Sequence record: NC_061449.1
Length of the DNA stretch: 64,000 nucleotides
Strand: one strand, 5' to 3'
This document shows positions 1 through 64,000 of this stretch, piece by piece (the stretch's first letter is position 1; each line of letters starts with the position of its first letter). Under the pieces are notes generated by a model. It searched no databases. It had not been told where the DNA came from and saw only the letters and a list, made by a program, of their open reading frames with translations. Both the position numbers and the translations under genes were made by a program.

Positions 1-2
1 CA

Positions 3-725
3 TACGTTGAATTGTATCGGGCATTCGTCAGTACGCAAGATCCGATTCGACGTGAAGCGTACTCGAAGCGCCTGAACGTGTATGTGAAGATGTTTGGTGC
101 AGAGTCTCGCTCTAAGCTATTCGTCGCGCTGTGCCGCTTGAATGATTTGCTGCCGCAGTTCATGGAATACTTCCACTCGGTGGTGGCTGACTTCTATAGA
201 CTATGCAGCAAGCAAACAAAGTTTTATGTTGATACAAACCGCGGCAAGCTGTATGACAGCAAAGACGTGCGCCAGAACTTCTTGCGTAACGTTATCGTGG
301 CGATCAACAAGTATGACTCGTCGCGTGGTGCGATTGTGAGTTATACGAAGTGGTGGATCTTGAATGCCCAAACCTGTAGTAGTAGCGAGCATGAATATGG
401 CATCGCGTATACTATTCCCCAGACTCAACGTAAGAAACTGGCGACAGGTGAAGATACCACTTCTCTGAATTTCTCGGTAAGTCTTGATACTCCTGCGAAC
501 GAATCTGATGAAGGTGCGGACGCGTCCCTACATCAAAAAGTGAGTGACCATCATCACTTAGAAGATCACGTAGATAGTGAAAGACGTACTGAAAAACTGA
601 GACTGCTTATTAAGCGCGTAGACCCACTCGGCGTTGCACGATTGACGATGGATGTGGGTGAGGAGTTCGATAAGTTCGAACTTGATCTGATGCGCAAACA
701 TATGCAGGCTCAAGGGCTAGCCTAA
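3..725 (+). CDS. Sigma70-family RNA polymerase sigma factor-like protein (5'-truncated by window edge)
   Basis: DVRQNFLRNVIVAINKYDSSRGAIVSYTKWWI resembles sigma70 region 2 ([33 protein letters not shown]); VSLDTPANESDEG resembles region 3.2 (ISMETPIGDDED). The frame is open back to base 3. Confidence 0.75.
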   Translation, partial: YVELYRAFVSTQDPIRREAYSKRLNVYVKMFGAESRSKLFVALCRLNDLLPQFMEYFHSVVADFYRLCSKQTKFYVDTNRGKLYDSKDVRQNFLRNVIVAINKYDSSRGAIVSYTKWWILNAQTCSSSEHEYGIAYTIPQTQRKKLATGEDTTSLNFSVSLDTPANESDEGADASLHQKVSDHHHLEDHVDSERRTEKLRLLIKRVDPLGVARLTMDVGEEFDKFELDLMRKHMQAQGLA

Positions 726-726
726 A

Positions 727-736
727 ACTGTAAACA
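727..736 (+). promoter_or_regulatory. WCTGTAAAYA motif (candidate phage-sigma promoter) upstream of SSB
   Basis: ACTGTAAACA; the same motif recurs at about 12 gene boundaries. Confidence 0.45.
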
Positions 737-773
737 GTGATCACATAAGCACACTCAATATTGAGGAACAACA

Positions 774-2036
774 ATGGCACGTGGATTTGGTGACATTCAA
801 GATAACAGCAAACGCGATAGTTTGCGTGAATCGGAAATCTTTGAGATCTTCCCTCTTTCGAAGAAAGCAAACGGCAACTGGGTTTCAATTCGTCTGCTGA
901 ATCTTGACCTGCTTCCTATCAAGAAGCACTGGATCAAGATCATGGGCGGGAAAGATAAAGACAAAGAGATCAAAATCCCGCGCATGTGCGTTAGCTTCGA
1001 CCCGGACAATCAGAACAAACCTCTGAACGGGATGAAGTGTCCGTACTGTGGCATCGCTCACGGTAACGACGAATCTGGTGCGCCAGCGCAGTACGACTAT
1101 AAGTGGTATGCGCAAGCGATCATTCGTGACGAGCAAGCTGCTGCGCCGCGTAAAATGCCGAAGCTCACTAAGAATGAGCAGAAGACCGGCAAGAAAGAAA
1201 TGGGCAGTGAGTCTTGGACTCCTGTTATGTGTATTCCTTTGTCGAACTCTCTGGCTGGCAAAATCCGAGAACTGGGTGAACGTAACATCCACACAGTCAA
1301 AGATAAGAAGTCCGGCAAGAAGTCGAAGCAAGCGTTCCAGGTCAATGACGACAAGTACGGTTGTGATATTGAAATCAAATACAACCCGAAAAAATCTCCG
1401 GCAGAGCGTTACACCATTGAACGCGGCGATCACACTCCGTTGACGAAAGAAGAAAAGGGTTATCTGACCTGGGACTTCGACAACTGGAACGAAATCTACG
1501 ACATGCTCGGTCGTCTTGATGAAGCTGCTGCTTTGGCTGACTTCAAGAAGATGGACGTTATCGGCGTTAACACCAACGATGATGACGGTGATGACGACGA
1601 AGACGGCGATGATGATATGTCTCTCGGCCGCAAAAATAAAGGCAGCAAAGCAGACAAGAAAAAACGTCGTAGCGATGACGACGATGATGACGACGAGGAC
1701 GAAGATGACGATGAAGATGATCGTCGCAAGTCCAAGAAGTCAAAAGCGTCCAAGTCTCGTAAGCTGTTAGACGATGACGACGATGATGACGACGAAGACG
1801 ATGAAGATGATCGTCCGTCCAAGAAAAAGAAATCTTCGAAGGACAAAAAGTCCTCGAAGGTTAAGTCTAAGAAGTCCAAGAAGTCAGATGATGACGACGA
1901 AGACGACGCACCTAAGAAGAAGAAGAAAAAGAAATCTTCTGACAAAGTGAAATCATCCGATAAGAAGAAAAAGAAAAAGTCTTCTGATGACGATGACGAC
2001 GACGCTCCGAAGAAGAAGAAAAAGAAAAAGAAGTAA
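774..2036 (+). CDS. T4 gp32-like single-stranded DNA-binding protein with alternating poly-Asp/poly-Lys C-terminal tail
   Basis: GAGGA RBS; IRLL..H(W)...C...CPYC matches the gp32 His/Cys/CxxC Zn ligand pattern; adjacent to the recombinase; long D/K block tail. Confidence 0.75.
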   Translation: MARGFGDIQDNSKRDSLRESEIFEIFPLSKKANGNWVSIRLLNLDLLPIKKHWIKIMGGKDKDKEIKIPRMCVSFDPDNQNKPLNGMKCPYCGIAHGNDESGAPAQYDYKWYAQAIIRDEQAAAPRKMPKLTKNEQKTGKKEMGSESWTPVMCIPLSNSLAGKIRELGERNIHTVKDKKSGKKSKQAFQVNDDKYGCDIEIKYNPKKSPAERYTIERGDHTPLTKEEKGYLTWDFDNWNEIYDMLGRLDEAAALADFKKMDVIGVNTNDDDGDDDEDGDDDMSLGRKNKGSKADKKKRRSDDDDDDDEDEDDDEDDRRKSKKSKASKSRKLLDDDDDDDDEDDEDDRPSKKKKSSKDKKSSKVKSKKSKKSDDDDEDDAPKKKKKKKSSDKVKSSDKKKKKKSSDDDDDDAPKKKKKKKK

Positions 2037-2044
2037 TCTGAAAC

Positions 2045-2070
2045 AGGGTGGCTAACGCCGCCCTTTCTTC
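2045..2070 (+). terminator. Intrinsic terminator-like hairpin
   Basis: AGGGTGGC-TAAC-GCCGCCCT followed by TTCTTC. Confidence 0.6.
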
Positions 2071-2093
2071 TCTCTAATCTGGACTATCCAACA

Positions 2094-5000
2094 ATGGCAA
2101 AAACGAACAACAAGGCTGAGAAAAAAGCTGAGAAGAAAGCTAAAGTCAAAGCCTCTAAGTCGAAGGACAAAGCAGTCGCCTCTGATGATATCGGTGGCGT
2201 TGAAGTATTAGGCTTTGACCTCGGCAGCATGATGGATGACGTGCTCGACGGCATCGAAAAGAAAACGAAAGTAAGTTCTGCCGATGCAGCACGACACGCA
2301 CCTCGCATCTCTACTGGTGTGCTCGCGCTTGATATGTACCTTGACGGCGGTATCGTACCTGGCGGTTGGTACACGTTCAGCGGCGGTGAGCAGTCGTGTA
2401 AGTCAACCATGACCATGAGTATCATGGCGAGTCTGATTCGTCTGAAATACTCTGGCATTAGCGTAGTGTTCGACTACGAAGGTTCGACAGATGCTGAATA
2501 CGTTGCTGGTCAGCTCAAAACGTTCGGTGTTAAAGTCGATCCGAAAACAATCTTCGGTGTGCGTGACGAAGACGGCTCGTGGATTATCAAGCCTAAGATT
2601 CGTTACTATGCACCAGACAATGGTGAGCGCTTCTTCGATTATATGTCGATGCTGCGTCGTCGTCTGCCTGACAAGATCGTAGAGAAAGACGGCTCTGCGT
2701 ATTACCTCTTTGAGAACAACAAAGAGAACGCGAAGAAGCTGGCTGGTAAGTACGACAAGAAGTGGTTCAGTCGTAACAACCAATTCAAAGTTCCTGCTGC
2801 TGATGGCCACATGCAAGCGGCTGTTATCGTTGACTCCTATCCGGCAATGCTGCCTGATCAGGTAGATGACGATGACGGTTCAAAAGCAATGGCACTGCAA
2901 GCGCGTATGTTCTCTGACGGCATCAAACGTTTCCGTGGTGGTATGCGTCGTAAGATGATGACCATCGTTGGCGTTAACCAGTTGCGTCAGAAGCCTGCTG
3001 TAATGTTCGGCTGTTTACATGGAAAGACGCTGGTACCATTCGTTGACGGTCGTGTTCTCCGCATGAAAGATATTGTGGATAATAAGATTGAAGGTGAAGT
3101 GTGGTCATACAACGAAGATAATCGTCAGATTGAACCGCGTCGCATTACTGCATGGCACCACAACGGCAACGTTGAAGATCAGTCGCATTGGATGCGCATT
3201 ATCACCCAATGCCCTGAAACTGCTAACGGACAGGCTTCCGTCACGGTGACTCCTAACCATGAAATTCTGACTGACCGTGGTTGGAAACGTGCTGACGAGA
3301 TCACAATGACTGACCGAGTTGTGTCGAAGTACACGTCAGTGCGTACTGGCTCCCTTGCTAAGTTCCTGAATGCTGTCGCTGTAGGCGATAGCTCGATGGT
3401 TGCGGATAGCCCGAACAGCGGCCTGTTGAAATTCCAGGATAACAACAACCCGGACTACGTTCTGTGGAAGATTGGTAAACTGGAAAATCACTTCGAGTTT
3501 GAATCCTATTCAGCTTCGCATGGCGGCGAGTGCTACATTGCTCGTGGTAGCGACTTTGTTGCTTACTCAAAGCAGGTGCCTGAGCGTGAGCCGTGGAAAG
3601 TTAAGTTTGATGACCTGTCGTTTGCTGTGTTCTACATGGACGACGGTACTCTGAAAACTGATCGCAAGAACGCCCTGTTTAGCATCAAGCGCTTTAAAGG
3701 CGATACTGCCGCCCTTGATTCGATTCATGCGATGTTTGCCGAACATGGCTTTGCGGTTAACTACAATCCTGACGACGGCTGTTTCTGGATGAACTTGAAT
3801 GAAAGTGATAGCTTCTTCCAGCGCATTCGTAAGTACGTGCCTGACTGTATGCAGTACAAACTGCCTGCTGAACATCAGGGCTTCTACGAAGAATTTGAAC
3901 TCGAAGGTCAAGAGCATGTGCGTCCAGTTTACGTACCTGTGATCGGCATCGAGCCTGGTTCTAAGAAAGCATTCCAGATGAAGGGCAAGTACGATATTAC
4001 TGTTGATAACAACCACAACTACATGGTTGGCAATTCGGCGAACGGAATCATCGTCCATAATAGTCCCGAATATGAGCCGGGCGGTGATGCGTTGAAGTTC
4101 TACTGCTTCGACCGCGACACTCTGATTCGTACTGACCACGGCGTGTTGACTGCACCGCAGATCAAAGAGCTGATGGAAGCTGGTACCGAAGTTCGTGTTG
4201 AATCGTTCGACGGTTATCAGAAGATTCAGGGTGCGTGGAAAGTTGATGACGCTCCGTTCCCAATCGAAATGAATGCTGGTGGTCACACATACATCGGCAG
4301 CGCAGAGCACCGTCAGTTCACGTTCATGTATGACTGGACAGCAGAAGGTATGATGGTTCTGCGTCCTGAGTGGAACACACTCGACCAGCTTGCTAAGTGG
4401 CCTGATAAGAAGGGTCAGTATGCAGGTCTGCGTGTACCGCCAGTGAAAGAACTGAAACAGAACGTGCCTGATGCGTTCGACGAAGCGAGCCAGCTTGTTC
4501 GTAATCTTCTCGGTAACTGCGATCCGGTTAGTGTGCAACTGCCTCTGGTGACTGACGGCGATACTACCTACGCTGCAAACGTGCTGACCATTGATATGGT
4601 TGGCGAAAGCACTGACGTGTCTGACTTCTCGTTCTGGGCTAAGAAGCTGCTGGATATCGGTGTGTACGCATACGCTGACGAAAGCGGTCTGCACATGCCT
4701 GGCCTGAACAAGTACGAGCTGACGCAAGCCGTAGAGCAATACGCTGAGGGTGAGTTTGTGGGTCTGTCGTTTGAGGCCACCAGCCGTCAACGTCAAACGC
4801 AGATGCTGACTGTTATCGCTGATGTGTTCCCTGAACTGACTCGCTATGTTCTGGACTATCAGTTGCAGACAGGTGATGATAAAATCTATCTTGCACCTGA
4901 GCAGGACTTCGCACAGGCTCTCGACCTGATTCTGCATAAGCAGATTGAAGGCTACGATGACATGTACGACCTGCTGATGACTCAGCTTGCCTACGTTGAA

Positions 5001-5669
5001 GACTGGTTCAACTTCGACAACTCGATTCTGCCTGTGCCGTTCACTCTGAAAGCTCTCGACAAGCCTGTTGAGTTCTGGGACGTGAATGTTGACGAAACCT
5101 CTGTGGTAATCACTAACGGTTTCGTATCGCATAACAGTGACGTGCGTGTTCGTCTGGCCTCTCGTGCAGTACCTGAAGGTTGGCCGAAGCTCAAAGACGC
5201 GCCTGGCGTTGTTGGTGAGAAGTCTGTTACTGTTGAAGGTGGTACTGACCGCTATCGTTTCATCGCTGCTAAGACCATCAAGAACAAGATGGGCGGCATC
5301 CCTAACCAGAGCACTTGGCTGCGTCTGTGGGAAGCTGATGGTAATGGTGAAGCGCGTGGTTTCGACCCAGTGTTCGATACGTGGCACTATCTGAAAGTTC
5401 TCGGCCTGATCAACGGTACTCGTAAGAACTTCAAGATCAAAGCGCCATGTCCTCTTGCATCCGAAGTCAAGATGGACTGGGATGACTTCCGTACTCTTAT
5501 CAACGGCAGCAAAGAACAAGTCGTTGCTGTCTGTAAGAAACTGAAAGTCAAACCTGCAGGTCTGCGTCTGTGGTGCTTCAAGTTTGTGCAGTCTGCCAAA
5601 GGCAAAGAAATGTTGAAAGCGTCTATCAGTAAGTCTGCGAAGTCTTCTGATGACGGTGACGACGAGTAA
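2094..5669 (+). CDS. recA: RecA/UvsX-family recombinase precursor with two inteins (predicted spliced product 497 aa)
   Basis: ISTGVLALD, Walker A variant GGEQSCKST, Walker B VIVDS, MALQARMFS, VNQLRQK..VMFG, SPEYEPGGDALKFY, SDVRVRL, KTIKNK. Confidence 0.93.
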   Translation: MAKTNNKAEKKAEKKAKVKASKSKDKAVASDDIGGVEVLGFDLGSMMDDVLDGIEKKTKVSSADAARHAPRISTGVLALDMYLDGGIVPGGWYTFSGGEQSCKSTMTMSIMASLIRLKYSGISVVFDYEGSTDAEYVAGQLKTFGVKVDPKTIFGVRDEDGSWIIKPKIRYYAPDNGERFFDYMSMLRRRLPDKIVEKDGSAYYLFENNKENAKKLAGKYDKKWFSRNNQFKVPAADGHMQAAVIVDSYPAMLPDQVDDDDGSKAMALQARMFSDGIKRFRGGMRRKMMTIVGVNQLRQKPAVMFGCLHGKTLVPFVDGRVLRMKDIVDNKIEGEVWSYNEDNRQIEPRRITAWHHNGNVEDQSHWMRIITQCPETANGQASVTVTPNHEILTDRGWKRADEITMTDRVVSKYTSVRTGSLAKFLNAVAVGDSSMVADSPNSGLLKFQDNNNPDYVLWKIGKLENHFEFESYSASHGGECYIARGSDFVAYSKQVPEREPWKVKFDDLSFAVFYMDDGTLKTDRKNALFSIKRFKGDTAALDSIHAMFAEHGFAVNYNPDDGCFWMNLNESDSFFQRIRKYVPDCMQYKLPAEHQGFYEEFELEGQEHVRPVYVPVIGIEPGSKKAFQMKGKYDITVDNNHNYMVGNSANGIIVHNSPEYEPGGDALKFYCFDRDTLIRTDHGVLTAPQIKELMEAGTEVRVESFDGYQKIQGAWKVDDAPFPIEMNAGGHTYIGSAEHRQFTFMYDWTAEGMMVLRPEWNTLDQLAKWPDKKGQYAGLRVPPVKELKQNVPDAFDEASQLVRNLLGNCDPVSVQLPLVTDGDTTYAANVLTIDMVGESTDVSDFSFWAKKLLDIGVYAYADESGLHMPGLNKYELTQAVEQYAEGEFVGLSFEATSRQRQTQMLTVIADVFPELTRYVLDYQLQTGDDKIYLAPEQDFAQALDLILHKQIEGYDDMYDLLMTQLAYVEDWFNFDNSILPVPFTLKALDKPVEFWDVNVDETSVVITNGFVSHNSDVRVRLASRAVPEGWPKLKDAPGVVGEKSVTVEGGTDRYRFIAAKTIKNKMGGIPNQSTWLRLWEADGNGEARGFDPVFDTWHYLKVLGLINGTRKNFKIKAPCPLASEVKMDWDDFRTLINGSKEQVVAVCKKLKVKPAGLRLWCFKFVQSAKGKEMLKASISKSAKSSDDGDDE
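3012..4061 (+). mobile_element. Intein 1 (350 aa) with LAGLIDADG homing endonuclease, inserted after VMFG (L2 loop)
   Basis: Begins CLHGKTLV, block B VTPNHEILT, ends IIVHN before Ser; LAGLIDADG-like LNAVAVGDS and FAVFYMDDG. Confidence 0.93.
4104..5135 (+). mobile_element. Intein 2 (344 aa), inserted after ALKFY; endonuclease motifs not recognisable
   Basis: Begins CFDRDTLI, block B-like GSAEHRQF, ends VDETSVVITNGFVSHN before Ser. Confidence 0.88.
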
Positions 5670-5676
5670 TCAATTT

Positions 5677-5701
5677 GGGAGGGCTTCGGCTCTCCCTTTT
5701 C
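5677..5701 (+). terminator. Intrinsic terminator
   Basis: GGGAGGGC-TTCG-GCTCTCCC-TTTT. Confidence 0.85.
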
Positions 5702-5718
5702 CTGTGTAAGGAGAACCC

Positions 5719-6141
5719 ATGCGTACTCAAATCATCACTGCTGATATTGTCAATCTCGAAACCGTGACTGTTAATGAAGAAGACGGTTCAGAGGTCCGCA
5801 CACCGACAATCGTGCCCAACGTTGAAGGCGAAATGACTGTTGGTATTAACGAACTGATCAGCCTGTCTGACGGCATCAACGAGCATCCTGACTCCGACTG
5901 TCGCCTGATCGTTATCGTGTCACCCGACGCTGTGCCTGTATTCTACAGCGAAGCGCTGGCAGACTACTTCGATCCAATTGAGCGCGTAGTTGATATCGAA
6001 GCCGGTAACATCGGTAGCATTACTGGTTTGCAGGTGATTCGTGGTCTGCAAGCAGAACATCCTTATGTTGCAGTCGTCGAAGTGCGTGACGCTGACACCG
6101 TAGAGATTCTGCGCTACAACGCGTCTGTAGTGAAACTGTAA
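5719..6141 (+). CDS. Hypothetical protein
   Basis: AAGGAG RBS, 140-aa ORF with phage-like codon use. Confidence 0.75.
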   Translation: MRTQIITADIVNLETVTVNEEDGSEVRTPTIVPNVEGEMTVGINELISLSDGINEHPDSDCRLIVIVSPDAVPVFYSEALADYFDPIERVVDIEAGNIGSITGLQVIRGLQAEHPYVAVVEVRDADTVEILRYNASVVKL

Positions 6142-6206
6142 ATAAAGAGTGGGAGGCATACTCCCACATCTTCTCACTCGATAGGCCAACGTGCCAGGAG
6201 TAACTA

Positions 6207-6917
6207 ATGAATAAATATCATTTCGCTCATGTACCTAATCAGGACATGTTCTCGGGTTTAGTTCACGGTTCTTTTCACGCATTACGTGCGCACGAACAGA
6301 ACAACCCAAACAAACACCAACTCGCAGTCGTGTACGTCGATATAACCGCACATGCTGCAACGTCTGCGCTGTATGCTATTCTCAAGCGCTCACATATTCA
6401 AGGGATGTTGCCTACGGCCTACATTGATAATCACTCTGTTCGCGGCTTTACTGCTGCGCGTGAGTTCTCTGTGTTCCTGTCACCGAGTCTTAACTACGTC
6501 GATCAAAAACAACTCGGTGAGGACCTGCTTCGATTCTTCGATGCTGTGGAGAAGGCCTCTCAAAGCGGCAACTCTTTCATTGGTGTGTATACAACGTCCG
6601 AAAGTCTGAGTATCATCTCAAATCTGCGTGACGCCGCGTATGGACGCTATCTCAGCTCTGAATTTGGTCACACTTCTCTAGGTGCTGATGGAGTGCAGTC
6701 TAACCTTGCATTCAAAGACGCGTTTAATTTGATTAATGGTGTTGACCAGTTGCATGACAGTCCGTGTCAAACAGTCATACTCGGTGACGACTATCTCAAT
6801 CTTAGTATGTCAGCGATAGGCACTCTCATTCGTATCTGCGAAGATGCAGGTAAGAAGTATGTTCTCGGACGTAATCTGCACCGCGAATACTTCATGAAGA
6901 AGATCTGTAAATACTGA
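6207..6917 (+). CDS. Hypothetical protein, paralogue of 8083..8850
   Basis: AGGAG RBS; N-terminal AHVPNQDMF...VHGSFHALRAHEQN aligns with AYIPDMGSF...VRSLCHMARALENN. Confidence 0.75.
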   Translation: MNKYHFAHVPNQDMFSGLVHGSFHALRAHEQNNPNKHQLAVVYVDITAHAATSALYAILKRSHIQGMLPTAYIDNHSVRGFTAAREFSVFLSPSLNYVDQKQLGEDLLRFFDAVEKASQSGNSFIGVYTTSESLSIISNLRDAAYGRYLSSEFGHTSLGADGVQSNLAFKDAFNLINGVDQLHDSPCQTVILGDDYLNLSMSAIGTLIRICEDAGKKYVLGRNLHREYFMKKICKY

Positions 6918-6965
6918 TCACCAACCGAACACAAATGCTGTGTGTAGTCTAGCCTGAATTGGGCA

Positions 6966-6999
6966 GGGGAGAGCCGGATGGCCTCCCCATTTTTTTTTT
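6966..6999 (+). terminator. Intrinsic terminator-like hairpin with long T tract
   Basis: GGGGAGAGCC-GGAT-GGCCTCCCC followed by A and ten T. Confidence 0.7.
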
Positions 7000-7014
7000 G
7001 TCTGAGGGTTTTCT

Positions 7015-8037
7015 ATGTCTGAAAAAGCAACATTCGTCCAAGTGCATGAGGCCTACTTACAAGAGTCTGCCTCTCGCGGTGCAGCACGATCAAAGATAAC
7101 CGATCACTTCACTACGTACCTGAAAAAGAACAACGGCAAGCTCCCTCCACTCGGAATCCCTATGGAAGAGTTTGTTCGTTGGGCCAATATGATCCCAACA
7201 GAAATCAATCCTGACATAGCCCGTCAGCTAATGTTTATTTCGTCAGCGACCTATACGCATTACGTTTGGTCTTTTACGAAAGCATCGTTTGTAATTGAGA
7301 AGGAGCTGTGGCCACATCTGATTGATGGTGATGCACCTAAAGTGTTGCCGACCTCTACGCTGCGTCAATTACCTCACTGGTCGCAGTGGATCAATTGTGT
7401 GTTCACGCTTGAATACAAACACGCCACTACAGGTAACAGATACGAAATTGATATTGAAGGCTTCTGGGCAACCTACGTCAACTACCAAGAGGCAACTCAC
7501 CTGAGCTTGTCCTGCTTAGGTGTGTATAATGACGGCACAGGCAATCAAGTAATGTCGCTCTACATCATGTTCGACATTACCAAAGACATGGAACTGTCTG
7601 ACGGTTTCGATTGGTTCATGCACCTTGTAGGCGCTAAAGGCGCAACGGGTGTTGACATTAATTCTGACAACGGCCATGAGGTCAATGAGGCTGTCATGGC
7701 TCTCATGAAGCCTGTCGTTAACGTGCTGCTGTTTGTTGCATCGCAGGTAGACAACATCTATAAAGGAGGAATCAAATCACTCAAACCCAGACGTAGCGGT
7801 AACAGTTACAAAATCATTCCTGTTCGTGATGTTCGTGAGTGGAATGTGGGTACAGAGTTGCTTAATGAAATTCGTACCTATGAAAGCGAAGTGAAATCTC
7901 ATGAATCAAATGGTCGTCGTGCGCATATACGCAGAGGCCATCATCATAGTTATTGGTACGGACCTTTAAAGGGTGAGCGTGAGTTGAAGTCACGCTGGGT
8001 ACCACCATGTGTTGTTCGCGGCACTATCGCAGAATAA
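7015..8037 (+). CDS. AcrVA2/FinQ-family protein homologue
   Basis: Colinear motifs with the AcrVA2 sequence as I recall it: LPTSTLRQLPHW, IEGFWATY, LLFVASQVDNIYKG, WNVGTELLNEIRTYES, RRAHIRRGHHHSYWYG...RWVPPCVV; similar length (340 aa). Confidence 0.8.
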   Translation: MSEKATFVQVHEAYLQESASRGAARSKITDHFTTYLKKNNGKLPPLGIPMEEFVRWANMIPTEINPDIARQLMFISSATYTHYVWSFTKASFVIEKELWPHLIDGDAPKVLPTSTLRQLPHWSQWINCVFTLEYKHATTGNRYEIDIEGFWATYVNYQEATHLSLSCLGVYNDGTGNQVMSLYIMFDITKDMELSDGFDWFMHLVGAKGATGVDINSDNGHEVNEAVMALMKPVVNVLLFVASQVDNIYKGGIKSLKPRRSGNSYKIIPVRDVREWNVGTELLNEIRTYESEVKSHESNGRRAHIRRGHHHSYWYGPLKGERELKSRWVPPCVVRGTIAE

Positions 8038-8082
8038 CTTTTATCTCAACTCCATGTATGGGCGTTATGCCCGGAGGCTATT

Positions 8083-8850
8083 ATGAAATCTCGTGTACAA
8101 CATGCGTATATCCCTGATATGGGATCGTTTGACCCTTACGTCCGCTCTCTGTGCCATATGGCGCGAGCACTGGAAAATAATGGCCTGAACTACGGCAAGT
8201 CAAAGCCTGTCGTGATCATCGGCACTTCGAAACGCGTAGTTGAAGCCTATGTTAAGCAGTTACTCAACACAAACAATCTACCGCACACTCTCATTTGCTT
8301 TGGCGTAGACGAACCTCCTGTCAGCCATCGTGACTACACCTACGCCGGTGCCCATGTTGTGCTGATGCACGATCTGACCTATGTTTGCAGCGACACAATG
8401 AACAAGGTTGCCACACGCGTTCTCGAAATCATCGACAGCCTGAAACAGAAAGAAGGTGATACTGACCTCAAAAACAGTGAGCTGTCTTTGGTTTACTCCA
8501 ACCCACATTTGTGGTCTGCTATTCTTGACTACGGCGCTGCTTCGTTTATGAACATGGGTGGTCGTAACATCGAATACCGCAGCGGCTTGGTTTCATCTAT
8601 CGGCCTCGACGCGTTAATGAAGTGCGAAAGCAATCAAGAATACCATGAGCTTCGAGCCGAAACTATTACGATCGGCCTGGAGTTCTTCTGCATACGTACA
8701 GACTACCTGCTGTCCAAGGTGCATAACCTGTTGTGGTCACTCGCGTGTGATGACTGCAAGTTCAAAAAGAACCATCGCATCATCTTCCACGAAGACTTCC
8801 GCCGCTTGTTCTTTGAAGAATACATTCTAAGGGACTTCAAGGGCTTTTAA
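8083..8850 (+). CDS. Hypothetical protein, paralogue of 6207..6917
   Basis: GGAGG RBS; shared N-terminal motif and LxYV segment. Confidence 0.75.
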   Translation: MKSRVQHAYIPDMGSFDPYVRSLCHMARALENNGLNYGKSKPVVIIGTSKRVVEAYVKQLLNTNNLPHTLICFGVDEPPVSHRDYTYAGAHVVLMHDLTYVCSDTMNKVATRVLEIIDSLKQKEGDTDLKNSELSLVYSNPHLWSAILDYGAASFMNMGGRNIEYRSGLVSSIGLDALMKCESNQEYHELRAETITIGLEFFCIRTDYLLSKVHNLLWSLACDDCKFKKNHRIIFHEDFRRLFFEEYILRDFKGF

Positions 8851-8923
8851 GAATAATCTTAGCCCGCTATCTAATTTCTATATGTTGGCAAGTAGTGCTG
8901 ACGTATCGTTATTGGAGAATAAC

Positions 8924-9184
8924 ATGTGCGGACGTAGCCTTCTACGGTTGAAGTACAACGCACGGTCCTCGAACTGGTGCAATAATAAAGTAAACGCTTG
9001 TAGTGAGCGGAAGGCGAAGAATGTCCAGTGCGAACAATTCTTGGAAGCAACCAAAGATTGTCGCTCAGAGCAGAAGTCGTCAAGTGTAGTCTCTTTCTTC
9101 CGAGGCCATGAGCTAGTAGGTCAGGCGATATGGCATGAGATTGAGGGGGACAGCACACTTCAATTCCGGTTGCTGCTTGCTTAA
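8924..9184 (+). CDS. Small Cys-rich hypothetical protein (start moved to ATG 8924)
   Basis: GGAG RBS before ATG 8924; FFRGHE motif shared with the next gene. Confidence 0.5.
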   Translation: MCGRSLLRLKYNARSSNWCNNKVNACSERKAKNVQCEQFLEATKDCRSEQKSSSVVSFFRGHELVGQAIWHEIEGDSTLQFRLLLA

Positions 9185-9188
9185 CGAT

Positions 9189-9226
9189 AAAAGGGCTTTC
9201 AGAGATGATCTGATGGCCCTTTTCTT
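9189..9226 (+). terminator. Terminator-like hairpin
   Basis: AAAGGGC..TCAGA/TCTGA..GGCCCTTTT. Confidence 0.6.
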
Positions 9227-9282
9227 ATTCTAACGCTAATTTTCACCTGTCAATACACACAAACCGAACTCGGGGTACTCAT

Positions 9283-10923
9283 ATGTCTTTGGTTAAAATT
9301 CAAGGCGTACCATCAACTTCTGCTCCGTCTAAAGCGCAGAAAGATGCCGCCGTATATATGTTTGGCTCTAAGGGCCATTCAATTGTCGCAGTGCTCGACA
9401 AATTCAGTCGTGCAAAAGAGCTGCGTACCGCACACCTTGACGGTCTGCTCAAGCTGATGAAAGATGGTGAAGATGACGAGATCATCAAATTCACCGCATC
9501 TGCTTTGGGTAAGAAAACCCTCGCTGCTGCTAAAGCGTTTGCTGTTGCGAAAACACTGACAGCATCTATCAAAGCGTTGAAGCTGATTCGCGTTCCTGTT
9601 AAGTGGATCGACGGTCACTCTGATGTTGCGGCTGCTCGCGCACAAGAAACCAAAGAGATTCGCGCACGTCGTACTGCGGGCAACAAACCTGAGAAGCCGA
9701 TTAAGCTCGATAACCCTGGCGCACCTGAAGCTACTACTGTAGACAACAAAGTGATCGACGCTAAGAAGGGTTCAGCGACGCCAGCCACAGATGAAGTGAG
9801 TGTAATTTCAAGCATTTCATACAACAAATCTATCGGCGTTAACTCTATTGTAATTCGCCGCTTCTTCCGTGGTCATGAAGTCACAAGCTCTTTGATGTTC
9901 AGAAAAGGTGTCGGTGCACAAGCGACTCAACTCGGACTGTCCTCTCACGGTAACGGTCATGAGCAAGGTGCTGGTTTACTGGTCGAAGCGTTCAAAGCAA
10001 CTGGTGTCAAGCCTGTTTGGTATTTGGCTGATGCTGGCGATGCTGCGTTCGATTTGGGTTCTGCTGCAAACGTGGCGAAAGTGTTTAAGTGGCTGCGAGC
10101 ACGAAAAGTCGGTATGACCTTTGACGCAAAAGCGAAACTGCCTAAGTCTGGCAAAGTTCCTGCAGGTGCCTCTCGAATTGTTCGAAACGCTATCGGTAAA
10201 CAGAAGCCAGCAACGGCGGACGAAATCAGCAAAATGACCTTTGAATTTGTTAAGAGCAAAAACACAGGCAAAGATTCTGTAGAGCTGAGTTTCAAACAAC
10301 CTTCGAACGGTCATGAGTGGTCATTGAACCTGTCACGTCAAGGCGATTCTATTGCGAGCGAACACGACGGTACCTCTGGCTATCAGACCGCAGAATCATT
10401 CCTGCAACGCGGCGTCACTGCTATCGGTGGTACCCTTGTTTGGGAACATCAACAATCAGGCAGTGCGAGCTTCAAATTCGCAAGTGAAGATCAGGCCAAA
10501 CAGTTTATTGCCTGGGCCAAGAAACAGAAAGCCCAAACAATCAACTTTAAGACTGAACCAAAACTCACAGTTGCTAAGAGCGCAGGATATACGCCGTCAG
10601 GTAAATCGGACGTGACGCTGGTGGATGAACTGGCAGAAGTGACCGCACGTAAGATCGCTGCGAAGCCGCTACAGGCGCGTGAGGAATATTTCAATGCGCT
10701 GCGTAATACTTTGCATTCTAACCTGCGTAACTCTGTGGTCAACACAACGTCCGACGGTGTTACCGTTGCACTTGGTAGCAAGCTGTACACGATCCGCCTG
10801 TCAGATAACGCGTGGACTATTCAGACTGGCGCTACTGGTAAGCAGAAAAAAGTCGGTGCAACGTTCGATATCGTTGACCTGCTGGGCATGATGGACAAGA
10901 GCATTCTGCGTCCTAAAGCATAA
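9283..10923 (+). CDS. Lys/Ala-rich hypothetical protein with two tandem ~100-aa domains
   Basis: 546-aa ORF with highly expressed-type codons; internal repeat GHE...PVW/LVW...KWLRARK/AWAKKQK. Confidence 0.8.
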   Translation: MSLVKIQGVPSTSAPSKAQKDAAVYMFGSKGHSIVAVLDKFSRAKELRTAHLDGLLKLMKDGEDDEIIKFTASALGKKTLAAAKAFAVAKTLTASIKALKLIRVPVKWIDGHSDVAAARAQETKEIRARRTAGNKPEKPIKLDNPGAPEATTVDNKVIDAKKGSATPATDEVSVISSISYNKSIGVNSIVIRRFFRGHEVTSSLMFRKGVGAQATQLGLSSHGNGHEQGAGLLVEAFKATGVKPVWYLADAGDAAFDLGSAANVAKVFKWLRARKVGMTFDAKAKLPKSGKVPAGASRIVRNAIGKQKPATADEISKMTFEFVKSKNTGKDSVELSFKQPSNGHEWSLNLSRQGDSIASEHDGTSGYQTAESFLQRGVTAIGGTLVWEHQQSGSASFKFASEDQAKQFIAWAKKQKAQTINFKTEPKLTVAKSAGYTPSGKSDVTLVDELAEVTARKIAAKPLQAREEYFNALRNTLHSNLRNSVVNTTSDGVTVALGSKLYTIRLSDNAWTIQTGATGKQKKVGATFDIVDLLGMMDKSILRPKA

Positions 10924-10925
10924 TC

Positions 10926-10954
10926 AAAAGGGGTAGCTTCGGCTGCCCCTTTTT
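10926..10954. terminator. Bidirectional intrinsic terminator
   Basis: AAAAGGGGTAGC-TTCG-GCTGCCCCTTTTT. Confidence 0.9.
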
Positions 10955-10975
10955 ACGTCTAAATGCCATAAAAAT

Positions 10976-11005
10976 GACTTAACTCAAATCGAGACTTAAC
11001 TCAAA
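10976..11005 (+). repeat. 13-bp direct repeat, period 17
   Basis: GACTTAACTCAAA at 10976 and 10993. Confidence 0.8.
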
Positions 11006-11033
11006 CTCAGACGCCCTACGATCTGCGAAGTAT

Positions 11034-11087
11034 GCAAATAACTGGACAAAATAGCTCTATACACGCATACGCGCCCTATGATACACT
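11034..11087 (+). promoter_or_regulatory. Early-type promoter family copy 1
   Basis: GCA-AATAAC-TGGACAAAAT ... TATGA-TACACT. Confidence 0.8.
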
Positions 11088-11140
11088 ATATGCAGACGCT
11101 ACATGTCGTAGCGCATACAACTCATGCTAAGGGGCATACA

Positions 11141-11839
11141 ATGAAAGCAGCAGATTTTGACAAAGCATTCAACGCGAAAGACGAAGCAACCTTAAACGCA
11201 TACGCCGACAAAATTGTTGCGGCGCTTAACGCTCTCGGTCGATATGACCTGAAACTTCAAATCATCTTCGGTACCGACCCGTACGGCGAGTGTCCTGATT
11301 TTGTGAATGACCCGAACGGTCTGCGTGTCGTTCAGAACGGCGAAGAAATTTTCGATATCTACACGCCGACTGAAAAACAAGTTGAAGGCGATTCGTCAGA
11401 TGTTTTCGTCTACGCTTCATTCTCTGGTGTTGAGGCCTCAAAGTGGGGCAAAGATGTTTCTGACAATGACGTGGCCGAAATCGCCGCTGACCTGAACGAA
11501 GAAATCGAACGTGTTGGCCGCGTGTTTAGTGAATCTGATCGCCCGATGTTGCAGCAAATCGCCGACGACCTGAACGCGAAAATGAAACGTACCGATGCCC
11601 GTGTGATTGTTACAGACGGCGCCGAAGATAATCTGATACTTATGGTTGTAGGTTATGAAGACGGTGAAGTCGGTGACGAGTTTGGTTTCTTCTTAGACCT
11701 GCCGTATACAGATGACGCAGGCGAAGACGAGAATTACGTTCTGCACTATGCCGGTTACCCTGATATGAACGACTACACGTTCCGCACTGTTGACATCGGC
11801 CAGCTTTCTGCTGCAATCGAAGAACTCGACCTGCTGTAA
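11141..11839 (+). CDS. Acidic hypothetical protein with internal duplication (start moved to ATG 11141)
   Basis: AAGGGG RBS; the earlier start overlaps the promoter; D/E-rich. Confidence 0.75.
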   Translation: MKAADFDKAFNAKDEATLNAYADKIVAALNALGRYDLKLQIIFGTDPYGECPDFVNDPNGLRVVQNGEEIFDIYTPTEKQVEGDSSDVFVYASFSGVEASKWGKDVSDNDVAEIAADLNEEIERVGRVFSESDRPMLQQIADDLNAKMKRTDARVIVTDGAEDNLILMVVGYEDGEVGDEFGFFLDLPYTDDAGEDENYVLHYAGYPDMNDYTFRTVDIGQLSAAIEELDLL

Positions 11840-11904
11840 TCGCTAACTAACATTAACTGCGGGGTTACGGCCCCGTCTACTTACTTCTATAGAGAGACAC
11901 GACC

Positions 11905-12525
11905 ATGACTATGCACATCACTACTTTCTTCGTAAAACGCTCTTACGCATCTCTGGCTGCTGGTTCATTCACTATCGCTTCTAAGCAAGTGCAAGAGCTT
12001 GTAGAGTCTGAGGTATTCATTGTGTATGCTAACACAGGCTTAGGTAACGCCTTCGCTTTACGCAACATCACTCTGACGCCTGTTGATGAAGCAAACGTGC
12101 GTGTTGAGTTCGACCCGCTGACCGACGTTCACGCAATGCCACCGTCAGTGTTGCCGAAAGACGTATTGACCGAAAGCACGCAGCAATACTATATGATGCC
12201 TGATGATGTTGCTCAGGCCCCTCGCTTCTGCGTATCTAATCACGCATCTGGCAACGAACCTAACATGTTGTGCTTGAACCATGACGTGCGCGAGCGCCTG
12301 ATTCAATATAAAGGCGGCATGATCAGTCTGACAGAGTTGGTGCTTGTGTTACATGATCAAGCTATTTCAGTGACTGACATTCACCAGCACCGCCGCAACA
12401 AAGAGAAGTATGTGGCGCAAATCACTGAACGCACCTCACATGTTATCGAACTGTCGAAAGACAATGGTGTTAAGCAGCACGACACAGACTTCCCGTTGCT
12501 TGCTCGCCTGAACGTGTATCTGTAA
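11905..12525 (+). CDS. Hypothetical protein
   Basis: 206-aa ORF, GAGAG RBS. Confidence 0.7.
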   Translation: MTMHITTFFVKRSYASLAAGSFTIASKQVQELVESEVFIVYANTGLGNAFALRNITLTPVDEANVRVEFDPLTDVHAMPPSVLPKDVLTESTQQYYMMPDDVAQAPRFCVSNHASGNEPNMLCLNHDVRERLIQYKGGMISLTELVLVLHDQAISVTDIHQHRRNKEKYVAQITERTSHVIELSKDNGVKQHDTDFPLLARLNVYL

Positions 12526-12586
12526 ACAAACATCAGCGCCTTCTGACTGAGGGCGCATTCTCAAATTTGCTTCAAGGGGAAGCGCT

Positions 12587-13063
12587 ATGAGTAACAAACT
12601 TTTCGGCAATACACGTTATTTGATTATTACGGACAAAGAATTGCAGGCCGGTCTTACTGTTGTCGCTTCTCCAAAAGCAGATACAGATACGATTGATGGT
12701 CTGCGTCTTATCGTCGTTTATCCAGGCACTATGGGGAAACCTGATGCTTACAGTGTGTGCGCTGTGGGGAAAGCGACGTTCACTTATTATCAACGTGTCT
12801 TGGGCGAGTATGACGAAAATCAACCTATCGATACTCACATTCATTTTAGCGATGTGCGTCAAATTGACTTGACTATGGCTCATATCGACCGCGTAAAACG
12901 CTTTCGATACGGCGTACACACGACACATGAGGTCACCGATACTGTGATTACCCGCGCTGACAGAGTTACTACTTACGAAGATCTTTTCGTGCCTGTAGGT
13001 CAGGCATTGGACGCGTTCACTACCAAACAACTGCAAGACGAACTGACTCGTCGTTGCGCATAG
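12587..13063 (+). CDS. Hypothetical protein
   Basis: AGGGGA RBS, 158 aa. Confidence 0.7.
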   Translation: MSNKLFGNTRYLIITDKELQAGLTVVASPKADTDTIDGLRLIVVYPGTMGKPDAYSVCAVGKATFTYYQRVLGEYDENQPIDTHIHFSDVRQIDLTMAHIDRVKRFRYGVHTTHEVTDTVITRADRVTTYEDLFVPVGQALDAFTTKQLQDELTRRCA

Positions 13064-13073
13064 GAGAATAAAA

Positions 13074-13171
13074 ATGAGCAACAACACTAAAGGCAAGTAC
13101 AACTGCGAAGAACTGCTGAACCTAGCCGCGAACAGTTGGTTGATGCTATTCTGACTCGACCAACTATTTAA
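13074..13171 (+). pseudogene. Possible frameshifted/collapsed paralogue of 13233..13493
   Basis: AGGAG RBS; frame 0 reads MSNNTKGKYNCEELLNLA, the -1 frame reads PSREQLVDAILTRPTI*, like PEREVLVGMIL of the next gene. Confidence 0.35.
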
Positions 13172-13232
13172 TTCCTTAATGTAAAGGCAATATGCCTCGC
13201 AATATGTGAGGCTTTTCTATTTGGAGAATGTT

Positions 13233-13493
13233 ATGGTATACGAACGCGAAGAACTCGAAGACATGCCTCTTAGTACGCTTTATCATCTGGCGTGTGCCAA
13301 AGGTCTGTTAGATGACCTCGACGATGAAGACGACGTACCAGAACGTGAGGTGCTGGTGGGAATGATTCTCGACGCGCAGAGTGAAGATGAACAGGCAGAG
13401 CAAGACGCTGCCGATAAACAACGCGCCGAAGATGATCGCGACCCGCGTATCAATCGTCGTGAAGATCAAGACGGCTCGGACGACTACTGCTAA
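13233..13493 (+). CDS. Small acidic protein with Rho-N/HeH-like module
   Basis: GGAG RBS; ELEDMPLSTLYHLACAKGL...EREVLVGMIL. Confidence 0.7.
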   Translation: MVYEREELEDMPLSTLYHLACAKGLLDDLDDEDDVPEREVLVGMILDAQSEDEQAEQDAADKQRAEDDRDPRINRREDQDGSDDYC

Positions 13494-13711
13494 TGACACC
13501 TACTGAACTCAATGAGTATCTGCATCTGGTGCTGACGCCTGTTGCTATGGCATGGCGTGAACAGTTCCCCAAGAAAAAGCAGGTGATGGCCTAGGTCAAA
13601 ACAGCTTACTCATGTCGTATCAAATTCGTCGAAGACCGTGAAGTTGAAAAAGCGTGGCAAGCATTCTGTCGCACACACGGTCTCAAGAACGAAGAAACAC
13701 TCGAAGTCTAA
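13493..13711 (+). pseudogene. 72-codon reading frame interrupted by one in-frame TAG (13592-13594)
   Basis: TAATG coupling; MTPTELNEYLHLVLTPVAMAWREQFPKKKQVMA*VKTAYSCRIKFVEDREVEKAWQAFCRTHGLKNEETLEV; ends just before a terminator. Confidence 0.55.
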
Positions 13712-13715
13712 ACTC

Positions 13716-13745
13716 AAGGGCTGCCATTGCTGGTGGCCCTTTTTC
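13716..13745 (+). terminator. Intrinsic terminator
   Basis: AAGGGCTGCCA-TTGC-TGGTGGCCCTTTTT. Confidence 0.8.
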
Positions 13746-13790
13746 ATTTCTGTAAATATCACGCACACAAACAACAATGCGAGATATACA

Positions 13791-14159
13791 ATGCGCCGCT
13801 TCGTTATCGTCTTCAACGTCACTCAGGCAGAGCTTGAGGACCGTCGCTTCTTTCAGTCTAAATTCAACATCGTTTCGTCACTGCGCCGTGCTCGCTGTGT
13901 CTTTCTCGTTGTTCGTGAAACAAAGCAGGTGCTGTGCGTTTCAGAACTGACCTATCAACCAAGTGTAGAGCCAGGCATCCGTCAGGTAGACTTCGATGCA
14001 CCGCGTGATGTGACTGCATATGTGTTGCCATTCACCGAACTCACTACAGCTATGGTCAACAACTCACAGGACCCAAGCATTCGCTACTTCGGTCGCCAGC
14101 TTGAGATGGATGCAGACCAACTCAAGCGCTTCCACACTCAACTGGAGATTGTCTCATGA
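13791..14159 (+). CDS. Hypothetical protein (start moved to ATG 13791)
   Basis: The longer ORF start runs across the terminator; coupled to the next gene by ATGA. Confidence 0.6.
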   Translation: MRRFVIVFNVTQAELEDRRFFQSKFNIVSSLRRARCVFLVVRETKQVLCVSELTYQPSVEPGIRQVDFDAPRDVTAYVLPFTELTTAMVNNSQDPSIRYFGRQLEMDADQLKRFHTQLEIVS

Positions 14160-14401
14160 CCAAACCAACACTGGGCGCTTCACTGGGCGCTCGCTTCGCC
14201 GTCACCTCGAAAGAGAACATCGAGGCACGTAAGAAAACGAACCCACGTCGAAGCACGTTAAGCGCAGCAACAACCAGAGAATTGCACAACGCTGTGAACA
14301 TGCTGGCGATCAAACTCAAGACCACACGCTCTGGTGCTATTGAACGCGCAGTGGCGGAACTATGCGACAAGCATGGCATTGACTACGGGACGCTTGAATG
14401 A
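14156..14401 (+). CDS. Ribbon-helix-helix-like DNA-binding protein
   Basis: STLSAATTRELHNAVNMLAIKLKTTRSGAIERAV fits the CopG/RHH strand-helix-helix pattern. Confidence 0.5.
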   Translation: MTKPTLGASLGARFAVTSKENIEARKKTNPRRSTLSAATTRELHNAVNMLAIKLKTTRSGAIERAVAELCDKHGIDYGTLE

Positions 14402-14760
14402 CCGACACGCATATCTACTGCAAGCTGTATGGTGTGCGGCATCGCTTAAAGATCACCGCGTACAACTTCATGAAGCAGCCTAACATGATCACTGTCGATT
14501 CGTCTGACGTGCTCAAGATGATGCCTCTGATTGATGTTGGTGCTGCATACGACACTTACACGCCGTACAACGTGCTCAAAGCAGGACGCGCTGACTTCAA
14601 GATCCGCCTGATAGAAAAGACAGACGCGAACGTTTGGCGTTATGTGTTTGAGGATTATCGTGGGCAGATGTTCGAAACGTATTTAGTTCGGAGACACTAT
14701 GAAACGCCTCGGGATTGTAACGGTGTTGTCATTAAAGGACAAACAACCCAAATCATGTGA
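14398..14760 (+). CDS. Hypothetical protein
   Basis: ATGA coupling, 120 aa. Confidence 0.65.
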   Translation: MTDTHIYCKLYGVRHRLKITAYNFMKQPNMITVDSSDVLKMMPLIDVGAAYDTYTPYNVLKAGRADFKIRLIEKTDANVWRYVFEDYRGQMFETYLVRRHYETPRDCNGVVIKGQTTQIM

Positions 14761-15334
14761 TTTAGATATCACGCCTGTATCGAAAGACGAAGAATGGGGC
14801 TCGCTGAGTCCCTTTCACTTAGGTCCGTGTCGTACACCAGACGGCACGATGTTTCTCAACATGGAGAATCTGTGGCAGTACAGCAAGGTCTACGAAGAAC
14901 ACCTCATTAACTCGAATGACCTGTTCCATGGTGAGATCTCCTCAGATTGGTGGGCGTGGCATTTAAAAGGCAGCACAACAAAACAGGCGCATCGCTATCC
15001 TATGGGAAAAGGCCAAAAGGCTTTGTTCTCCAGATGGGGCGACTTGCGCCTTTCGTACATTCCCGCACGAAAACAAATCTATGTGCCGGAGTACACAAAG
15101 CTGGTGGTGCAGCAACCGAAGTTCAAGCGCCTGTTGAAAGAATATAAGAAAGGTGCTCACATAGTTTTACGCGACTATGACACCTACGATATTCAGAAAG
15201 CCTATCCTGAATCGCGTAGTCCTTGGCTTTCCGCCATTCAAAACGACAATGCAAAATTCGGACACGCGTTCGTTATCGCATTGGCCCTGTTATTCCACGA
15301 ACGACCACTCTGGTATAATCAATGGACAATCTAA
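14699..15334 (+). CDS. DUF6939-like (NADAR-related fold?) protein
   Basis: DITPVS..LSPF..GP..ENLWQYSKVY..ARKQIYVPEY pattern recalled from this family. Confidence 0.5.
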   Translation: MKRLGIVTVLSLKDKQPKSCDLDITPVSKDEEWGSLSPFHLGPCRTPDGTMFLNMENLWQYSKVYEEHLINSNDLFHGEISSDWWAWHLKGSTTKQAHRYPMGKGQKALFSRWGDLRLSYIPARKQIYVPEYTKLVVQQPKFKRLLKEYKKGAHIVLRDYDTYDIQKAYPESRSPWLSAIQNDNAKFGHAFVIALALLFHERPLWYNQWTI

Positions 15335-15639
15335 AGTATCTGGCCTGTATCGAACTGAGCACAAGGGAAGGTAATCTGAATCTGCCTATCTTGCCTAAAT
15401 GTGATATGCAGGCGTTTCTGCTTGATAGCCGTACTAAAACGAAAGTGCCTATCAAGCTCAATGCCACAAATGTGGTCAAAGTCTGCAACAAGACGTGCGG
15501 TAGCCTACAGTGGTTCGACTGCGTTAATCTGCTTATTTGGTCTTCTTTCGAGCCTGAAAGATTTACGATGTATATTGAGCGCGTACTCAAAACAGACGAG
15601 ACTACAGAAGCCCTGCAATCTGCTGAACTCTGCAAATAA
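15322..15639 (+). CDS. Hypothetical protein
   Basis: 105-aa ORF overlapping the previous stop. Confidence 0.55.
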   Translation: MDNLKYLACIELSTREGNLNLPILPKCDMQAFLLDSRTKTKVPIKLNATNVVKVCNKTCGSLQWFDCVNLLIWSSFEPERFTMYIERVLKTDETTEALQSAELCK

Positions 15640-15685
15640 CTGGCTAAAATAGCCGTTTCATTCAGAGACTGACCTATGTTATAAT
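15632..15685 (+). promoter_or_regulatory. Early-type promoter family copy 2
   Basis: GCA-AATAAC-TGGCTAAAAT ... TATGT-TATAAT. Confidence 0.8.
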
Positions 15686-15731
15686 AAACGTGAGCGCAGT
15701 GCTCATTACAACACAAGCTGAGGAGCTTATT

Positions 15732-16178
15732 ATGACTATTTCAATCGCTGATCTGAAAACGCCTGCTGACTTTACTGCTAAACTGACTTTCGGTCACATG
15801 GAAGAATTGAGGGCGAATCTCGAACGCGCCTTGAATCGTCCTGACCTTGAAGTGTATGTTGAGTGTGACTCAAACTATACCATCGAAGAAGCGAACACTG
15901 ACGGTCCTGACCAACTGGTTGCTGGTCATGATTACATAAACGTTCACGTTCGCTATTCAGGTATGTCATTCGACGAGACTACTGAGAAAGGTGTGTGGGA
16001 TATTCTGCTGCATACACCACATGAAGATAACGATGTGGGTGAATGGTCGAACTCGTACACAATGCTTATCATGGACGATAACATGGACCTTCTCGAAGAA
16101 GTGAACGTAGAAAATGGCAACCCGCGCATGTACGAAACTTTCGTAGATCGTCTGAACTACTGGTTACCTAAACTGTAA
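15732..16178 (+). CDS. Acidic hypothetical protein (start ATG 15732)
   Basis: AAGCTGAGGAGCTT RBS block. Confidence 0.75.
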   Translation: MTISIADLKTPADFTAKLTFGHMEELRANLERALNRPDLEVYVECDSNYTIEEANTDGPDQLVAGHDYINVHVRYSGMSFDETTEKGVWDILLHTPHEDNDVGEWSNSYTMLIMDDNMDLLEEVNVENGNPRMYETFVDRLNYWLPKL

Positions 16179-16180
16179 GT

Positions 16181-16249
16181 GATTTGTGTAGAGCATTCGC
16201 TGAGTGCTCTATGAAAATCCAAACAACCTAAGCTGAGGAGCTTAACATG
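16181..16249 (+). repeat. Intergenic cassette repeat A (hairpin + AAGCTGAGGAGCTTAACATG)
   Basis: GATTTGTG-TAGAGCATTCGCTGAGTGCTCTA-TGAAAATC...TAAGCTGAGGAGCTTAACATG. Confidence 0.85.
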
Positions 16250-16564
16250 TCATCATCTACTACTCTGACTTTCATCTTCCCAGAAATGACTACTCTGGAA
16301 GTTTCTATCGGTAACGGCATTGTTCCTGCGTATCTGGGTCTCGCCGAAAACAGAGACATAACATTCAGCGATGTTAAAGCGCTGCGTCTTATGGGTGACT
16401 CTAACATCGTGGGTGCAATGAGCCGCTTTGATCAGTCACTGCTTAACATGCTGATCGCTCGCCACGAAACGCATGAGCATATTCGTTGTCGTGACGCGAT
16501 TGAAAATGGCACTGAGCATTTCCCATCTACTTGTCTGTACCTGAAAGTAGCGCACCACCGCTAA
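16247..16564 (+). CDS. Hypothetical protein
   Basis: Starts at the cassette ATG. Confidence 0.75.
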   Translation: MSSSTTLTFIFPEMTTLEVSIGNGIVPAYLGLAENRDITFSDVKALRLMGDSNIVGAMSRFDQSLLNMLIARHETHEHIRCRDAIENGTEHFPSTCLYLKVAHHR

Positions 16565-16630
16565 GATTTGTGAAGGGCATTCGCTGAGTGCCCTTTGAAA
16601 ATCAAACCATAAGCTGAGGAGCTTAACATG
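16565..16630 (+). repeat. Intergenic cassette repeat B
   Basis: GATTTGTG-AAGGGCATTCGCTGAGTGCCCTT-TGAAAATC...TAAGCTGAGGAGCTTAACATG; compensatory stem changes relative to A. Confidence 0.85.
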
Positions 16631-16981
16631 CCAGCAACTGAACTGCCTATCGACGCCCGCGCTTTTGACGACCTGAGCAACAACGCTTTCTTGCAAGTAT
16701 GCAACGCGATCTCTTTCTGTGTATCGCGTGGTGATCTTGAGTTTCGTCATCACATTAAAGGCCGTCACATCGACGTTGCTTATCGTGCTGGTGGCAACAA
16801 CACATTCGGTATTAGCACTGTGCGTATACTGATGCCGTCCGAAGTTCTGCGTGAAGATATCGTAGAAGACTTCGAAATCATACACGGCGATGCAGTGATT
16901 CAGATTGAACGCCAGAAAGATTCGTTCTCAACGTTACAGCGTATCGCTGGTGCAGTCGAAGCGTGTATGCCTAAACGGTGA
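16628..16981 (+). CDS. Hypothetical protein
   Basis: Starts at the cassette ATG. Confidence 0.75.
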   Translation: MPATELPIDARAFDDLSNNAFLQVCNAISFCVSRGDLEFRHHIKGRHIDVAYRAGGNNTFGISTVRILMPSEVLREDIVEDFEIIHGDAVIQIERQKDSFSTLQRIAGAVEACMPKR

Positions 16982-17048
16982 TTGTTGCTCGCAGGTTCTT
17001 ACGAGAGCCTGCTGTCAACATAACCCATAAGCTGAGGAGCTTAACATG
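16980..17048 (+). repeat. Intergenic cassette repeat C
   Basis: GATTGTT..GCAGGTTCT-TACG-AGAGCCTGC...CCATAAGCTGAGGAGCTTAACATG. Confidence 0.75.
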
Positions 17049-17450
17049 AAACAATATCCACAACGCGGCCGAGTGTACACGCTGAAAGAAATCGAGAATG
17101 AACTCGAACTGCGTGACAGCCCGTTCTTAGGCTTCACCCCGCAGAAAGTTCGTTACGTTGCACTCTCCGCGACCGAGCAAGTGATTCAGCAGTCGCATAT
17201 TGCTAACCTCTCAGATCTTGAGGGTTGGGCCGATACTGAGTGGACGTATCTGTATGAGACAGACGAGTGGATTCCAATCTTCCGTGCTGTCGATAACGCA
17301 GCAATCGAAGCGCTGTGTGTCATTGAACCTGACACGTATGAACATCGTTCTGATACAACAATGTTCGTCTACCCTAAAGGCACTGAGTGCAAACAGTACG
17401 TGCCTTTCGATGAAGCAGTTCACGGCGATCTGCTTGAACGCGACAAATAA
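17046..17450 (+). CDS. Hypothetical protein
   Basis: Starts at the cassette ATG. Confidence 0.75.
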   Translation: MKQYPQRGRVYTLKEIENELELRDSPFLGFTPQKVRYVALSATEQVIQQSHIANLSDLEGWADTEWTYLYETDEWIPIFRAVDNAAIEALCVIEPDTYEHRSDTTMFVYPKGTECKQYVPFDEAVHGDLLERDK

Positions 17451-17505
17451 CAACAAGGGATGCTCACATAGGTGGGTGTCCCATTCTACATTTAAGGGGA
17501 AAATC

Positions 17506-18045
17506 ATGTTAGACCAAATCACTCATATCATCCAAGCGATGATGACCAATCTGAAAGACGTTCGTGCTGTTGAAGAAGTTCGAATCATCGGTAGCATGGC
17601 TGTGCGCTTCCGTGCAAAAGGCAAAACGTTTGACGTGCGTGGCCATTATCCGCTTTTCTGCGTTAATGAAATCGAAGGTTCCTGCATGACTGGTTCGAAA
17701 GCAGCCTATGAGATTGAGCGTCAGATGAATGGCGGACCTATTGACTCGCATGACGAAGAAGACTTCGCGCATGACTCACACGAAGAAGCAGTCAACGACC
17801 TGCTGTGTGCGCATGTCGATAGCATGAGCGAGGAGCATGTTCGTGCGTACAACGAAGAATGCGGTGGTCCTGACTTAGACCCTATCAATGCGCAACGTGT
17901 CTGGTTGAAAACACACTTGATACACCGCAGCGCAGAACTATCCCGCATGTTTGAAGAAGTGTTGTTCATGGAAGGTAAAGAGCGTTACGAAGAACTGCGT
18001 AAAGCAATCAAAGCTGTTTACGACAATAAACCGAAAGTAGCCTAA
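17506..18045 (+). CDS. Hypothetical acidic protein (start ATG 17506)
   Basis: AAGGGG RBS after a hairpin at 17457-17482. Confidence 0.7.
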   Translation: MLDQITHIIQAMMTNLKDVRAVEEVRIIGSMAVRFRAKGKTFDVRGHYPLFCVNEIEGSCMTGSKAAYEIERQMNGGPIDSHDEEDFAHDSHEEAVNDLLCAHVDSMSEEHVRAYNEECGGPDLDPINAQRVWLKTHLIHRSAELSRMFEEVLFMEGKERYEELRKAIKAVYDNKPKVA

Positions 18046-18057
18046 GAGGAAATAGTA

Positions 18058-18498
18058 ATGAGCGAAATAGATATTCTGATCCGTGAGTTCGAACGGGCGT
18101 ATCTCAAGTCACTTGCGTCTGCCTGGGGTAACGTTGCGTACCATGTCCAAGATCATCACCCTGAGTTGAAAAACATTCGCATGTACTTGCGTTTTCGCAC
18201 CCAGTATCAATGTCTCTGGAATCGACCTGTTCTTGTTCTCGCAACAATTGATGTTACTAATCCTGGCCAAGGCGAGTTCTCGAAGTTACTCGCTCGTACT
18301 AAAGAAATGTGTCGGCAGCGTGACTGGATTCTCCAAATTGAAAACGTGCTGACACCTAAGTTCAGAAAGTTTCTACAGCGTGGTGGATTCAAACCATTTG
18401 GTATTGATGCCGAAGTGCCGTACGGAAGTCTCTATTGGTTCCACGACGAAACAATCCCAACGCAGTGTGCCATGTACAGACAGGAGCGTTCGCTATGA
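18058..18498 (+). CDS. GNAT-fold acetyltransferase-like protein
   Basis: LATIDVTNPGQGEFSKLL (motif A-like) and IENVLTPKFRKFLQRGGF (motif B-like). Confidence 0.5.
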   Translation: MSEIDILIREFERAYLKSLASAWGNVAYHVQDHHPELKNIRMYLRFRTQYQCLWNRPVLVLATIDVTNPGQGEFSKLLARTKEMCRQRDWILQIENVLTPKFRKFLQRGGFKPFGIDAEVPYGSLYWFHDETIPTQCAMYRQERSL

Positions 18499-18938
18499 CA
18501 ATCTACTGGCCGACAATACTGATCTGTCTGACGCCGTTGCTTGCGTGTTATGCGACAATCCCGTGGTTCCGAGCGGCGGTAGACAGACGCCTGATGTTCA
18601 AGCCGTTTGACTATGACGCACTGACCGACATATACGCTAATGGTATGCCGGAGCGTATGCGCATCGAATGTCTACACGCAAAGTACACTGCGTTTCAGGA
18701 GAATCATTCGCATGTGGATATCTTCCCCCACAAAGAAAACGTAGCAACGCTTCGCTTTCGTGTCGATGAAGAATTTCCTATTGCTCGTATCTTTCATGAT
18801 GTGCTGGTTGGTAACTACAACGCGTTCGGGCTCAAAACAAAGAAAGCGCCTACGATAAGTATCAACCAGTCAGTGTATCGTGTGCTTGATTTTGAATACG
18901 ACGATCAGTACCTGTTCATTTATGTGAAACATCACTGA
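18495..18938 (+). CDS. Hypothetical protein with N-terminal hydrophobic segment (start ATG 18495)
   Basis: AGGAG RBS, ATGA coupling. Confidence 0.65.
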   Translation: MTIYWPTILICLTPLLACYATIPWFRAAVDRRLMFKPFDYDALTDIYANGMPERMRIECLHAKYTAFQENHSHVDIFPHKENVATLRFRVDEEFPIARIFHDVLVGNYNAFGLKTKKAPTISINQSVYRVLDFEYDDQYLFIYVKHH

Positions 18939-18947
18939 GGCAACATC

Positions 18948-19247
18948 ATGGTCACCCAACAACAACTCAAAGAGTTTTCTGCATTGCCCTCTTTAGACAG
19001 GAAAGTGTTTCTGCGTAGTATGCAAGTAGAGATGTTGGGTGCCCTCCCCGAAGTCGAGGCGATTGTGCGCGAGATGTTGTATCGCGCTATCGTGGTAGAC
19101 GTAGCACAGGCGGAGATGGCACTCCTTGCAGCACGTCAAATGTGTGAGAACAGGGACGTAAAGAAAGCCATTGACGATTTACTTACGTTTGCGGCCAAGA
19201 TACATGACGCCGCAACTGATATCCTTTTTCTTGGAGATATAGCATGA
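18948..19247 (+). CDS. Hypothetical protein
   Basis: GAGG RBS. Confidence 0.7.
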   Translation: MVTQQQLKEFSALPSLDRKVFLRSMQVEMLGALPEVEAIVREMLYRAIVVDVAQAEMALLAARQMCENRDVKKAIDDLLTFAAKIHDAATDILFLGDIA

Positions 19248-20296
19248 ACACAATTTCTGGATCAGTGATTGACGAAGATGTTCTGGATTGGCTTGATAAC
19301 TTTAGTTCGCATGACCAGCGTAAAATCGCTGATGCGATCAACGCGATTGCGTATGCCCATCGCGCAGAGCTATCTATTCCGAACATGCTGCATGATGAAG
19401 ACATTGCTGCACTGTCTCATTCTGACCTGTTCACTATTCTTTCGCTTGCTGCACCTAATGCGCAGTATGACTTAACGTTGTCCAACGTTCAACTGCTCGG
19501 CCTTGCGATGAACGCAATGGGTATCATCAATTACAACATGCCTGAACTGAATAGCCCGATTATGATCGCTCGCAAGTTCGCAGACGAGCGACGTAAAAAC
19601 ATACTTGGTGGTGATAGCAGTCGCGGTGATGTGATCAAAGCACTCAATCAGTGGGTTTGCGGTCTGCGCGATATTGATTTGTCCCATGCAGGTTCCGATG
19701 TAGCGCCTGACATTGCAGGTATGTACCTGTGCCTCGACGAGCATGAACAGATTCGTTACGGCCGTCTGTTCCGTAACAGCAGTGATGGTTGGACCTTCTG
19801 TGAATCAAACGAAGACGGTGGATCTACTAACTGGTATGATCGCAGCACCGAGCACGTCAAAGAAGATGATCTGCCTATGACGTTGCTTAGTAACTGGGTG
19901 CTGGTGGCTGAGTGGTATAGCCCGAATGTTAAAGCTGCCCAGAAAGCAATTCCGCTAGGTTGTGTGAGCGACACGCATCGCATCTTTATGTTCCTGCGAA
20001 GTCTTAGCCCTCACGTAAAAGCGGAGCTGGTGGCACACTTCGATGGTGTGCTTGATTACAAAGCACCGACCTGTGTTGATACTATCGGTCGCTTGACTGA
20101 GCATGACTGGCGTATGGCTGCTATCGCTGTTGCAGACGACGCAGAGATTCCTGCAGGTGAAACGAGCTGGTCTAATGTACCTGCGTGGTTGTGCTTCGTT
20201 GCCGTTGCTAAATCACTTGGTTTCAACTTCGAAACGCGCCAGTTCGACCCGCAGTTCGAGTATCAAGCTAACGACGATCATTTAGAAGGAGAGTAA
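19244..20296 (+). CDS. Hypothetical protein
   Basis: GGAG RBS, ATGA coupling, 350 aa. Confidence 0.75.
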   Translation: MNTISGSVIDEDVLDWLDNFSSHDQRKIADAINAIAYAHRAELSIPNMLHDEDIAALSHSDLFTILSLAAPNAQYDLTLSNVQLLGLAMNAMGIINYNMPELNSPIMIARKFADERRKNILGGDSSRGDVIKALNQWVCGLRDIDLSHAGSDVAPDIAGMYLCLDEHEQIRYGRLFRNSSDGWTFCESNEDGGSTNWYDRSTEHVKEDDLPMTLLSNWVLVAEWYSPNVKAAQKAIPLGCVSDTHRIFMFLRSLSPHVKAELVAHFDGVLDYKAPTCVDTIGRLTEHDWRMAAIAVADDAEIPAGETSWSNVPAWLCFVAVAKSLGFNFETRQFDPQFEYQANDDHLEGE

Positions 20297-20297
20297 C

Positions 20298-20840
20298 ATG
20301 GCAAAGTCACTGGGCGTATACATGACGTATATTCTGCGTCATAAACCTCAGGACATTGGCATCGCAATGGACACCCAAGGCTGGGTGTCTGTTCTGGATT
20401 TCTTGCAGAAAGCGAAGTACAAAAAGCAAGTGACCAGAGAGATGCTGATCGAAGAAGTAGAAGCGGACGATAAAGGTCGTTTTGAGTTTAACTCGAACAA
20501 GTCCAAGATTCGTTGTGTTCAAGGTCATTCTGTCGAACACGTCATTCTCAATCTTGCACCGTGGACTGATTGTTCGTCTTTGTATCACGGCACCGCTGAA
20601 AAGAATATTGCTTCAATCATGCACGAAGGAATCCTGAAACGCAAACGCAAGCACGTCCATATCAGCAACGATATTGAAACAGCGAAACGCGTTGGTCAAC
20701 GTCACGGTGTGCCTGTTGTATTTGAGATCGACACCCAGGCAATGATTACTCACGGGTACAAGTTCTACCGAGCAGAGAACGGGGTCATCTTAACTGACCA
20801 CGTACCTTCTCGCTATATTCGACTTCTGGACTCTAACTGA
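20298..20840 (+). CDS. kptA: RNA 2'-phosphotransferase (Tpt1/KptA family)
   Basis: YILRH.P..IGI.MD..GW, DDKGRF, IRCVQGHS, LYHGT, GI...RKHVHIS, G.KFYRAENGVILTDHVP. Confidence 0.93.
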   Translation: MAKSLGVYMTYILRHKPQDIGIAMDTQGWVSVLDFLQKAKYKKQVTREMLIEEVEADDKGRFEFNSNKSKIRCVQGHSVEHVILNLAPWTDCSSLYHGTAEKNIASIMHEGILKRKRKHVHISNDIETAKRVGQRHGVPVVFEIDTQAMITHGYKFYRAENGVILTDHVPSRYIRLLDSN

Positions 20841-20893
20841 GCATATTTCTGGACGAAACAGCCATTCAAGACTGGCTCGATTTATGCTATAAT
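20841..20893 (+). promoter_or_regulatory. Early-type promoter family copy 3
   Basis: GCA-TATTTC-TGGACGAAAC ... TATGC-TATAAT. Confidence 0.8.
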
Positions 20894-20942
20894 AGAGATG
20901 AACGCTAGACACTCGTTTAGCTACTTACATGAGGATATGTAT

Positions 20943-22352
20943 ATGAAAAAGATTAAGCACACTTTCCGCCTGACCGACCTTGTTCGTATCTCCAACGTTC
21001 TGCCTGTGACCATGAAGCATTTTGATGGTGCAGGTGAAGAAGCAATCGTCGTTGGTCGTCAGGATGAAAAAGACGAGTACGCACTGCACGTCAAACATCA
21101 TGGTCGTGTTTCATGGTACCCCGCCGAGTGTTTGAAACTTATCAAACACGATCAGTCTGCACTTCTCGACAAGTGGGAAGCAGGTAAGTACGGTAAGAAG
21201 AAAAAGAAAGAGCGTGAGATCCCTAACGAACTGCGCAACTTCACTGCTATCCTGCCTGTGACCTGTAACGCTGATTGTGCTTTCTGCCCTGAGAAAGAAA
21301 TGGAAAACAAAGCGCCGCAGAAAGAGTGGCAAGACAATCTGATGGCTGCAATCAAAACGCACGGTCATCGTGTTGATCACATCTCAATCTCTGGGGGTGA
21401 ACCTACGCTTCGCATGAAGTATCTGTTCGAAACGATTGACCGTATTCGTGCAGAAGCTGGTACGCACAAAGTGGGTCTGACTTCTAACGGTCAGTTCCTT
21501 GAAAAGCATAATCAGACGATGACGTTCCTCGATCTGAATACAGACGTGATGCTGGAAAGCAAACTGTCGCATCTGAATATCAGTCTGCACTCATTTGACC
21601 GTGAGAAAGCAAACAAGATCATGGGCGTCAACTATACGTGGACTCTTGATGACCTTGTGCGCTTCCGCCGCCAGTTAGGTCGCAGGCTGAGTTTCCATAT
21701 CAACTTCGTTATCAACAAACAGAACATCGACAACATCGAATGGGAGTTCCGTCAGGCGAACGAACTGATGAAAGCAAACCCGTGGATCGACGTTGTGTTC
21801 CGTGTTGACTACGACAACAAGAAGTTGAGCAAAGAACTGCGTAAGTATGGCATGGCGCATGAAGCGTGGCGCAACGCTACACGCGGCTCACAGCGTGACG
21901 TTATGGAGGCTGAGAAGAAGTTGAAGAAGAAGCCTGAGCTGATCAAGCTGTTTGATTCTATCTTTGACGGTAGCTACTACGATGAAATTTTCGACGAGAC
22001 CCTGCCAGGATTCGACGATACGTTTACTACTGGTTGTCCGTCATGCTTCACGCATCGCAGCGCCGACCTCGGTAACAGCTTCGCATATCTGAAAGCGTCT
22101 TCATACGAACCGAACGAAGACGAAGAAGAATACACCGAAATGGTATTCCACATGGACGGCAACCTGTACTTCGACTGGTCACGCAAAGAGCCTGTACCAG
22201 AAGTGAAAGCCAAGAAGGTAAAAGCGAAGAAAGTGAAGAAGGCGAAGAAAGAAGAACCTAGAGGCTATCCTGATACCTGTAACTTTGGTTCTTCTCGTTG
22301 TGGATTTACTGGCGGCAACGGGAGTTGTGGTTTCGGTAGCGGTATGTGCTAA
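20943..22352 (+). CDS. Radical SAM enzyme with N-terminal SH3/KOW-like domain and Cys/Gly-rich C-terminal tail
   Basis: CNADCAFC (CxxxCxxC), ISGGEPTL, LTSNG, LNISLH; GAGGA RBS before ATG 20943. Confidence 0.85.
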   Translation: MKKIKHTFRLTDLVRISNVLPVTMKHFDGAGEEAIVVGRQDEKDEYALHVKHHGRVSWYPAECLKLIKHDQSALLDKWEAGKYGKKKKKEREIPNELRNFTAILPVTCNADCAFCPEKEMENKAPQKEWQDNLMAAIKTHGHRVDHISISGGEPTLRMKYLFETIDRIRAEAGTHKVGLTSNGQFLEKHNQTMTFLDLNTDVMLESKLSHLNISLHSFDREKANKIMGVNYTWTLDDLVRFRRQLGRRLSFHINFVINKQNIDNIEWEFRQANELMKANPWIDVVFRVDYDNKKLSKELRKYGMAHEAWRNATRGSQRDVMEAEKKLKKKPELIKLFDSIFDGSYYDEIFDETLPGFDDTFTTGCPSCFTHRSADLGNSFAYLKASSYEPNEDEEEYTEMVFHMDGNLYFDWSRKEPVPEVKAKKVKAKKVKKAKKEEPRGYPDTCNFGSSRCGFTGGNGSCGFGSGMC

Positions 22353-22363
22353 GGAAAACTAAA

Positions 22364-22726
22364 ATGAATGAACGTCGTAACTTTTATTACCACAGCCCGT
22401 TTTATTATGGGCTTATTGTGTGGCGTAGACGTCTTGCTGTTGTCGGTGCTATGCTGATCGCTATTCTGATCATGCACGGTCGCTCCGCTCCTGCTGTCGA
22501 AGACATGTGGTTCTGGACAGGCATCATCTTCGGTGTAATTGGTGGTGTGTGCTATATACGCATGTGGTGCTATGAAAACTACCTGCTTGCTGCAATGGGC
22601 CCGCTCGATAACAGCACCGTTATTGGTTCATTGAACTTCGATAAGATCGAACGCAAACACGAAGTCTGGTACGAGAAGAAATTTGGCTGCAAGCCACCGA
22701 AGACTAACACATGGAGCAATGACTAA
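22364..22726 (+). CDS. Membrane protein (two TM segments)
   Basis: AAGGA RBS; two hydrophobic stretches. Confidence 0.65.
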   Translation: MNERRNFYYHSPFYYGLIVWRRRLAVVGAMLIAILIMHGRSAPAVEDMWFWTGIIFGVIGGVCYIRMWCYENYLLAAMGPLDNSTVIGSLNFDKIERKHEVWYEKKFGCKPPKTNTWSND

Positions 22727-23184
22727 TGCCACGCATGTTCACTGTAACCCACCGCAAGAAGCTCCACGTCCGTATGAGTGATCCTAAATTTCACGGTGCG
22801 AAGTGTGAAGCTATCTACCAACAAGGCATGAAAGCTCTGCGTCAACTTAAAATGTATCAAGACGCTATTCGTTATGCTCGTCGTCCTGGTGTGCGTTTCC
22901 GGCGTAATAGTACGTTTGCACTTATGTTGGATAATGAATGGTGGGACCATAAATCTATCGAGGAGTACCGTCGAGAAGTTCTCCATTGGACTGCTTGCTT
23001 GAGAAAGGCTCGCGTTGCATACACCGAAGAACATTCAAAGCGCCACAATCATCCACTGCGTTTCGAAGTGAAAGATGCAGATGGTAATCGCGTTGATCTG
23101 TTCGTGACTTATGGTGCGGCCAATCACTGTAAACTACGTTCAGGGCTTGGCGCTACACTCAATCGTTATGAGGAAAAGAAATAA
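22726..23184 (+). CDS. Basic hypothetical protein
   Basis: TAATG coupling. Confidence 0.7.
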   Translation: MPRMFTVTHRKKLHVRMSDPKFHGAKCEAIYQQGMKALRQLKMYQDAIRYARRPGVRFRRNSTFALMLDNEWWDHKSIEEYRREVLHWTACLRKARVAYTEEHSKRHNHPLRFEVKDADGNRVDLFVTYGAANHCKLRSGLGATLNRYEEKK

Positions 23185-23185
23185 A

Positions 23186-23449
23186 ATGGCTGTTGGTTTT
23201 GTGAAAGATGATGGTGTGAATGATACCATCGAAACAAACGTGATGAACGAGATTGACCGCGCTCGCTCAGAACTTCAAGGCGTAGGTTCTGATTACTGCG
23301 TCAACCAAGACTGCGGTGCGAAGATTCCTGTGATGCGCAAACTCGCTATGCCAAATGCGCGTTACTGTGTTAACTGTCAGGCAAGTCATGATGGCACTGC
23401 TAACGTCGGCTACAATCGTCGTGGCTCCAAAGATTCCCAACTGAGGTAG
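23186..23449 (+). CDS. ybiI: DksA/TraR-family C4 zinc-finger protein, YbiI-like
   Basis: MAVGFVKDD.VN..I, C....C...IP..R...P..RYCVNCQ; C-terminus GYNRRGSKDSQLR matches E. coli YbiI as I recall it. Confidence 0.9.
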   Translation: MAVGFVKDDGVNDTIETNVMNEIDRARSELQGVGSDYCVNQDCGAKIPVMRKLAMPNARYCVNCQASHDGTANVGYNRRGSKDSQLR

Positions 23450-23454
23450 CAACA

Positions 23455-23877
23455 ATGGCAACACTTACCCAGACTAACAAGAAGTGGAACGTAACGTTCA
23501 CCCAGAAAGATAAACCGGATAACGTGTTCACTGCTACATACACCAATGAGCAGGAGTATCTCAACTGGGTAGCACTGCATGAGCAAGGCTTCGATATCGA
23601 AGTTGAGATCGAAATGTCTTTCCTTGTGCAGAAAGGTCCGCACGACAACATACAACCTGTCGATCAGCCTGATGTGACTTATTCGCTTGAGGCGTTTATC
23701 TCGACCGCTAACGACTGGGTAGTTATTCGTAGTGGCATCGCTTCCCCAGAAGCTGTCACTCAACTTATCGATCAACTCAATATCACGCCTGAAAACAAAC
23801 ACGTCAAGGGAACTAAGTTCCGTGTTGTGCGTGTTATGCGTGACGCTGTTGAAGAACTGTGGGGAGAGATGTGGTGA
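23455..23877 (+). CDS. Hypothetical protein
   Basis: GAGG RBS. Confidence 0.7.
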   Translation: MATLTQTNKKWNVTFTQKDKPDNVFTATYTNEQEYLNWVALHEQGFDIEVEIEMSFLVQKGPHDNIQPVDQPDVTYSLEAFISTANDWVVIRSGIASPEAVTQLIDQLNITPENKHVKGTKFRVVRVMRDAVEELWGEMW

Positions 23878-24008
23878 GCGACAAAGAACCATATTCACGT
23901 TGTGAAGACTGCCGTACACCTCTAGCAGAAGATGAAGTGTACGGTGAGTGGGATGACCTGTGCGAGAACTGCTTCGCCGATCGTGAAGACGAAGGGGAGC
24001 CGACATAA
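23874..24008 (+). CDS. 44-aa acidic CxxC-CxxC zinc-ribbon microprotein (absent from the ORF track)
   Basis: GTGA overlap, GGAG RBS; MSDKEPYSRCEDCRTPLAEDEVYGEWDDLCENCFADREDEGEPT; TAATG coupling to the next gene. Confidence 0.65.
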   Translation: MSDKEPYSRCEDCRTPLAEDEVYGEWDDLCENCFADREDEGEPT

Positions 24009-24325
24009 TGCTGCGTAAACTTTGGATAGCTATGGGATTCATATTCCCTACTGTTGCAGATGCCATGCGTAAACGTCAGGCTTGTACACGCATTGGTTAC
24101 ACCAGTTACTGCGTTATGAATCGAGCTGGTTTTGCGGAGGCATTCACGCACCACCTGCATGAGTATCGAAACGCCAGCGAATCGCTGGCTGTACTCAACA
24201 AACATAAGCACGAAGACGTGACCGCAAAAGCGCAGCGTATGGATTATCCTTGTGTTGTTGTCTTTGTGGAAGATGGCTTCTCAACGATTGCAATTGATGC
24301 ACCTACCATGGAGCGCCACGTATGA
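24008..24325 (+). CDS. Hypothetical protein
   Basis: Translational coupling at both ends. Confidence 0.65.
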   Translation: MLRKLWIAMGFIFPTVADAMRKRQACTRIGYTSYCVMNRAGFAEAFTHHLHEYRNASESLAVLNKHKHEDVTAKAQRMDYPCVVVFVEDGFSTIAIDAPTMERHV

Positions 24326-24675
24326 AACTTACAAAGCTGCCGCGTTACTTGTGGCTAACAGGCATACAGGTAACGCACTTCTTCAAGCTGCTTAAAGCGA
24401 ATCGTGAACTCGCTGCTATGGAGCATGAAGCAGAAGTGCTCAAAGCTCTGCAAGATCTCACTGAGCGTGATATGCAGAACGGAACTATCATCTGCATCAA
24501 GGTGCTTTCGTTCTTTCAGGAGTTGAAGCGCCCTCGTGGTGTGAAGCACAATCTTCCCTACCTGTGGCCGAAGCGTGACCTGATTCGCTTGCTCAACAAG
24601 AACGGCGTTGCAGTAGGGCCAGTACCGAATTACTTTGCAGCGTTCCATCAACTCGTAGACAAAGGGTTTAAGTGA
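24322..24675 (+). CDS. Hypothetical protein
   Basis: GGAG RBS, ATGA coupling. Confidence 0.65.
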   Translation: MKLTKLPRYLWLTGIQVTHFFKLLKANRELAAMEHEAEVLKALQDLTERDMQNGTIICIKVLSFFQELKRPRGVKHNLPYLWPKRDLIRLLNKNGVAVGPVPNYFAAFHQLVDKGFK

Positions 24676-25337
24676 TGAACATCATTCAATTCCTCATGGA
24701 TGAGGACGAAGTACAGTCTGCATTCGTTGCGTACCGCACCGACCCTACCGATGAAAACAAACGTCGTGTGATCGAAACGCTTTTGCGTGAACACGCGTTC
24801 GCAACTAACGTAACAGAGAAAGCTACGGTGCTGGGTAAGCCTCAACATCGTTTTGTGCTTATCCCCCACACTACCGCTATCAATCGTGAGCGAGTAGAAG
24901 TTAGTGGAGATCAGATTAGCTGGGACAGGCCCGTTGATCGCAGACTGCTCGATCTAGCGAAGTGTGCTACCCGTGTCAGTAATCACGTACACGAACTAGG
25001 CGGCTCTGCTGTGTTTGTGCGCTTCACCGCCGACGAGTGGCACGAGACTTTCCTGACTCAGGGCCTTCCGATGTATCTTGCGGCGATGCAGGAAGCCCTG
25101 AAGGAAACAGAGAGTCTCGAAGCTATCGCAGTCTCTATGGAAAAACTGATTCGCGTTGTCGGTAATATGACCGAACTTGCATATTCAAAACGACTGATAG
25201 GTCAGATGTATGCCGTTGCTGAAAACAGACACGATGACACTGTTAGCAGTGCGCTAGTTGCTATGGTAGATCTGGGGAGAACGAAGAACATCCCTGCTAT
25301 CTGTAAAGAGACAGAAGACGAGAACGAGGAAGAATAA
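24672..25337 (+). CDS. Hypothetical protein
   Basis: Coupled ORF, 221 aa. Confidence 0.7.
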   Translation: MMNIIQFLMDEDEVQSAFVAYRTDPTDENKRRVIETLLREHAFATNVTEKATVLGKPQHRFVLIPHTTAINRERVEVSGDQISWDRPVDRRLLDLAKCATRVSNHVHELGGSAVFVRFTADEWHETFLTQGLPMYLAAMQEALKETESLEAIAVSMEKLIRVVGNMTELAYSKRLIGQMYAVAENRHDDTVSSALVAMVDLGRTKNIPAICKETEDENEEE

Positions 25338-25709
25338 ATGATCAAACAAATCCCAAGACAACTTTCGACCAAAGATCGTAGTCTGTCTATCGACGGCTTT
25401 GCTTCTGCGGTCAATCTGGAAAACTACACTGCTGTCGTGCGCGGTCCGTGGAAGTTACTGCGCGGCACTAACACCAGCGGTAACTTCACTGTCGTGCTGG
25501 TGGGGCCTCACGCCGTCCCATCGAATCTGGTCGGCATTCAAATCTTAATGGCTGCTGGCTTCTCTGATGTAGACGCTATGCTTGCTCTCGGTGTAACACG
25601 TAATGAATATCGTGCGTGGACAAAAACGCAACGCACTCGCAAACGCGAAGCAGCCGCACAACCACGCATGGGCAGCACAACATCACTCGACGATCTCAAG
25701 GGGAAGTAA
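25338..25709 (+). CDS. Hypothetical protein with C-terminal HTH-like segment
   Basis: LMAAGFSDVDAMLALGVTRNEYRAW. Confidence 0.55.
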   Translation: MIKQIPRQLSTKDRSLSIDGFASAVNLENYTAVVRGPWKLLRGTNTSGNFTVVLVGPHAVPSNLVGIQILMAAGFSDVDAMLALGVTRNEYRAWTKTQRTRKREAAAQPRMGSTTSLDDLKGK

Positions 25710-25710
25710 G

Positions 25711-26097
25711 ATGAAACAGCTATTCGTAGGCAGTCACCCAAACACCGTTCGCTTCTCTGATCTCGATTCTCGTGATCGCGTGTGTGAGATTCGTGTGCTG
25801 ATCGCCAATGCGTATACTATCCTGCGCGATGCTATCGGTGAGAAAGCCAAAGATGAAGCGAGCGTCTTCCACGGCCCGTGGCTTGTGTTTCGTAACCTGA
25901 TGAACGAGCACCCTGCTACGTGTCTCGAAGAATATCGTCACGCTTCAATCTACTTCGATGCAGACACCGAAAACATGGTGACTGAGATTGCTGATCTGAT
26001 TGAACAGCATATCGAACTGACTCGTCAGTCTCTCAGTTTGAAAGGCGCTAATCAACATCAGGCTGCTGACGATGAAAACTTTGCATTGCGTGGCTAA
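25711..26097 (+). CDS. Hypothetical protein (start ATG 25711)
   Basis: AGGGGA RBS. Confidence 0.7.
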   Translation: MKQLFVGSHPNTVRFSDLDSRDRVCEIRVLIANAYTILRDAIGEKAKDEASVFHGPWLVFRNLMNEHPATCLEEYRHASIYFDADTENMVTEIADLIEQHIELTRQSLSLKGANQHQAADDENFALRG

Positions 26098-26275
26098 ACG
26101 TTATTGGCGCGAGGCGATGATACTGATTGTGTTGGTTGTCATCGCTTTCGCTTTACCTTACTTCGAAGTGCGTAGCCCAGAGCTGACTATGCTGGTGGCT
26201 GTTATCGTGGCTGTGTACTTCTTCGCTACTTGGGCATGTAAGCCTAGATATGGACGAGACAATGAGAAAGAATGA
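26072..26275 (+). CDS. Small two-TM membrane protein
   Basis: Two hydrophobic helices. Confidence 0.6.
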   Translation: MKTLHCVAKRYWREAMILIVLVVIAFALPYFEVRSPELTMLVAVIVAVYFFATWACKPRYGRDNEKE

Positions 26276-26813
26276 AATCGTATTGAGCGCCGAAGAGATT
26301 GCAGACGGCATCGAGAAGATCAATCACGCACTACTGCAAGTTGGTCTGCGTTGCAACGAAGGTGATGTTGGTTACGAAACTGTGTATACCGATGATCGCG
26401 GTGAAACGCAGGGTGGCTGGTACGCCGAGTTCGATAAGAAGTCCCGCGATAAGCTGCGTGAATCAAAGAAAGTGTCGTGGCGTAACTGTGGCATGATTAG
26501 CGGCGACACGCTCGATAGCATTCTGCGTACTGCTGCTAGTCTGAAATTCCGCAACTATGGCAAAGAGCCTAGCCCTACTCAGATTAAGAAAGTGGTGCAC
26601 ATGATGACCAAAGAAGGTGCCACCAAGAGAGCGCTTGAGATCTACAACTCAGCCGCGCCTCTGTCTGACGATGACCTCAAGCTGTGTATCGAACACTTCC
26701 GTTCACTGGAAGCGTTAATCAAAGTTGACCCGATGTTGAAGCTCGCGCAGCCTTACGTTGTGAACAACCTGTATCAACTCGAAAACTACTTACACGCACG
26801 TAAGAGCAAGTAA
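26250..26813 (+). CDS. Hypothetical protein
   Basis: 187-aa ORF in an operon-like run. Confidence 0.7.
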   Translation: MDETMRKNEIVLSAEEIADGIEKINHALLQVGLRCNEGDVGYETVYTDDRGETQGGWYAEFDKKSRDKLRESKKVSWRNCGMISGDTLDSILRTAASLKFRNYGKEPSPTQIKKVVHMMTKEGATKRALEIYNSAAPLSDDDLKLCIEHFRSLEALIKVDPMLKLAQPYVVNNLYQLENYLHARKSK

Positions 26814-26818
26814 CAATC

Positions 26819-26869
26819 ATGGGAGACTCCTAACGGGGTTTCCCATTAGTCATTTCTGGAGCAAATTTT
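26819..26869 (+). repeat. Hairpin + CATTTCTG..GCAAATTTT unit (second copy at 35237-35284)
   Basis: ATGGGAGACTCC-TAAC-GGGGTTTCCCAT then CATTTCTGGAGCAAATTTT. Confidence 0.55.
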
Positions 26870-26871
26870 AC

Positions 26872-27852
26872 ATGAGATTCGGATTCGCCTGCAAGCTAAT
26901 CGACGAGAACGGCAAACAACCTTACCCAAACAAAAGTCTAAGCTATAAGCACTTCTCAAAACTCAGTCTTGACGAACGACGCCAGAAGTTGCGTGAGATC
27001 GTGACAGTCAATCTAACGTCGCTGTATGATATGATTGCTCACGTCGGTATGTTACGCCGAGACATGCGTATGTTTCGAATCACTAGTGAATTACTTCCGT
27101 TGTACACGCACCCGCAAGTAACGCATCTTTATCAAGAGCGTGAACTTGCCGCATACATCGAACACTGGTTGTGGAAGTGTGGTAAGTTGGCACAAGGCGC
27201 TGGTGTTAGACTTTCGTTTCATCCAGGCCAGTTCACAGTGCTCGCGTCCGATCGCCCTGATGTTGTACTCAACTCAATTAACGAACTTGAGTACCATGCG
27301 TACTGCGCCTATCACATGGGGTACGGTCGTCGCTTTCAAGACTTCAAGATTAACATTCACCTGAGCGGTAAACTTGGTGCAAAAGGGTTTCGTGCAGCAC
27401 ACTCGAAACTTTCTGATCACTGCCGAAAGATGTTGACCGTCGAGAATGACGAGATTACGTCCAGCATCGAAGACTGTTTAGAACTCGCCGACCTTTGCCC
27501 GATAGTTCTCGATATTCATCATCACTGGGTAATGACAAACGAATACATTCAACCGACCGATGATCGTGTTCAGCGTGTCATAGAGTCGTGGCGAGGCATC
27601 ACGCCTGTTGCGCATTATTCTGTGTCGCGGCCTGAGTTCGTACCGTCGAGAGGTCTGCCAGATCAAAACAAGCTCGCTGCTAATCGTATGCAGTTACGCG
27701 CACATTCTGACTACTATCACAATGACGACGTAAATGACTGGGCCCTAAGTTTCACTGATTTTGACTTGATGTGTGAGTCGAAAGCTAAAAACAGAGCACG
27801 TATAAAACTGGCTTGTTTTAGAGCGAACTCTGCAAATAACTGGACAAAATAA
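26872..27852 (+). CDS. uvsE: UV damage endonuclease (UvsE/UVDE family)
   Basis: MRFGFACK, MFRITSELLP, RLSFHPGQFTVL.S, INIH, LTVENDE, LDIHHH, AHYS, AHSDY, MCESKAK. Confidence 0.93.
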   Translation: MRFGFACKLIDENGKQPYPNKSLSYKHFSKLSLDERRQKLREIVTVNLTSLYDMIAHVGMLRRDMRMFRITSELLPLYTHPQVTHLYQERELAAYIEHWLWKCGKLAQGAGVRLSFHPGQFTVLASDRPDVVLNSINELEYHAYCAYHMGYGRRFQDFKINIHLSGKLGAKGFRAAHSKLSDHCRKMLTVENDEITSSIEDCLELADLCPIVLDIHHHWVMTNEYIQPTDDRVQRVIESWRGITPVAHYSVSRPEFVPSRGLPDQNKLAANRMQLRAHSDYYHNDDVNDWALSFTDFDLMCESKAKNRARIKLACFRANSANNWTK

Positions 27853-27885
27853 GGCTTGTTTCAGATGGTTGCCCTATGCTACACT
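27832..27885 (+). promoter_or_regulatory. Early-type promoter family copy 4 (overlaps the uvsE 3' end)
   Basis: GCA-AATAAC-TGGACAAAAT ... TATGC-TACACT. Confidence 0.8.
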
Positions 27886-27936
27886 GTATGTGAGCACTTT
27901 AATCGCGTTTAACTAGACAGAGGAAGGAACACTACT

Positions 27937-28239
27937 ATGTTCAATACGACAACTATCGCTAAAAAGACAGACGTTCTCCGTGCCACCAACCATTCTTTTG
28001 GCATTACTGGTATCACGCCTACCAATCGCATCTCCTGCGTTTGGCCCGGCGCTCTGGAAGTTCCTGCACACATTAAACGTTGGTGCCGCGCAAACGAAAT
28101 CCTGACTGACCTTGACGCGTACATGCGTGTTCGTTTTAAAGGTCGTCGCGCAGACATTCTGAATCTGGTAGCCAAGCATCTTGCACCAGATAACCCGGAA
28201 CTGGCTGTTCGTATTCTCTCAACTATCACAGAGGCTTAA
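27937..28239 (+). CDS. Hypothetical protein
   Basis: GAGGAAGG RBS. Confidence 0.7.
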   Translation: MFNTTTIAKKTDVLRATNHSFGITGITPTNRISCVWPGALEVPAHIKRWCRANEILTDLDAYMRVRFKGRRADILNLVAKHLAPDNPELAVRILSTITEA

Positions 28240-28240
28240 A

Positions 28241-28504
28241 ATGAAACTTCAACCACTAGAAGCTATGTATGGTGCTACGAACACCAATACACCGTTAGAT
28301 AGCAAACGTGGCTTCCGTCCTGTCGAATCAAAATACGTCGATAGTACGGAGGTTAAGTTGCAGAGGCTATCGCACGATATACACGAACGTGTGGTTGTTG
28401 GGTACGATCAATTTGGTCGTGCCTTGTATGGAACACGGGAGCCACAAACAACGTTCGAAGTGCGTGACAGCAAGGAAAGCGAACCGAGTAAGACGGCGCC
28501 CTAG
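28241..28504 (+). CDS. Hypothetical protein (start ATG 28241)
   Basis: GAGG RBS. Confidence 0.6.
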   Translation: MKLQPLEAMYGATNTNTPLDSKRGFRPVESKYVDSTEVKLQRLSHDIHERVVVGYDQFGRALYGTREPQTTFEVRDSKESEPSKTAP

Positions 28505-28579
28505 CAAGCTCACAAACGGAAGCCATAGAATAACAAACAATAAATTCATGCGCTGAACAAACGTGGGGGGTGTCTCAAA

Positions 28580-28957
28580 ATGATCGTTATATGTAACTCT
28601 TCAAGACAGTTCTGTCCTGACCGTCTCGCACACGGAGACGCTTTTGTCTTTGGTAAGACCCGCATGTTGTTACGCGCAGACTTCTTAGTTCTGACCGATA
28701 AAAATAACAGCATGTATGTTGTACGCAAATCTGATGTTGTATGGGCTCCCGAGCTTACGGGTGCGACGCATGTGATTAAGATCAGGGCGTTCGCCCAGAT
28801 TAAACCGTTTGAACTCAATGCAGCATGTCCTCAGTTCAATAGCCGCGTATTCGGAACAATCGCGTTCCGCAATCCGCACTTCGAACACAGACTGAATGGT
28901 CTGAAATATGTAGAGACAATCTTCGGAGGTTTACATGGCTCGATATCATGTGTTTAG
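28580..28957 (+). CDS. Hypothetical protein
   Basis: GGGGGG RBS-like sequence, 125 aa. Confidence 0.6.
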   Translation: MIVICNSSRQFCPDRLAHGDAFVFGKTRMLLRADFLVLTDKNNSMYVVRKSDVVWAPELTGATHVIKIRAFAQIKPFELNAACPQFNSRVFGTIAFRNPHFEHRLNGLKYVETIFGGLHGSISCV

Positions 28958-29183
28958 TGCGGCGCATAAGTATTTCGGTGAAGCATATGAAGGTACTTGG
29001 TTGAAAGAGATCGCTCTCAACGGCAAACAAGTCCTCAGTGCAGAGTTCCCCAACTTTGACGCAGCGAAAGAATGTGCCGATAAGTTGCATGAGGTTTGCG
29101 ATATAGGGTGGATCGTGTATAACGCTTTCTCAGAACGCGCAATGTACGATACCCGCACAGAGCACGGCGAGTCTGTAAAGTAA
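28935..29183 (+). CDS. Hypothetical protein
   Basis: GGAGG RBS. Confidence 0.7.
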   Translation: MARYHVFSAAHKYFGEAYEGTWLKEIALNGKQVLSAEFPNFDAAKECADKLHEVCDIGWIVYNAFSERAMYDTRTEHGESVK

Positions 29184-29260
29184 TAGCAGACTCGCTTGCA
29201 CCTATTCTTAACGTGGCGCTTACGGGCTACACAACAATTCACTATCAATTGAGGTTCCAA

Positions 29261-29770
29261 ATGAAATTCACTGCTATCGCTATCGCACTGGTTATGTCCG
29301 CTTCTGTATCTGCTGCAAACTTCAAAGCGCCTGCACCCGCTGCTGGTATGCAGTCGTCTGGCATGTCTATCTCTGATCGTCTGGATGATAGCTGCCTAAT
29401 CAAGTTGTCTGCCGCACAAGATCTGCGTGACGCTATTGTTGACTTTGCGGTGTCACGCGACGCTATTGACACTGTAGCACTTTGGCCTCTGGTCTGTGCG
29501 CCGACGGTCGAAGCTAAATCCATTAACGTCGAACGCATTGGCTCCGATTTGACTCTAACCTACGTCAACAAAGACGCAACGATGCCCAAGCTCGTTATTG
29601 TGTTGCAGCGCGTCAAGTCTGAGAACGAAGACGATGCACCTGCATATCAGATCGTTCAAGTCGGTGATATGAATGCTATGGGCTACGAAGAACAGTCCGC
29701 GGTTAAAGATTGGTTGCTTGATTGCTACGCAGCTACTGTACAAGACGATATGGTGGCGGCGCTGAACTGA
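29261..29770 (+). CDS. Secreted/periplasmic protein with Sec signal peptide
   Basis: GAGG RBS; MKFTAIAIALVMSASVSA-A signal-peptide pattern. Confidence 0.75.
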   Translation: MKFTAIAIALVMSASVSAANFKAPAPAAGMQSSGMSISDRLDDSCLIKLSAAQDLRDAIVDFAVSRDAIDTVALWPLVCAPTVEAKSINVERIGSDLTLTYVNKDATMPKLVIVLQRVKSENEDDAPAYQIVQVGDMNAMGYEEQSAVKDWLLDCYAATVQDDMVAALN

Positions 29771-30075
29771 TGGAAGGTAAAAAGCTAGACGTATTCCTGC
29801 AACAACGCACTGCAATAAATAAAGTCGCTTCCAGTCCAAAAGACTGGGAGACGTACAAAGAAATGCTGTTGAACATACGGCTTGCCGTTGCTGTTGACCC
29901 ACGCCCTGATGCCGCTGTGCGACACTTAGCACGTACTTGGCACGCCGAAAAGAAATATGCGCTCCCTGTCTGTCAGGCTACGCTTTTAAAACTGATGACG
30001 TTGAAGAAAGCGAACCAAACGCTTGAAGAAATGATCGCGCTCTACATTGACCTTGAGGAAGGACCGAAGAAATGA
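29770..30075 (+). CDS. Hypothetical protein (start ATG 29770)
   Basis: TGATG coupling. Confidence 0.65.
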   Translation: MEGKKLDVFLQQRTAINKVASSPKDWETYKEMLLNIRLAVAVDPRPDAAVRHLARTWHAEKKYALPVCQATLLKLMTLKKANQTLEEMIALYIDLEEGPKK

Positions 30076-31244
30076 ATGATATCACCAAAATTGCTCGCAG
30101 CATTTTTGAACGAGGCACTATCGAGCAACGTGATGCGTTACGTGCCGTTGCGAATACAGTGCTTGTTCCAAACATGCGACTTGCCTATGAAGTCGCTGAG
30201 CCTACAGTTGAAGAAACGTATCGCCTTCTTGAGGGCATTGCGTTTACAGGTGATGGTACGCTGATGCTGCCGGGTGACGAGATCTACGCACTCGATTCTC
30301 TCCTGAACAAAGAGTGGAAGAAGACTTTCTTCGAAGCTGTTGCGAACATGACGCTTACCATGTATTGCACAGACCCGCACACCGCGGGCAAAGGCTTCTG
30401 GCCTAAGAACAACAATGATTGTTGCGAGTTTATCACACGCGCCTTTATCTGGATGCTCACTCAGCACGGTCTGACCAATATTCTGTTGCGCGATACAAGC
30501 GTCGTAAGCCATACGCGTTTGCCTCAGTTTATCATTGCGTTGCAGACAGAAGGTAAAGACGATGGCTATGCGCGTCATTTCAGTTTGTATGATCCGTATT
30601 CTGATTCAGGCAACATCACTGTTTCTAACTTGTGGTCGGACGAATACAAAGCAGCAAGAGTGAGTGAGACTCTTGCTAGTCGTCCACCTGAATACGATGC
30701 GGTTCGTCGTATGAAGTTCGATGAACTCGCTGACTTGTGCGAGCGACTGGAACTCATTGCAGTGAAGTCCGACTCGAACTGCGATTGTGAAGATGATGAC
30801 TGCGAATGCGGTGAGCTGGTAACTCGCCATGACCTCGACCGCGACCCAGACGATCTGCGTGAAATCTTCTACGCCAAGTATGGCGACCCTGACGACGAAG
30901 GCGTTGTCGATGAAGAAGCCTGGATTACAGGCGCTTCACTCATGGAAGTTGAAATCAATCTGCCGATCGTCACTTTGCATAAGCCTGTACCTAAAACGAA
31001 TATGCCGCAATCTGGCCGCATGAAAACGAAAAAGCCGATGGCGAAATCGACTAACAAGAGTCGTGTCGTTCTTCGTCCAGACCAACAGATCTGGCATGAG
31101 CTTGATGAAAAGCAAGAGTTCGGTGATCGTCGTTTTGCTATCACTCTCGTATCTCGCCATACGTGTGGTATCAATCGACCTGTAGCAACGAACAATGAAG
31201 CGCTCGCTATCGCATACGCCCTGTTAGCGCTAGAAAGCAAATAA
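30072..31244 (+). CDS. Hypothetical protein with HeH-like module and a CDCEDDDCEC loop
   Basis: 390 aa, ATGA coupling. Confidence 0.75.
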   Translation: MNDITKIARSIFERGTIEQRDALRAVANTVLVPNMRLAYEVAEPTVEETYRLLEGIAFTGDGTLMLPGDEIYALDSLLNKEWKKTFFEAVANMTLTMYCTDPHTAGKGFWPKNNNDCCEFITRAFIWMLTQHGLTNILLRDTSVVSHTRLPQFIIALQTEGKDDGYARHFSLYDPYSDSGNITVSNLWSDEYKAARVSETLASRPPEYDAVRRMKFDELADLCERLELIAVKSDSNCDCEDDDCECGELVTRHDLDRDPDDLREIFYAKYGDPDDEGVVDEEAWITGASLMEVEINLPIVTLHKPVPKTNMPQSGRMKTKKPMAKSTNKSRVVLRPDQQIWHELDEKQEFGDRRFAITLVSRHTCGINRPVATNNEALAIAYALLALESK

Positions 31245-31289
31245 TTGGTCAGAATAGCGCTTCTATCTGAGGCGCTTCTATGATATAAT
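31237..31289 (+). promoter_or_regulatory. Early-type promoter family copy 5
   Basis: GCA-AATAAT-TGGTCAGAAT ... TATGA-TATAAT. Confidence 0.8.
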
Positions 31290-31356
31290 CATAGATAGAG
31301 CAATATCGCTCTCAACGTCACTTTTAACCATACGTTTATAACGGGAATTGTCATTT

Positions 31357-31659
31357 ATGTCACGCACTATTTCACGCAAGAAAGCAGTTAACCTCATGTC
31401 CACCACTTACAACGCGAAACACCCTGAGTACCTGCCTCGCCTGTTGGCCGAAGATATGGACTCGACTCACCTGTTTGAGTTTCGTGAAATGGTAATAGCC
31501 AAGATTCAATCTGGTGAAGACCCAACTAAAGTGGTCGATGATATGATCGATACTGCAATCCGCGTCACTCAGGTTCGTCGTCGTACAAGCAACGATTACA
31601 ACCCAAAGATTGCCGACGTGCTTACTGATGAACTGCGTGATATGCTCCGTAAACTCTAA
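31357..31659 (+). CDS. Hypothetical protein
   Basis: First ORF after the promoter; start uncertain. Confidence 0.65.
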   Translation: MSRTISRKKAVNLMSTTYNAKHPEYLPRLLAEDMDSTHLFEFREMVIAKIQSGEDPTKVVDDMIDTAIRVTQVRRRTSNDYNPKIADVLTDELRDMLRKL

Positions 31660-31667
31660 GGATAAAA

Positions 31668-32222
31668 ATGAAAAGCTACGGTTACTTTTATATTCTGAAT
31701 CACATCGCTATGGCCGTAGATGCACCCAACAAGGACGTTGGGTTTAAAGCTCTGATTGAACTGGATATGCTCAATCGCGCATCTATCTTTACGCGCCCTG
31801 ACGCCGAGCCCCGCGCTGCAAAACTTGTACGCGATTTAACTCAGGCAATCTATCCACCTGCCTCCGATATTCATCCGACTGTTGCGCAGCGTATGATGTT
31901 GGTTAAAGCGCTGCACGACGAAGAACTAGAATCCATCGTCGGTGGTATTCGCTTCTTCGTGCCGTTTGCGTACACGAAAGAACAACTGACCGAGCAGTTC
32001 GGTTTCTTTGATAATGGTGAGGCGCTTAACGTGCCCTACTATCTGCGACATATGCTCATGGAAGATCAAGCCGTCTTCCTCGATGGTAAGCTGACCAGCT
32101 TCGCGTATTCGTGCTCGCATGGAGAAGTGACGCAGACAGCCAGAACTTACGGTCTGCTTCCTGCTCAGGCTTATGGCAAAAACGATATCCCTGAGCAATT
32201 CAAACATCTGCCTCTGTTTTAG
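31668..32222 (+). CDS. Hypothetical protein
   Basis: AAGGA RBS. Confidence 0.7.
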   Translation: MKSYGYFYILNHIAMAVDAPNKDVGFKALIELDMLNRASIFTRPDAEPRAAKLVRDLTQAIYPPASDIHPTVAQRMMLVKALHDEELESIVGGIRFFVPFAYTKEQLTEQFGFFDNGEALNVPYYLRHMLMEDQAVFLDGKLTSFAYSCSHGEVTQTARTYGLLPAQAYGKNDIPEQFKHLPLF

Positions 32223-32234
32223 GAGACAACACTC

Positions 32235-32693
32235 ATGGGAGTTGTTAACGGCATAACCGCTACCACGTTCCCTTCGCGGGGACGTGACGAGGGCCAGAAG
32301 ATTGCTCTCAAGACTCGCTGGGGAATTTATCCAGCGGTTATTGTGCGACAGGATAACGACCAGCCGTACAATGAGATATGGAAGATCGATGCAAAGAATC
32401 TTCCTCGTCGTTATTTCGCAGAAAGCGATGACCTGTTCGTGTCGCGCCATTACATTGAGAACTACGCGAAGCATTCACCTATCTGTGCTAAAGGTGAGTA
32501 CGAAGATCAGTTCGTCGATGTGGTGTTTGACCACGACACACAGAATAAATGCGAAGGCGTCGTTGTGACGCATCGTGATTTGCTTGTGGTAATTCTTATT
32601 ACTACAGGCCCACATTCAGGTCGCTACGTTACTGGCAAAGAATGTCAGTACGCACCCCGACCTCGCTTCACCAAAGAACTTATCGACAACTAA
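32235..32693 (+). CDS. Hypothetical protein
   Basis: AGGAG RBS. Confidence 0.7.
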   Translation: MGVVNGITATTFPSRGRDEGQKIALKTRWGIYPAVIVRQDNDQPYNEIWKIDAKNLPRRYFAESDDLFVSRHYIENYAKHSPICAKGEYEDQFVDVVFDHDTQNKCEGVVVTHRDLLVVILITTGPHSGRYVTGKECQYAPRPRFTKELIDN

Positions 32694-32703
32694 GGACATA
32701 AGA

Positions 32704-33231
32704 ATGCAATTCAAAGTAATGCCTGACCTCGAACGTTTCCCAGACTTCATTATGCCTAAACGTGCTACTGCACACTCGGCTGGGTTTGACCTGTTTGCGC
32801 AGGAAGATATGATCATCACAAACAACACCGAGCTGTTCGAGCTGGGGTTCAAAGCAGCCGTACCTCGCGAGGTTACTGGCGCTAACGATCAGGTTCCGAA
32901 GGAGTACGTAGGGATCATCTTCCCACGCAGTGGCCTGGGCGCCAAGTTCAACTGTCAACTGTCTAACACGCTGGGTGTAATTGATAGCGACTACCGCGGT
33001 CAGTGGATGGCTGCTCTGCATCTCGGCGGCAAGGGGACTAAGGTCCAAAGCACGGAAACCAATCGACCTAACCACGGTGAAACGCAACGCCTCGTGATCA
33101 AGCGCGGCGAAGCATTTGCACAAGTGCTGTTCTTCGAAGTACCTCAGGTGACTGTTGTTCAGGTTACCGAACTGGATGACACAGAGCGTGGCGAGGGTGG
33201 TTTCGGTTCCACCACTAAGCCTAGTGAGTAA
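32704..33231 (+). CDS. dut: Trimeric dUTPase
   Basis: All five motifs: SAGFDL, PRSGLG, GVIDSDYRG, FAQ, RGEGGFGST. Confidence 0.95.
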   Translation: MQFKVMPDLERFPDFIMPKRATAHSAGFDLFAQEDMIITNNTELFELGFKAAVPREVTGANDQVPKEYVGIIFPRSGLGAKFNCQLSNTLGVIDSDYRGQWMAALHLGGKGTKVQSTETNRPNHGETQRLVIKRGEAFAQVLFFEVPQVTVVQVTELDDTERGEGGFGSTTKPSE

Positions 33232-33439
33232 TCTCTGGGTATTGTTCATTGCCTACTATGTTGTAGGCATTATTCAGTTCGCAAGAGAACTGCGATCTAT
33301 ATCGAACGATGATCCAGAAGTCAAAGCGTTCAATCGCAGCATGGACGATCAGTCCAATGTCCAAGTTCTCTGGACTGGACTCAAACTCGCTATGGCGGTG
33401 ATATTCATTCACATTCCGTGCTGGATATTCCGCATATAG
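33224..33439 (+). CDS. Small membrane protein (GTG start)
   Basis: Two hydrophobic segments; overlaps the dut stop. Confidence 0.55.
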   Translation: MSNLWVLFIAYYVVGIIQFARELRSISNDDPEVKAFNRSMDDQSNVQVLWTGLKLAMAVIFIHIPCWIFRI

Positions 33440-33497
33440 TGATGCTACTCACACGAGGGACCTTACGTGGGTTCCTCATTATCGTAATATAAACACT

Positions 33498-33812
33498 ATG
33501 GCAAAGAAAACTTATCTGCTGCCCCGTGAGCGACCTAGCCCGTTGCCGAACTTACGAGCCTATCTCGCGTTCCTCGCCCGGAAGCCTAACGCTAATCGCG
33601 CAGTATTAGAATCGTATTGTAATGCAAGTCTGGCTCAAATGCGCCGCCACCGTTTCTTTGTAGGTAAGCTCTTTGGCTACAAGGTGTATACGAAATCGAA
33701 CAAGCTCGCATACACGGTTGTGTGGATCGACCCATACAACTACGATTGTCTTGTTCTGAATCATCAAAGGAGAATAGTAGAGTTCAAAAACCTTTACGGC
33801 CTGCTTTTATAG
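33498..33812 (+). CDS. Basic hypothetical protein
   Basis: 104-aa ORF after a hairpin at 33455-33477. Confidence 0.6.
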   Translation: MAKKTYLLPRERPSPLPNLRAYLAFLARKPNANRAVLESYCNASLAQMRRHRFFVGKLFGYKVYTKSNKLAYTVVWIDPYNYDCLVLNHQRRIVEFKNLYGLLL

Positions 33813-33850
33813 TTAGGTCCTAGCGCCTTCACACTAGGGGAAATCTTCCG

Positions 33851-34528
33851 ATGATAACTGTTCTTAACAATCGTACCGACGAGGTAATTAAACGCCTGAA
33901 CGTAGCAGTATGGATCTGTGTCGCAATCATGTTTGCTGTCTTCATTGCAGTCGTGAGCAACGCACGAGCCAGTATGTCTACAGGCCCTGACAACGCCATT
34001 GATCTTTCATCCTCCGTGTCACTCGATCCCTCCAATCGCGTGGCAACCAAATACAAGGAGATAGAAAAGGCAGTAGCTGTGAAAGAAGAACGAAGGCCCA
34101 AACGTTATGTAACGAGAGAGCGCCTCCGACAACTTTATGCTCACTTGCCTCATCCGTCTGACTTGGGCAAGCAGATTGATTTGGCCGCAGAGAAGTACAA
34201 TGTAGATGCAAAACTGCTTCTATCAATCTGTGTGTCCGAGTCGCATCTTCGTGCAAAGGTCAGGAACAAGTCTGGTGCTACAGGTCTGTGTCAAATCATG
34301 CCTAACATGCACGGACGTTCTGTACGGGAACTCATGGACTACCGAATCAATGTTGATCAGGCAGCCCAGATTGTTGCGTTACTAAACAAGCAGTGTAAAG
34401 GCCGACGCGCTTGCGTTATCCAAAGTTACAACACTGGTTGGGGAGCATATTTGAAAGGGGTTCGTTCCCCTCAATATTTAGCGAAAGTACAGACTGAGTA
34501 TCGCCGCAAGCATACTCCATCTTCCTAA
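33851..34528 (+). CDS. Lytic transglycosylase (SLT domain) with N-terminal TM helix
   Basis: AAEKYNVDAKLLLSICVSES (catalytic Glu), SGATGLCQIMP, SYNTG. Confidence 0.88.
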   Translation: MITVLNNRTDEVIKRLNVAVWICVAIMFAVFIAVVSNARASMSTGPDNAIDLSSSVSLDPSNRVATKYKEIEKAVAVKEERRPKRYVTRERLRQLYAHLPHPSDLGKQIDLAAEKYNVDAKLLLSICVSESHLRAKVRNKSGATGLCQIMPNMHGRSVRELMDYRINVDQAAQIVALLNKQCKGRRACVIQSYNTGWGAYLKGVRSPQYLAKVQTEYRRKHTPSS

Positions 34529-34543
34529 TAAGAGGACATAATA

Positions 34544-35230
34544 ATGAACATCAATATCACCACGCTGTACAAAATGCAATTCCAGTTACTGAAACCTCTG
34601 TCACCTCGTCAGGAGTATGCGCTTGTCGTGCTGCTCTGTGACAACGTGCAAGACGGTGATGTGGCTGCACTGGCACAAGTAATCGTTCGTGACTATCCGC
34701 ACGTTGCGCGTCTGTATGATGCGTTCGCTGCTGCCAACCAGTACGAAAACGCTGTGCCGTTTATCGTACCTGTGTTGAACTCCGATGAAGTCACCGAAGA
34801 GATCTTCTGCATTCGTAATCACGCTCTGGTTGTTGCACCTGACCTGCGTGATTCCCTGTATCAGGCTCTGACTCGCGTTGTAATGATGCGTGAAACTCCT
34901 GATGAATTGCTGATGCGTGAAGGCGCTGAATTGATTCTGGTCCATGACGCTTTGCCGTTCTTGCTAGGCCAGTTCGTTGACAGTATGCTCGACGCGTACA
35001 ACTGTGGTGTGCTGCCTATGGTTATTCGTCCTACGAAAGACCAGCAGGCTATGCGTGATGATCGCCTCTTGTCGTTTGAGATGTTGCGTGACAGCAATAT
35101 GTTCTCTGGAAGTCTGGACTTTACTAAAGCTCTACAGCCGAGCGAAAAAGCGAAAGCAATTGCTGCCCAGCTTATCTCTCGTCTGCGTGGTGTCAAGCCT
35201 GTACACGGCTTCGACGCAGTAGCACAATAA
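34544..35230 (+). CDS. Hypothetical protein
   Basis: GAGGA RBS. Confidence 0.75.
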   Translation: MNINITTLYKMQFQLLKPLSPRQEYALVVLLCDNVQDGDVAALAQVIVRDYPHVARLYDAFAAANQYENAVPFIVPVLNSDEVTEEIFCIRNHALVVAPDLRDSLYQALTRVVMMRETPDELLMREGAELILVHDALPFLLGQFVDSMLDAYNCGVLPMVIRPTKDQQAMRDDRLLSFEMLRDSNMFSGSLDFTKALQPSEKAKAIAAQLISRLRGVKPVHGFDAVAQ

Positions 35231-35236
35231 AACTCA

Positions 35237-35266
35237 ACGGGAGACCTTAACTGGTTTCCCGTTTTT
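35237..35266 (+). terminator. Intrinsic terminator
   Basis: ACGGGAGACC-TTAACT-GGTTTCCCGT-TTTT. Confidence 0.8.
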
Positions 35267-35296
35267 CATTTCTGCGCAAATTTTGAGACTACGACA

Positions 35297-36238
35297 ATGA
35301 CTAAAATGACTAACATGCCATTCAGCACCTCTCTTGAACGTAATGCTTTCTTCAATGAGCACGTTCTCTCCTTAGACCTGTGGCCAGTATGGAAATACGT
35401 TGACGCTAACAACAATCCTCAATGGCAGGGTGACCCGCTGCTGCACCACATGCACTATCACTCTACCGAACATATGAAGCAGGTTACTGCGCTTGCGCTA
35501 TGGTTACTTCTTCAGGAGATGGAGTATCAGTGGCAGTACGATAACGGTGCCCTGCCACTGGCCGTCGCGTGTATGTTCCATGATATGCACCATTCGCTCG
35601 GACGTCTTAGCGATGAAGTTAACGTCCGTACTTCACAAGATGCTTTCAAGCAGTATCTGACGGTATGCGAAGACCAACGCATTAAAGATCACGAAGAAAT
35701 CATTCTCGATCTGATAGGCGTTACGCAATTTCCGTACATGAAGAATCGTCAGCCGAAGAATCTTATTGAGCGTTGTATTCGTGATGCGGATATTCTTTAT
35801 GGTATGCAGGATGATGCACTGGATGTTGTGATGTTTGCCTTGCGCCGTGAGGTAAATCGAAGCGTCAATACGCCAACCCACTTCACAGCAGAACAATGGG
35901 CAGCAGGTCGTGTTGATTTTCTTATGTCTGTTGAGATGTACACGCCAACTGCGAATACAATTATGGATTGGTTGCTTGTTCAAGATAACGATCACAACCA
36001 TCAGGCTAAGATTGATAGCTGGATGCGGGACAACGTTATCTTCCGTGATACGACGGCAAACAAACTTCGCGCCAATGACGTGTTGTTCATTGATACTGAA
36101 TCAGATAGTACGCCAAAGCGTCGTCTGATTGAACGTGTGGAATCAGTACACCCGTATATCAACTTCTACTTCCACGACGGCGAAGCTCTTTCGCTGCGTG
36201 ATGGTGAGAGTTGCGTCGTGTGCGAAAGACGCAAATAA
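35297..36238 (+). CDS. HD-domain phosphohydrolase
   Basis: YHSTEH, CMFHDMHH, IRDADIL. Confidence 0.8.
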   Translation: MTKMTNMPFSTSLERNAFFNEHVLSLDLWPVWKYVDANNNPQWQGDPLLHHMHYHSTEHMKQVTALALWLLLQEMEYQWQYDNGALPLAVACMFHDMHHSLGRLSDEVNVRTSQDAFKQYLTVCEDQRIKDHEEIILDLIGVTQFPYMKNRQPKNLIERCIRDADILYGMQDDALDVVMFALRREVNRSVNTPTHFTAEQWAAGRVDFLMSVEMYTPTANTIMDWLLVQDNDHNHQAKIDSWMRDNVIFRDTTANKLRANDVLFIDTESDSTPKRRLIERVESVHPYINFYFHDGEALSLRDGESCVVCERRK

Positions 36239-36283
36239 TAGGCTGAAATAGCCGTACTGTCTAAAGTGCGCCTATGATACAAT
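36231..36283 (+). promoter_or_regulatory. Early-type promoter family copy 6
   Basis: GCA-AATAAT-AGGCTGAAAT ... TATGA-TACAAT. Confidence 0.75.
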
Positions 36284-36339
36284 ATGCGTAAAGCAGAAGA
36301 ACGCGCACTGCATCACCCACGTAAACTGAGATACTGATT

Positions 36340-36645
36340 ATGCCTACTAACCACAATGACGTTCTGGAAAAGAAAGTAAAACGCGCCCTTGAAATTTGCT
36401 GGAATGAAACGGCAAAGAACAATTCAGGACCGACGACTTATGCGTTTCTTGCATCTTCGTTTGCTGCTGATGGTCGCATCCTGTTTGAACATGAATTGAA
36501 GATGATCGGCGACTGGCTGCGCGACGGTATTAACATCAACCTGTATGGTCGCTTTGCCGTAACTACCTACACAAGCAATAAGGGCTTCATGGTGGCATTC
36601 CAGCCTGTTGCTGACCTAGAAGATATCGTTGAGATGGAGCTGTAA
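36340..36645 (+). CDS. Hypothetical protein
   Basis: First ORF after the promoter. Confidence 0.7.
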   Translation: MPTNHNDVLEKKVKRALEICWNETAKNNSGPTTYAFLASSFAADGRILFEHELKMIGDWLRDGININLYGRFAVTTYTSNKGFMVAFQPVADLEDIVEMEL

Positions 36646-36646
36646 C

Positions 36647-37222
36647 ATGGAACAGATTGATATGTTTGATACACAGGGTGCGCATGAAATCTCCGAGTAC
36701 ACCGAACTTGATTCAGATCGTTTGCATCCGTCTGAGGTTACGCGCAATGACCGTCGCGTGATCGCTGCGTTCGGTCAGCCTGTACTTAGTGACGAATATC
36801 TTGCTAAGTACCCGAGTATGCGTCCTGGTAAATTGAAGTTTCGCAAGAAGCTGGTTATGGTTCATGAGTTCGTGCTCGTCACGCATGATAAACTGAAAGC
36901 CAGTTTATTGAAAAAGCAGGGCGACGTGCGCCGTATGAGCAATGCTGACCCGCAGTACCTGATCAATGTGTATAACCACACAGAGAAGGTAGCGTTGTTC
37001 ATGCGCGACTTTGAAGACTTCATGAGCCACTTCATGAATGCCCTTCACCTGTTTACTGTGGCGACTGTGTATGATGGCCGTCTGCTTGTGTTTGCAGAGA
37101 ACGGCGATCCGCTTGTCACCTCAGAAGAAACGTTGGCGATGCTCACCGAGATTGAGCACTTCATCAACAAAAGCAAAGTGTATCGCGTACACTCACAACA
37201 CGCCATCTACCGTACAATCTAA
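36647..37222 (+). CDS. Hypothetical protein (start ATG 36647)
   Basis: GGAG RBS. Confidence 0.7.
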   Translation: MEQIDMFDTQGAHEISEYTELDSDRLHPSEVTRNDRRVIAAFGQPVLSDEYLAKYPSMRPGKLKFRKKLVMVHEFVLVTHDKLKASLLKKQGDVRRMSNADPQYLINVYNHTEKVALFMRDFEDFMSHFMNALHLFTVATVYDGRLLVFAENGDPLVTSEETLAMLTEIEHFINKSKVYRVHSQHAIYRTI

Positions 37223-37269
37223 TCTATCAATCGAGGCAGCGCTCACGGGTGCTGCACAGGAGAAACATT

Positions 37270-38808
37270 ATGTCATTCGATCTTCGTCAAAACTTACTGC
37301 TTGTTCGTGACGCTGCCTTGACAGGCAAGCCGCTGTTTTATTTCTACAACGCCATGGGACGTGAGATGGTTCTTACTGGCGATGTGCTGCGTGAAATCAT
37401 TGAGCGCCAGAAAGAAGGTACGCTCTGCACTAACACTTACTGGGGTTTCGCGTCTGACCCTACGCTAGAGGTTTGGTCGTTCGACGATAACAATGACCTA
37501 ATGCTTCACCATCACGTAGGCAAGTCCTGCAAAACGTTCCTGCCGTATGAGATGCTTGAGAGTGCTCACGAAGGCTTCAAGCCCATCAATGGTCTGTTCA
37601 TCGAAGACAGTCTGCGCCGCATAATCAAGATTCATCTCAAGGCAACATGCCGTGAGGAACAAAAGATCACTTGGTTTGCCGATCTACCTGAGTCCGAAAT
37701 GCGTAGCATGTTGTTATCTCTCGGTGTGGGTCCGATGCGTGTGTCGCGGGAAGACAAAGAAGGTCTGGTCAAGCTGCATGGCCGTTGGCTGGAAGACTTC
37801 GATGATAAGTACAAGTACACGCATAACGCAATCGGCTTGGACGACAACGAAAAAATTCCTGCTGACTATCGCCCTGACCGCATTCGTGACATTACGAAGC
37901 GTATGATGGCTAATGGCAAAACTCAGGATATGATGGACCAAACTCTGAATGACTTGTTGCGTCAGTGTCGTATTCGCGGCGATATCCCGCATCCGGGCCG
38001 TAACTTCAATCGCCATCAATTGACTTGCTACTACGCAACGCATTTGATCTTTGCGCACGACGCGAAAGAGAAAATGTCAGAACTGATTGATAATCCGCAA
38101 TTCGTGGTCAACTTCATTTATGGCTGGTACCCGGAATATACGTGGATTACGATCAACGAAGAAACGTTCGAGTATCAGCAGTCGCTGGTACGTGCCGCGC
38201 TGATCAGTCTGCAACGTCATGTGCAGAATGAAGTTGATGTATACAAGATCGATCATGGCATGGTTAAGTTTGCAGACAACTTCGAACCAAAAACAAACGA
38301 AAAGCCAGAAGATGATGGTGATCTTGATCTGGATAAACTGGACAGAGATGGTCTGTTAGAGCTGGTCATCCAGTATAAGCTGGCCTCAGCAAAGAAAGCC
38401 GCATCACTCGATATTTCTGAGTTACGTGAGCTTTGTGAAGACCATTTCGGGTATGATGAAGTTGAAGAGGACGAGCCAGAACAGGAGCGTGAGCCTCGTA
38501 AATTCCCAGCCGTCAGCGATGACCGTAATATCAGCTACGAAGCGATTCGTAAGGTTCTGATGAAAGCTAAAGTTCCTCGCGCTACCTACGCAGGCGACCT
38601 GTACTCAAACAACCGAGCAACTGTAAGCAAAGTACGTAAGAGCATAATCAGTGCTCTGACAAATGCAGTTGAAGAGGGTATGCTGAATAAACTGCCTCAA
38701 ATCTCATTAGAGGCTATTGCATACGCTCTGACAAAAATGAAAGACGGTGATCGCTATCCGCGTGACGCTGAGTACCTGAAAGAACTAATTAAACACGCAC
38801 TGCGTTAA
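37270..38808 (+). CDS. Hypothetical protein carrying the shared ~45-aa helical module
   Basis: AGGAG RBS; LDLDKLDRDGLLELVIQYKLASAKKAASLDISELRELCEDHFG at 38323-38454. Confidence 0.8.
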   Translation: MSFDLRQNLLLVRDAALTGKPLFYFYNAMGREMVLTGDVLREIIERQKEGTLCTNTYWGFASDPTLEVWSFDDNNDLMLHHHVGKSCKTFLPYEMLESAHEGFKPINGLFIEDSLRRIIKIHLKATCREEQKITWFADLPESEMRSMLLSLGVGPMRVSREDKEGLVKLHGRWLEDFDDKYKYTHNAIGLDDNEKIPADYRPDRIRDITKRMMANGKTQDMMDQTLNDLLRQCRIRGDIPHPGRNFNRHQLTCYYATHLIFAHDAKEKMSELIDNPQFVVNFIYGWYPEYTWITINEETFEYQQSLVRAALISLQRHVQNEVDVYKIDHGMVKFADNFEPKTNEKPEDDGDLDLDKLDRDGLLELVIQYKLASAKKAASLDISELRELCEDHFGYDEVEEDEPEQEREPRKFPAVSDDRNISYEAIRKVLMKAKVPRATYAGDLYSNNRATVSKVRKSIISALTNAVEEGMLNKLPQISLEAIAYALTKMKDGDRYPRDAEYLKELIKHALR

Positions 38809-38842
38809 TAGTCAATCATACCTAACATTGTAGGGAACAAAA

Positions 38843-39265
38843 ATGAAATTCGAACAAAACATTCTGGTTGTAAATCGCATCGCTCTTATCATGAACGACG
38901 AGCTAGTTCAGAAATGGGGCGAAGCTGCAAATGCTAACCGCGAAGCTGCGCAATATGCAACTGTAGTTATTCTGGCAAAACTCCAGCAACGTATCTTAGC
39001 TGCATTGTACAGTGAGAACATGGAAGCGTGTGCGCGTCCTGAACTTCTTTGGACTGACTATGGCGCTATCTCAACTAGTGGTCTGTTTATCATATCATCT
39101 GGTGCCGACCCGGAAATGTTGAACCATTACGAAGACCACGATTACTTGAACCACCTGCACACAATCAAACGTGTCGCCGAAGAGAATGGGTTTAAGCTGT
39201 CTGTCTTCCCTGTGAAAGCAAACTTCCCGTTCGCTAATACTGAAATCCCGGCAGATATGCAGTGA
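38843..39265 (+). CDS. Hypothetical protein
   Basis: AGGGA RBS. Confidence 0.7.
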   Translation: MKFEQNILVVNRIALIMNDELVQKWGEAANANREAAQYATVVILAKLQQRILAALYSENMEACARPELLWTDYGAISTSGLFIISSGADPEMLNHYEDHDYLNHLHTIKRVAEENGFKLSVFPVKANFPFANTEIPADMQ

Positions 39266-39273
39266 GGTGATCT

Positions 39274-39579
39274 ATGACTGATAAACTGACGTTGGTACCG
39301 AATGTCGCTATCGTCCTGAAGATGAACGAGCGCCGCTCATTCTTAGGGCCGAAAGAAGATGGGTTTGTCTATCTGGCGAGCAAGGAAGCGCTCGATAAAT
39401 TCGAGGCACATATCTTGCGCTACCGCAGCCGCGAAGAATACTCTGAGATAGACGAGCGTGAATTACGCGCTCTGACAGACGACGGTATTTTAGCTCTGAG
39501 TCATGCAGTCAAAGAAGACCCAGAACGCCCCTGGCTGTGGACAAAGACAGACTTTCGCATCAAGCTCTGGCAAGCATAA
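39274..39579 (+). CDS. Hypothetical protein
   Basis: GAGGTG RBS. Confidence 0.7.
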   Translation: MTDKLTLVPNVAIVLKMNERRSFLGPKEDGFVYLASKEALDKFEAHILRYRSREEYSEIDERELRALTDDGILALSHAVKEDPERPWLWTKTDFRIKLWQA

Positions 39580-39627
39580 AACTGGACAAAATGAGGCTAG
39601 TATTTGATGGTCTCATTGTGTTATACT
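39574..39627 (+). promoter_or_regulatory. Early-type promoter family copy 7
   Basis: GCA-TAAAAC-TGGACAAAAT ... TGTGT-TATACT. Confidence 0.8.
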
Positions 39628-39680
39628 AAAAGCGTAGCTTGTGCTGCGCTTTTTTCACTTATGTCTGAGGAGACAACAAA

Positions 39681-40145
39681 ATGCTGAACGAAACGAAAGC
39701 AACCTTATCTGATATCGAATTGCAGGACCGTATGATGGACTCTGCTGTCCAAAAAGTTATCGAACTGAAACCTGAATGGATCGACGTTTGTGCTGCGGGT
39801 CTCCGACTGTATCTGACAGTATGTGACCAGCTCGGCGGTCCGATTCCTGAAATGCGTTTCGTTCACAACAACAAGCCGTGCAAACTCTCGTTCAACCTGA
39901 AAGAAGCTACTGAGGGTAGTGAGTTCGTTGCGAACGATATCGATCACGAAAAGCAGATGGAAATTTGTGAAGCTATTCTCGCTACAGCCGAAGCAAATGA
40001 AGAAGGTCACTCGCTTATGGATCTTGCGATTTGCTCTGGTCGTCTGTTTATGATTGGTTATGACGGACTTGCTGGTACTATCGACAAAGTGTGTTTCCGC
40101 CACGCTAAAAAGAACTACACAATGAATCTGGTCAAAGAGGCCTGA
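39681..40145 (+). CDS. Hypothetical protein
   Basis: GAGGAG RBS. Confidence 0.75.
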   Translation: MLNETKATLSDIELQDRMMDSAVQKVIELKPEWIDVCAAGLRLYLTVCDQLGGPIPEMRFVHNNKPCKLSFNLKEATEGSEFVANDIDHEKQMEICEAILATAEANEEGHSLMDLAICSGRLFMIGYDGLAGTIDKVCFRHAKKNYTMNLVKEA

Positions 40146-40152
40146 GATTCTA

Positions 40153-40344
40153 ATGAAAACCACAAACGAAATGATCAAAGAGTTGCGACAACGCGGCGAG
40201 CTTGTTATTGAAGAACGCCAGAAAGACGCAGTACCCGACTTAACGTTCACGCTTGATTGTCTATGTCTCACATACAAGAAGCGTGAAGTAGAAACGACCA
40301 AGCGAGGCCGCGTTATCACAATCAAGTTGACGAACATGCACTAA
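40153..40344 (+). CDS. Small hypothetical protein
   Basis: 63 aa, GAGG upstream. Confidence 0.55.
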   Translation: MKTTNEMIKELRQRGELVIEERQKDAVPDLTFTLDCLCLTYKKREVETTKRGRVITIKLTNMH

Positions 40345-40355
40345 CAATCCAGTTT

Positions 40356-40429
40356 GGCTCGCCCGTCCAGAAATGCTCACCCCCTAATGAGGCGCCTATC
40401 GCAGAGGCGTGACGGTGCGGGTCCTTTTT
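40356..40429 (+). ncRNA. Candidate three-way-junction structured RNA
   Basis: 12-bp outer stem GGCTCGC-CCGTC/GACGG-(T)-GCGGGTC enclosing CTCA/TGAG and GCGCCT/AGGCGT hairpins, then TTTTT. Confidence 0.4.
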
Positions 40430-40485
40430 AGAACGTACTTATTAGTGCGTTGCATAAAGTACCTAAAACCAAACAGGAGGCTGTT

Positions 40486-40752
40486 ATGAAGTTTAACGAT
40501 GTAAGCAAAGATGCTCAGGTAATTCTTATGGGTGGCGCACTTGCCGGTGTGATTGAAGTCTTCGGACGCGACGAAGAAGATGAAGGCAAAAAGCTGATCG
40601 AAACAGCATTGAGCCAAGTCGGTATGACGTTCGACGAGTTCCGTGTTCTGATGACAGAGATGACACCGGAAGTTGAGGCAGAAGTTGAAGCAATGCTCGG
40701 CAATCGCAATGAAGACGGCCAGACTGATGAAAATGGCTGGAGCAAAGAATGA
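40486..40752 (+). CDS. Acidic hypothetical protein (start ATG 40486)
   Basis: AGGAGG RBS. Confidence 0.75.
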   Translation: MKFNDVSKDAQVILMGGALAGVIEVFGRDEEDEGKKLIETALSQVGMTFDEFRVLMTEMTPEVEAEVEAMLGNRNEDGQTDENGWSKE

Positions 40753-40964
40753 GCCGACGACCAACGCAAGATGAAGTGAACGGTCAGATAGCTGCGTCCG
40801 AAGAGCAACGCTATAACGAACAAATCGCTCAATATGACGACTGGACAGACGACGAGCTGGCAGATGCTGTAGAAGCTAATGAGCTTGTACGCGAAGATGA
40901 AGACGCAAGCGACTACAGCCGCGAAGCGCTGATTCGTATGCTGCTGGCTGATAGACGCTTCTAA
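40749..40964 (+). CDS. Small acidic protein with Rho-N/HeH-like module
   Basis: YDDWTDDELADAVEANEL...YSREALIRMLL. Confidence 0.7.
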   Translation: MSRRPTQDEVNGQIAASEEQRYNEQIAQYDDWTDDELADAVEANELVREDEDASDYSREALIRMLLADRRF

Positions 40965-41018
40965 GCATAAAACTGGACAAAATGAGGGTTGTATCAGAAT
41001 AGCGCCCTGAGCTATACT
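40965..41018 (+). promoter_or_regulatory. Early-type promoter family copy 8
   Basis: GCA-TAAAAC-TGGACAAAAT ... TGAGC-TATACT. Confidence 0.8.
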
Positions 41019-41022
41019 ATAC

Positions 41023-41207
41023 AGACAGCGAGACATGTTCTCTCTGTGATGTGCCTATAACGTCTTGACCGTGTGTTTATCTTTTCCCGGGCACACGGTC
41101 CTTTTTAAAGCCGCTTCCTGTGAGGCTGTTTTAAAAAGGGTTCGATACCCTTTGAGCGCGCCGGGCTTTACGCGGTTTCCGCCTATCGTGCTCTCATGCT
41201 AAACCGC
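41023..41207 (+). ncRNA. Candidate structured leader/sRNA with a tRNA-like T-arm
   Basis: Own promoter; hairpin GACCGTGTG/CACACGGTC + TTTTT; AAGGG-TTCGATA-CCCTT (41136-41152); GCGGTTT/AAACCGC stem. Confidence 0.4.
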
Positions 41208-41220
41208 AAAGGAAATTGAT

Positions 41221-41940
41221 ATGCCTACTACTTCACGCCCTAAAACAGAAGACAAATTCTCTCAGGCTCGTGCTGCTAAGAACTCTCCAGAGCGTCAGGC
41301 CGCCGCCGAAAAGAAACGTCACAAGGAAACTCCGCCGAAATCAGTACAGGCGAAGTTAGATGCCGTAGCTGCTTCTAAAAAGAAGACGCCGCGTGGTCCG
41401 TCTTCTGTTAGGCCAAAAGCCAGTGCCCCGACTCCTTCTTTCAAGGAACACCTTGCTAAGAAGCGAGTGCGCGATGAAGAACGCGTGTTCAATTTGGTTC
41501 ATGCAATTCTTTCTGCGTGGAAAGCAGATGTGGGTCACGCTGAACACACTGCCGCTTCTGCGGGCATCATCAAAGTGTCGCGTCGTAAGATTGAAGGCGC
41601 CCTGCGTGACCTCAAGAATACGCGCTTCACTAAGATCCCGACGCTCATTAATGACGTCCTCGTGTATAACGAAGTCTGCAATGAGTTTGGTCAGTGGGTA
41701 TACGTCGAGCATGATAGTCCTGATTGGATTTTCGTGCGTCTGCCTGAAAACAGCACACCTGTGATTCGTGCTGATATCAGCTACGACAAGACAGGGGAAA
41801 CACCTGCCTCTATTTCGACTTCAAGCGAAGCTCTGCTGGCCGACTTCGACGAAGAAGAGGAAGACGAGATTCCTGAGAACGTCGAATATGATGACGAGAA
41901 TGATTCCGATCTTGCCGAAGAAGAAGAGGAGGAAGAATAA
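41221..41940 (+). CDS. Hypothetical protein with basic N-terminus and acidic C-terminus
   Basis: AAGGA RBS. Confidence 0.75.
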   Translation: MPTTSRPKTEDKFSQARAAKNSPERQAAAEKKRHKETPPKSVQAKLDAVAASKKKTPRGPSSVRPKASAPTPSFKEHLAKKRVRDEERVFNLVHAILSAWKADVGHAEHTAASAGIIKVSRRKIEGALRDLKNTRFTKIPTLINDVLVYNEVCNEFGQWVYVEHDSPDWIFVRLPENSTPVIRADISYDKTGETPASISTSSEALLADFDEEEEDEIPENVEYDDENDSDLAEEEEEEE

Positions 41941-42389
41941 TGGCCTCTTCAATTCGTCCGGCATCCGAAACTGCTGCAATGATCATTGAAAACGTCACGC
42001 TCTATTCTCAAGAGAAGGGGCATGATTATACGCTGCCGCGCTTTAAAATGTCAGACGCAGCAATACGCCGCATTTCAGGGCATACGCGCTTGCTGCCTGA
42101 AAGCTATATCGAACAGCTCACCGTCGAGCTACAACAACTTGACTGGTTAATCGTTCGATATGAAGCAGGCATGTTTGTCTTCATGTCGTATGCAGTGGCA
42201 AAGAACTGGACGACTTTGAGCGCAAAGCGTGTTGTGCCAAACGACGACCTAAACGCTGAGTACGATACGTGGACGTTGCCTGAGCTACAGGGATTCGCTC
42301 AACGTAACGACTTCTTACAGCCCGACGAAGAGGGGTTTCACGATAGAGCGTCAGTGATTCGCGCTATCATGCGAGGCGAGACTCACTAA
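41940..42389 (+). CDS. Hypothetical protein with C-terminal Rho-N/HeH-like module
   Basis: TAATG coupling; YDTWTLPELQGFAQRNDF...HDRASVIRAIM. Confidence 0.7.
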   Translation: MASSIRPASETAAMIIENVTLYSQEKGHDYTLPRFKMSDAAIRRISGHTRLLPESYIEQLTVELQQLDWLIVRYEAGMFVFMSYAVAKNWTTLSAKRVVPNDDLNAEYDTWTLPELQGFAQRNDFLQPDEEGFHDRASVIRAIMRGETH

Positions 42390-42438
42390 GCAATAACGAG
42401 CGGGGCAGTATATAGCTGCCCTGCTATCTGCGAAGTAT

Positions 42439-42492
42439 GCAGAAAACTGGACAAAATCGTGGTTGCTATCTGAAAGCGACCTATGATATACT
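42439..42492 (+). promoter_or_regulatory. Early-type promoter family copy 9
   Basis: GCA-GAAAAC-TGGACAAAAT ... TATGA-TATACT; shares ATCTGCGAAGTATGCA upstream with copy 1. Confidence 0.8.
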
Positions 42493-42549
42493 TAATGCAG
42501 ACGCAATAGTGCGTCGCACATAAAACACATATACTGAGGAGTATTAATC

Positions 42550-44166
42550 ATGGCACGTATCGAAACTAACACTAACCTGGTTGGCAAAACTATCGTCCTG
42601 CTGAACGGCACCAAAACTAAAATCGAAGATGCAATCGCATCCGGCTACAAAGTGAAAGGCCAGACGAAACGTATCGCTACCCGTTGCGTTGTGAAAGATG
42701 GTGCGCACTTCCGTGAAATCGAACGTATGAACATGAGCCAGCTGGAAGATACAGGCGAAGGTTATGTTAAGCTGAAAGATGCGAAAGCGTCTGGCAAGAA
42801 AGCGACCGGCAAGAAAGACGCTGTGAAAGAGAAAGCGCCTAAGACTTCTGGTAAGAAGACTGGCGGCAAAGTCTCGAAAGAGAAAGAGCCGAAAGTTCGT
42901 CGCAAAACAAAAGTTAGTGGAGGCGAAGACGAGCTGGACTTCAATGATTTTTCAGCAACCGCTGTTGCTGGCTCTATCATCAAAGGCGGCAAGGCGAAAC
43001 CTGCTGTTGAAATCGAGGCTGTAGACGAAACGCTGACCGATACTGTAGCCAAACGTCTGGTGGCGCTGATTGAAAACAGCGAAATTGCGAAAGTGTGCGC
43101 TGACAACAAAACGCCGATCGCTAACGCGCTGTCAGTTGCTTACGGTGCTGAGTACGCCGAAGAGAACAACACAATGCAGATCACGCTGAGCCTGCAATAT
43201 GCGATGCCTGTCAAAGATACCGCTGTTGCGCCTGAGCTTGATGAAGCTGTTGCGAAACGTGCCTCCAAACTTGCTGCTAAGAAGATTGGCAAAGTGCTGG
43301 CGAAAGCAATCAAAGCTGCGTTTGATCTCGAAGATGCAAACGACCTGCTGCCCGGTACTGTACTGACCACTGACGGTGCTGAGTTCGTGTTTGTGGGTGA
43401 ATCTGCTAAACACGCCGGCAAAGCGCTGATGTATAGCGCAGACACTGACGGCTTCAAATCATTCGGCGCCGACAAGCTGTCCGACTTCGAAATCGTCGCT
43501 GAGGAAAGCGAAGAAGTCGAAGAAGAAGAGGAAGAAGAGGAAGAAGAAGTCGAAGAAGTCGAAGAAGAAGAGGAAGACGGCGAAGACGACGACAACGTAG
43601 AAGATGACGGCGAGCCACAAGACGCCGAATACGAGTTCGTTGCTGTCGAAGCTGATCAACTCGAACTGGTCAACAAGAAAGTGACCGCGAAGTATCACGC
43701 TGCACTTGCCGAACGTTTCGGCGTAGACGAAGAAGCGCTCGCCCCTGGCCTGATGTTGACTGACGGCGAAACAACCTTCGCTTATCTGGGCTGCGATAGC
43801 AAAGGCGGGCTGTTGGTAATCGACCTGTCTGACGACGCAGACGAAGAAGATAACGTTCTGGTCTATAGTAAAGCGGATATCAAAACGCTGAACGACTTTA
43901 GCCCTGTGATCGATAGCGGTGAAGCTGACGACGCCGAAGAAGACACCGAAGAAGAAAACGACACCGAAGAAGAAAACGACTTCGAAGATGAAGACGGTGA
44001 AGAAGACGAAGACGAAGAAGACTTCGAATTTGACGACGCACCGAGCGAAGACCTCGAAGATCTGTCCGAAGACGAGCTGCGTGATCGCGCTGTTGAAGCC
44101 GGTCTGACTACGCCGCGTAAAGCAGACAAAATGAATGCTGCCCAGCTGCGTAAGCTCCTGAAGTAA
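42550..44166 (+). CDS. Large acidic multidomain protein, paralogue of 44243..45655
   Basis: GAGGAG RBS; shared N-terminal domain, two LxPG..F.(F/Y)(V/L)G domains, D/E tracts, C-terminal helical module. Confidence 0.85.
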   Translation: MARIETNTNLVGKTIVLLNGTKTKIEDAIASGYKVKGQTKRIATRCVVKDGAHFREIERMNMSQLEDTGEGYVKLKDAKASGKKATGKKDAVKEKAPKTSGKKTGGKVSKEKEPKVRRKTKVSGGEDELDFNDFSATAVAGSIIKGGKAKPAVEIEAVDETLTDTVAKRLVALIENSEIAKVCADNKTPIANALSVAYGAEYAEENNTMQITLSLQYAMPVKDTAVAPELDEAVAKRASKLAAKKIGKVLAKAIKAAFDLEDANDLLPGTVLTTDGAEFVFVGESAKHAGKALMYSADTDGFKSFGADKLSDFEIVAEESEEVEEEEEEEEEEVEEVEEEEEDGEDDDNVEDDGEPQDAEYEFVAVEADQLELVNKKVTAKYHAALAERFGVDEEALAPGLMLTDGETTFAYLGCDSKGGLLVIDLSDDADEEDNVLVYSKADIKTLNDFSPVIDSGEADDAEEDTEEENDTEEENDFEDEDGEEDEDEEDFEFDDAPSEDLEDLSEDELRDRAVEAGLTTPRKADKMNAAQLRKLLK

Positions 44167-44242
44167 TCTCGTAACACTGAAATAAGATGCGGTTCATACA
44201 GAGCCGCATCTCTGACAACTAAGCTGATTGAGGAATCACACT

Positions 44243-45655
44243 ATGTCAAACGCAAATGCAAACCTGTTGAACGCTCGTGTACGTCGTCTGGACGGTACTG
44301 TAACTTACATCAATAAAGTAAATAGTAACGGTTATAGCACCGACGCGAAAGGTCCGCAGATTCCAGTTAAGCGTATCGTGCTTGCTGGCAAAACGCTGAA
44401 AGAGATTGAAGCGCCGTTAGCGAAAGCTGAACACGTTCTGATTGACGGTATCACTGTGAAGCTGAACAAGCGCCAGCAGAAAGACTTGCTCAACAACGAG
44501 CTTGATCTCGACACAATCAAGCCAGACTTTAGCTCTCTGGTGTACATTGACCCTGAGACAGGCAAGCCAGCTACTGCGAAAGCACCGAAAGCAGAGAAAG
44601 CTGCAAAGCCTAAAGCAGGGCTGAAAGCAACACGCGAGCGTAACGAAGCGAAAGGTCCTTCACTCGCACAGCAGGTAGACGCAGTGATCGCTGATGCTAA
44701 TAGCGTAGCGAAACGCGCCGATGCAGCGAAAGCGTTTGGCATGTTGTGGAAAGATTTGAAAGTTGCCAAGGGCGTTGACGTTGTAAAAGCTCTTGGCCGT
44801 AGCCATGTACGTAAAGCGCTCAAAGCGCTGGACACCGAAGCTGCTAACCTGAAAGCTGATGTAGATTTGCTGCCGTCTGATAAAGTTGATCGCAAAGCAG
44901 AACTGGCACACACTATCGACGCAACCATCGCCGATGCTGATACGCAAGATCGCCGTAAGCTGTTGAGCGAAGCGTTTGACATGGACTGGAAAGACGTTAA
45001 GAAGCACGGTGGTAAGGGCGTCATCAAGCACATGGGCCGTAAAGCTGCCCAGTCTGCTGTGAATCGTCTGCGTGAAGGCGTGAAGCAAGACACGTTCATT
45101 AAGCAAATGCCTATCGCGCTGAAACGTCTGATTCAAGACGGCAATCTGACGCTGAACAAAGCGCAGATTGAACGTGTGCTGGGTGCGCTTGACCTCGACG
45201 TGAAGTTCTACGACGTGGCAATGCAAACACTGCTGGGTAATCTCAAGCTGTCTCTCGACAAATCTATTGAGAACCCGAAAGTGAAAGAGAAGAAAGCGAA
45301 GCACAAACTTGCAGTGCCGACCTACGCTTCTGAAAAAGAACAGACCAAGCGTGTGCGCAAAATGACTATCAAGCTCATTAAGCCCCCGAAGAAAGAAATG
45401 AAAGCGGCAAGAGCGCACATGAAAGAATCAAAAGCGATCATCGCCAAGAAGCTGGGCATCAAACCTGCTGATGTGAAGCGTGGCCTGATCTGCTACAAGC
45501 CGAACGGTGTTGAGCTGATGTTCGTCGCGTGTGACATGACCGGCCCTGTCTTCATCGAGAAAGACGGCAGCGAATGTGTAATGGCACATGCCAACGTTGC
45601 ACACACCTTCAATCTGACTCTGGGCCCTAAATCTGAACTGGATGCTGCTGTATGA
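44243..45655 (+). CDS. Large basic multidomain protein, paralogue of 42550..44166
   Basis: GAGGA RBS; shared N-terminal domain; two internal IDAxIADA..AF.M.WKD repeats; Lys/Ala-rich. Confidence 0.85.
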   Translation: MSNANANLLNARVRRLDGTVTYINKVNSNGYSTDAKGPQIPVKRIVLAGKTLKEIEAPLAKAEHVLIDGITVKLNKRQQKDLLNNELDLDTIKPDFSSLVYIDPETGKPATAKAPKAEKAAKPKAGLKATRERNEAKGPSLAQQVDAVIADANSVAKRADAAKAFGMLWKDLKVAKGVDVVKALGRSHVRKALKALDTEAANLKADVDLLPSDKVDRKAELAHTIDATIADADTQDRRKLLSEAFDMDWKDVKKHGGKGVIKHMGRKAAQSAVNRLREGVKQDTFIKQMPIALKRLIQDGNLTLNKAQIERVLGALDLDVKFYDVAMQTLLGNLKLSLDKSIENPKVKEKKAKHKLAVPTYASEKEQTKRVRKMTIKLIKPPKKEMKAARAHMKESKAIIAKKLGIKPADVKRGLICYKPNGVELMFVACDMTGPVFIEKDGSECVMAHANVAHTFNLTLGPKSELDAAV

Positions 45656-46035
45656 CAAATAACGAAATCCTTTTGTCTGGCATGTTTGCTCAACTCTATG
45701 CGCGGCTGGTAACAGCCGCAGTATTGAAGACCCACGTGTACTACTCTGACTTAGCGCCGATTGTATTCGGCGTTCAACTATCCGTGATAAGCAGTGCGCA
45801 GTACGATGCACTGTGGTCTCTTTTAAAAGAGACCATGCGTATTGATATATCGCAGGGTAGACCGCCGCTCGCAGCACTGTATGTATCACGGGCGTCCGAT
45901 AGTAAACTGCCCGCTAAGAAATTCTTTCGTGAGTACCACAAGCTCACGGGCAAGCATTTGTCAGAAGCTGAATGGCAAGCACTCGTCGAGAATGTGTGGA
46001 ACAACTATTCACCAGATCTTCGGGAGCCATCATGA
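45652..46035 (+). CDS. Hypothetical protein, possible winged-helix (YxxLA...GRPPLAALYV)
   Basis: ATGA coupling; PPLxALxV pattern. Confidence 0.6.
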   Translation: MTNNEILLSGMFAQLYARLVTAAVLKTHVYYSDLAPIVFGVQLSVISSAQYDALWSLLKETMRIDISQGRPPLAALYVSRASDSKLPAKKFFREYHKLTGKHLSEAEWQALVENVWNNYSPDLREPS

Positions 46036-46493
46036 AAAAGGCCAAAGTAGCAATTAGTCGCGGTGGCTACAGACCGTCATCGCAAGAAGAAGCAAAGAAG
46101 CTGATAGCTGAATTTATTCTCGGTACTATCGGCGTCGACCCTACTGTTATCAGTCAACAAATGCTGTTGAACGTTGCGAACTACAACTACCTAACGTCTA
46201 TCGCAGACACAGGCAAGGCAAACGCAGCCAACCAAGCAGCATTGCATAAAACTGTAAAAGAACTTAATGCGTTCTGTAGACTGCACAAGATTCAACTGGG
46301 ATTACTAATTATGCCCCATACATCTGCTAGTGATTATTCTGGCGATGAAGTTGTAGCGATTCCGTGGGAGCATGTGCAGAAAAACGCATTAAGCCAGTCT
46401 GCCATCGAGTCGCTGTTTCAAACAGTTGAAGCCGATGGTTATCCGCAGTTTGTGACTGATGCGAAAACAGTAGAGGGATACAATGTTTTATGA
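46032..46493 (+). CDS. Hypothetical protein (start ATG 46032)
   Basis: GGGAG RBS. Confidence 0.7.
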   Translation: MKKAKVAISRGGYRPSSQEEAKKLIAEFILGTIGVDPTVISQQMLLNVANYNYLTSIADTGKANAANQAALHKTVKELNAFCRLHKIQLGLLIMPHTSASDYSGDEVVAIPWEHVQKNALSQSAIESLFQTVEADGYPQFVTDAKTVEGYNVL

Positions 46494-47763
46494 TCATGTA
46501 TTCAGCCACGACGAGAAGCAATTGCTCTTGTCTGTGGCAGAATCTAAATATCTGGTTCGGCTAGACTGCCCAGAGTATTTGAAGAAATCGAAACACGCGA
46601 TTGAAATTCGCCACACTGTGACGAACCGTGGTGAGCAACGTCGCAGTGGTACAATCACAACTGCGTTTGTACCGCGTATTCATTCTGCGACTGTGCAGCG
46701 CCTTGTGCGCGATGTTCGTGACTCTGCCTCAAAGAGTTCGTCTGATAATCTCGCTGCGCTGTTTGAGCTGGGTCTTGGTGTACCGAAGCAACACGATATT
46801 GCAGTGTACCTGAAAGACTACTCGCGTGAGAACGATAAGAAAGGTGTGGGTATCAAATATATCCGCAAACTGATTAACGAGTACCATCGAAAGCATCGTC
46901 ACAGTTTTGCCGGTAGTCGCTGGTTGATGCCCGCAGCGTATACTGCGAACATGCTCAACATGCAGAACTTCATTCATCTGAAAGAAGACGGTTACTCGAA
47001 GAAAGTAAAAGTACCTGAGGGTGTGCCTGTCGTGTTCATCTACCAGAACACGAATCATGAGAAAGCGATGTTTACGATGTGCGACGCATTCATGATAAGC
47101 CCGCTCGGTTACCCGATGCCGTTCGCGCAGATAGCGTTACGACCTGAGTTCAAAGCTGCACCGAAAGAGTTCAAGTCGAAAGCGCTGCGTGGCAAAAGCA
47201 TGTACGCCATGGTCATGGGCATTGTCTACTGGGAAGAAGGAAGTGCGATTGAGAACTTCCGGGAGCTACAGGCAATTGATGACGACCCGTATCTGACGCT
47301 GCTTAGTGACGAGAAGTACGCTGACCGCCGCTCTGAGGAGTATCAAGAGCTGCTGGACAAACGTGTTGAACTGAACGAGCAAGCGAAACACTGGAACGCA
47401 GTGATCGCTAAGTATGGCAACACAACGCGCACTCTGAAACCCGAACAAGTCGAGAAGCTACAGAAAGCCGAAGCGTTTTTCAAAGAACGCAAAGAGTTCA
47501 TGGACGACTTCGACAAGTTCGAGAAGAAAGAAAACCACAAAGCTGCGAAGAAGTTCGCTGCTGCGAAAGCGCTGTTTGCCGCTGTTGATTGTGGCACTAT
47601 CATGGACCGCACGACTTATATGTCCGTGTCGTCTGGGCTTGACGATGTGAATAAGATTCTTACCGTATGGGGATTCACAACCGTCAATACTGTTAATGTT
47701 AGTTTGAAGAAGTCTGTTCTTACATACGACCGCAAAAACGCAAGCCGCGTCTGGTCACTGTAA
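46483..47763 (+). CDS. Hypothetical protein
   Basis: 426 aa, GAGGGA RBS. Confidence 0.75.
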   Translation: MFYDHVFSHDEKQLLLSVAESKYLVRLDCPEYLKKSKHAIEIRHTVTNRGEQRRSGTITTAFVPRIHSATVQRLVRDVRDSASKSSSDNLAALFELGLGVPKQHDIAVYLKDYSRENDKKGVGIKYIRKLINEYHRKHRHSFAGSRWLMPAAYTANMLNMQNFIHLKEDGYSKKVKVPEGVPVVFIYQNTNHEKAMFTMCDAFMISPLGYPMPFAQIALRPEFKAAPKEFKSKALRGKSMYAMVMGIVYWEEGSAIENFRELQAIDDDPYLTLLSDEKYADRRSEEYQELLDKRVELNEQAKHWNAVIAKYGNTTRTLKPEQVEKLQKAEAFFKERKEFMDDFDKFEKKENHKAAKKFAAAKALFAAVDCGTIMDRTTYMSVSSGLDDVNKILTVWGFTTVNTVNVSLKKSVLTYDRKNASRVWSL

Positions 47764-47766
47764 ACC
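47757..47766 (+). promoter_or_regulatory. WCTGTAAAY motif upstream of the giant acidic protein
   Basis: ACTGTAAACC, overlapping the previous stop codon. Confidence 0.4.
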
Positions 47767-47789
47767 ACTTATCTGAGGAGATAACGCAA

Positions 47790-50700
47790 ATGTCTAATAA
47801 TAATCTGGGCGCTGCTGCATCATTTGGTTCTGAAACACAAAAGCAGATTAGCGACGAGCAACGTCGTGCTCACTCTGCTGAGAGCGGTCATCTGAACAAA
47901 TGCACCATCGTTGTTCTGACTTCTCTGAACGCTCACGGTCGCTTCTCTTACATGAGCGCTGACGAGCAACTGCACGAGAAGTCGATTGAAGGTAAGGTAA
48001 TGGATCGACTGCCTAGCCTGATCGAACGTGCAACTGGTCCTTCTACAGACCAGAACAGTGCGTATTACATTCTGCATCCAAACAATGGTGTGCCTACTCG
48101 CATCGACGAGCGCATCAAAGTTGGTGAAGGTGATGCGGTCATTGTTTCGTATACTGTAAATAAAGCGGTGTCAGAGATGCACGGTAGTTTGTCGCTCGCT
48201 CTTTTCAGCGCAGGCGAAAGCGACCTGTCAGACTTGGCAGCCGAGTTTGGGGTTCACTCTATCTCGATTGTCGAAGAAAGCAAAGCCGGTAATTACATTC
48301 AGGCACTCGCCGCTCAGGTGGAAGCTCTGCAAACTGTAAATATCACAAGCATTGATGAAACTGATGGTGCTCTCGATAAAGCGGTAATTGATTACAGCGC
48401 GTTGCCAGCTAACCCTGTTACTGTGCTGTCTGGTGCTGTGCGTACTTTCATCATGCAAACTATTGGCGGCGAGATCGTTGCTGCAATTCCAAATAACGGA
48501 GAACTGAACGTGAAACAACCTACCAACGCAACGCCTGTAAACCTGAGCGAAGACTTCGACGCAGAAGACGAAGTTGTTGATCAGCATGAAGGCGGCGACG
48601 AAGAAGAAGTTGCTACTGGCACTGACCTGTTCGGCTACAAAGCAGAAACGCTGTCTGTTGAGCAAATGACCGAAGCGCTCGAAGCGATTGGTTATGATCT
48701 GACTGCGATGAACGAAGACGGTATTCGTGAATCGTTCGACACTGAGCAGGCCATCTGGCTGGAAAAAGCTGACAGCGCCGAAGTAGACGGCGAAGACGAC
48801 GATGCCGAAGACGAAGAAGAAGACGAAGAAGAAACCGAAGACGGTGACTTCGATGCCGTTCAATTCCTCGCTTCTGTGCTGGTCGCCGAAGAACTGGATC
48901 GTGCCGGTCTGAAAGTTCTGATTCGTACTCAAGACCTTCCGGTGATGAAGAAAGACACCGTTGAAACTCTGACTGCGAAGCTGCTTGAGCTGGTCGAAGG
49001 CGCAACCGAAGAAGAGATGGTTGAACTGCTGAACACATTCGTAGGCGCTCTGCAAGAGCATGAAATCGCCTGCCCGAACATGCTGGCGGCTCTGTCTTCT
49101 GACGAAGACGAAGACGAAGACGAAGACGAAGACGAAGACGAAGACGAAGAAGATTCTGAGGAGGAAGAAGACTCCGAAGATGATGAAGACGAAGACGAAG
49201 AAGATTCTGAGGAGGAAGAAGACTCCGAAGATGATGACGGTGATGACCTGCAGGAGCAGATTGACGCCGTAACTGATCCTCTCGACTACTTCCAGTTTAC
49301 CGGCGGTGCCCTGACTGCTGAACAACGTGCTGCTGCCGTTGCTGCTATGGGTGAAGACGCATCTGCGATGACTATCGTTCAGGTAATGAAAGCGTTTACT
49401 CGCATTCAAAGCCAGACCAGCCCTATCGCTGCTGACGATGAAGCTGACCTTTCGTCTAACGTTGACGAACTGACTGCGCTGCTTGGTCAGTACGATGAAG
49501 CGACCGTTCAGCACGTAGCTGAAAGCCTGGGCATTCTCGTTGACGAATGCGAAACCGCTGACGAAATGATCGAAGCGATTGCTAACGGCGGTAACGAAGA
49601 CGACTTCGCCGCAGTTGAAGAGATCGCAACTAACTACGGTGTTGACCTGTCCGAAGTTGCTGACGGCCGTGAGCTGAACTTTGTTGACGCTCTGCTTGCC
49701 GTGCTGCCAGCGTTCCTGAACGACGACGAAGTTTCCGACGACGAAGACGAAGACGAAGACGCCGATGAAGCAGGCGACGATGAAGTTGAAAGCGAAGACG
49801 AAGATGAAGTAGAAGCTGAGGGCGATGCCCCTGCTGAAAACGATCATCTGAAATTCGTTAAGTCTGTTGATACCACAAATCGCGTTGGCCCTATGCTGAC
49901 TGTCGATATGGACCAGACTCTGATCATCAACTTCACGCTGACTGACGGTGATACTTACTCGCCGATTGAAAGCGAACTGTCTGACATTAACGGCTTCAAC
50001 TACCGCTATCCGTTCAATCTGGGTAAAGCTGGTAAAGCGCCGGGCGCGATGCACCTGCCAGCGCAGTCTCTGCTGGACATCATCGAACGTACCAGCACTA
50101 CTCGCTTCATGGCTGACCCATCAACGTTCGATGTTGCTGCGTGGTCTGAGAGTCTCGAAGCGACTCTGGAAGATGAAATCGCATCATCTCTGTATGCTGG
50201 TCGCATCGAAGATGGTATGGACCCGAACGAAGCTGGTCTTGTCGTCGGTGAGTTCATCGACGAAGAAGAAATCGCACAAGCCACTGAGCTGGGATACATC
50301 GACGAAGATCAGTTTGCAGAACTGCAGGGCGACCATCTGCCGATTGCAAGCCTGTACAGTGCTAAGTCTCGCGTCCGTCCTGTGCAGGTTGATACTGCCC
50401 ACGTCGCGCTGCACACCACTGTGATGAACGTTGCAGTCCCTGGCTTCTGGGGTGACTCTGATGTTTCTCTGCTGGTGCAAGCTGCTGTTAACCGCGTTAT
50501 CGCTCTGGCTGGTACCGTTGAAGGTATCAAAGTGTACGCTGGCTTCACGTTCGAGTCTGCTGCACTGCTGAACAACGACCGTCTGTTTGAAGCGCTGACC
50601 GCACTGCGCACCATGGAAGGCGTACAGTCTTACTCTGCTGCTGACGCTGCGAACTTCGACGACGCAGAAGACGTGATCGAAGTAGCTGGTGCTCTCGATG

Positions 50701-50840
50701 CTCGCGACCTGCCGCTGTCTATCCTGTCTGGCGGTCTGGCTGCTGCAACGTTCGATAACGGCGGTGACCTGACTGTTCTTGTTCAGTGTTCTCCTGAGGA
50801 AGAAGAATCCGAAGAAGAAGACGAAGGCGAAGACGAATAA
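47790..50840 (+). CDS. Giant (1016 aa) hyper-acidic protein with several HeH-like modules
   Basis: GAGGAG RBS; D/E tracts; EELDRAGLKVLIRTQDLPVMKKDTVETLTAKLL. Confidence 0.85.
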   Translation: MSNNNLGAAASFGSETQKQISDEQRRAHSAESGHLNKCTIVVLTSLNAHGRFSYMSADEQLHEKSIEGKVMDRLPSLIERATGPSTDQNSAYYILHPNNGVPTRIDERIKVGEGDAVIVSYTVNKAVSEMHGSLSLALFSAGESDLSDLAAEFGVHSISIVEESKAGNYIQALAAQVEALQTVNITSIDETDGALDKAVIDYSALPANPVTVLSGAVRTFIMQTIGGEIVAAIPNNGELNVKQPTNATPVNLSEDFDAEDEVVDQHEGGDEEEVATGTDLFGYKAETLSVEQMTEALEAIGYDLTAMNEDGIRESFDTEQAIWLEKADSAEVDGEDDDAEDEEEDEEETEDGDFDAVQFLASVLVAEELDRAGLKVLIRTQDLPVMKKDTVETLTAKLLELVEGATEEEMVELLNTFVGALQEHEIACPNMLAALSSDEDEDEDEDEDEDEDEEDSEEEEDSEDDEDEDEEDSEEEEDSEDDDGDDLQEQIDAVTDPLDYFQFTGGALTAEQRAAAVAAMGEDASAMTIVQVMKAFTRIQSQTSPIAADDEADLSSNVDELTALLGQYDEATVQHVAESLGILVDECETADEMIEAIANGGNEDDFAAVEEIATNYGVDLSEVADGRELNFVDALLAVLPAFLNDDEVSDDEDEDEDADEAGDDEVESEDEDEVEAEGDAPAENDHLKFVKSVDTTNRVGPMLTVDMDQTLIINFTLTDGDTYSPIESELSDINGFNYRYPFNLGKAGKAPGAMHLPAQSLLDIIERTSTTRFMADPSTFDVAAWSESLEATLEDEIASSLYAGRIEDGMDPNEAGLVVGEFIDEEEIAQATELGYIDEDQFAELQGDHLPIASLYSAKSRVRPVQVDTAHVALHTTVMNVAVPGFWGDSDVSLLVQAAVNRVIALAGTVEGIKVYAGFTFESAALLNNDRLFEALTALRTMEGVQSYSAADAANFDDAEDVIEVAGALDARDLPLSILSGGLAAATFDNGGDLTVLVQCSPEEEESEEEDEGEDE
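49101..49237 (+). repeat. (GACGAA)8 microsatellite plus 51-bp-period tandem duplication in CDS
   Basis: GACGAA x8 at 49101-49148; 50 identical nt at 49137-49186 and 49188-49237. Confidence 0.9.
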
Positions 50841-50853
50841 TAAAGTCTGAACG

Positions 50854-50881
50854 AGCGGCTCGAAAGGGCCGCTTACTTTTC
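50854..50881 (+). terminator. Terminator-like hairpin with GAAA loop
   Basis: AGCGGCTC-GAAA-GGGCCGCT-TACTTTT. Confidence 0.7.
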
Positions 50882-50897
50882 TCGGGGATCTGTAAAC

Positions 50898-51725
50898 ATG
50901 ACACAAGAAGTAGACCATGAAGCTAACATCATTCAGATGCTTAGTAGCCGTGACGATAAAATCCGCGAACTGACCAACGAGCTTGAAGAAGCTGTTGGTG
51001 ATAAGAAAGATGTGGAGGACGTCTTAGATGACACAGTGCGCGGCAATACTGTGCTGCGTGTCGCACTCAGACGTAAAGTACGCCAACACGCCGTTGAAAT
51101 CTCACTGCGCGATGAACGCATTCGTGAAATCACTGGATTCTGCAACGAGCAGACCGAAGAAGTTCGCACACTGAAAGCTGAACTCGAATCTGTAAAGAGT
51201 AAACACGAAGCGGCAAACCCGCTACCGTTTGCTCTGCATATGATAATGTGTGCTGGCATCAACCACTACCACACAGTCATCCAGCAACTCGCTCACGGTA
51301 CTGTAAACCGTGAAACGAACAAAGTATCTCGCGCACTGGCCGAGCAAAACAAAACAGACACAGTGGTCAAACAGCCTTCGCTGTATCGCTCTGTCGCAAT
51401 GTATTGTTCTGCTGTTAGTACCGATGCGCCGACGGCCGATGTGCTTCGTGGTAAGATTAAAGATCACATCGAAGCGCATGTCGACCTGTTCAAGAAAGAC
51501 CAGCAGTACGAAATGTCTCGCGCTATGCTGCATCTCGTGTGGGAAGCCGAAGCGAAAGCTGCTCACATGGGGTTTGGTGCACGTAACATCTGTCGTTCAT
51601 TCGACTGGCTGCCAATCGGCGTTGCTGGTGATACCGACGTGTTAGATGATGAAGACGACTACGAAGAATTGTTCTGCGAGTCGCTTCTCACTATCTGTCT
51701 GCAACTGATTAACGATAGCTTTTAA
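50898..51725 (+). CDS. Coiled-coil hypothetical protein
   Basis: Heptad-rich N-terminal half. Confidence 0.75.
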   Translation: MTQEVDHEANIIQMLSSRDDKIRELTNELEEAVGDKKDVEDVLDDTVRGNTVLRVALRRKVRQHAVEISLRDERIREITGFCNEQTEEVRTLKAELESVKSKHEAANPLPFALHMIMCAGINHYHTVIQQLAHGTVNRETNKVSRALAEQNKTDTVVKQPSLYRSVAMYCSAVSTDAPTADVLRGKIKDHIEAHVDLFKKDQQYEMSRAMLHLVWEAEAKAAHMGFGARNICRSFDWLPIGVAGDTDVLDDEDDYEELFCESLLTICLQLINDSF

Positions 51726-51727
51726 TA

Positions 51728-51763
51728 ATCTGTAAAAGTTACCTGCAATCGAAACTGTAAACA
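51728..51763 (+). promoter_or_regulatory. Tandem WCTGTAAA motifs
   Basis: ATCTGTAAAAG (51728) and ACTGTAAACA (51754). Confidence 0.5.
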
Positions 51764-51820
51764 CTAATTGAAGTTCGAACCGAGCAACAAGCTCACACTT
51801 ATAAATCCCGGAGCATTACA

Positions 51821-52375
51821 ATGGCTAAAGTAACTAAAGGCACTTCACTGGCACCTACCCTGGCATCTCGCATTGCTAAAAAATCTGGTTCCATCAGCAC
51901 CTCTAAAGTGAAGCCTGCTGACCTGCCGCACGACATTCTGATTGAAACAGTTCAGGCTGTTGAGCTGATTGGTTTCATTACTGATCGTACTGAAAACAGC
52001 GTTACCATTCGTCACAAACGTGGTCACGGTTCTTCTGCTCAGATCGTTTCTACTTTCGGTCCTAACCAAATCCTGTCTGTGCTGGGCGAAGCCGGTTCTC
52101 ACGGTAGCGTAATCGCAAACATCAGCGCTCCGGTGCGTGAGTACAAAGGCTTCACCGTTAAGTTCGTTGGCAACTTCATCCACGCGACCTCTGTTGAAAC
52201 TGGCGAAGTGGTTCATATCAACACCGCGCTGCCTGGCTACAACGTTCGCCCGACTGTGAACGAAACTGCTGCTGCTAAAAAGTACGGTACTGCCGCGCCT
52301 GCGAAAGCGAAGAAAGCTGATAAAGCTGATAAAGGCGGTAAGCCAGCTAAACTGGTTAAGAAAGCAAAAAAGTAA
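51821..52375 (+). CDS. Basic protein with beta-rich core and Lys/Ala tail
   Basis: GGAG RBS; highly expressed-type codons. Confidence 0.8.
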   Translation: MAKVTKGTSLAPTLASRIAKKSGSISTSKVKPADLPHDILIETVQAVELIGFITDRTENSVTIRHKRGHGSSAQIVSTFGPNQILSVLGEAGSHGSVIANISAPVREYKGFTVKFVGNFIHATSVETGEVVHINTALPGYNVRPTVNETAAAKKYGTAAPAKAKKADKADKGGKPAKLVKKAKK

Positions 52376-52411
52376 TAAAGTCTGACGAAGACTTTTAACT
52401 GAACTTTCGAA

Positions 52412-52479
52412 ATCTGTAAACATTAAGTATGCAGTGAGATAAAATGTTCTCACTGCCTGTCTCTTGAAATCTGTAAATC
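52412..52479 (+). promoter_or_regulatory. Tandem WCTGTAAAY motifs
   Basis: ATCTGTAAACA (52412) and ATCTGTAAATC (52469). Confidence 0.5.
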
Positions 52480-52524
52480 TTAATTGAAGCAACATCGCTT
52501 CTACTCAAACAGGAAAAACAAATC

Positions 52525-53349
52525 ATGGCTAAAGCTGCTAAAGCAACCGTTAACACCGCATCTCTGGTTCTGGCAAAAATGCTTGGTGTTGTAGTAGAAA
52601 ACGCGACCGATAAAGAAATCGCTGCGCTGCTCGCATCTGCCGGTCTGACCGTGTCTGGTGGCAAAGTTGTTAAAGCTGACAAAGGCGGTAAAGCTGCTAA
52701 AGGCAAAAAGGCAAAAGCACCTACCGTTGCTGAAATCGTCGCTGCTGTGAAAGACGAAGAAGAACTGGACATTTCCGGCGTTGACGAAGACACTCTGCGT
52801 GAAGCAGTTGTCAAAGCCAAGCTGGCTAATAAAAAGAAAGCAGGTGCGCTGGACGAAGACGAACTGCGCGAACTGCTGAACGACAACCTGGGTGGCGAGT
52901 CCGATGAGGACGAAGACGAAGAAGAAGAAGAAGAGGACGACGAAGACGAGGACGAAGAGTCCGACGACGAAGACGAAGACGGCGACGACGACGAAGACGA
53001 AGACGACGACTCTGATGATGAAGAAGAGGACGACGAAGACGACGAAGACGGCGACGACGACGAAGACGACGAAGACGGCGACGACGAAGATGAAGATGAA
53101 GACGACGAAGATGAAGACGAGGATGAAGATGAAGATCTCGACCTCGATTCACTCGACGAAGACGAACTTCGCGCCCTGGTAATCGAACACAAGCTGGCCG
53201 CCGCCAAGAAAGCGAAAAAGATGGACGAAGATGAACTGCGCGAACTCTGCGAAGAACACTTCGGCGGCGAAGACGACGAAGACGACGAAGACGAAGATGA
53301 AGACGACGAAGACTTCGACGACGAAGACGAAGACGAAGACGACGAGTAA
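52525..53349 (+). CDS. Hyper-acidic protein with two copies of the shared helical module
   Basis: AGGA RBS; modules at 52765-52896 and 53137-53268 flanking a near-pure D/E tract. Confidence 0.85.
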   Translation: MAKAAKATVNTASLVLAKMLGVVVENATDKEIAALLASAGLTVSGGKVVKADKGGKAAKGKKAKAPTVAEIVAAVKDEEELDISGVDEDTLREAVVKAKLANKKKAGALDEDELRELLNDNLGGESDEDEDEEEEEEDDEDEDEESDDEDEDGDDDEDEDDDSDDEEEDDEDDEDGDDDEDDEDGDDEDEDEDDEDEDEDEDEDLDLDSLDEDELRALVIEHKLAAAKKAKKMDEDELRELCEEHFGGEDDEDDEDEDEDDEDFDDEDEDEDDE

Positions 53350-53366
53350 TATCTTCTGACCGGCGC

Positions 53367-53398
53367 GCCCCTCTAGTTCTGACGAATGAGCGAGGGGC
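53367..53398 (+). terminator. Hairpin after the acidic gene
   Basis: GCCCCTC...GAGGGGC. Confidence 0.45.
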
Positions 53399-53400
53399 AA

Positions 53401-53479
53401 ATATTCGAGAAAACTTTTCGAATATTTTTTGTAAAAAGTTTCAAAATTTCTTGCAGACGTATGTTGAATATAATAATGT
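53401..53479 (+). promoter_or_regulatory. Canonical sigma70-type promoter with upstream palindrome
   Basis: TTGCAG (53451)-17 nt-TAATGT (53474); ATATTCGA-GAAAACTTT-TCGAATAT at 53401-53425. Confidence 0.5.
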
Positions 53480-53566
53480 ACGTCTACAGGAAATCAAACC
53501 CTGAACAAATTTATCTTTTCATCCAGCGGTGAAAACGCCGCATCAAATATAAAGTAAGGATATCAC

Positions 53567-54091
53567 ATGAGCAAGAAAATCATCAGCGGCCTGAACAAAG
53601 AAATCAAAGCCCTGGACAAATCTGAAAAAGCGCTGGTTAAAACTGCTGCCGGTCTGACCAAAGAAGCCGAAGCGATTGCTGCACGCCGCGAAGGCCTGGC
53701 TGCTCAGGTTGAAGCTCTGGCTAGCGGCGGTGAAGCTGCTCCAGCTAAAGGCAAAGCTAAAGCAGAGAAAGCTGCTAAGCCTGCTAAAGCAGAGAAAAAA
53801 GCAAAAGCTGAAAAGCCTGCTAAAGCTGAAAAAGCTGGCAAGAAAGCAAAAGCTGAAAAGCCTGCTAAAGCTGAAAAAGCAGACAAAAAAGCAAAAGCTG
53901 AAAAGCCTGCTAAAGCAGACAAAAAAGCAAAGGCTGAAAAGCCAGCCAAAGCTGATAAAAAAGCTAAAGCTGAAAAAGCCGCTAAGCCTGCTAAAGCAGA
54001 CAAAGCCGCCAAGAAAGTGAAAGGCGACAAGAAAGCCAAAGCTGGCAAGCAGAAGAAAGAGTCCGAAGACTTCGACTTCGAAATGGAATAA
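53567..54091 (+). CDS. Histone H1-like (AlgP/Hc2-type) protein: coiled-coil N-terminus, KAEKPAKA repeats, acidic-aromatic tail
   Basis: AAGGA RBS; repeated KA(E/D)KPAKA units; ends ESEDFDFEME. Confidence 0.8.
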   Translation: MSKKIISGLNKEIKALDKSEKALVKTAAGLTKEAEAIAARREGLAAQVEALASGGEAAPAKGKAKAEKAAKPAKAEKKAKAEKPAKAEKAGKKAKAEKPAKAEKADKKAKAEKPAKADKKAKAEKPAKADKKAKAEKAAKPAKADKAAKKVKGDKKAKAGKQKKESEDFDFEME

Positions 54092-54124
54092 GCAAGTAAT
54101 CGCGCACTAGCGGTCACTTGATCG

Positions 54125-54157
54125 AAAGGGCAGCGCTGACGAGCGTTTGCCCTTTTG
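54125..54157 (+). terminator. Intrinsic terminator
   Basis: AAAGGGCAGCGCT-GACG-AGCGTTTGCCCTTTT. Confidence 0.75.
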
Positions 54158-54189
54158 TCATATCTACACGACTTTTTGAGGTATTCCCT

Positions 54190-54684
54190 ATGTCTGCCGA
54201 ACATCTGCTTAACGACGACCTCCCCGACGATACTCGCCCGCTCAAACCCGCTCTCGAATCTGCTAAACCTACCTACTACGACTTGATGACGCTACGCTTA
54301 GAAGCTGGTGCTCGTCTTGCTCGTGCTATCAAAACATTGCGTGATGCTAACGTTCTCCCTACATCAGGTAGTGGTGCTACACTTCTAACTACTGCTCTTG
54401 AAGTAGCGGAACGTCACTTCGCTGATATCTGCATGGGACTCGTACCTGTTCGTGAAGGTACTGATGTATGCACAATCAAGATGCGTGAAGACCTCCCTGC
54501 CTGTGTCGAAGCGTTTCGTATTGTCGTAATGGAACATGCTCAACGTGAAGCACTGGAGCGTGAGTGTCGAAACATGATCGACCACGTAGGCGGCTTTAAG
54601 ATTCTCACTCAGCCTCAAGTGCTGCATGTCGAAAACAAACACGTCTGCAATGGGGATTGCGATCATGACTCAGAAACTGTCTGA
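54190..54684 (+). CDS. Hypothetical protein (start ATG 54190)
   Basis: GAGGT RBS. Confidence 0.7.
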   Translation: MSAEHLLNDDLPDDTRPLKPALESAKPTYYDLMTLRLEAGARLARAIKTLRDANVLPTSGSGATLLTTALEVAERHFADICMGLVPVREGTDVCTIKMREDLPACVEAFRIVVMEHAQREALERECRNMIDHVGGFKILTQPQVLHVENKHVCNGDCDHDSETV

Positions 54685-55402
54685 ACAAATCAACCGCTAT
54701 TTTAATCTCATGGAAAAAATCCGTGAGCAAATGTACCGCGTCCTGCCTGTTAGTGACCGTTACTTGTGTGTCGTAAGTTTCAGCACACAACTCCAGGCAC
54801 TCCAGTGCGTACTGGTAAGCAAAGCATCTTTGATGGAAGCAAAGCTGATTGAAGGTCTGACTGGTCAGGAGCTGGTGACGTATGGCCAGTATCTGCAAAC
54901 TGCCGAAGAGTGGGTTGCTAATGGTATGCAAGATGATTATCCGTTCACTCAGGATAAAGATGTGTATGCCGAGTACCGCAGCCTGACGCGTGACGAATCC
55001 CAGCCTGTGCTTGAAATGGATGACGAAGATCTCGACATACAGGAGCTGGATAATCTGCGCACCTCAATTCTTTGTGCAGACAAAGCCACTCTGGTGCAGA
55101 TGTACGTAGATGAAAATCTCGGTACAAAAGGCAAAGCCGCTGACATGGATGCGGATCAATTGCAGGAAGCTCTGTGTGAGCACTACGGCCTTAACCCTGA
55201 TGTTCCTGTCAGACTCGTCGATGTTGTTGGCGAAATGGTTAAACGCTTCGAAAGCCTTCCTAACCATGACGCCCTCAAAGAAGTTGACCTCCTGACAAAG
55301 GAAGAACTGCTTAGTCTTGCAGGCGCGTGGGGTATTGAAAAGACTGCACACGAGCACACTATGCGCTCTCTTATCAAGGGCTATCTGCTGCGCCGTACAT
55401 AA
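54665..55402 (+). CDS. Hypothetical protein with the shared helical module and a second HeH-like unit
   Basis: ADKATLVQMYVDENLGTKGKAADMDADQLQEALCEHYG (55061-55192). Confidence 0.75.
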   Translation: MTQKLSEQINRYFNLMEKIREQMYRVLPVSDRYLCVVSFSTQLQALQCVLVSKASLMEAKLIEGLTGQELVTYGQYLQTAEEWVANGMQDDYPFTQDKDVYAEYRSLTRDESQPVLEMDDEDLDIQELDNLRTSILCADKATLVQMYVDENLGTKGKAADMDADQLQEALCEHYGLNPDVPVRLVDVVGEMVKRFESLPNHDALKEVDLLTKEELLSLAGAWGIEKTAHEHTMRSLIKGYLLRRT

Positions 55403-55412
55403 TTCGAACTCT

Positions 55413-55465
55413 GCATATTGTTGGACAGAACGAGGGTAGCGTCTAATACTAAAGTGTGATATAAT
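55413..55465 (+). promoter_or_regulatory. Early-type promoter family copy 10
   Basis: GCA-TATTGT-TGGACAGAAC ... TGTGA-TATAAT. Confidence 0.8.
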
Positions 55466-55535
55466 AGCGTAAGACAAGTAGTGTCTGAATATGCTAATAT
55501 CGAGTGGTAAACGCTACTCACAGGAGAATACCAAA

Positions 55536-57560
55536 ATGGCCAAAGCGCCTAAAGCTGCAAAAGTTAAAAAGTCTAGTGATGGAAGTCAGGAAGGCTTCGT
55601 AATCGCGGAGGGCTTAGATGGTATAAGAATTAACCCGGGTATGTACTTAGGTCAACGCGGCGCCGATATGGCTTATCGCGGAGTTAAGGAACCTGTTGAT
55701 AACGTTTACGACGAACACATTGCAGGTCGAAACAAAGTTCTGGAAGTTGTGATTGACTACGACAACGACCTGAACGTAGTAGCCGATATGGCGAAAGGCA
55801 TTCCGACCGACTTCAAGAAATTGAAAGATGGTTCGAAAGAAACGATCATGACCGCAGCGTTTAGCCGTGTTCACGCTGGTGGTAAGTTTAACGATCAAGC
55901 GTACAAGACTTCTGCCGGTACTCACGGCGTTGGTGTTGCTGCACTGAACGCCGTATCAAGTCAGTTGCGCGTGTGGTCAATGTACAAGGGCAATTGCTCT
56001 TATCAGATGTGGCAGTGCGGTGTTGCGAAGTCCGGCAAAGACCCGAAGAAAGTCAAGTCAGTCGATAAAGACGTAATGAGCCTGCTACGTGAAAAGAAAG
56101 CAAGCAAGTACGGTACGATTGTTGCGTGGACGCTTGACCAGACTGTCGTGTCTGCTGACGTTATGCGTGGCAAGAAGCTGCCGAAGAATTATCGACACGC
56201 TGCGCCTGACCCAGCTCAACTCGGTACATGGCTGCGCAATATGTCGCTGCTTAACCCGGGATTCGAAGTACGCCTGACATTGATCAAGAAAGGCAAGCGC
56301 AAAGAGTTCACTTTCCATAACAAGAAAGATCTCGCGCACGTTGTTAAGACTATGGTTGAAGAACGCGAACTTGGTTCAGTTGGCAAGCCGTTCATCTTCA
56401 AGAACGACAACATCACCGCTGCGTTGACGTGGACAGATCATCCAGACACTGACAACTTCCTCAGTTTCGTTAACACCAGCCCAACAATTGACGGCGGGTG
56501 GCATGTTGTAGGTTTCCGTGACGCACTGTTCGAAGCAATCAAACCTTTCATGAAAGAATCGAAAGGCAAAGGCAAGAAGAAGCAGAACTTCAAACAAGAA
56601 GACTTGCTTATCGGCCTGACTGGTATGTTCGACTGGCGTATGCACGGTGCTCAGTACACCTCGCAGGTTAAAGACAAGCTGGCGAGCCGTGTCGAAAAAG
56701 AAGTATACGAAATGCTGAAAGACGCTTTCGTGAAATACTTCAAGGACAATAAGAAAGTCGCAACGACGATTATCAAACGCGCCGAAGCTATGAACAAGGG
56801 ACGTGAAGAACTCAGCGCTGTCGTGAAGTCTATGGCAGACACGAAGAAGAAGCTGAAAGGTAACTCGCTTCCTGCTGACCTGATCTCTGCGCTCAAGTGT
56901 AAGCCGCATGAGCGTGAGCTTATCGTGGTTGAGGGCGACTCTGCCGGTGGTACTGCGAAACACGCACGTAACCCTGACTATCAGGAAGTTATGCTTGCTG
57001 GCGGTAAGCCGCTAAACGGTCTGAAAGCAAGTCTCGCTGACGTACTCAAGCACAAAGAAGTGCAGGGCATGTTAGTGTCTGTTGGTGCTGACCTGAAATC
57101 GTTAGACCCGAAAGCAGAGGCGCCTAAGTTGAGCACGAAGAATCTGCGTATCGGCAACCTGCTGTTCCTGATGGATGCTGACCCAGACGGCTTCCACATT
57201 GCAACGTTGTTCCTCGGCGTTATCTATCGTCTGCTGCCTGACCTGATGAAAGAGGGTCGTGTGTGGATCGTAGATGCCCCGCTGTATAACGTGATGCACA
57301 AAGGCGTTCACTACGGTGGCATGACGTTTGAAGAATGCCGAGCGAAAGCGCCGTCTGCTGTAAAAGATAAAGAAATCGTTCGTGCTAAAGGTTGGGGTGA
57401 AGTTGAACCTGACGTGCTCGAAGCGATCTCATTCAATCCGAAGACTCGTCGCTTGATTCGCGTGAACCCGTTCACTAGCGTTGAGCAAGAACGTTTCTTC
57501 CGTGGTGTGCTGGCAGAAGATGCAGTCCATCGTCGTCGTCTGCTGGGTCTGGAGGAATAA
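55536..57560 (+). CDS. Type IIA DNA topoisomerase, GyrB/ParE-like subunit
   Basis: NPGMYLG, EPVDNVYDE, KGIP, HAGGKF, GTHGVG, EGDSAGG, GKPLN, DADPDG; AGGAG RBS before ATG 55536. Confidence 0.95.
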   Translation: MAKAPKAAKVKKSSDGSQEGFVIAEGLDGIRINPGMYLGQRGADMAYRGVKEPVDNVYDEHIAGRNKVLEVVIDYDNDLNVVADMAKGIPTDFKKLKDGSKETIMTAAFSRVHAGGKFNDQAYKTSAGTHGVGVAALNAVSSQLRVWSMYKGNCSYQMWQCGVAKSGKDPKKVKSVDKDVMSLLREKKASKYGTIVAWTLDQTVVSADVMRGKKLPKNYRHAAPDPAQLGTWLRNMSLLNPGFEVRLTLIKKGKRKEFTFHNKKDLAHVVKTMVEERELGSVGKPFIFKNDNITAALTWTDHPDTDNFLSFVNTSPTIDGGWHVVGFRDALFEAIKPFMKESKGKGKKKQNFKQEDLLIGLTGMFDWRMHGAQYTSQVKDKLASRVEKEVYEMLKDAFVKYFKDNKKVATTIIKRAEAMNKGREELSAVVKSMADTKKKLKGNSLPADLISALKCKPHERELIVVEGDSAGGTAKHARNPDYQEVMLAGGKPLNGLKASLADVLKHKEVQGMLVSVGADLKSLDPKAEAPKLSTKNLRIGNLLFLMDADPDGFHIATLFLGVIYRLLPDLMKEGRVWIVDAPLYNVMHKGVHYGGMTFEECRAKAPSAVKDKEIVRAKGWGEVEPDVLEAISFNPKTRRLIRVNPFTSVEQERFFRGVLAEDAVHRRRLLGLEE

Positions 57561-57561
57561 C

Positions 57562-57801
57562 ATGTTTACGAAAGAGAACCTCTCTGACGGTACGCAAGTT
57601 CGCTTTCTCGATCTGGCTCCGTACGAACAACGTCCGATGACTGCTGCTGGGCGTGAACAACACACTACTCTAATGTGCCGTGTGCGTGAGCGCTGTAAAG
57701 ATGTTGTCGTACCAGCTATGTGTGAAGGGCAGCGTGTTCAATTGCGTATGCAGCGCACCACTCTTGATAAGATTAACGCGATTGCCAAAGGGGAACAGTA
57801 A
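57562..57801 (+). CDS. 79-aa hypothetical protein between the topoisomerase subunits
   Basis: GGAGGA RBS; TAATG coupling to the next gene. Confidence 0.65.
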   Translation: MFTKENLSDGTQVRFLDLAPYEQRPMTAAGREQHTTLMCRVRERCKDVVVPAMCEGQRVQLRMQRTTLDKINAIAKGEQ

Positions 57802-59450
57802 TGGCAGTTAAGCCGAAGAAAGTTAAAGTCGTTAAGAAAGCGACTGCGGTAGCGAAGCCTGCAAAGGTTAAGTTGAAGTCGAAAGCTGTTGCTGTCGATG
57901 ACATGCCGAAGAAGAAAAAGAAGAAAGGCGAAGTAGCGGAAACGAGTACAAGCACTTCGCTGTACCCGATGATTGGTCAAGACGAGTCGCTCATTCGTGA
58001 CGAGAACCTCGCTGATTACACACGACGCGCTCTCTTCCAGTACGGTTCATACGTTGTTGAAGACCGTGCTATCGCTGACTATCGTGACGGCCTCAAGCCT
58101 GTGCACCGTGCGTTACTCTGGTCGCTGTCTGACTTGGGGTTACGCCCAGGTGGTGCGTTCAAGAAAGCTGCACGTACTGTTGGTGATGCGTTAGGTAAGT
58201 ATCACCCACACGGTGATGCTGCTTGTTATGGTGCTATGGTGACGATTGCGAACACAGTGCCGCCTGCTGTAGCGGGTCAAGGCAACTGGGGTGACCCGGT
58301 AGCACCTGCCGCTGCGATGCGTTATACCGAAGCGAAAATGAGTAAGTTCGCGGGTAGCTTCTTGCTTGACCCTGACTATCTCGAAGTAACGCCGATGGTA
58401 GACAACTTCTCGAACGATATGAAGTTGCCACTGTATCTGCCTGCACTTCTGCCGTACATGCTGTTCAACGGTAGTGTGCCTGCACCAGCGTATGGGGTGA
58501 AGTGCGGTAACCCGTCATTTAGCTTCACGTCCGTTGCAAAAGTCGTGTGCGATATGCTCAATGGCAAAGAGTATAGCGCGAAGAAGCTCGCTGATACGCT
58601 CAAAGTCAATCATGAGTATGGCTGTCTCGACGTAAGCTCTGATGAAGACTTCCTCGCGCTTATGTCTACGGGGCGTGGCAAAGTCACATACGAACCGCAG
58701 ATGAAGATCGACGAGAAGACGAAGACGATCACGATTCAAACGTATGTGCCGGGCGGTATGTCGAACAACGCAACCATCACCAAGAAGCTGGAGAAGATTG
58801 CAGAGTGGCCTGGCGTCGTGTCTGCATCAAACGCCAGTTCGAAGAAGAACAAAGACGCAGGCCCGTGGGGCGCAGCGTTTGCGATCAAGTGTCGTGGTAG
58901 CGAAGACCAGTTATACGAACTCGCAACCAAAGTGCAGCGTGAAGTTACCTCAGCGATTAACTACTCACTGGGTGTGACTGTCCGACGTGCTGATGCCTCG
59001 AACAAGTTCATGTACCTGTCGTATGTGAACTACTTCAAAGCGTGGGTTGCGTATCGCATTAAGCTGGAAGTTGCGATGCTCAAAAACAAGATGGCCAAAG
59101 CAGAGAAAGCCTTACATCTGCAAGAGGTTTACTTGTGGGCAGTGGACAACATGGACAAGCTGCTTAAAGCTCTGCCTAAAGCGCTGGTGGCCAGTGACCC
59201 TGACGCAACTCTTGCGAAGCTGTGCAAGATTCCTGTTGACGACGCGAAGATCATTCTCGACCGTCAAGTGCGTAAGCTCGCTAAACTTGAACGTGCTGGA
59301 CTTGTCGCCAAGATTAAAGAAATCAAGGCCGAAATTGCAGAGTATAAAGCTGGTCTGAAAGAGCCTGGAAAATATGCCGCAAATGGCACTGCTGCAAAAG
59401 TTAAGGCTTATCTCAAATCACCGGATGATAAACTTCCTGTAGGTCTTTGA
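57801..59450 (+). CDS. Type IIA DNA topoisomerase, GyrA/ParC-like subunit lacking the C-terminal beta-pinwheel
   Basis: DGLKPVHR, KAARTVGDALGKYHPHGD, AAMRYTEA (catalytic Tyr); only 549 aa. Confidence 0.95.
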   Translation: MAVKPKKVKVVKKATAVAKPAKVKLKSKAVAVDDMPKKKKKKGEVAETSTSTSLYPMIGQDESLIRDENLADYTRRALFQYGSYVVEDRAIADYRDGLKPVHRALLWSLSDLGLRPGGAFKKAARTVGDALGKYHPHGDAACYGAMVTIANTVPPAVAGQGNWGDPVAPAAAMRYTEAKMSKFAGSFLLDPDYLEVTPMVDNFSNDMKLPLYLPALLPYMLFNGSVPAPAYGVKCGNPSFSFTSVAKVVCDMLNGKEYSAKKLADTLKVNHEYGCLDVSSDEDFLALMSTGRGKVTYEPQMKIDEKTKTITIQTYVPGGMSNNATITKKLEKIAEWPGVVSASNASSKKNKDAGPWGAAFAIKCRGSEDQLYELATKVQREVTSAINYSLGVTVRRADASNKFMYLSYVNYFKAWVAYRIKLEVAMLKNKMAKAEKALHLQEVYLWAVDNMDKLLKALPKALVASDPDATLAKLCKIPVDDAKIILDRQVRKLAKLERAGLVAKIKEIKAEIAEYKAGLKEPGKYAANGTAAKVKAYLKSPDDKLPVGL

Positions 59451-59471
59451 TAAATCTGTAAATACAAGTCA

Positions 59472-59523
59472 GCACATTCTTGGACGAAATGCGGTTGTAG
59501 TTGAGAGCAGATTATGTTATAAT
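59472..59523 (+). promoter_or_regulatory. Early-type promoter family copy 11
   Basis: GCA-CATTCT-TGGACGAAAT ... TATGT-TATAAT; WCTGTAAATA just upstream at 59454. Confidence 0.8.
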
Positions 59524-59529
59524 GATCTA

Positions 59530-59790
59530 GATGGGTAGCTAGTATTGGGAGATACTAGCTACTCGAAACATAACAGGAGGGTAGCGTAGCTGTATCACAG
59601 CAACTTGGAAACTCAAGGGTAAAATAAACCGAGCCTAAACGGCCAACTCTGGCGAGGCATTCTCTGGGAGAGCCCCTCGACCTATACTATAATCGACCCA
59701 CAGAATACTAATATGCTAATGCAACATTGGTATTCGAAGTGTCGCTAGGACCAGCATCAACGGTCCTCAACTCTTAATGAAGTTTGGAAA
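59530..59790 (+). ncRNA. Candidate ~260-nt highly structured RNA
   Basis: Own promoter, no ORF; 13-bp hairpin 59533-59564, stems 59651-59682, 59703-59735, 59747-59767. Confidence 0.5.
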
Positions 59791-59797
59791 TCCATAG

Positions 59798-61072
59798 ATG
59801 AAAAATCAGGTAAGCAACCTTAAAGCTGGTTTAGAGCAAGTCATCGTCAAACTGACTACGCTCCGTTCGGGTATCAATCTCAAACGCCAGCACGTTGTTG
59901 ATTCATTAGGTCAGCCCTCATCTGTTTTAGCTGACTTGACCAAGGCATTAAAGAGTAATACCTATAAGTCTTACCCCGATGTACTGCAATTGCGTGATTC
60001 TGTCCGCGCAACTTGCACCACCTGCCTAAGCCTGTCAGAACAAGTGGTTGCCCGACGCATCAAGCCACGAGATCTGATGGAAAAGCTCGGTGAAATTGTG
60101 AAGTCGTTCGAGGCTGACGTATCGTTAGCTCAATCGTGCTTGGGTTACCTGCCTGAGTCGCGCAAAAATGTTTCTCTCGATGATATCCCTGAGGGTGTTG
60201 AGGGTAAAGCTCGTCTTGAGGCTGCCCAAAACATCGACCGTGAGATGTACGAGCAAGAAGCAAACGACAAAGCTGTACGACGTGAGCAACGCGAAGACGC
60301 AGCGACTGCGAAAACTAGTCGTGTGCTCAAGCGACTCAAAGACGCGTATAGCCACAAGGTACCGAGAACGTTCAAACACTCTATTCAGATAGTTCAACTT
60401 CCTGTGATGGCTCGATTCGGTACGCTCGCCATGAGTCCTGAATCGTTATCTCGCATGGGCTTCAAAATCGAAACCGCCGGACTGCATTCAACCCCCAGCT
60501 CCGACCTTGGTATCATTTTTGAAAACCAGCTTCTGTTGTTCTTCCGCATGTCAGACGCGAAGGGCGTAGCAGAAGAAGCCGTGAAAGATCACAAGATGCT
60601 TGATGGAACCCTCGTCGAACGCAAACGCCTCCAGAAAGAACGCAACACAGAACGCCGTGACCTCAAGAAGCTCAATCAGCTTTTGGAGGAAGCAAAGTCG
60701 CTGAAAGCTCGTCGTGCGCTGCGCGAACAAATCGCAGACACCGAGGCAACAATCAACGACATTACAGCGAAGCTGGATGCAATGGAAAGCAAGGTTCGTC
60801 TGAGCAATTCCAAAGAGCGCGTGTATCGTCAGATGAAAACATCGAACGATCATGCGATGCTCGACTATCTCAACCCCATTGTCGATATGCTCAACGAGAA
60901 AAGCAGCAGCACTCTCGGTCTGTTCACCACGATGCCGTTACGTGGCGTGATGAAAGACAGCGATGTGCATTGTGCTTGGCTTATGGAGAAATCAGCTATC
61001 AACCTCTTGCTGCGCCATACAGGTGGCGACGTGAAGTTGCAGAACTGGTTCCTTCCGTGGACTAATGGCTAA
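59798..61072 (+). CDS. Coiled-coil hypothetical protein
   Basis: 424 aa; charged heptad segments. Confidence 0.75.
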   Translation: MKNQVSNLKAGLEQVIVKLTTLRSGINLKRQHVVDSLGQPSSVLADLTKALKSNTYKSYPDVLQLRDSVRATCTTCLSLSEQVVARRIKPRDLMEKLGEIVKSFEADVSLAQSCLGYLPESRKNVSLDDIPEGVEGKARLEAAQNIDREMYEQEANDKAVRREQREDAATAKTSRVLKRLKDAYSHKVPRTFKHSIQIVQLPVMARFGTLAMSPESLSRMGFKIETAGLHSTPSSDLGIIFENQLLLFFRMSDAKGVAEEAVKDHKMLDGTLVERKRLQKERNTERRDLKKLNQLLEEAKSLKARRALREQIADTEATINDITAKLDAMESKVRLSNSKERVYRQMKTSNDHAMLDYLNPIVDMLNEKSSSTLGLFTTMPLRGVMKDSDVHCAWLMEKSAINLLLRHTGGDVKLQNWFLPWTNG

Positions 61073-61607
61073 CAACGAAAACCGATTACCGGCGGCGACG
61101 AAAGGTGATTTGACACAGTGCATCATCTGCGGTAAGTTTAGCAGAGCGATTCACTATCACCATACCGTACCCCGCTCACTGGGAGGCGAGCTTTCGCTTC
61201 AAATCCCAATAGACGGTGACTGCCACACAACGCTTCACGCAAAAGCAGAAGCTGTGGTAGCGAAGTTAGCAGGAAACCGCAAGCAACCGCTCGGTACGTT
61301 TTGGGATGACCCCGAAGCCGAAGAGCGAGCACAAACATGGCTAAGCATTCTGGTAGATGCGATGCTCAACCCACCGGTACAGCCTGGACAGAAAGAAGTG
61401 CTGTTGCCGATGATTAAGGTTGACATGGAAACCAGACATGCACTCGAACTCTTGAAGCGTGATACGCCTGGCATTACTAATATGAGCCAAGTGTTACGCC
61501 TCTGCATTGAGACAACATTAAAGACAAAGGGGTTAAAAAATGGCGAATCAAAAAGTACGCACTCTGGACATCAAAGCACTCGTAAAAAGCGAACTGACCT
61601 GTGGTGA
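61065..61607 (+). CDS. HNH endonuclease-like domain fused to a C-terminal RHH-like segment
   Basis: CIICG...HYHHTVPRSLGG...DGDCHTTLH; IKVDMETRHALELLK...NMSQVLRLCI. Confidence 0.7.
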   Translation: MANNENRLPAATKGDLTQCIICGKFSRAIHYHHTVPRSLGGELSLQIPIDGDCHTTLHAKAEAVVAKLAGNRKQPLGTFWDDPEAEERAQTWLSILVDAMLNPPVQPGQKEVLLPMIKVDMETRHALELLKRDTPGITNMSQVLRLCIETTLKTKGLKNGESKSTHSGHQSTRKKRTDLW

Positions 61608-62412
61608 CTGCCGCGGTCTGACGCGTGATGCTCTGTTGCCGACTGCCGAAAAACCGTGTGCAACACAAGGTCAGTTAGCTGATTCTAAGATCTGCAAACA
61701 CTATCGCTCTGACAGCCAATCGCTGACCGAGCTGATGACCGAACACGGTGATACGCTGGTTGCTCTGTTCAATACGTTCCGTAAGATGTCGGATAAAGAC
61801 CTGCGCGTTGTTGCTGGTATGCTGTTATCTGAATCTAAAACACGTCGTCATGGCGTTAAGATGGGACAAGCTGTATTTGTACGTTATCGTGGTCGTGAGA
61901 CTCGCAACTACATGAATAACTTCATGGCAGCGCGTGTTCTCGACGTAGACGCAGATTCGATTCGCCTTATTTCCGAGAAAGGCGATATTGTTCTGACGTA
62001 TGCGAACACCGGCTTTAATGGTCCTTCCGTATATACGAAGAAGCAGTTCGCTAAGTTACGCACAGAGATGATCAAAGCTGGTAAGTTGATCGACCCTGAG
62101 CAAGAGATCAAAACCGCTAAACGTAATCTTCCACAAGAAGACAACGTTAACTTCTCCGCACCAAGTTCACTCGATGGCTTCGCTATTCCTCTGATGGAAG
62201 ATGTGACGAAAGGCCGTGGTGGTAAGCGTAAGGGTAAGAAGACTCAGACGCTGGTGGACATTGTGTCTATGATCGAGAACGGTCACGACATGGGTGCAGA
62301 GCAAGACGAGTCTGGTGTAATGAGTCTCGGCGGTAACTCATACAAGTCGAAAGATAAGAAGAAGAAACTCCGTGTCGGTAAGAACGGCGTTGTCGAACTC
62401 GGCGACCTGTAA
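61540..62412 (+). CDS. Hypothetical protein with N-terminal Cys cluster and Lys-rich tail
   Basis: CGDC...C...C; 290 aa. Confidence 0.75.
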   Translation: MANQKVRTLDIKALVKSELTCGDCRGLTRDALLPTAEKPCATQGQLADSKICKHYRSDSQSLTELMTEHGDTLVALFNTFRKMSDKDLRVVAGMLLSESKTRRHGVKMGQAVFVRYRGRETRNYMNNFMAARVLDVDADSIRLISEKGDIVLTYANTGFNGPSVYTKKQFAKLRTEMIKAGKLIDPEQEIKTAKRNLPQEDNVNFSAPSSLDGFAIPLMEDVTKGRGGKRKGKKTQTLVDIVSMIENGHDMGAEQDESGVMSLGGNSYKSKDKKKKLRVGKNGVVELGDL

Positions 62413-62464
62413 TTAAGATCTAAGCATAGCATACTTCAACTATACGAACAGGATCTCGGAAAAA

Positions 62465-63604
62465 ATGATCACAGAAGAATTAGGTCTTAATGCTTATCTG
62501 GCACAGCGTCTGGGAATTGAGGAATCCTCAGAGGCGTTCCAACGAGTATACGCTGCAACGATTCGTTATATTGGCAGCGGGTATAAGTCTATCGCGGGTT
62601 ATCACCGCGACTTGCAAGCAGCCGTGGATTTTAAGCAGTACGAATTTACTGCACCGGACTTGCGAATTGAACTGTCTTCGATTTGTCGTTTCACTTTGAA
62701 GATGCGTTTCTTTGTTCTCGCCGTTTGTCTACACAAAGCACCGAGAGATATTATTCAGCAATACGCAGCATACGGTCTGTCAAAGCGTGAAGCAGTGTTG
62801 GCGTGGAATCTGATTCTCAAGCACGACACTCAGCGTACACAGATTCGTCGTTGTGCGAAAGCGCGAGCGAAGACTAAGGGTGGATTAGATATCACTATGG
62901 TTAGTAGCAAAGAGTTGCGCTTACGCCTAGATCAAACAGCAAGCCTGTTCGGTGAAATTCATCGCAGTGCGAAGCGTTTGTGTCGTAAGAATTTGCAGTG
63001 GGTGTCAGTGAGCCACAACATACCGATGGCTGACCTGACGTGTGACATTATGTGCAAGGTACTGCTGTCGTACTATCAGTCCCTACCGAACCGCTTTAGC
63101 GAGGGCCACCAGCTTAACTATCTTCGTGCGTCACTGACGAACCGCATCAACAACATGAACAACTACTACGGCGCTGAGAAGCGTAAACGTATGAAGAAGG
63201 TGGGTGAGGACAAGTATGAGATTGTGGTTATGTCTGACAATCAGATGTGGCACAATCCAGAAGACGACTCGTCCAACTCTTATGAAGACATGTTGGGTGA
63301 GGATGCTCGCGTACACACCGAGCAGATGGAAAACAATCTTACCATCAATCGTCTGCTTGAAGAAGCAGAAGGAACGAAGCGCCACAAACTGTATCAAACA
63401 GTGCTCGGCCGGGATTGTGCTGAGTTCACTGAATATCTGCGTGAGAACGGAATGCTGAAACAGACAATGACATGCGCCACCCAGTGGATCATGGCAAAGC
63501 CTACGAAGTTCATACGCAAGACCCTGGCGAAGTGGCTGGAGGTTAGCGTTGACGCTGTAACAGGCGGTCTGGAGACATTACGTGGTTCATTACAGGTTGC
63601 ATGA
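62465..63604 (+). CDS. Putative divergent (ECF/gp55-like) sigma factor
   Basis: ADLTCDIMCKVLLSYY...LNYLRASLTNRINNMNNYYGAEKRKR resembles sigma region 2.2-2.4. Confidence 0.45.
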   Translation: MITEELGLNAYLAQRLGIEESSEAFQRVYAATIRYIGSGYKSIAGYHRDLQAAVDFKQYEFTAPDLRIELSSICRFTLKMRFFVLAVCLHKAPRDIIQQYAAYGLSKREAVLAWNLILKHDTQRTQIRRCAKARAKTKGGLDITMVSSKELRLRLDQTASLFGEIHRSAKRLCRKNLQWVSVSHNIPMADLTCDIMCKVLLSYYQSLPNRFSEGHQLNYLRASLTNRINNMNNYYGAEKRKRMKKVGEDKYEIVVMSDNQMWHNPEDDSSNSYEDMLGEDARVHTEQMENNLTINRLLEEAEGTKRHKLYQTVLGRDCAEFTEYLRENGMLKQTMTCATQWIMAKPTKFIRKTLAKWLEVSVDAVTGGLETLRGSLQVA

Positions 63605-63620
63605 GAGGTCACCGTATAGT

Positions 63621-63992
63621 ATGCAGCAAGCAATCATTAATACTGATATGGAGCGTAGTGCATTAGCTCTGTTCAGCCGTCCTCAGTTGGATGAGGACTA
63701 TAAGCGTACCGTGTTGTATCTCGTGTATAAGACTGTAAATCGTAATGGCATGATGCAGGTCAAACGTCTGATGTTTGAACTAAGTCAGACGTACGGGTTA
63801 GACAAAGAAGATGTGAAGTCTGCTATCAGTGCGCTCAAGGCACCGTTCGCATTCAACACGCTTTCTGTGTTTGTGCCTCGTGCAGATCTGAAAGCAAACC
63901 GCGTGTGTCGTGTTAACTCGAATGCTGTGATTGAAAACTGGATCGCAGAAGTAGAGCAGACTCGACCACATATCACTCGCTTGTTGCAGTAG
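63621..63992 (+). CDS. Hypothetical protein, possible winged helix
   Basis: GAGG upstream; helix-helix-helix-strand pattern. Confidence 0.6.
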   Translation: MQQAIINTDMERSALALFSRPQLDEDYKRTVLYLVYKTVNRNGMMQVKRLMFELSQTYGLDKEDVKSAISALKAPFAFNTLSVFVPRADLKANRVCRVNSNAVIENWIAEVEQTRPHITRLLQ

Positions 63993-64000
63993 GGGCGTCA

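Follow-up and report, generated by a model that had tools for sequence, protein, structure and literature searches.

A conserved trio of charge-extreme proteins in jumbo phages without a nuclear shell as a candidate DNA-coating system

Several well-characterized systems provide reference points for proteins that combine extreme charge with disorder or with short acidic tips. Linker histone H1 joins a winged-helix globular domain to a disordered K/A/P-rich tail and has a counterpart of opposite charge in prothymosin-alpha, a near-pure acidic protein; in bacteria, Hc1, Hc2 and AlgP consist of a short helical N-terminal part followed by K/A/P repeats. Bacterial SSB and gp2.5 of phage T7 carry acidic C-terminal tips in which the last residue is aromatic, and dnaX uses the heptamer A_AAA_AAG. 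Among phages, T4 heads contain basic internal proteins and acidic peptides, and nucleus-forming jumbo phages guard and organize their DNA with a protein shell. H1-like proteins of the Hc1 family (PF07432) have been reported in metagenomic 'moraphages' (PMC12619734).

We analyzed the final 64 kb (hereinafter the window) of the genome of the Erwinia jumbo phage pEa_SNUABM_17 (NC_061449.1), a member of the genus Alexandravirus. The original prediction for this stretch had proposed that a phage without a nuclear shell encodes, in three consecutive genes, a DNA-compacting protein together with an acidic chaperone. The first part of this proposal holds: the Alexandravirus group falls outside the nucleus-forming Chimalliviridae, and all three ORFs are present at the coordinates originally given, on the plus strand, annotated as hypothetical proteins gp318, gp319 and gp320 in NC_061449.1 (A, B and C, respectively, in what follows). 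They belong to a conserved cassette:

47790..50840, plus strand: gp316, 1016 aa, hyper-acidic (net charge -206), opening the cassette
50898..51725, plus strand: gp317, 275 aa, coiled-coil-type, second gene of the cassette
51821..52375, plus strand: gene A (gp318), basic N-terminal arm, all-beta core (residues ~37-145), K-rich tail
52525..53349, plus strand: gene B (gp319), helical modules and acidic tracts
53567..54091, plus strand: gene C (gp320), conserved helical N-terminus of ~55 aa of the coiled-coil type, K/A/P/E repeats, C-terminal E-D-F-D-F

Large acidic ORFs syntenic with gp316 are located 5' of A in Y3, JA11, Yoloswag, Yen9-02 and metagenomic contigs, and topoisomerase II genes adjoin the cassette in all relatives. 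Scans of the trio and its neighbors against Pfam, PHROGs and NCBIfam yielded only PHROGs of unknown function or noise, and literature searches retrieved no description of the trio proteins.

The trio was identified in Erwinia, Dickeya, Yersinia, Pseudomonas (PaBG), marine (NCTB) and metagenomic relatives. It is a unit, as originally proposed: gene order, architecture and net charge are kept from the Erwinia phages to PaBG and NCTB, and synteny and architecture persist in 7 sequenced phage lineages as well as in metagenomic contigs, with the identity between A proteins at just 24-50%. The net charges in pEa_SNUABM_17 (+15 for A, -106 for B and +26 for C) are nearly constant across the relatives, at +11 to +16, -89 to -106 and +26 to +31, respectively; B holds its charge within this range at lengths anywhere between 150 and 294 aa. 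One could surmise that A, B and C, none of which is assigned to a family, are unrelated, fast-drifting low-complexity neighbors with no joint function; the retention of order, architecture, charge and terminal motifs over very distant phages argues against this. The KADKGGK peptide to which the original prediction had drawn attention is indeed common to the tail of A and the linker of B. It is absent from relatives such as Y3 and hence appears to be a low-complexity coincidence; we rejected it as a functional motif. Prediction of an A+B+C complex yielded no answer (score 0.00), as expected for disordered chains.

The strong codon bias of the three genes was confirmed: in a ranking of 302 ORFs by codon adaptation, for which the major head and sheath genes provided the reference set, C, A and B are 3rd, 4th and 5th, respectively, all above the major capsid protein. 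This codon usage points to very high expression of the trio. Adaptation at this level is on a par with the most abundant virion proteins, and proteins of extreme charge, positive or negative, are typical of what a head contains, features that point to the main rival explanation, namely, that these are head-internal or scaffold-type proteins, with A and C packaged to neutralize the DNA and B forming, together with gp316, an acidic core or scaffold component. The genes for T4 internal proteins likewise lie outside the head gene cluster, and the E-D-F motif discussed below is found also in gp139, an ATPase of the head module. Other observations disagree with a location in the head. The 14 abundant virion gel bands identified for PaBG include none of the trio homologs (gp124-126), an absence that is weak evidence for B and C given their poor tryptic peptides and better evidence for A; C contains no processing-type [LIV]xE sites; and the cassette travels together with topoisomerase genes. 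On balance, we consider packaging in the head unlikely; if it is nevertheless the case, the trio would reveal which internal proteins this phage group uses.

Of the 174 residues of C, 52 are K, 49 A and 7 P, and the repeats are imperfect, with 9 to 15 residues per unit (periods of 27-45 bp). The DFDFEME tail is present at the C-terminus, as originally described, and the putative coiled coil is backed only by weak matches to coiled-coil families and by the sequence itself. The description of this protein as H1-like is apt with respect to composition, in view of the K/A/P-rich tail, and finds no support with respect to homology, be it to H1, Hc1 or other named DNA-compacting proteins. Neither the linker histone winged helix nor Hc1 (PF07432) was matched in Pfam at E <= 0.1 with the whole protein or at E <= 10 with the N-terminus. 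A sequence search of the PDB returned only the tail of ribosomal protein L23 (E 0.1), and a word-indexed search for homologs of the N-terminus produced no match. A second protein with KAPKAA repeats, gp183, is more basic than C and is encoded in the structural block; it is at least as good a DNA-condensing candidate.

Nearly half of B consists of acidic residues (133 D+E among 274 aa), with near-pure D/E at positions ~125-205 and again from 247. From a basic N-terminus, the chain passes through a small helical region and a K-rich linker into a three-helix module (~65-122); the D/E tract, 80 residues long, comes next and gives way to a second module (~205-246), with an acidic tail at the end. 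The helical modules that had been proposed to flank the D/E tract are also predicted by structural modeling (pLDDT 83-92). The length of the tract drifts, and the final 14 residues, which include an E-D-F motif, are invariant. No relationship of B to known acidic chaperones could be substantiated, with no significant match in Pfam, NCBIfam, PDB searches or Foldseek; for prothymosin, nucleoplasmin and NAP in particular, Pfam, NCBIfam, the PDB profile search and Foldseek gave only low-complexity noise.

The three-helix module, present in two copies in B, recurs in three additional proteins encoded in the window:

37270..38808, plus strand: gp302, the best-scoring copy of the module outside B
42550..44166, plus strand: gp311, K-rich stretch, acidic tracts, EDFEF motif and a C-terminal copy of the module
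54665..55402, plus strand: gp322, a single copy of the module

The similarity of this 45-aa module to SAP/HeH domains is below threshold (Ish1, E 0.032 for module 2 of B; SAP, E 0.014 for the gp311 copy), and the best Foldseek match has an E value of 4. In codon adaptation, gp311 ranks 11th. B and C share related E-D-F motifs: the [DE]F[DE]F tip of C is kept in 7 of 7 lineages, and EDF[DE]F is found in C, gp311 and gp212. Together, the family-specific module and motif tie together at least six otherwise unannotated proteins. This pattern fits a scaffold of a membrane-less compartment, in which B and gp316 would form a coacervate with C and A, and thus a factory for replication or assembly. The block-charged, multivalent build of these proteins, the distribution of the module and of EDF[DE]F, the very high inferred expression, the conservation of net charge rather than sequence, and the position of the phage outside Chimalliviridae are all compatible with such a scaffold. 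This scenario is, however, purely inferential, literature searches having found no imaging or biophysical work on this phage group, and the same features are accommodated by simple DNA coating; we regard it as rather improbable.

Protein A (184 aa, with 28 K+R and 13 D+E) has a core that, in the AlphaFold2 model (pLDDT 85.4), is a confidently predicted, novel all-beta fold. At 50% identity, the family breaks down into 31 clusters in a set of 1.8 billion proteins. Neither Foldseek comparison of the model with the PDB nor a PDB profile search detected a solved relative, and an OB-fold is not apparent, the best Foldseek match in the PDB having an E value of 0.03 and a TM-score <0.2. When the models of A and B were compared with BFVD, only the family itself was retrieved, plus a weak match in Achromobacter phage Motura.

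The 3' end of A includes a putative recoding signal:

52366..52398, plus strand: slippery heptamer A_AAA_AAG (pattern X_XXY_YYZ), then the 0-frame stop and a short extension whose -1 frame encodes an acidic tip with Phe as the last residue

In 9 lineages, A_AAA_AAG comprises the final two sense codons of A, with the stop codon directly after. Genome-wide, an adenine precedes only 1 of the 76 in-frame AAA-AAG dicodons, so that the sole in-frame heptamer of this kind is the one at the end of gene A. The -1 extension in the 9 lineages spans 7-10 codons, encoding an acidic run and then a terminal Phe, and differs between lineages by whole codons and synonymous changes. JA11, pEa_SNUABM_7 and metagenomic relatives encode the same acidic, Phe-ended tip in frame. 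The combination of this tip in the -1 frame with its in-frame equivalents makes a programmed -1 frameshift at the end of A likely; the stop codon next to the heptamer may act as a ribosome pause. Transcriptional slippage was considered as the origin of the tip and dropped because the run of six A is short for it. Dropped, too, was a downstream hairpin that would stimulate frameshifting, as none is conserved: no stimulatory RNA structure was detected, and RNAalifold predicts no conserved pairs in 7 phages. The relative L025 and phage NCTB have neither the heptamer nor the tip. The latter two observations would also fit if the out-of-frame tip were a decaying remnant in a gene without any function shared with B and C, the possibility raised above. 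Decay is at odds with the maintenance of the extension frame in 9 lineages through whole-codon indels and synonymous changes and with the avoidance of the heptamer elsewhere in the genome, so that the absence of a joint function is hardly credible. The likely frameshift would be a new case of programmed frameshifting, one that toggles a short docking tip. The frameshift, the E-D-F motifs, the recurrence of the B module and gp183 had all been missed in the original prediction.

The trio is interspersed with candidate regulatory elements:

51728..51773, plus strand: promoter-like motif A[AT]CTGTAAA in two copies, the second followed by TAATTGAAG; conserved 5' of A in relatives
52412..52485, plus strand: A-B intergenic signals, namely, a copy of the motif, a conserved hairpin (52431-52456) and a second copy of the motif with TAATTGAAG
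53360..53430, plus strand: two terminator-like hairpins 3' of B, with a T run behind the second one, as read from the sequence; equivalents in relatives
53449..53491, plus strand: conserved palindrome/hairpin 5' of C, unique in the genome
54126..54158, plus strand: terminator-like GC hairpin and T run after C, as read from the sequence; conserved in Y3

Given the motifs before A and B, the hairpins after B and C, and the conserved palindrome that C has 5' of it, the separate promotion of the three genes that was originally postulated appears plausible. A sigma-70 promoter before C was rejected: the hexamers are wrongly spaced for one, and what occupies the region is the conserved palindrome, in which 4 of the 18 pairs show compensatory changes in 5 phages. 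The TAATTGAAG extension is found solely before A and B. The promoter-like motif itself also precedes the genes for SSB, a DNA methyltransferase and a ParB-like protein and a DNA polymerase piece, and is absent before the major head and sheath genes; conversely, the TAATTTCA motif that precedes structural genes is missing before A and B, which is another argument against a location in the head. The sharing of a motif with non-structural genes is compatible also with host takeover or counter-defense, whereby C would condense and silence the host nucleoid and B, as a decoy, would draw off host proteins that bind DNA, for instance nucleoid proteins or nucleases. The 80-residue D/E run of B has a DNA-like charge density, and chlamydial Hc1 in E. 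coli has been cited as condensing DNA and lowering synthesis (PMC12619734). Neither Pfam nor NCBIfam, however, matched B to DNA-mimic families, including the anti-restriction proteins Ocr and ArdA; decoys are usually folded mimics that would not be needed in the amounts of a capsid protein; and the strict co-conservation of three genes and their charge balance would remain unexplained. Host takeover thus seems quite unlikely.

The reading that we favor, with a probability of about one in three, is that the trio coats DNA within the cell by means of charge, with a polyanion as the buffer. Under this hypothesis, A, B and C, which are abundantly made, charge-extreme and largely disordered, would act jointly on DNA within the infected cell. 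C would oligomerize via its N-terminal coiled coil, and its K/A/P repeat region (net charge ~+28) would bind DNA without sequence preference, coating or bridging it; A would contribute a folded beta core with basic arms on both sides. B, a polyanion of ~-100 with two small helical docking modules, would compete with DNA for the polycations and keep them soluble and exchangeable. The short acidic-aromatic E-D-F motifs that each of the three proteins has at or close to its C-terminus might fold back on the basic tracts or, alternatively, serve as docking sites for one shared partner. For A, the tip would in most lineages depend on a -1 slip at the terminal A_AAA_AAG, so that two isoforms would be made. 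The DNA binding, the interplay of B with A and C, and the time and place of action are what we infer only; the features counted in favor are conservation, charge constancy, codon rank, the motifs, topoisomerase adjacency, the lack of the PaBG homologs in the identified virion bands and the frameshift signature.

Several observations count against DNA coating. None of the trio proteins shows homology to any DNA-binding or chaperone family. C contains approximately one acidic residue per two lysines, and the charge density of the H1 tail is higher. The negative charge of B far exceeds the combined positive charge of A and C. The other genes with such high codon adaptation mostly encode virion proteins, the structural block includes the very basic repeat protein gp183, and the timing of expression is deduced from motifs only. 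A broader version of the hypothesis, to which we assign a low probability, is that this lineage of jumbo phages without a shell organizes its replicating genome by a charge-coded 'chromatin' or coacervate of its own, composed of C, the two isoforms of A, and the polyanions B and gp316. If correct, such chromatin, tied together by the three-helix module and E-D-F, would be a functional counterpart of the phage nucleus that has neither membrane nor shell. The cassette is a testable candidate for DNA organization in the non-nucleus jumbo lineages, whose quarter-megabase genomes lie in the cytoplasm.

Comparison with the known systems reveals partial parallels in each case. The trio resembles the T4 internal proteins and acidic head peptides in being small, abundant, charge-extreme and encoded outside the head cluster, and differs from them in that C lacks processing-type sites, the PaBG homologs are not among the virion bands, and the promoter-like motif is of a class other than that of the structural genes. 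The beta core, disordered linker, acidic tip and final Phe of A (in the -1 product and the in-frame relatives) are reminiscent of SSB and gp2.5; unlike in SSB, the core has no significant OB-fold match and the linker is lysine-rich, and SSB is annotated in this phage as a protein of its own, gp242. As in enterobacterial dnaX, an in-frame A_AAA_AAG, here at the end of A, would give two isoforms with different C-termini, whereas, unlike in dnaX, the heptamer abuts the 0-frame stop, the predicted shift adds 7-10 residues instead of truncating the protein, and no conserved hairpin follows. C shares with Hc1/Hc2 and AlgP the short helical N-terminal part, the K/A/P repeats and the suggested non-specific compaction of DNA, and is set apart by a conserved acidic-aromatic tip and by its constant pairing with A and B. 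In contrast to H1, C is rich in acidic residues and has a coiled-coil-type N-terminus in place of the winged-helix globular domain, and, in contrast to prothymosin-alpha, with which no homology was found, B includes helical modules that are folded, along with basic blocks. Nevertheless, the trio resembles the pair formed by the H1 tail and prothymosin-alpha in that a disordered K/A/P-rich polycation (C) and a near-pure acidic protein (B) are brought together, here as products of neighboring genes, and in that charge, not sequence, is conserved.

In megablast, positions 50000-58000 are 100% identical to the record of Erwinia phage pEa_SNUABM_17 (NC_061449.1, 263,916 bp), of which the window forms the final 64 kb. 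The ORF check found the three predicted genes at the coordinates given for them; RefSeq labels gp318, gp319 and gp320 (hereafter A, B and C, or the trio) all as 'hypothetical protein'. In relatives, they usually belong to a cassette that starts with a gp316-type gene:

47790-50840: gp316, 1016 aa, net charge -206, long D/E runs; the usual first cassette gene in relatives
51821-52375, plus strand: gp318 (A), 184 aa, net charge +15
52525-53349, plus strand: gp319 (B), 274 aa, 133 of them D or E, net charge -106
53567-54091, plus strand: gp320 (C), 174 aa, of which 52 are K and 49 are A; net charge +26, C-terminal end DFDFEME

The best-supported reading is that the trio constitutes a charge-driven set of proteins that would handle DNA in the infected cell. 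The phage belongs to the genus Alexandravirus, which is not assigned to a family and is not one of the genera of the nucleus-forming Chimalliviridae; its group comprises the Lu11/PaBG/Y3/AD1 'hairy' jumbo myoviruses (PMC7412058, PMC6143709).

Searches of Pfam, NCBIfam and PHROGs yielded no function for any of the three proteins. The original prediction had presented C as H1-like and B as an acidic chaperone; no H1, Hc1 or other profile matched C, and B showed neither a family function in these databases nor a structural match, so that 'H1-like' and 'chaperone-like' describe composition, not membership. What stands of that proposal is a conserved functional unit that combines polycation and polyanion. 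The AlphaFold2 model of A is all-beta and confident (pLDDT 85.4, core above 90); in Foldseek searches, it had no significant match in the PDB (best E 0.03, TM <0.2) and matched only members of its own family in BFVD. For B, the prediction shows three-helix modules at residues 65-122 and 205-246, both with high confidence, and disorder in the rest of the chain. Prediction of the A+B+C complex returned 'no answer', which counts neither way.

By tblastn, 60 phage records contain a match to A and 57 a match to the N-terminus of C. The trio was extracted for comparison from Y3, Dickeya phage JA11, Yoloswag, Yersinia phage fHe-Yen9-02, marine phage NCTB and Pseudomonas phage PaBG, and in every one of these the gene order is A-B-C, usually with genes for a hyper-acidic protein of about 1000 aa and a coiled-coil protein 5' of A, and with topoisomerase II genes closely 3' of the trio. 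The architecture is retained even where identity in A is 24-30%: a basic arm, beta core and K-rich tail in A; a basic start, helical region, K-rich linker and 2-4 helical modules, each followed by poly-D/E, in B; and, in C, an N-terminal helical part of about 55 aa that is followed by K/A/P repeats and, at the C-terminus, by a [DE]F[DE]F motif. Net charge is nearly constant across relatives (+11 to +16 for A, +26 to +31 for C and -89 to -106 for B), despite a range of 150 to 294 aa in the length of B. Distant homologs of A on metagenomic contigs have the same neighbor genes. An exhaustive profile-free search of 1.8 billion proteins recovered A in no more than 31 clusters at 50% identity; its family is narrow, yet diverse. 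In JA11, the last codons of gene B and a terminator-like hairpin are duplicated in tandem in the B-C intergenic region (positions 7575-7880 of the JA11 piece L004).

Many relatives of A end, in frame, in a short acidic run with a terminal Phe or Leu. The A protein of pEa_SNUABM_17 has no in-frame acidic tip; the 3' end of its gene contains the following element:

52366-52398: slippery heptamer A_AAA_AAG, stop codon and -1-frame tip

Here, the heptamer is made up of the last two sense codons and the base that precedes them, TAA follows directly, and the -1 frame beyond it reads V-I-K-S-D-E-D-F-stop. The heptamer, the stop and an equivalent -1 extension are also present in AD1, Alexandra, pEa_SNUABM_5, Y3, Yoloswag, fHe-Yen9-02 and two metagenomic contigs; with pEa_SNUABM_17 counted, the -1-frame acidic tip ending in Phe is kept in nine lineages, and the extensions differ by whole codons only, with partly synonymous changes. 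The tip is in frame in JA11 and pEa_SNUABM_7, and NCTB and one contig have neither heptamer nor tip at the end of A. Among the 76 in-frame AAA-AAG dicodons in the 322 ORFs of the genome, only that of gene A is preceded by A; the whole genome contains no other in-frame A_AAA_AAG heptamer. No conserved RNA structure was found 3' of the heptamer, and the adjoining stop codon may provide the pause. This pattern points to a likely dnaX-type programmed -1 frameshift that would yield short and tipped isoforms, probably a new case of programmed frameshifting.

B ends in 14 residues that include E-D-F and are invariant in 11 homologs, down to 65% identity; the length of the D/E tract drifts in the same proteins. 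An acidic-acidic-aromatic-acidic-(aromatic or acidic)-acidic motif occurs in only 5 of 324 phage proteins, namely B, C, gp311, gp212 and gp139. An HMM of the 45-residue module of B, built from 17 copies, matched three otherwise unannotated proteins:

37270-38808: gp302 (domain E 3e-16)
42550-44166: gp311, C-terminus (1e-7)
54665-55402: gp322 (5e-5)

Two sub-threshold Pfam matches, Ish1 for B (E 0.032) and SAP for the gp311 copy (E 0.014), might point to a module of the helix-extension-helix type. Besides its copy of the module, gp311 contains a stretch rich in K, acidic tracts and an EDFEF motif. Outside the window, gp140 (L010:7551-8684, minus strand), the neighbor of the head protease, combines a linker rich in proline and lysine with a DFDF motif and, close to the C-terminus, an HExxH-type motif. 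The peptide KADKGGK is present in A and B alike; it is missing from their homologs, and we take it to be a low-complexity coincidence. The multivalent arrangement of modules and motifs would also fit a hypothetical coacervate-type replication compartment, a more novel version of the interpretation.

Relative to a reference set of major head and sheath genes, C, A and B rank 3rd, 4th and 5th in codon adaptation among 302 ORFs, all above the major capsid gene, which confirms their strong codon bias and indicates expression at a very high level. Public wastewater metatranscriptome runs contain 38-43% of the words sampled from positions 51700-54200. Codon adaptation at the level of virion proteins speaks for the main rival explanation, that the trio proteins are internal to the head; against this, C has no processing-type sites, the PaBG homologs are missing from 14 identified virion bands (weak evidence), and the promoter-like motif of A and B is of another class. 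This motif and a hairpin are located in the window as follows:

A[AT]CTGTAAA starts: 726, 6134, 6903, 12518, 25299, 46250, 48332, 50888, 51188, 51728, 51753, 52412, 52469, 59454
53449-53491: palindrome/hairpin 5' of C, present nowhere else in the genome; conserved in five phages

The genome carries A[AT]CTGTAAA 34 times, in each case on the strand that encodes the local gene block and typically 40-70 nt 5' of a start codon, for example those of SSB, a methyltransferase, a ParB-like gene and a DNA polymerase piece; all relatives, NCTB and PaBG among them, retain it 5' of A and B. Several genes of the structural block have another motif, TAATTTCA, ahead of them, as an exact octamer 5' of gp133, gp139 and gp156 and as a one-base variant 5' of gp179; none of this type is evident 5' of the major head or sheath genes. 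These motifs make it probable that A and B share their regulation with non-structural genes. TAATTGAAG has just two genome copies, each directly after the A[AT]CTGTAAA copy closest to A or B. The palindrome, shared with Y3, JA11, Yoloswag and fHe-Yen9-02 with few compensatory changes, may act as an operator or form a 5' RNA structure. Because A, B and C each have upstream signals of their own, the suggestion that they are separately promoted is plausible.

A second H1-like candidate, missed in the original prediction, is encoded in the structural gene block outside the window:

158575-159243 of the record (L011:8575-9243), minus strand: gp183, 222 aa

This extremely basic protein contains KAPKAA repeats, is even more basic than the trio proteins and ranks 2nd in codon adaptation. 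DNA condensation in the head may in truth be its task, and it is to be weighed together with the trio.

Under the DNA-handling reading, C would be a polycation anchored via its coiled coil, A a second basic DNA-arm protein with a folded core, and B a polyanionic competitor or buffer that would interact with these partners, the E-D-F tips acting as fold-back or docking elements. Possibly, C and B function instead in host takeover or as a decoy. The trio would represent a variant of the charge-based pairing of a nucleoid protein with a polyanion.

Follow-up and report, generated by a model that had tools for sequence, protein, structure and literature searches.

What is encoded by an unusually long gene-free stretch within the replication gene block of a jumbo phage? 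Here, we address this question for a 347-nt gap in Erwinia phage pEa_SNUABM_17 (NC_061449, Alexandravirus, 263.9 kb). The DNA analyzed, hereafter the window, is the final 64 kb of this genome, and all coordinates refer to it unless stated otherwise. This analysis was motivated by a sequence-only reading, in which the gap was suggested to give rise to a promoter-driven RNA with multiple hairpins and two alternatives were considered, i.e., an undescribed noncoding RNA or a complex regulatory leader for the gene starting at 59798.

The gap carries a phage promoter motif and lies ahead of gp326

On its 5' side, the gap is flanked by a topoisomerase II A-subunit-like gene (57801-59450; Pfam DNA_topoisoIV) and on its 3' side by gp326 (59798-61072, plus strand), which encodes a protein of 424 aa of the PHROG family phrog_34809 and is the gene that we propose is served by the leader. 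The setting is a replication gene block with topoisomerase genes upstream and a gene for a DnaB-type helicase downstream. Consistent with its initial description as one of the longest noncoding gaps, it exceeds every other distance between annotated genes within the 50 kb examined, the runners-up being 266 and 256 nt. No gene is annotated in the gap in the records of related phages, and no ORF is conserved on either strand of the element among the 22 orthologues compared, in agreement with the claim that the RNA lacks an ORF.

A phage promoter, recognized by motif match, spans 59482-59523 on the plus strand. It comprises an upstream element (GGACGAAAT, 59482-59490) common to seven other promoters of the genome, a −35-like TTGTAG (59495-59500) and, after a 17-nt spacer, an extended −10 (TGTTATAAT, 59515-59523), in which TGnTAYAAT is kept in every orthologue; over the promoter region, 40% of the positions are invariant across orthologues. 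The class to which this promoter belongs has an upstream GGACRAAAT element ~26 nt before an extended −10 TGnTAYAaT together with a weak −35, and its eight strict copies are all on the plus strand at 210-260 kb of the genome (window 11043-59523; genome 210960-259439). As a motif class, the promoter named in the sequence-only reading is real. The transcription start is predicted near 59530-59531, and the predicted RNA behind the promoter is ~268 nt long and ORF free. Each of the eight promoter copies is followed by a hairpin with which the predicted transcript opens. The leaders from the other intergenic promoters of this class are 40-65 nt, and the gp326 leader is four to six times longer.

We found no terminator-like site on the plus strand between the RNA and gp326 (59530-59800). 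There is no intrinsic terminator behind the last of the covarying hairpins (P7; see below), which is followed by CAACTCTTAATG and not by a U tract, and none was found after the topoisomerase gene. Directly behind the stop codon of the latter, a CTGTAAATA motif (59456-59464, plus strand) may be a second promoter, of the late type, from which this leader and gp326 could also be transcribed. There are six copies of the motif in the window (0.34 expected) and 28 genome-wide (264 kb); they share the strand of the genes around them and mostly lie 20-50 nt upstream of start codons with good SD sequences. The copy behind the topoisomerase gene is kept in all relatives, the most distant included. The late promoter of T4 is TATAAATA, and by likeness to it CTGTAAATA looks like the promoter that this clade of phages uses for late (or middle) genes. 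Two further candidates were rejected. A putative second promoter inside the leader (TATAAT at 59687-59692) reads TATTAAT in several phages and has no −35, and pairing between the promoter spacer and the start codon region in a read-through RNA is possible in pEa_SNUABM_17 and SNU35 and is absent in relatives with other spacers.

The plus strand fold is maintained by compensatory changes

The plus strand folds with a predicted energy of −84.7 kcal/mol (z = −4.2 relative to 200 dinucleotide shuffles; z = −2.7 for the minus strand), and the fold is kept across ~25 related phages. Six hairpins on the plus strand (P1, P3, P4, P5, P6, and P7) are kept by compensatory change. For the 5' half, we seeded a covariance model on two sequences (P1, P3, and P4) and aligned 19 orthologues. 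In this alignment, which was fitted to the model so that the numbers are flattered, 96.5% of the cells are paired versus 28-47% with partners slid, both partners have changed in 21 of the 29 pairs, and covariation scores 0.619 versus 0.178 ± 0.018 in shuffles, with 0 of 500 shuffles reaching this value. Single-sequence folds of each orthologue gave the same hairpins out of quite different sequences. For the 3' half (P5 to P8), based on a plain MAFFT alignment of 22 sequences, 92.5% of the cells are paired versus 30-43% with partners slid, seven pairs have changed on both sides, and the score is attained by 0 of 500 shuffles. G-U pairs account for ~8% of the cells and would be A-C mismatches on the opposite strand, arguing that selection acts on the plus strand RNA and not on DNA or an antisense RNA. 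We conclude that the structure is under selection as plus strand RNA.

In the 5' half (59531-59682), 7% of the positions are invariant, which is no better than in the flanking genes at their third codon positions (13-14%); the stems are nonetheless kept. The 3' half (59683-59797) is 56% invariant, which is comparable to coding sequence and 4-fold higher than at synonymous sites. In the two halves together, 28 pairs have changed on both sides, and the covariation is far above chance. The most conserved 30-nt block in 1.5 kb, synonymous sites included, is the first 30 nt of gp326; 24 of these 30 bases are invariant among 19 phages, and the conserved block runs 35 nt into the gene. Because the first 12 codons of gp326 (59798-59835) are almost invariant at synonymous sites, an RNA-level constraint reaches into the coding region.

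A 5'-terminal hairpin, a start-less AGGAGG, and variable hairpins in the 5' half

P1 (59533-59545 paired with 59552-59564, plus strand) is a 13-bp hairpin with the loop TGGGAG and occupies the 5' terminus of the predicted transcript, precisely as read from the single sequence. It begins 2-3 nt from the predicted 5' end, as do the hairpins behind the sister promoters. All 22 orthologues have a hairpin of 12-17 bp at this position with highly varied stem sequences, and the loop sequence is conserved. All 13 modelled pairs have changed on both sides, with 95-100% of the cells paired, and, together with flanking pairs, the helix reaches ~20 bp in several relatives.

P1 is followed by an A-rich linker (59565-59588, plus strand), which is predicted to be single stranded and carries a perfect SD-like AGGAGG at 59575-59580, ~45 nt from the predicted 5' end and 217 nt upstream of the gp326 start. 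As noted earlier, this AGGAGG serves no start codon: there is no ATG, GTG, or TTG within 15 nt downstream. GGAGG is conserved at this site in 22 of 22 sequences, and the Yoloswag-like phages have AAGGAG. The predicted pairing of the AGGAGG with the 3' end of 16S rRNA is −10.8 kcal/mol compared with a median of −6.2 kcal/mol for 77 real genes.

The middle of the element is variable. In pEa_SNUABM_17, the plus strand segment at 59589-59617 forms two small hairpins, GCTGT/ACAGC (59589-59601) and CTTGG/TCAAG (59604-59617). Neither is conserved among relatives; the GCTG/CAGC hairpin of the sequence-only reading is therefore present but lineage specific. P3 (GCC/GGC, 59633-59643, plus strand) is a small hairpin behind a conserved AAAATAAAC tract. 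It occurs in the variants GCCU/AGGC, GCUU/AAGC, GCCC/GGGC, and GUCAC/GUGAC, with two of four pairs changed on both sides and 94.7% of the cells paired. P4 (59651-59682, plus strand) is a long, irregular hairpin with an outer GGCGAGG/CCTCG.CC and an inner TTCTC/GAGAG stem, and corresponds to the previously described GGCGAGG stem with an inner CTCT/AGAG. At least eight unrelated sequences fold as a hairpin at the P4 position; six of 12 pairs have changed on both sides, and 94.9% of the cells are paired.

A conserved 3' domain extends to the gp326 start codon

P5 (CGAC at 59693-59696 paired with GTCG at 59741-59744, plus strand) encloses an invariant internal loop and P6 (59693-59744 in all). It is paired in 100% of the cells, and a C-G pair is replaced by U-A in one phage of the Yoloswag type and by U-G in three other phages. 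P6 (GAATACTAAT/ATTGGTATTC, 59703-59712 paired with 59726-59735, plus strand) is the 10-bp stem of the sequence-only reading, and four of its pairs have changed on both sides. P7 (AGGACC/GGTCCT, 59747-59767, plus strand), which had likewise been picked out, is preceded by an invariant TCGCTAGG; 97.7% of the cells are paired, an A-U pair is changed to G-C in five sequences, and there are many G-U wobbles, which are tolerable only in a plus strand RNA. Between P7 and the start codon lies an invariant tract (59768-59797, plus strand) with a possible P8 (AACT/AGTT, 59769-59772 paired with 59781-59784), which is 96% paired and never covaries, a mini-hairpin (TGG/CCA, 59785-59794) over a weak ribosome-binding site, and an A/U-rich stretch. 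The predicted pairing of the gp326 ribosome-binding site is −3.3 kcal/mol, placing it among the 11 weakest of the 77 genes.

Several other features in or near this domain were tried and rejected. The alternative to P5 suggested by RNAalifold (ATACT/AGTGT plus TCGA/TCGA) cannot form in the Yoloswag-like phages, where P5 covaries. A small ORF from a conserved ATG at 59714, inside P6, has no SD ahead and its frame is not kept: it has 10-11 codons in some phages, is ATG-TAG in Y3 and SNU13, and has 28-29 codons in the phB78 group following a 2-nt insertion. A long-range helix between the linker behind P1 and GTTTGG near the ribosome-binding site is, in most phages, no better than with shuffled linkers. 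Finally, a helix between AGGAG and CTCTT behind P7 is formable in both clades and cannot covary because both sides are invariant.

The element is restricted to phages and linked to gp326

BLASTN matches to the gap came from 46 phage records, with identities between 100% and ~70%. The carriers are Alexandravirus phages on Erwinia and Dickeya, Sasquatchvirus Y3, and the unclassified SNUABM_13 group. Every copy of the element is directly upstream of a gp326 homologue, and none was found away from gp326; within the genome, the element is single copy, with no further copies or regulon. Scans of viral and metagenome sequences added four variants, and a scan of bacterial genomes gave one phage contig and one chance match. 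This contig (L073; JAVWLC010000009.1, 20.6 kb, labelled Raoultibacter sp. MAG and binned as an actinobacterial MAG) has a complete Alexandravirus-like promoter, leader, and gp326 start at 2850-3240 and is almost certainly mis-binned. With a looser pattern of the Yoloswag type, 27 of the 29 matches in the viral scan were by chance.

In Yoloswag-like phages, whose gp326 is ~50% identical, the leader is ~190 nt and retains TCGAY ... RTCGCTAGGG ... CCCTC, i.e., P5, P6, and P7, with compensatory changes; a reduced P5 to P8 core is kept across genera. In phages with a gp326 that is ~40% identical, the leader measures ~50 nt; it includes a P7-like hairpin and a second hairpin that covers the SD. These shorter leaders in ever more distant relatives indicate that the element grew stepwise ahead of gp326 and stayed linked to this gene. 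In the literature on this phage group, we found no mention of an RNA element or of a transcriptome, and public runs labelled as RNA contained assembled contigs of related phages only, spread over genes and gap alike.

The element matches no known RNA class

None of the 4,227 models of Rfam 15, which include 6S RNA, RNase P, tmRNA, group I/II introns, riboswitches, and CsrB/RsmB, matched the window at the gathering threshold. The best sub-threshold match in 59400-59900 was Bacteroidales-1 (18.3 bits versus 60 needed; E = 0.75), and no known riboswitch class matched even at an E value of 10. Similarly, ARAGORN identified no tRNA or tmRNA in the window. An Rfam comparison, which the sequence-only reading had called for, was thus made both at gathering and at E ≤ 10 and gave no family; the absence of hallmarks of tmRNA, RNase P, 6S RNA, and group I/II introns noted there is upheld.

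Several specific mechanisms were also considered. As for a CsrA/RsmA sponge of the CsrB/RsmB type, there are six GGA motifs in 267 nt versus 4.4 ± 1.8 in shuffles (p = 0.27), with four to seven per orthologue; the protein sponge proposed earlier has no positive support in this form. A group I intron was rejected because the flanking genes are complete, with their own stop and start, in all relatives and no intron model matches, and a leader peptide or upstream-ORF attenuator because no short ORF with a ribosome-binding site is kept in frame. RegB is a nuclease that cuts GGAG, and RegA is a repressor. T4-type control of early mRNAs by these two proteins was rejected because neither gene is in the phage (no match to PF10715 or PF01818 in the genome at E ≤ 1). 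A CsrA homologue is absent as well.

Three features of a structured cis-regulatory 5' leader are present: the element extends from a promoter to a start codon on the same strand with no terminator between, it shows compensatory change, and it is constantly linked to gp326. At the sequence level, the AGGAGG also has the properties of a STAB-SD, i.e., it is SD-like, close to the 5' end, complementary to the anti-SD, start-less, and conserved. We conclude that the element belongs to a known kind of RNA but constitutes a new family within it, one that is in no RNA database.

The predicted fold of gp326

gp326 is 80-99% identical among close relatives. It has no significant Pfam domain (DUF4349 is sub-threshold with 17.8 bits versus 27.7 needed), phrog_34809 has no function on record, and there was no match in the PDB by sequence and no usable match in the Atlas. 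In the AlphaFold model (pLDDT 84), the N-terminus is a four-helix bundle, and there are long coiled helices together with a beta domain of small size. The fold matches were generic helical bundles only and, among viral proteins, uncharacterized proteins only, in the jumbo phages PaBG, Motura, and phiRSL1. Based on these structural relatives, gp326 may be a widespread jumbo-phage replication-block protein. None of the tests (Pfam, PDB sequence, and fold comparison) supported that gp326 is an SSB.

A model for the function of the gp326 leader

Altogether, we suggest that the gap probably encodes a cis-acting structured 5' leader (~268 nt) of the gp326 mRNA. Of the two initial alternatives, the complex regulatory leader for 59798 fits best, given that there is no terminator, that the conserved block abuts the start codon, and that distant relatives keep a leader; the free-standing noncoding RNA fits less well, and the proposal of a ribosome decoy has no positive support for a free-standing RNA and survives only in the form of the start-less AGGAGG within the leader. 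We speculate that P1, at the extreme 5' end, would shield the mRNA from 5'-end-dependent decay in the style of the ompA leader, and that the start-less AGGAGG in the single-stranded linker would dock the 30S subunit and act as a stabilizer, like the STAB-SD of cry3A; a role as a standby site is equally conceivable. The invariant P5 to P7 domain, together with the tract over the ribosome-binding site, would be an operator that sets the translation rate of gp326. Such an operator would work most simply by binding a protein, and the simplest guess would be autogenous control by gp326, as for T4 gp32; P5 to P7 look like an operator for which a protein effector is likelier than a ligand. The fast-evolving middle hairpins may be structural spacers that would also keep Rho and RNases off the long untranslated stretch. 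Some points count against this leader model. Processing of a leader can also yield a stable RNA that acts separately; the long-range pairings from the linker and AGGAGG to the region of the ribosome-binding site are unsupported, one being no better than shuffles and the other joining invariant tracts; and STAB-SDs are described for Gram-positive bacteria with RNase J1, which is lacking in enterobacteria.

The leader resembles several known systems in part. The T4 gene 32 leader is long, structured, and untranslated, with a 5' structural element and an operator beside the start site, and governs translation and mRNA life. Similarly, the gp326 leader is long, structured, and ahead of a phage replication-block gene; however, there is no sequence or fold likeness, no pseudoknot is shown in the gp326 leader, and gp326 is no SSB. 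The ompA-type stabilizer hairpin is matched by P1, which, like all hairpins behind promoters of this class in the window, lies within 2-3 nt of the predicted 5' end; 5'-terminal base pairing hinders RNase E, according to references listed in PMC3997798. However, P1 is one of approximately nine elements and, therefore, an ompA-type hairpin cannot explain the conserved 3' domain. In the long leader of Bacillus thuringiensis cry3A mRNA, the STAB-SD lies close to the 5' end; it is SD-like and can pair with 16S rRNA but does not initiate translation (PMC4113751). The AGGAGG of pEa_SNUABM_17 is likewise start-less and near the predicted 5' end; however, the STAB-SD blocks the 5'-3' exonuclease RNase J1, whereas protection in Erwinia would have to counter RNase E. 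The leader of T7 gene 10 has, ahead of the SD, an A/U-rich element that stimulates initiation (PMC8748333). By eye, the A/U-rich stretch at 59768-59784 and its counterparts in Yoloswag-like phages resemble this 9-nt enhancer (epsilon), with the difference that the tract in pEa_SNUABM_17 has one inserted base and that the T7 leader is 45 nt and unstructured. Finally, covarying stems with invariant junction nucleotides right before the ribosome-binding site are shared with ribosomal-protein and thrS-type leaders and with riboswitches, from which the gp326 leader differs in having no Rfam match at all.

Other explanations for the element have to be weighed against this model. It is unlikely that the RNA is a free-standing, trans-acting small RNA (a sponge, decoy, or anti-defense RNA) that is freed by processing or noncanonical termination before gp326. 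A strong promoter of its own, the 5' hairpin, the dense structure without an ORF, and the conserved P1 loop would suit such an RNA, and the perfect start-less AGGAGG could trap 30S subunits; however, there is no terminator-like site at which it could end, its best-conserved part extends into the start codon and first codons of gp326, it is single copy and never apart from this gene, the lack of GGA enrichment sets it apart from CsrB/RsmB, and it belongs to no Rfam family. A new riboswitch class, in which the invariant P5 to P7 core would sense a small molecule and not a protein and thereby switch gp326 translation, is very unlikely. The core consists of two plain hairpins without a multi-stem junction or conserved pseudoknot, it is restricted to one narrow phage clade and one gene, no alternative expression-platform fold is supported, and it resembles no known class at the most permissive E value used. 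This is so even though the core lies immediately ahead of the ribosome-binding site, has its invariant nucleotides clustered in junctions and in an internal loop flanked by covarying stems, and is kept where gp326 is only ~50% identical.

Early intercistronic sites of T7 are a precedent for RNAs cut by RNases. By analogy, RNase III or RNase E could cleave read-through RNA from the topoisomerase genes or the CTGTAAATA promoter within or close to P1, so that separate stable messages result, the element being a processing and insulation module between cistrons. The missing terminator behind the topoisomerase gene, the second candidate promoter upstream, and the ~20 bp of P1 plus flanking pairs in several relatives argue in this direction; nevertheless, P1 alone is with 12-17 bp short for RNase III, a 5' hairpin behind every promoter of the class makes P1 look like a general 5'-end feature, and the invariant 3' domain is left unexplained, and we find this explanation hard to sustain. 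It is highly improbable that the RNA primes DNA synthesis from an R-loop as a replication-origin transcript, in the manner of T4 oriF/oriG or ColE1 RNA II: the setting of a promoter and a long, untranslated, structured RNA inside a replication gene block speaks for it, but the turning points of the cumulative GC skew lie at genome positions of ~55 kb and ~193 kb and not at 259 kb, the element is single copy, and conservation peaks at the gp326 translation start. The G-U wobbles, which indicate selection on a folded RNA, are neutral in this respect. Hardly credible at all is that the element has no function of its own and consists of spacer hairpins conserved merely through the close kinship of the phages. 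A single genus does supply most of the orthologues, and in sequence the 5' half is conserved no more than synonymous sites are; however, pairing is maintained through the changes on both sides, the 3' half is far more invariant than synonymous sites, and different genera share the core.

In phages, very few RNAs are known to be structured regulators, and almost none in jumbo phages, whose control of gene expression is for the most part uncharted. An alignment is at hand, the covariation is strong, and the target gene is clear, so that the element offers a direct handle on how a jumbo phage tunes a replication-block gene and on the role of gp326. If the start-less AGGAGG docks ribosomes or stabilizes mRNA in an enterobacterial host, a mechanism so far documented for Gram-positive bacteria would be extended. 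More tentatively, and with considerable doubt, we consider that the P5 to P7 core and the start-less AGGAGG together might be a new phage translational switch, in which the core, bound by a factor (from phage or host, protein or metabolite), would hand parked ribosomes to the weak gp326 start 217 nt away, or in which the RNA would be cut loose as a stable regulator.

Genes downstream of gp326

Two genes downstream of gp326 deserve comment. The product of gp328 (61540-62412, 290 aa) is annotated as "DNA topoisomerase" but has no Pfam domain and no sequence match in the PDB, and this annotation looks unsupported. The product of gp327 (61065-61607, 180 aa) has a weak match to HNH nucleases (19 bits, slightly below the Pfam cut-off). 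Because gp327 is missing from some distant relatives (L045 and L046), it may be a mobile insertion within the replication block.
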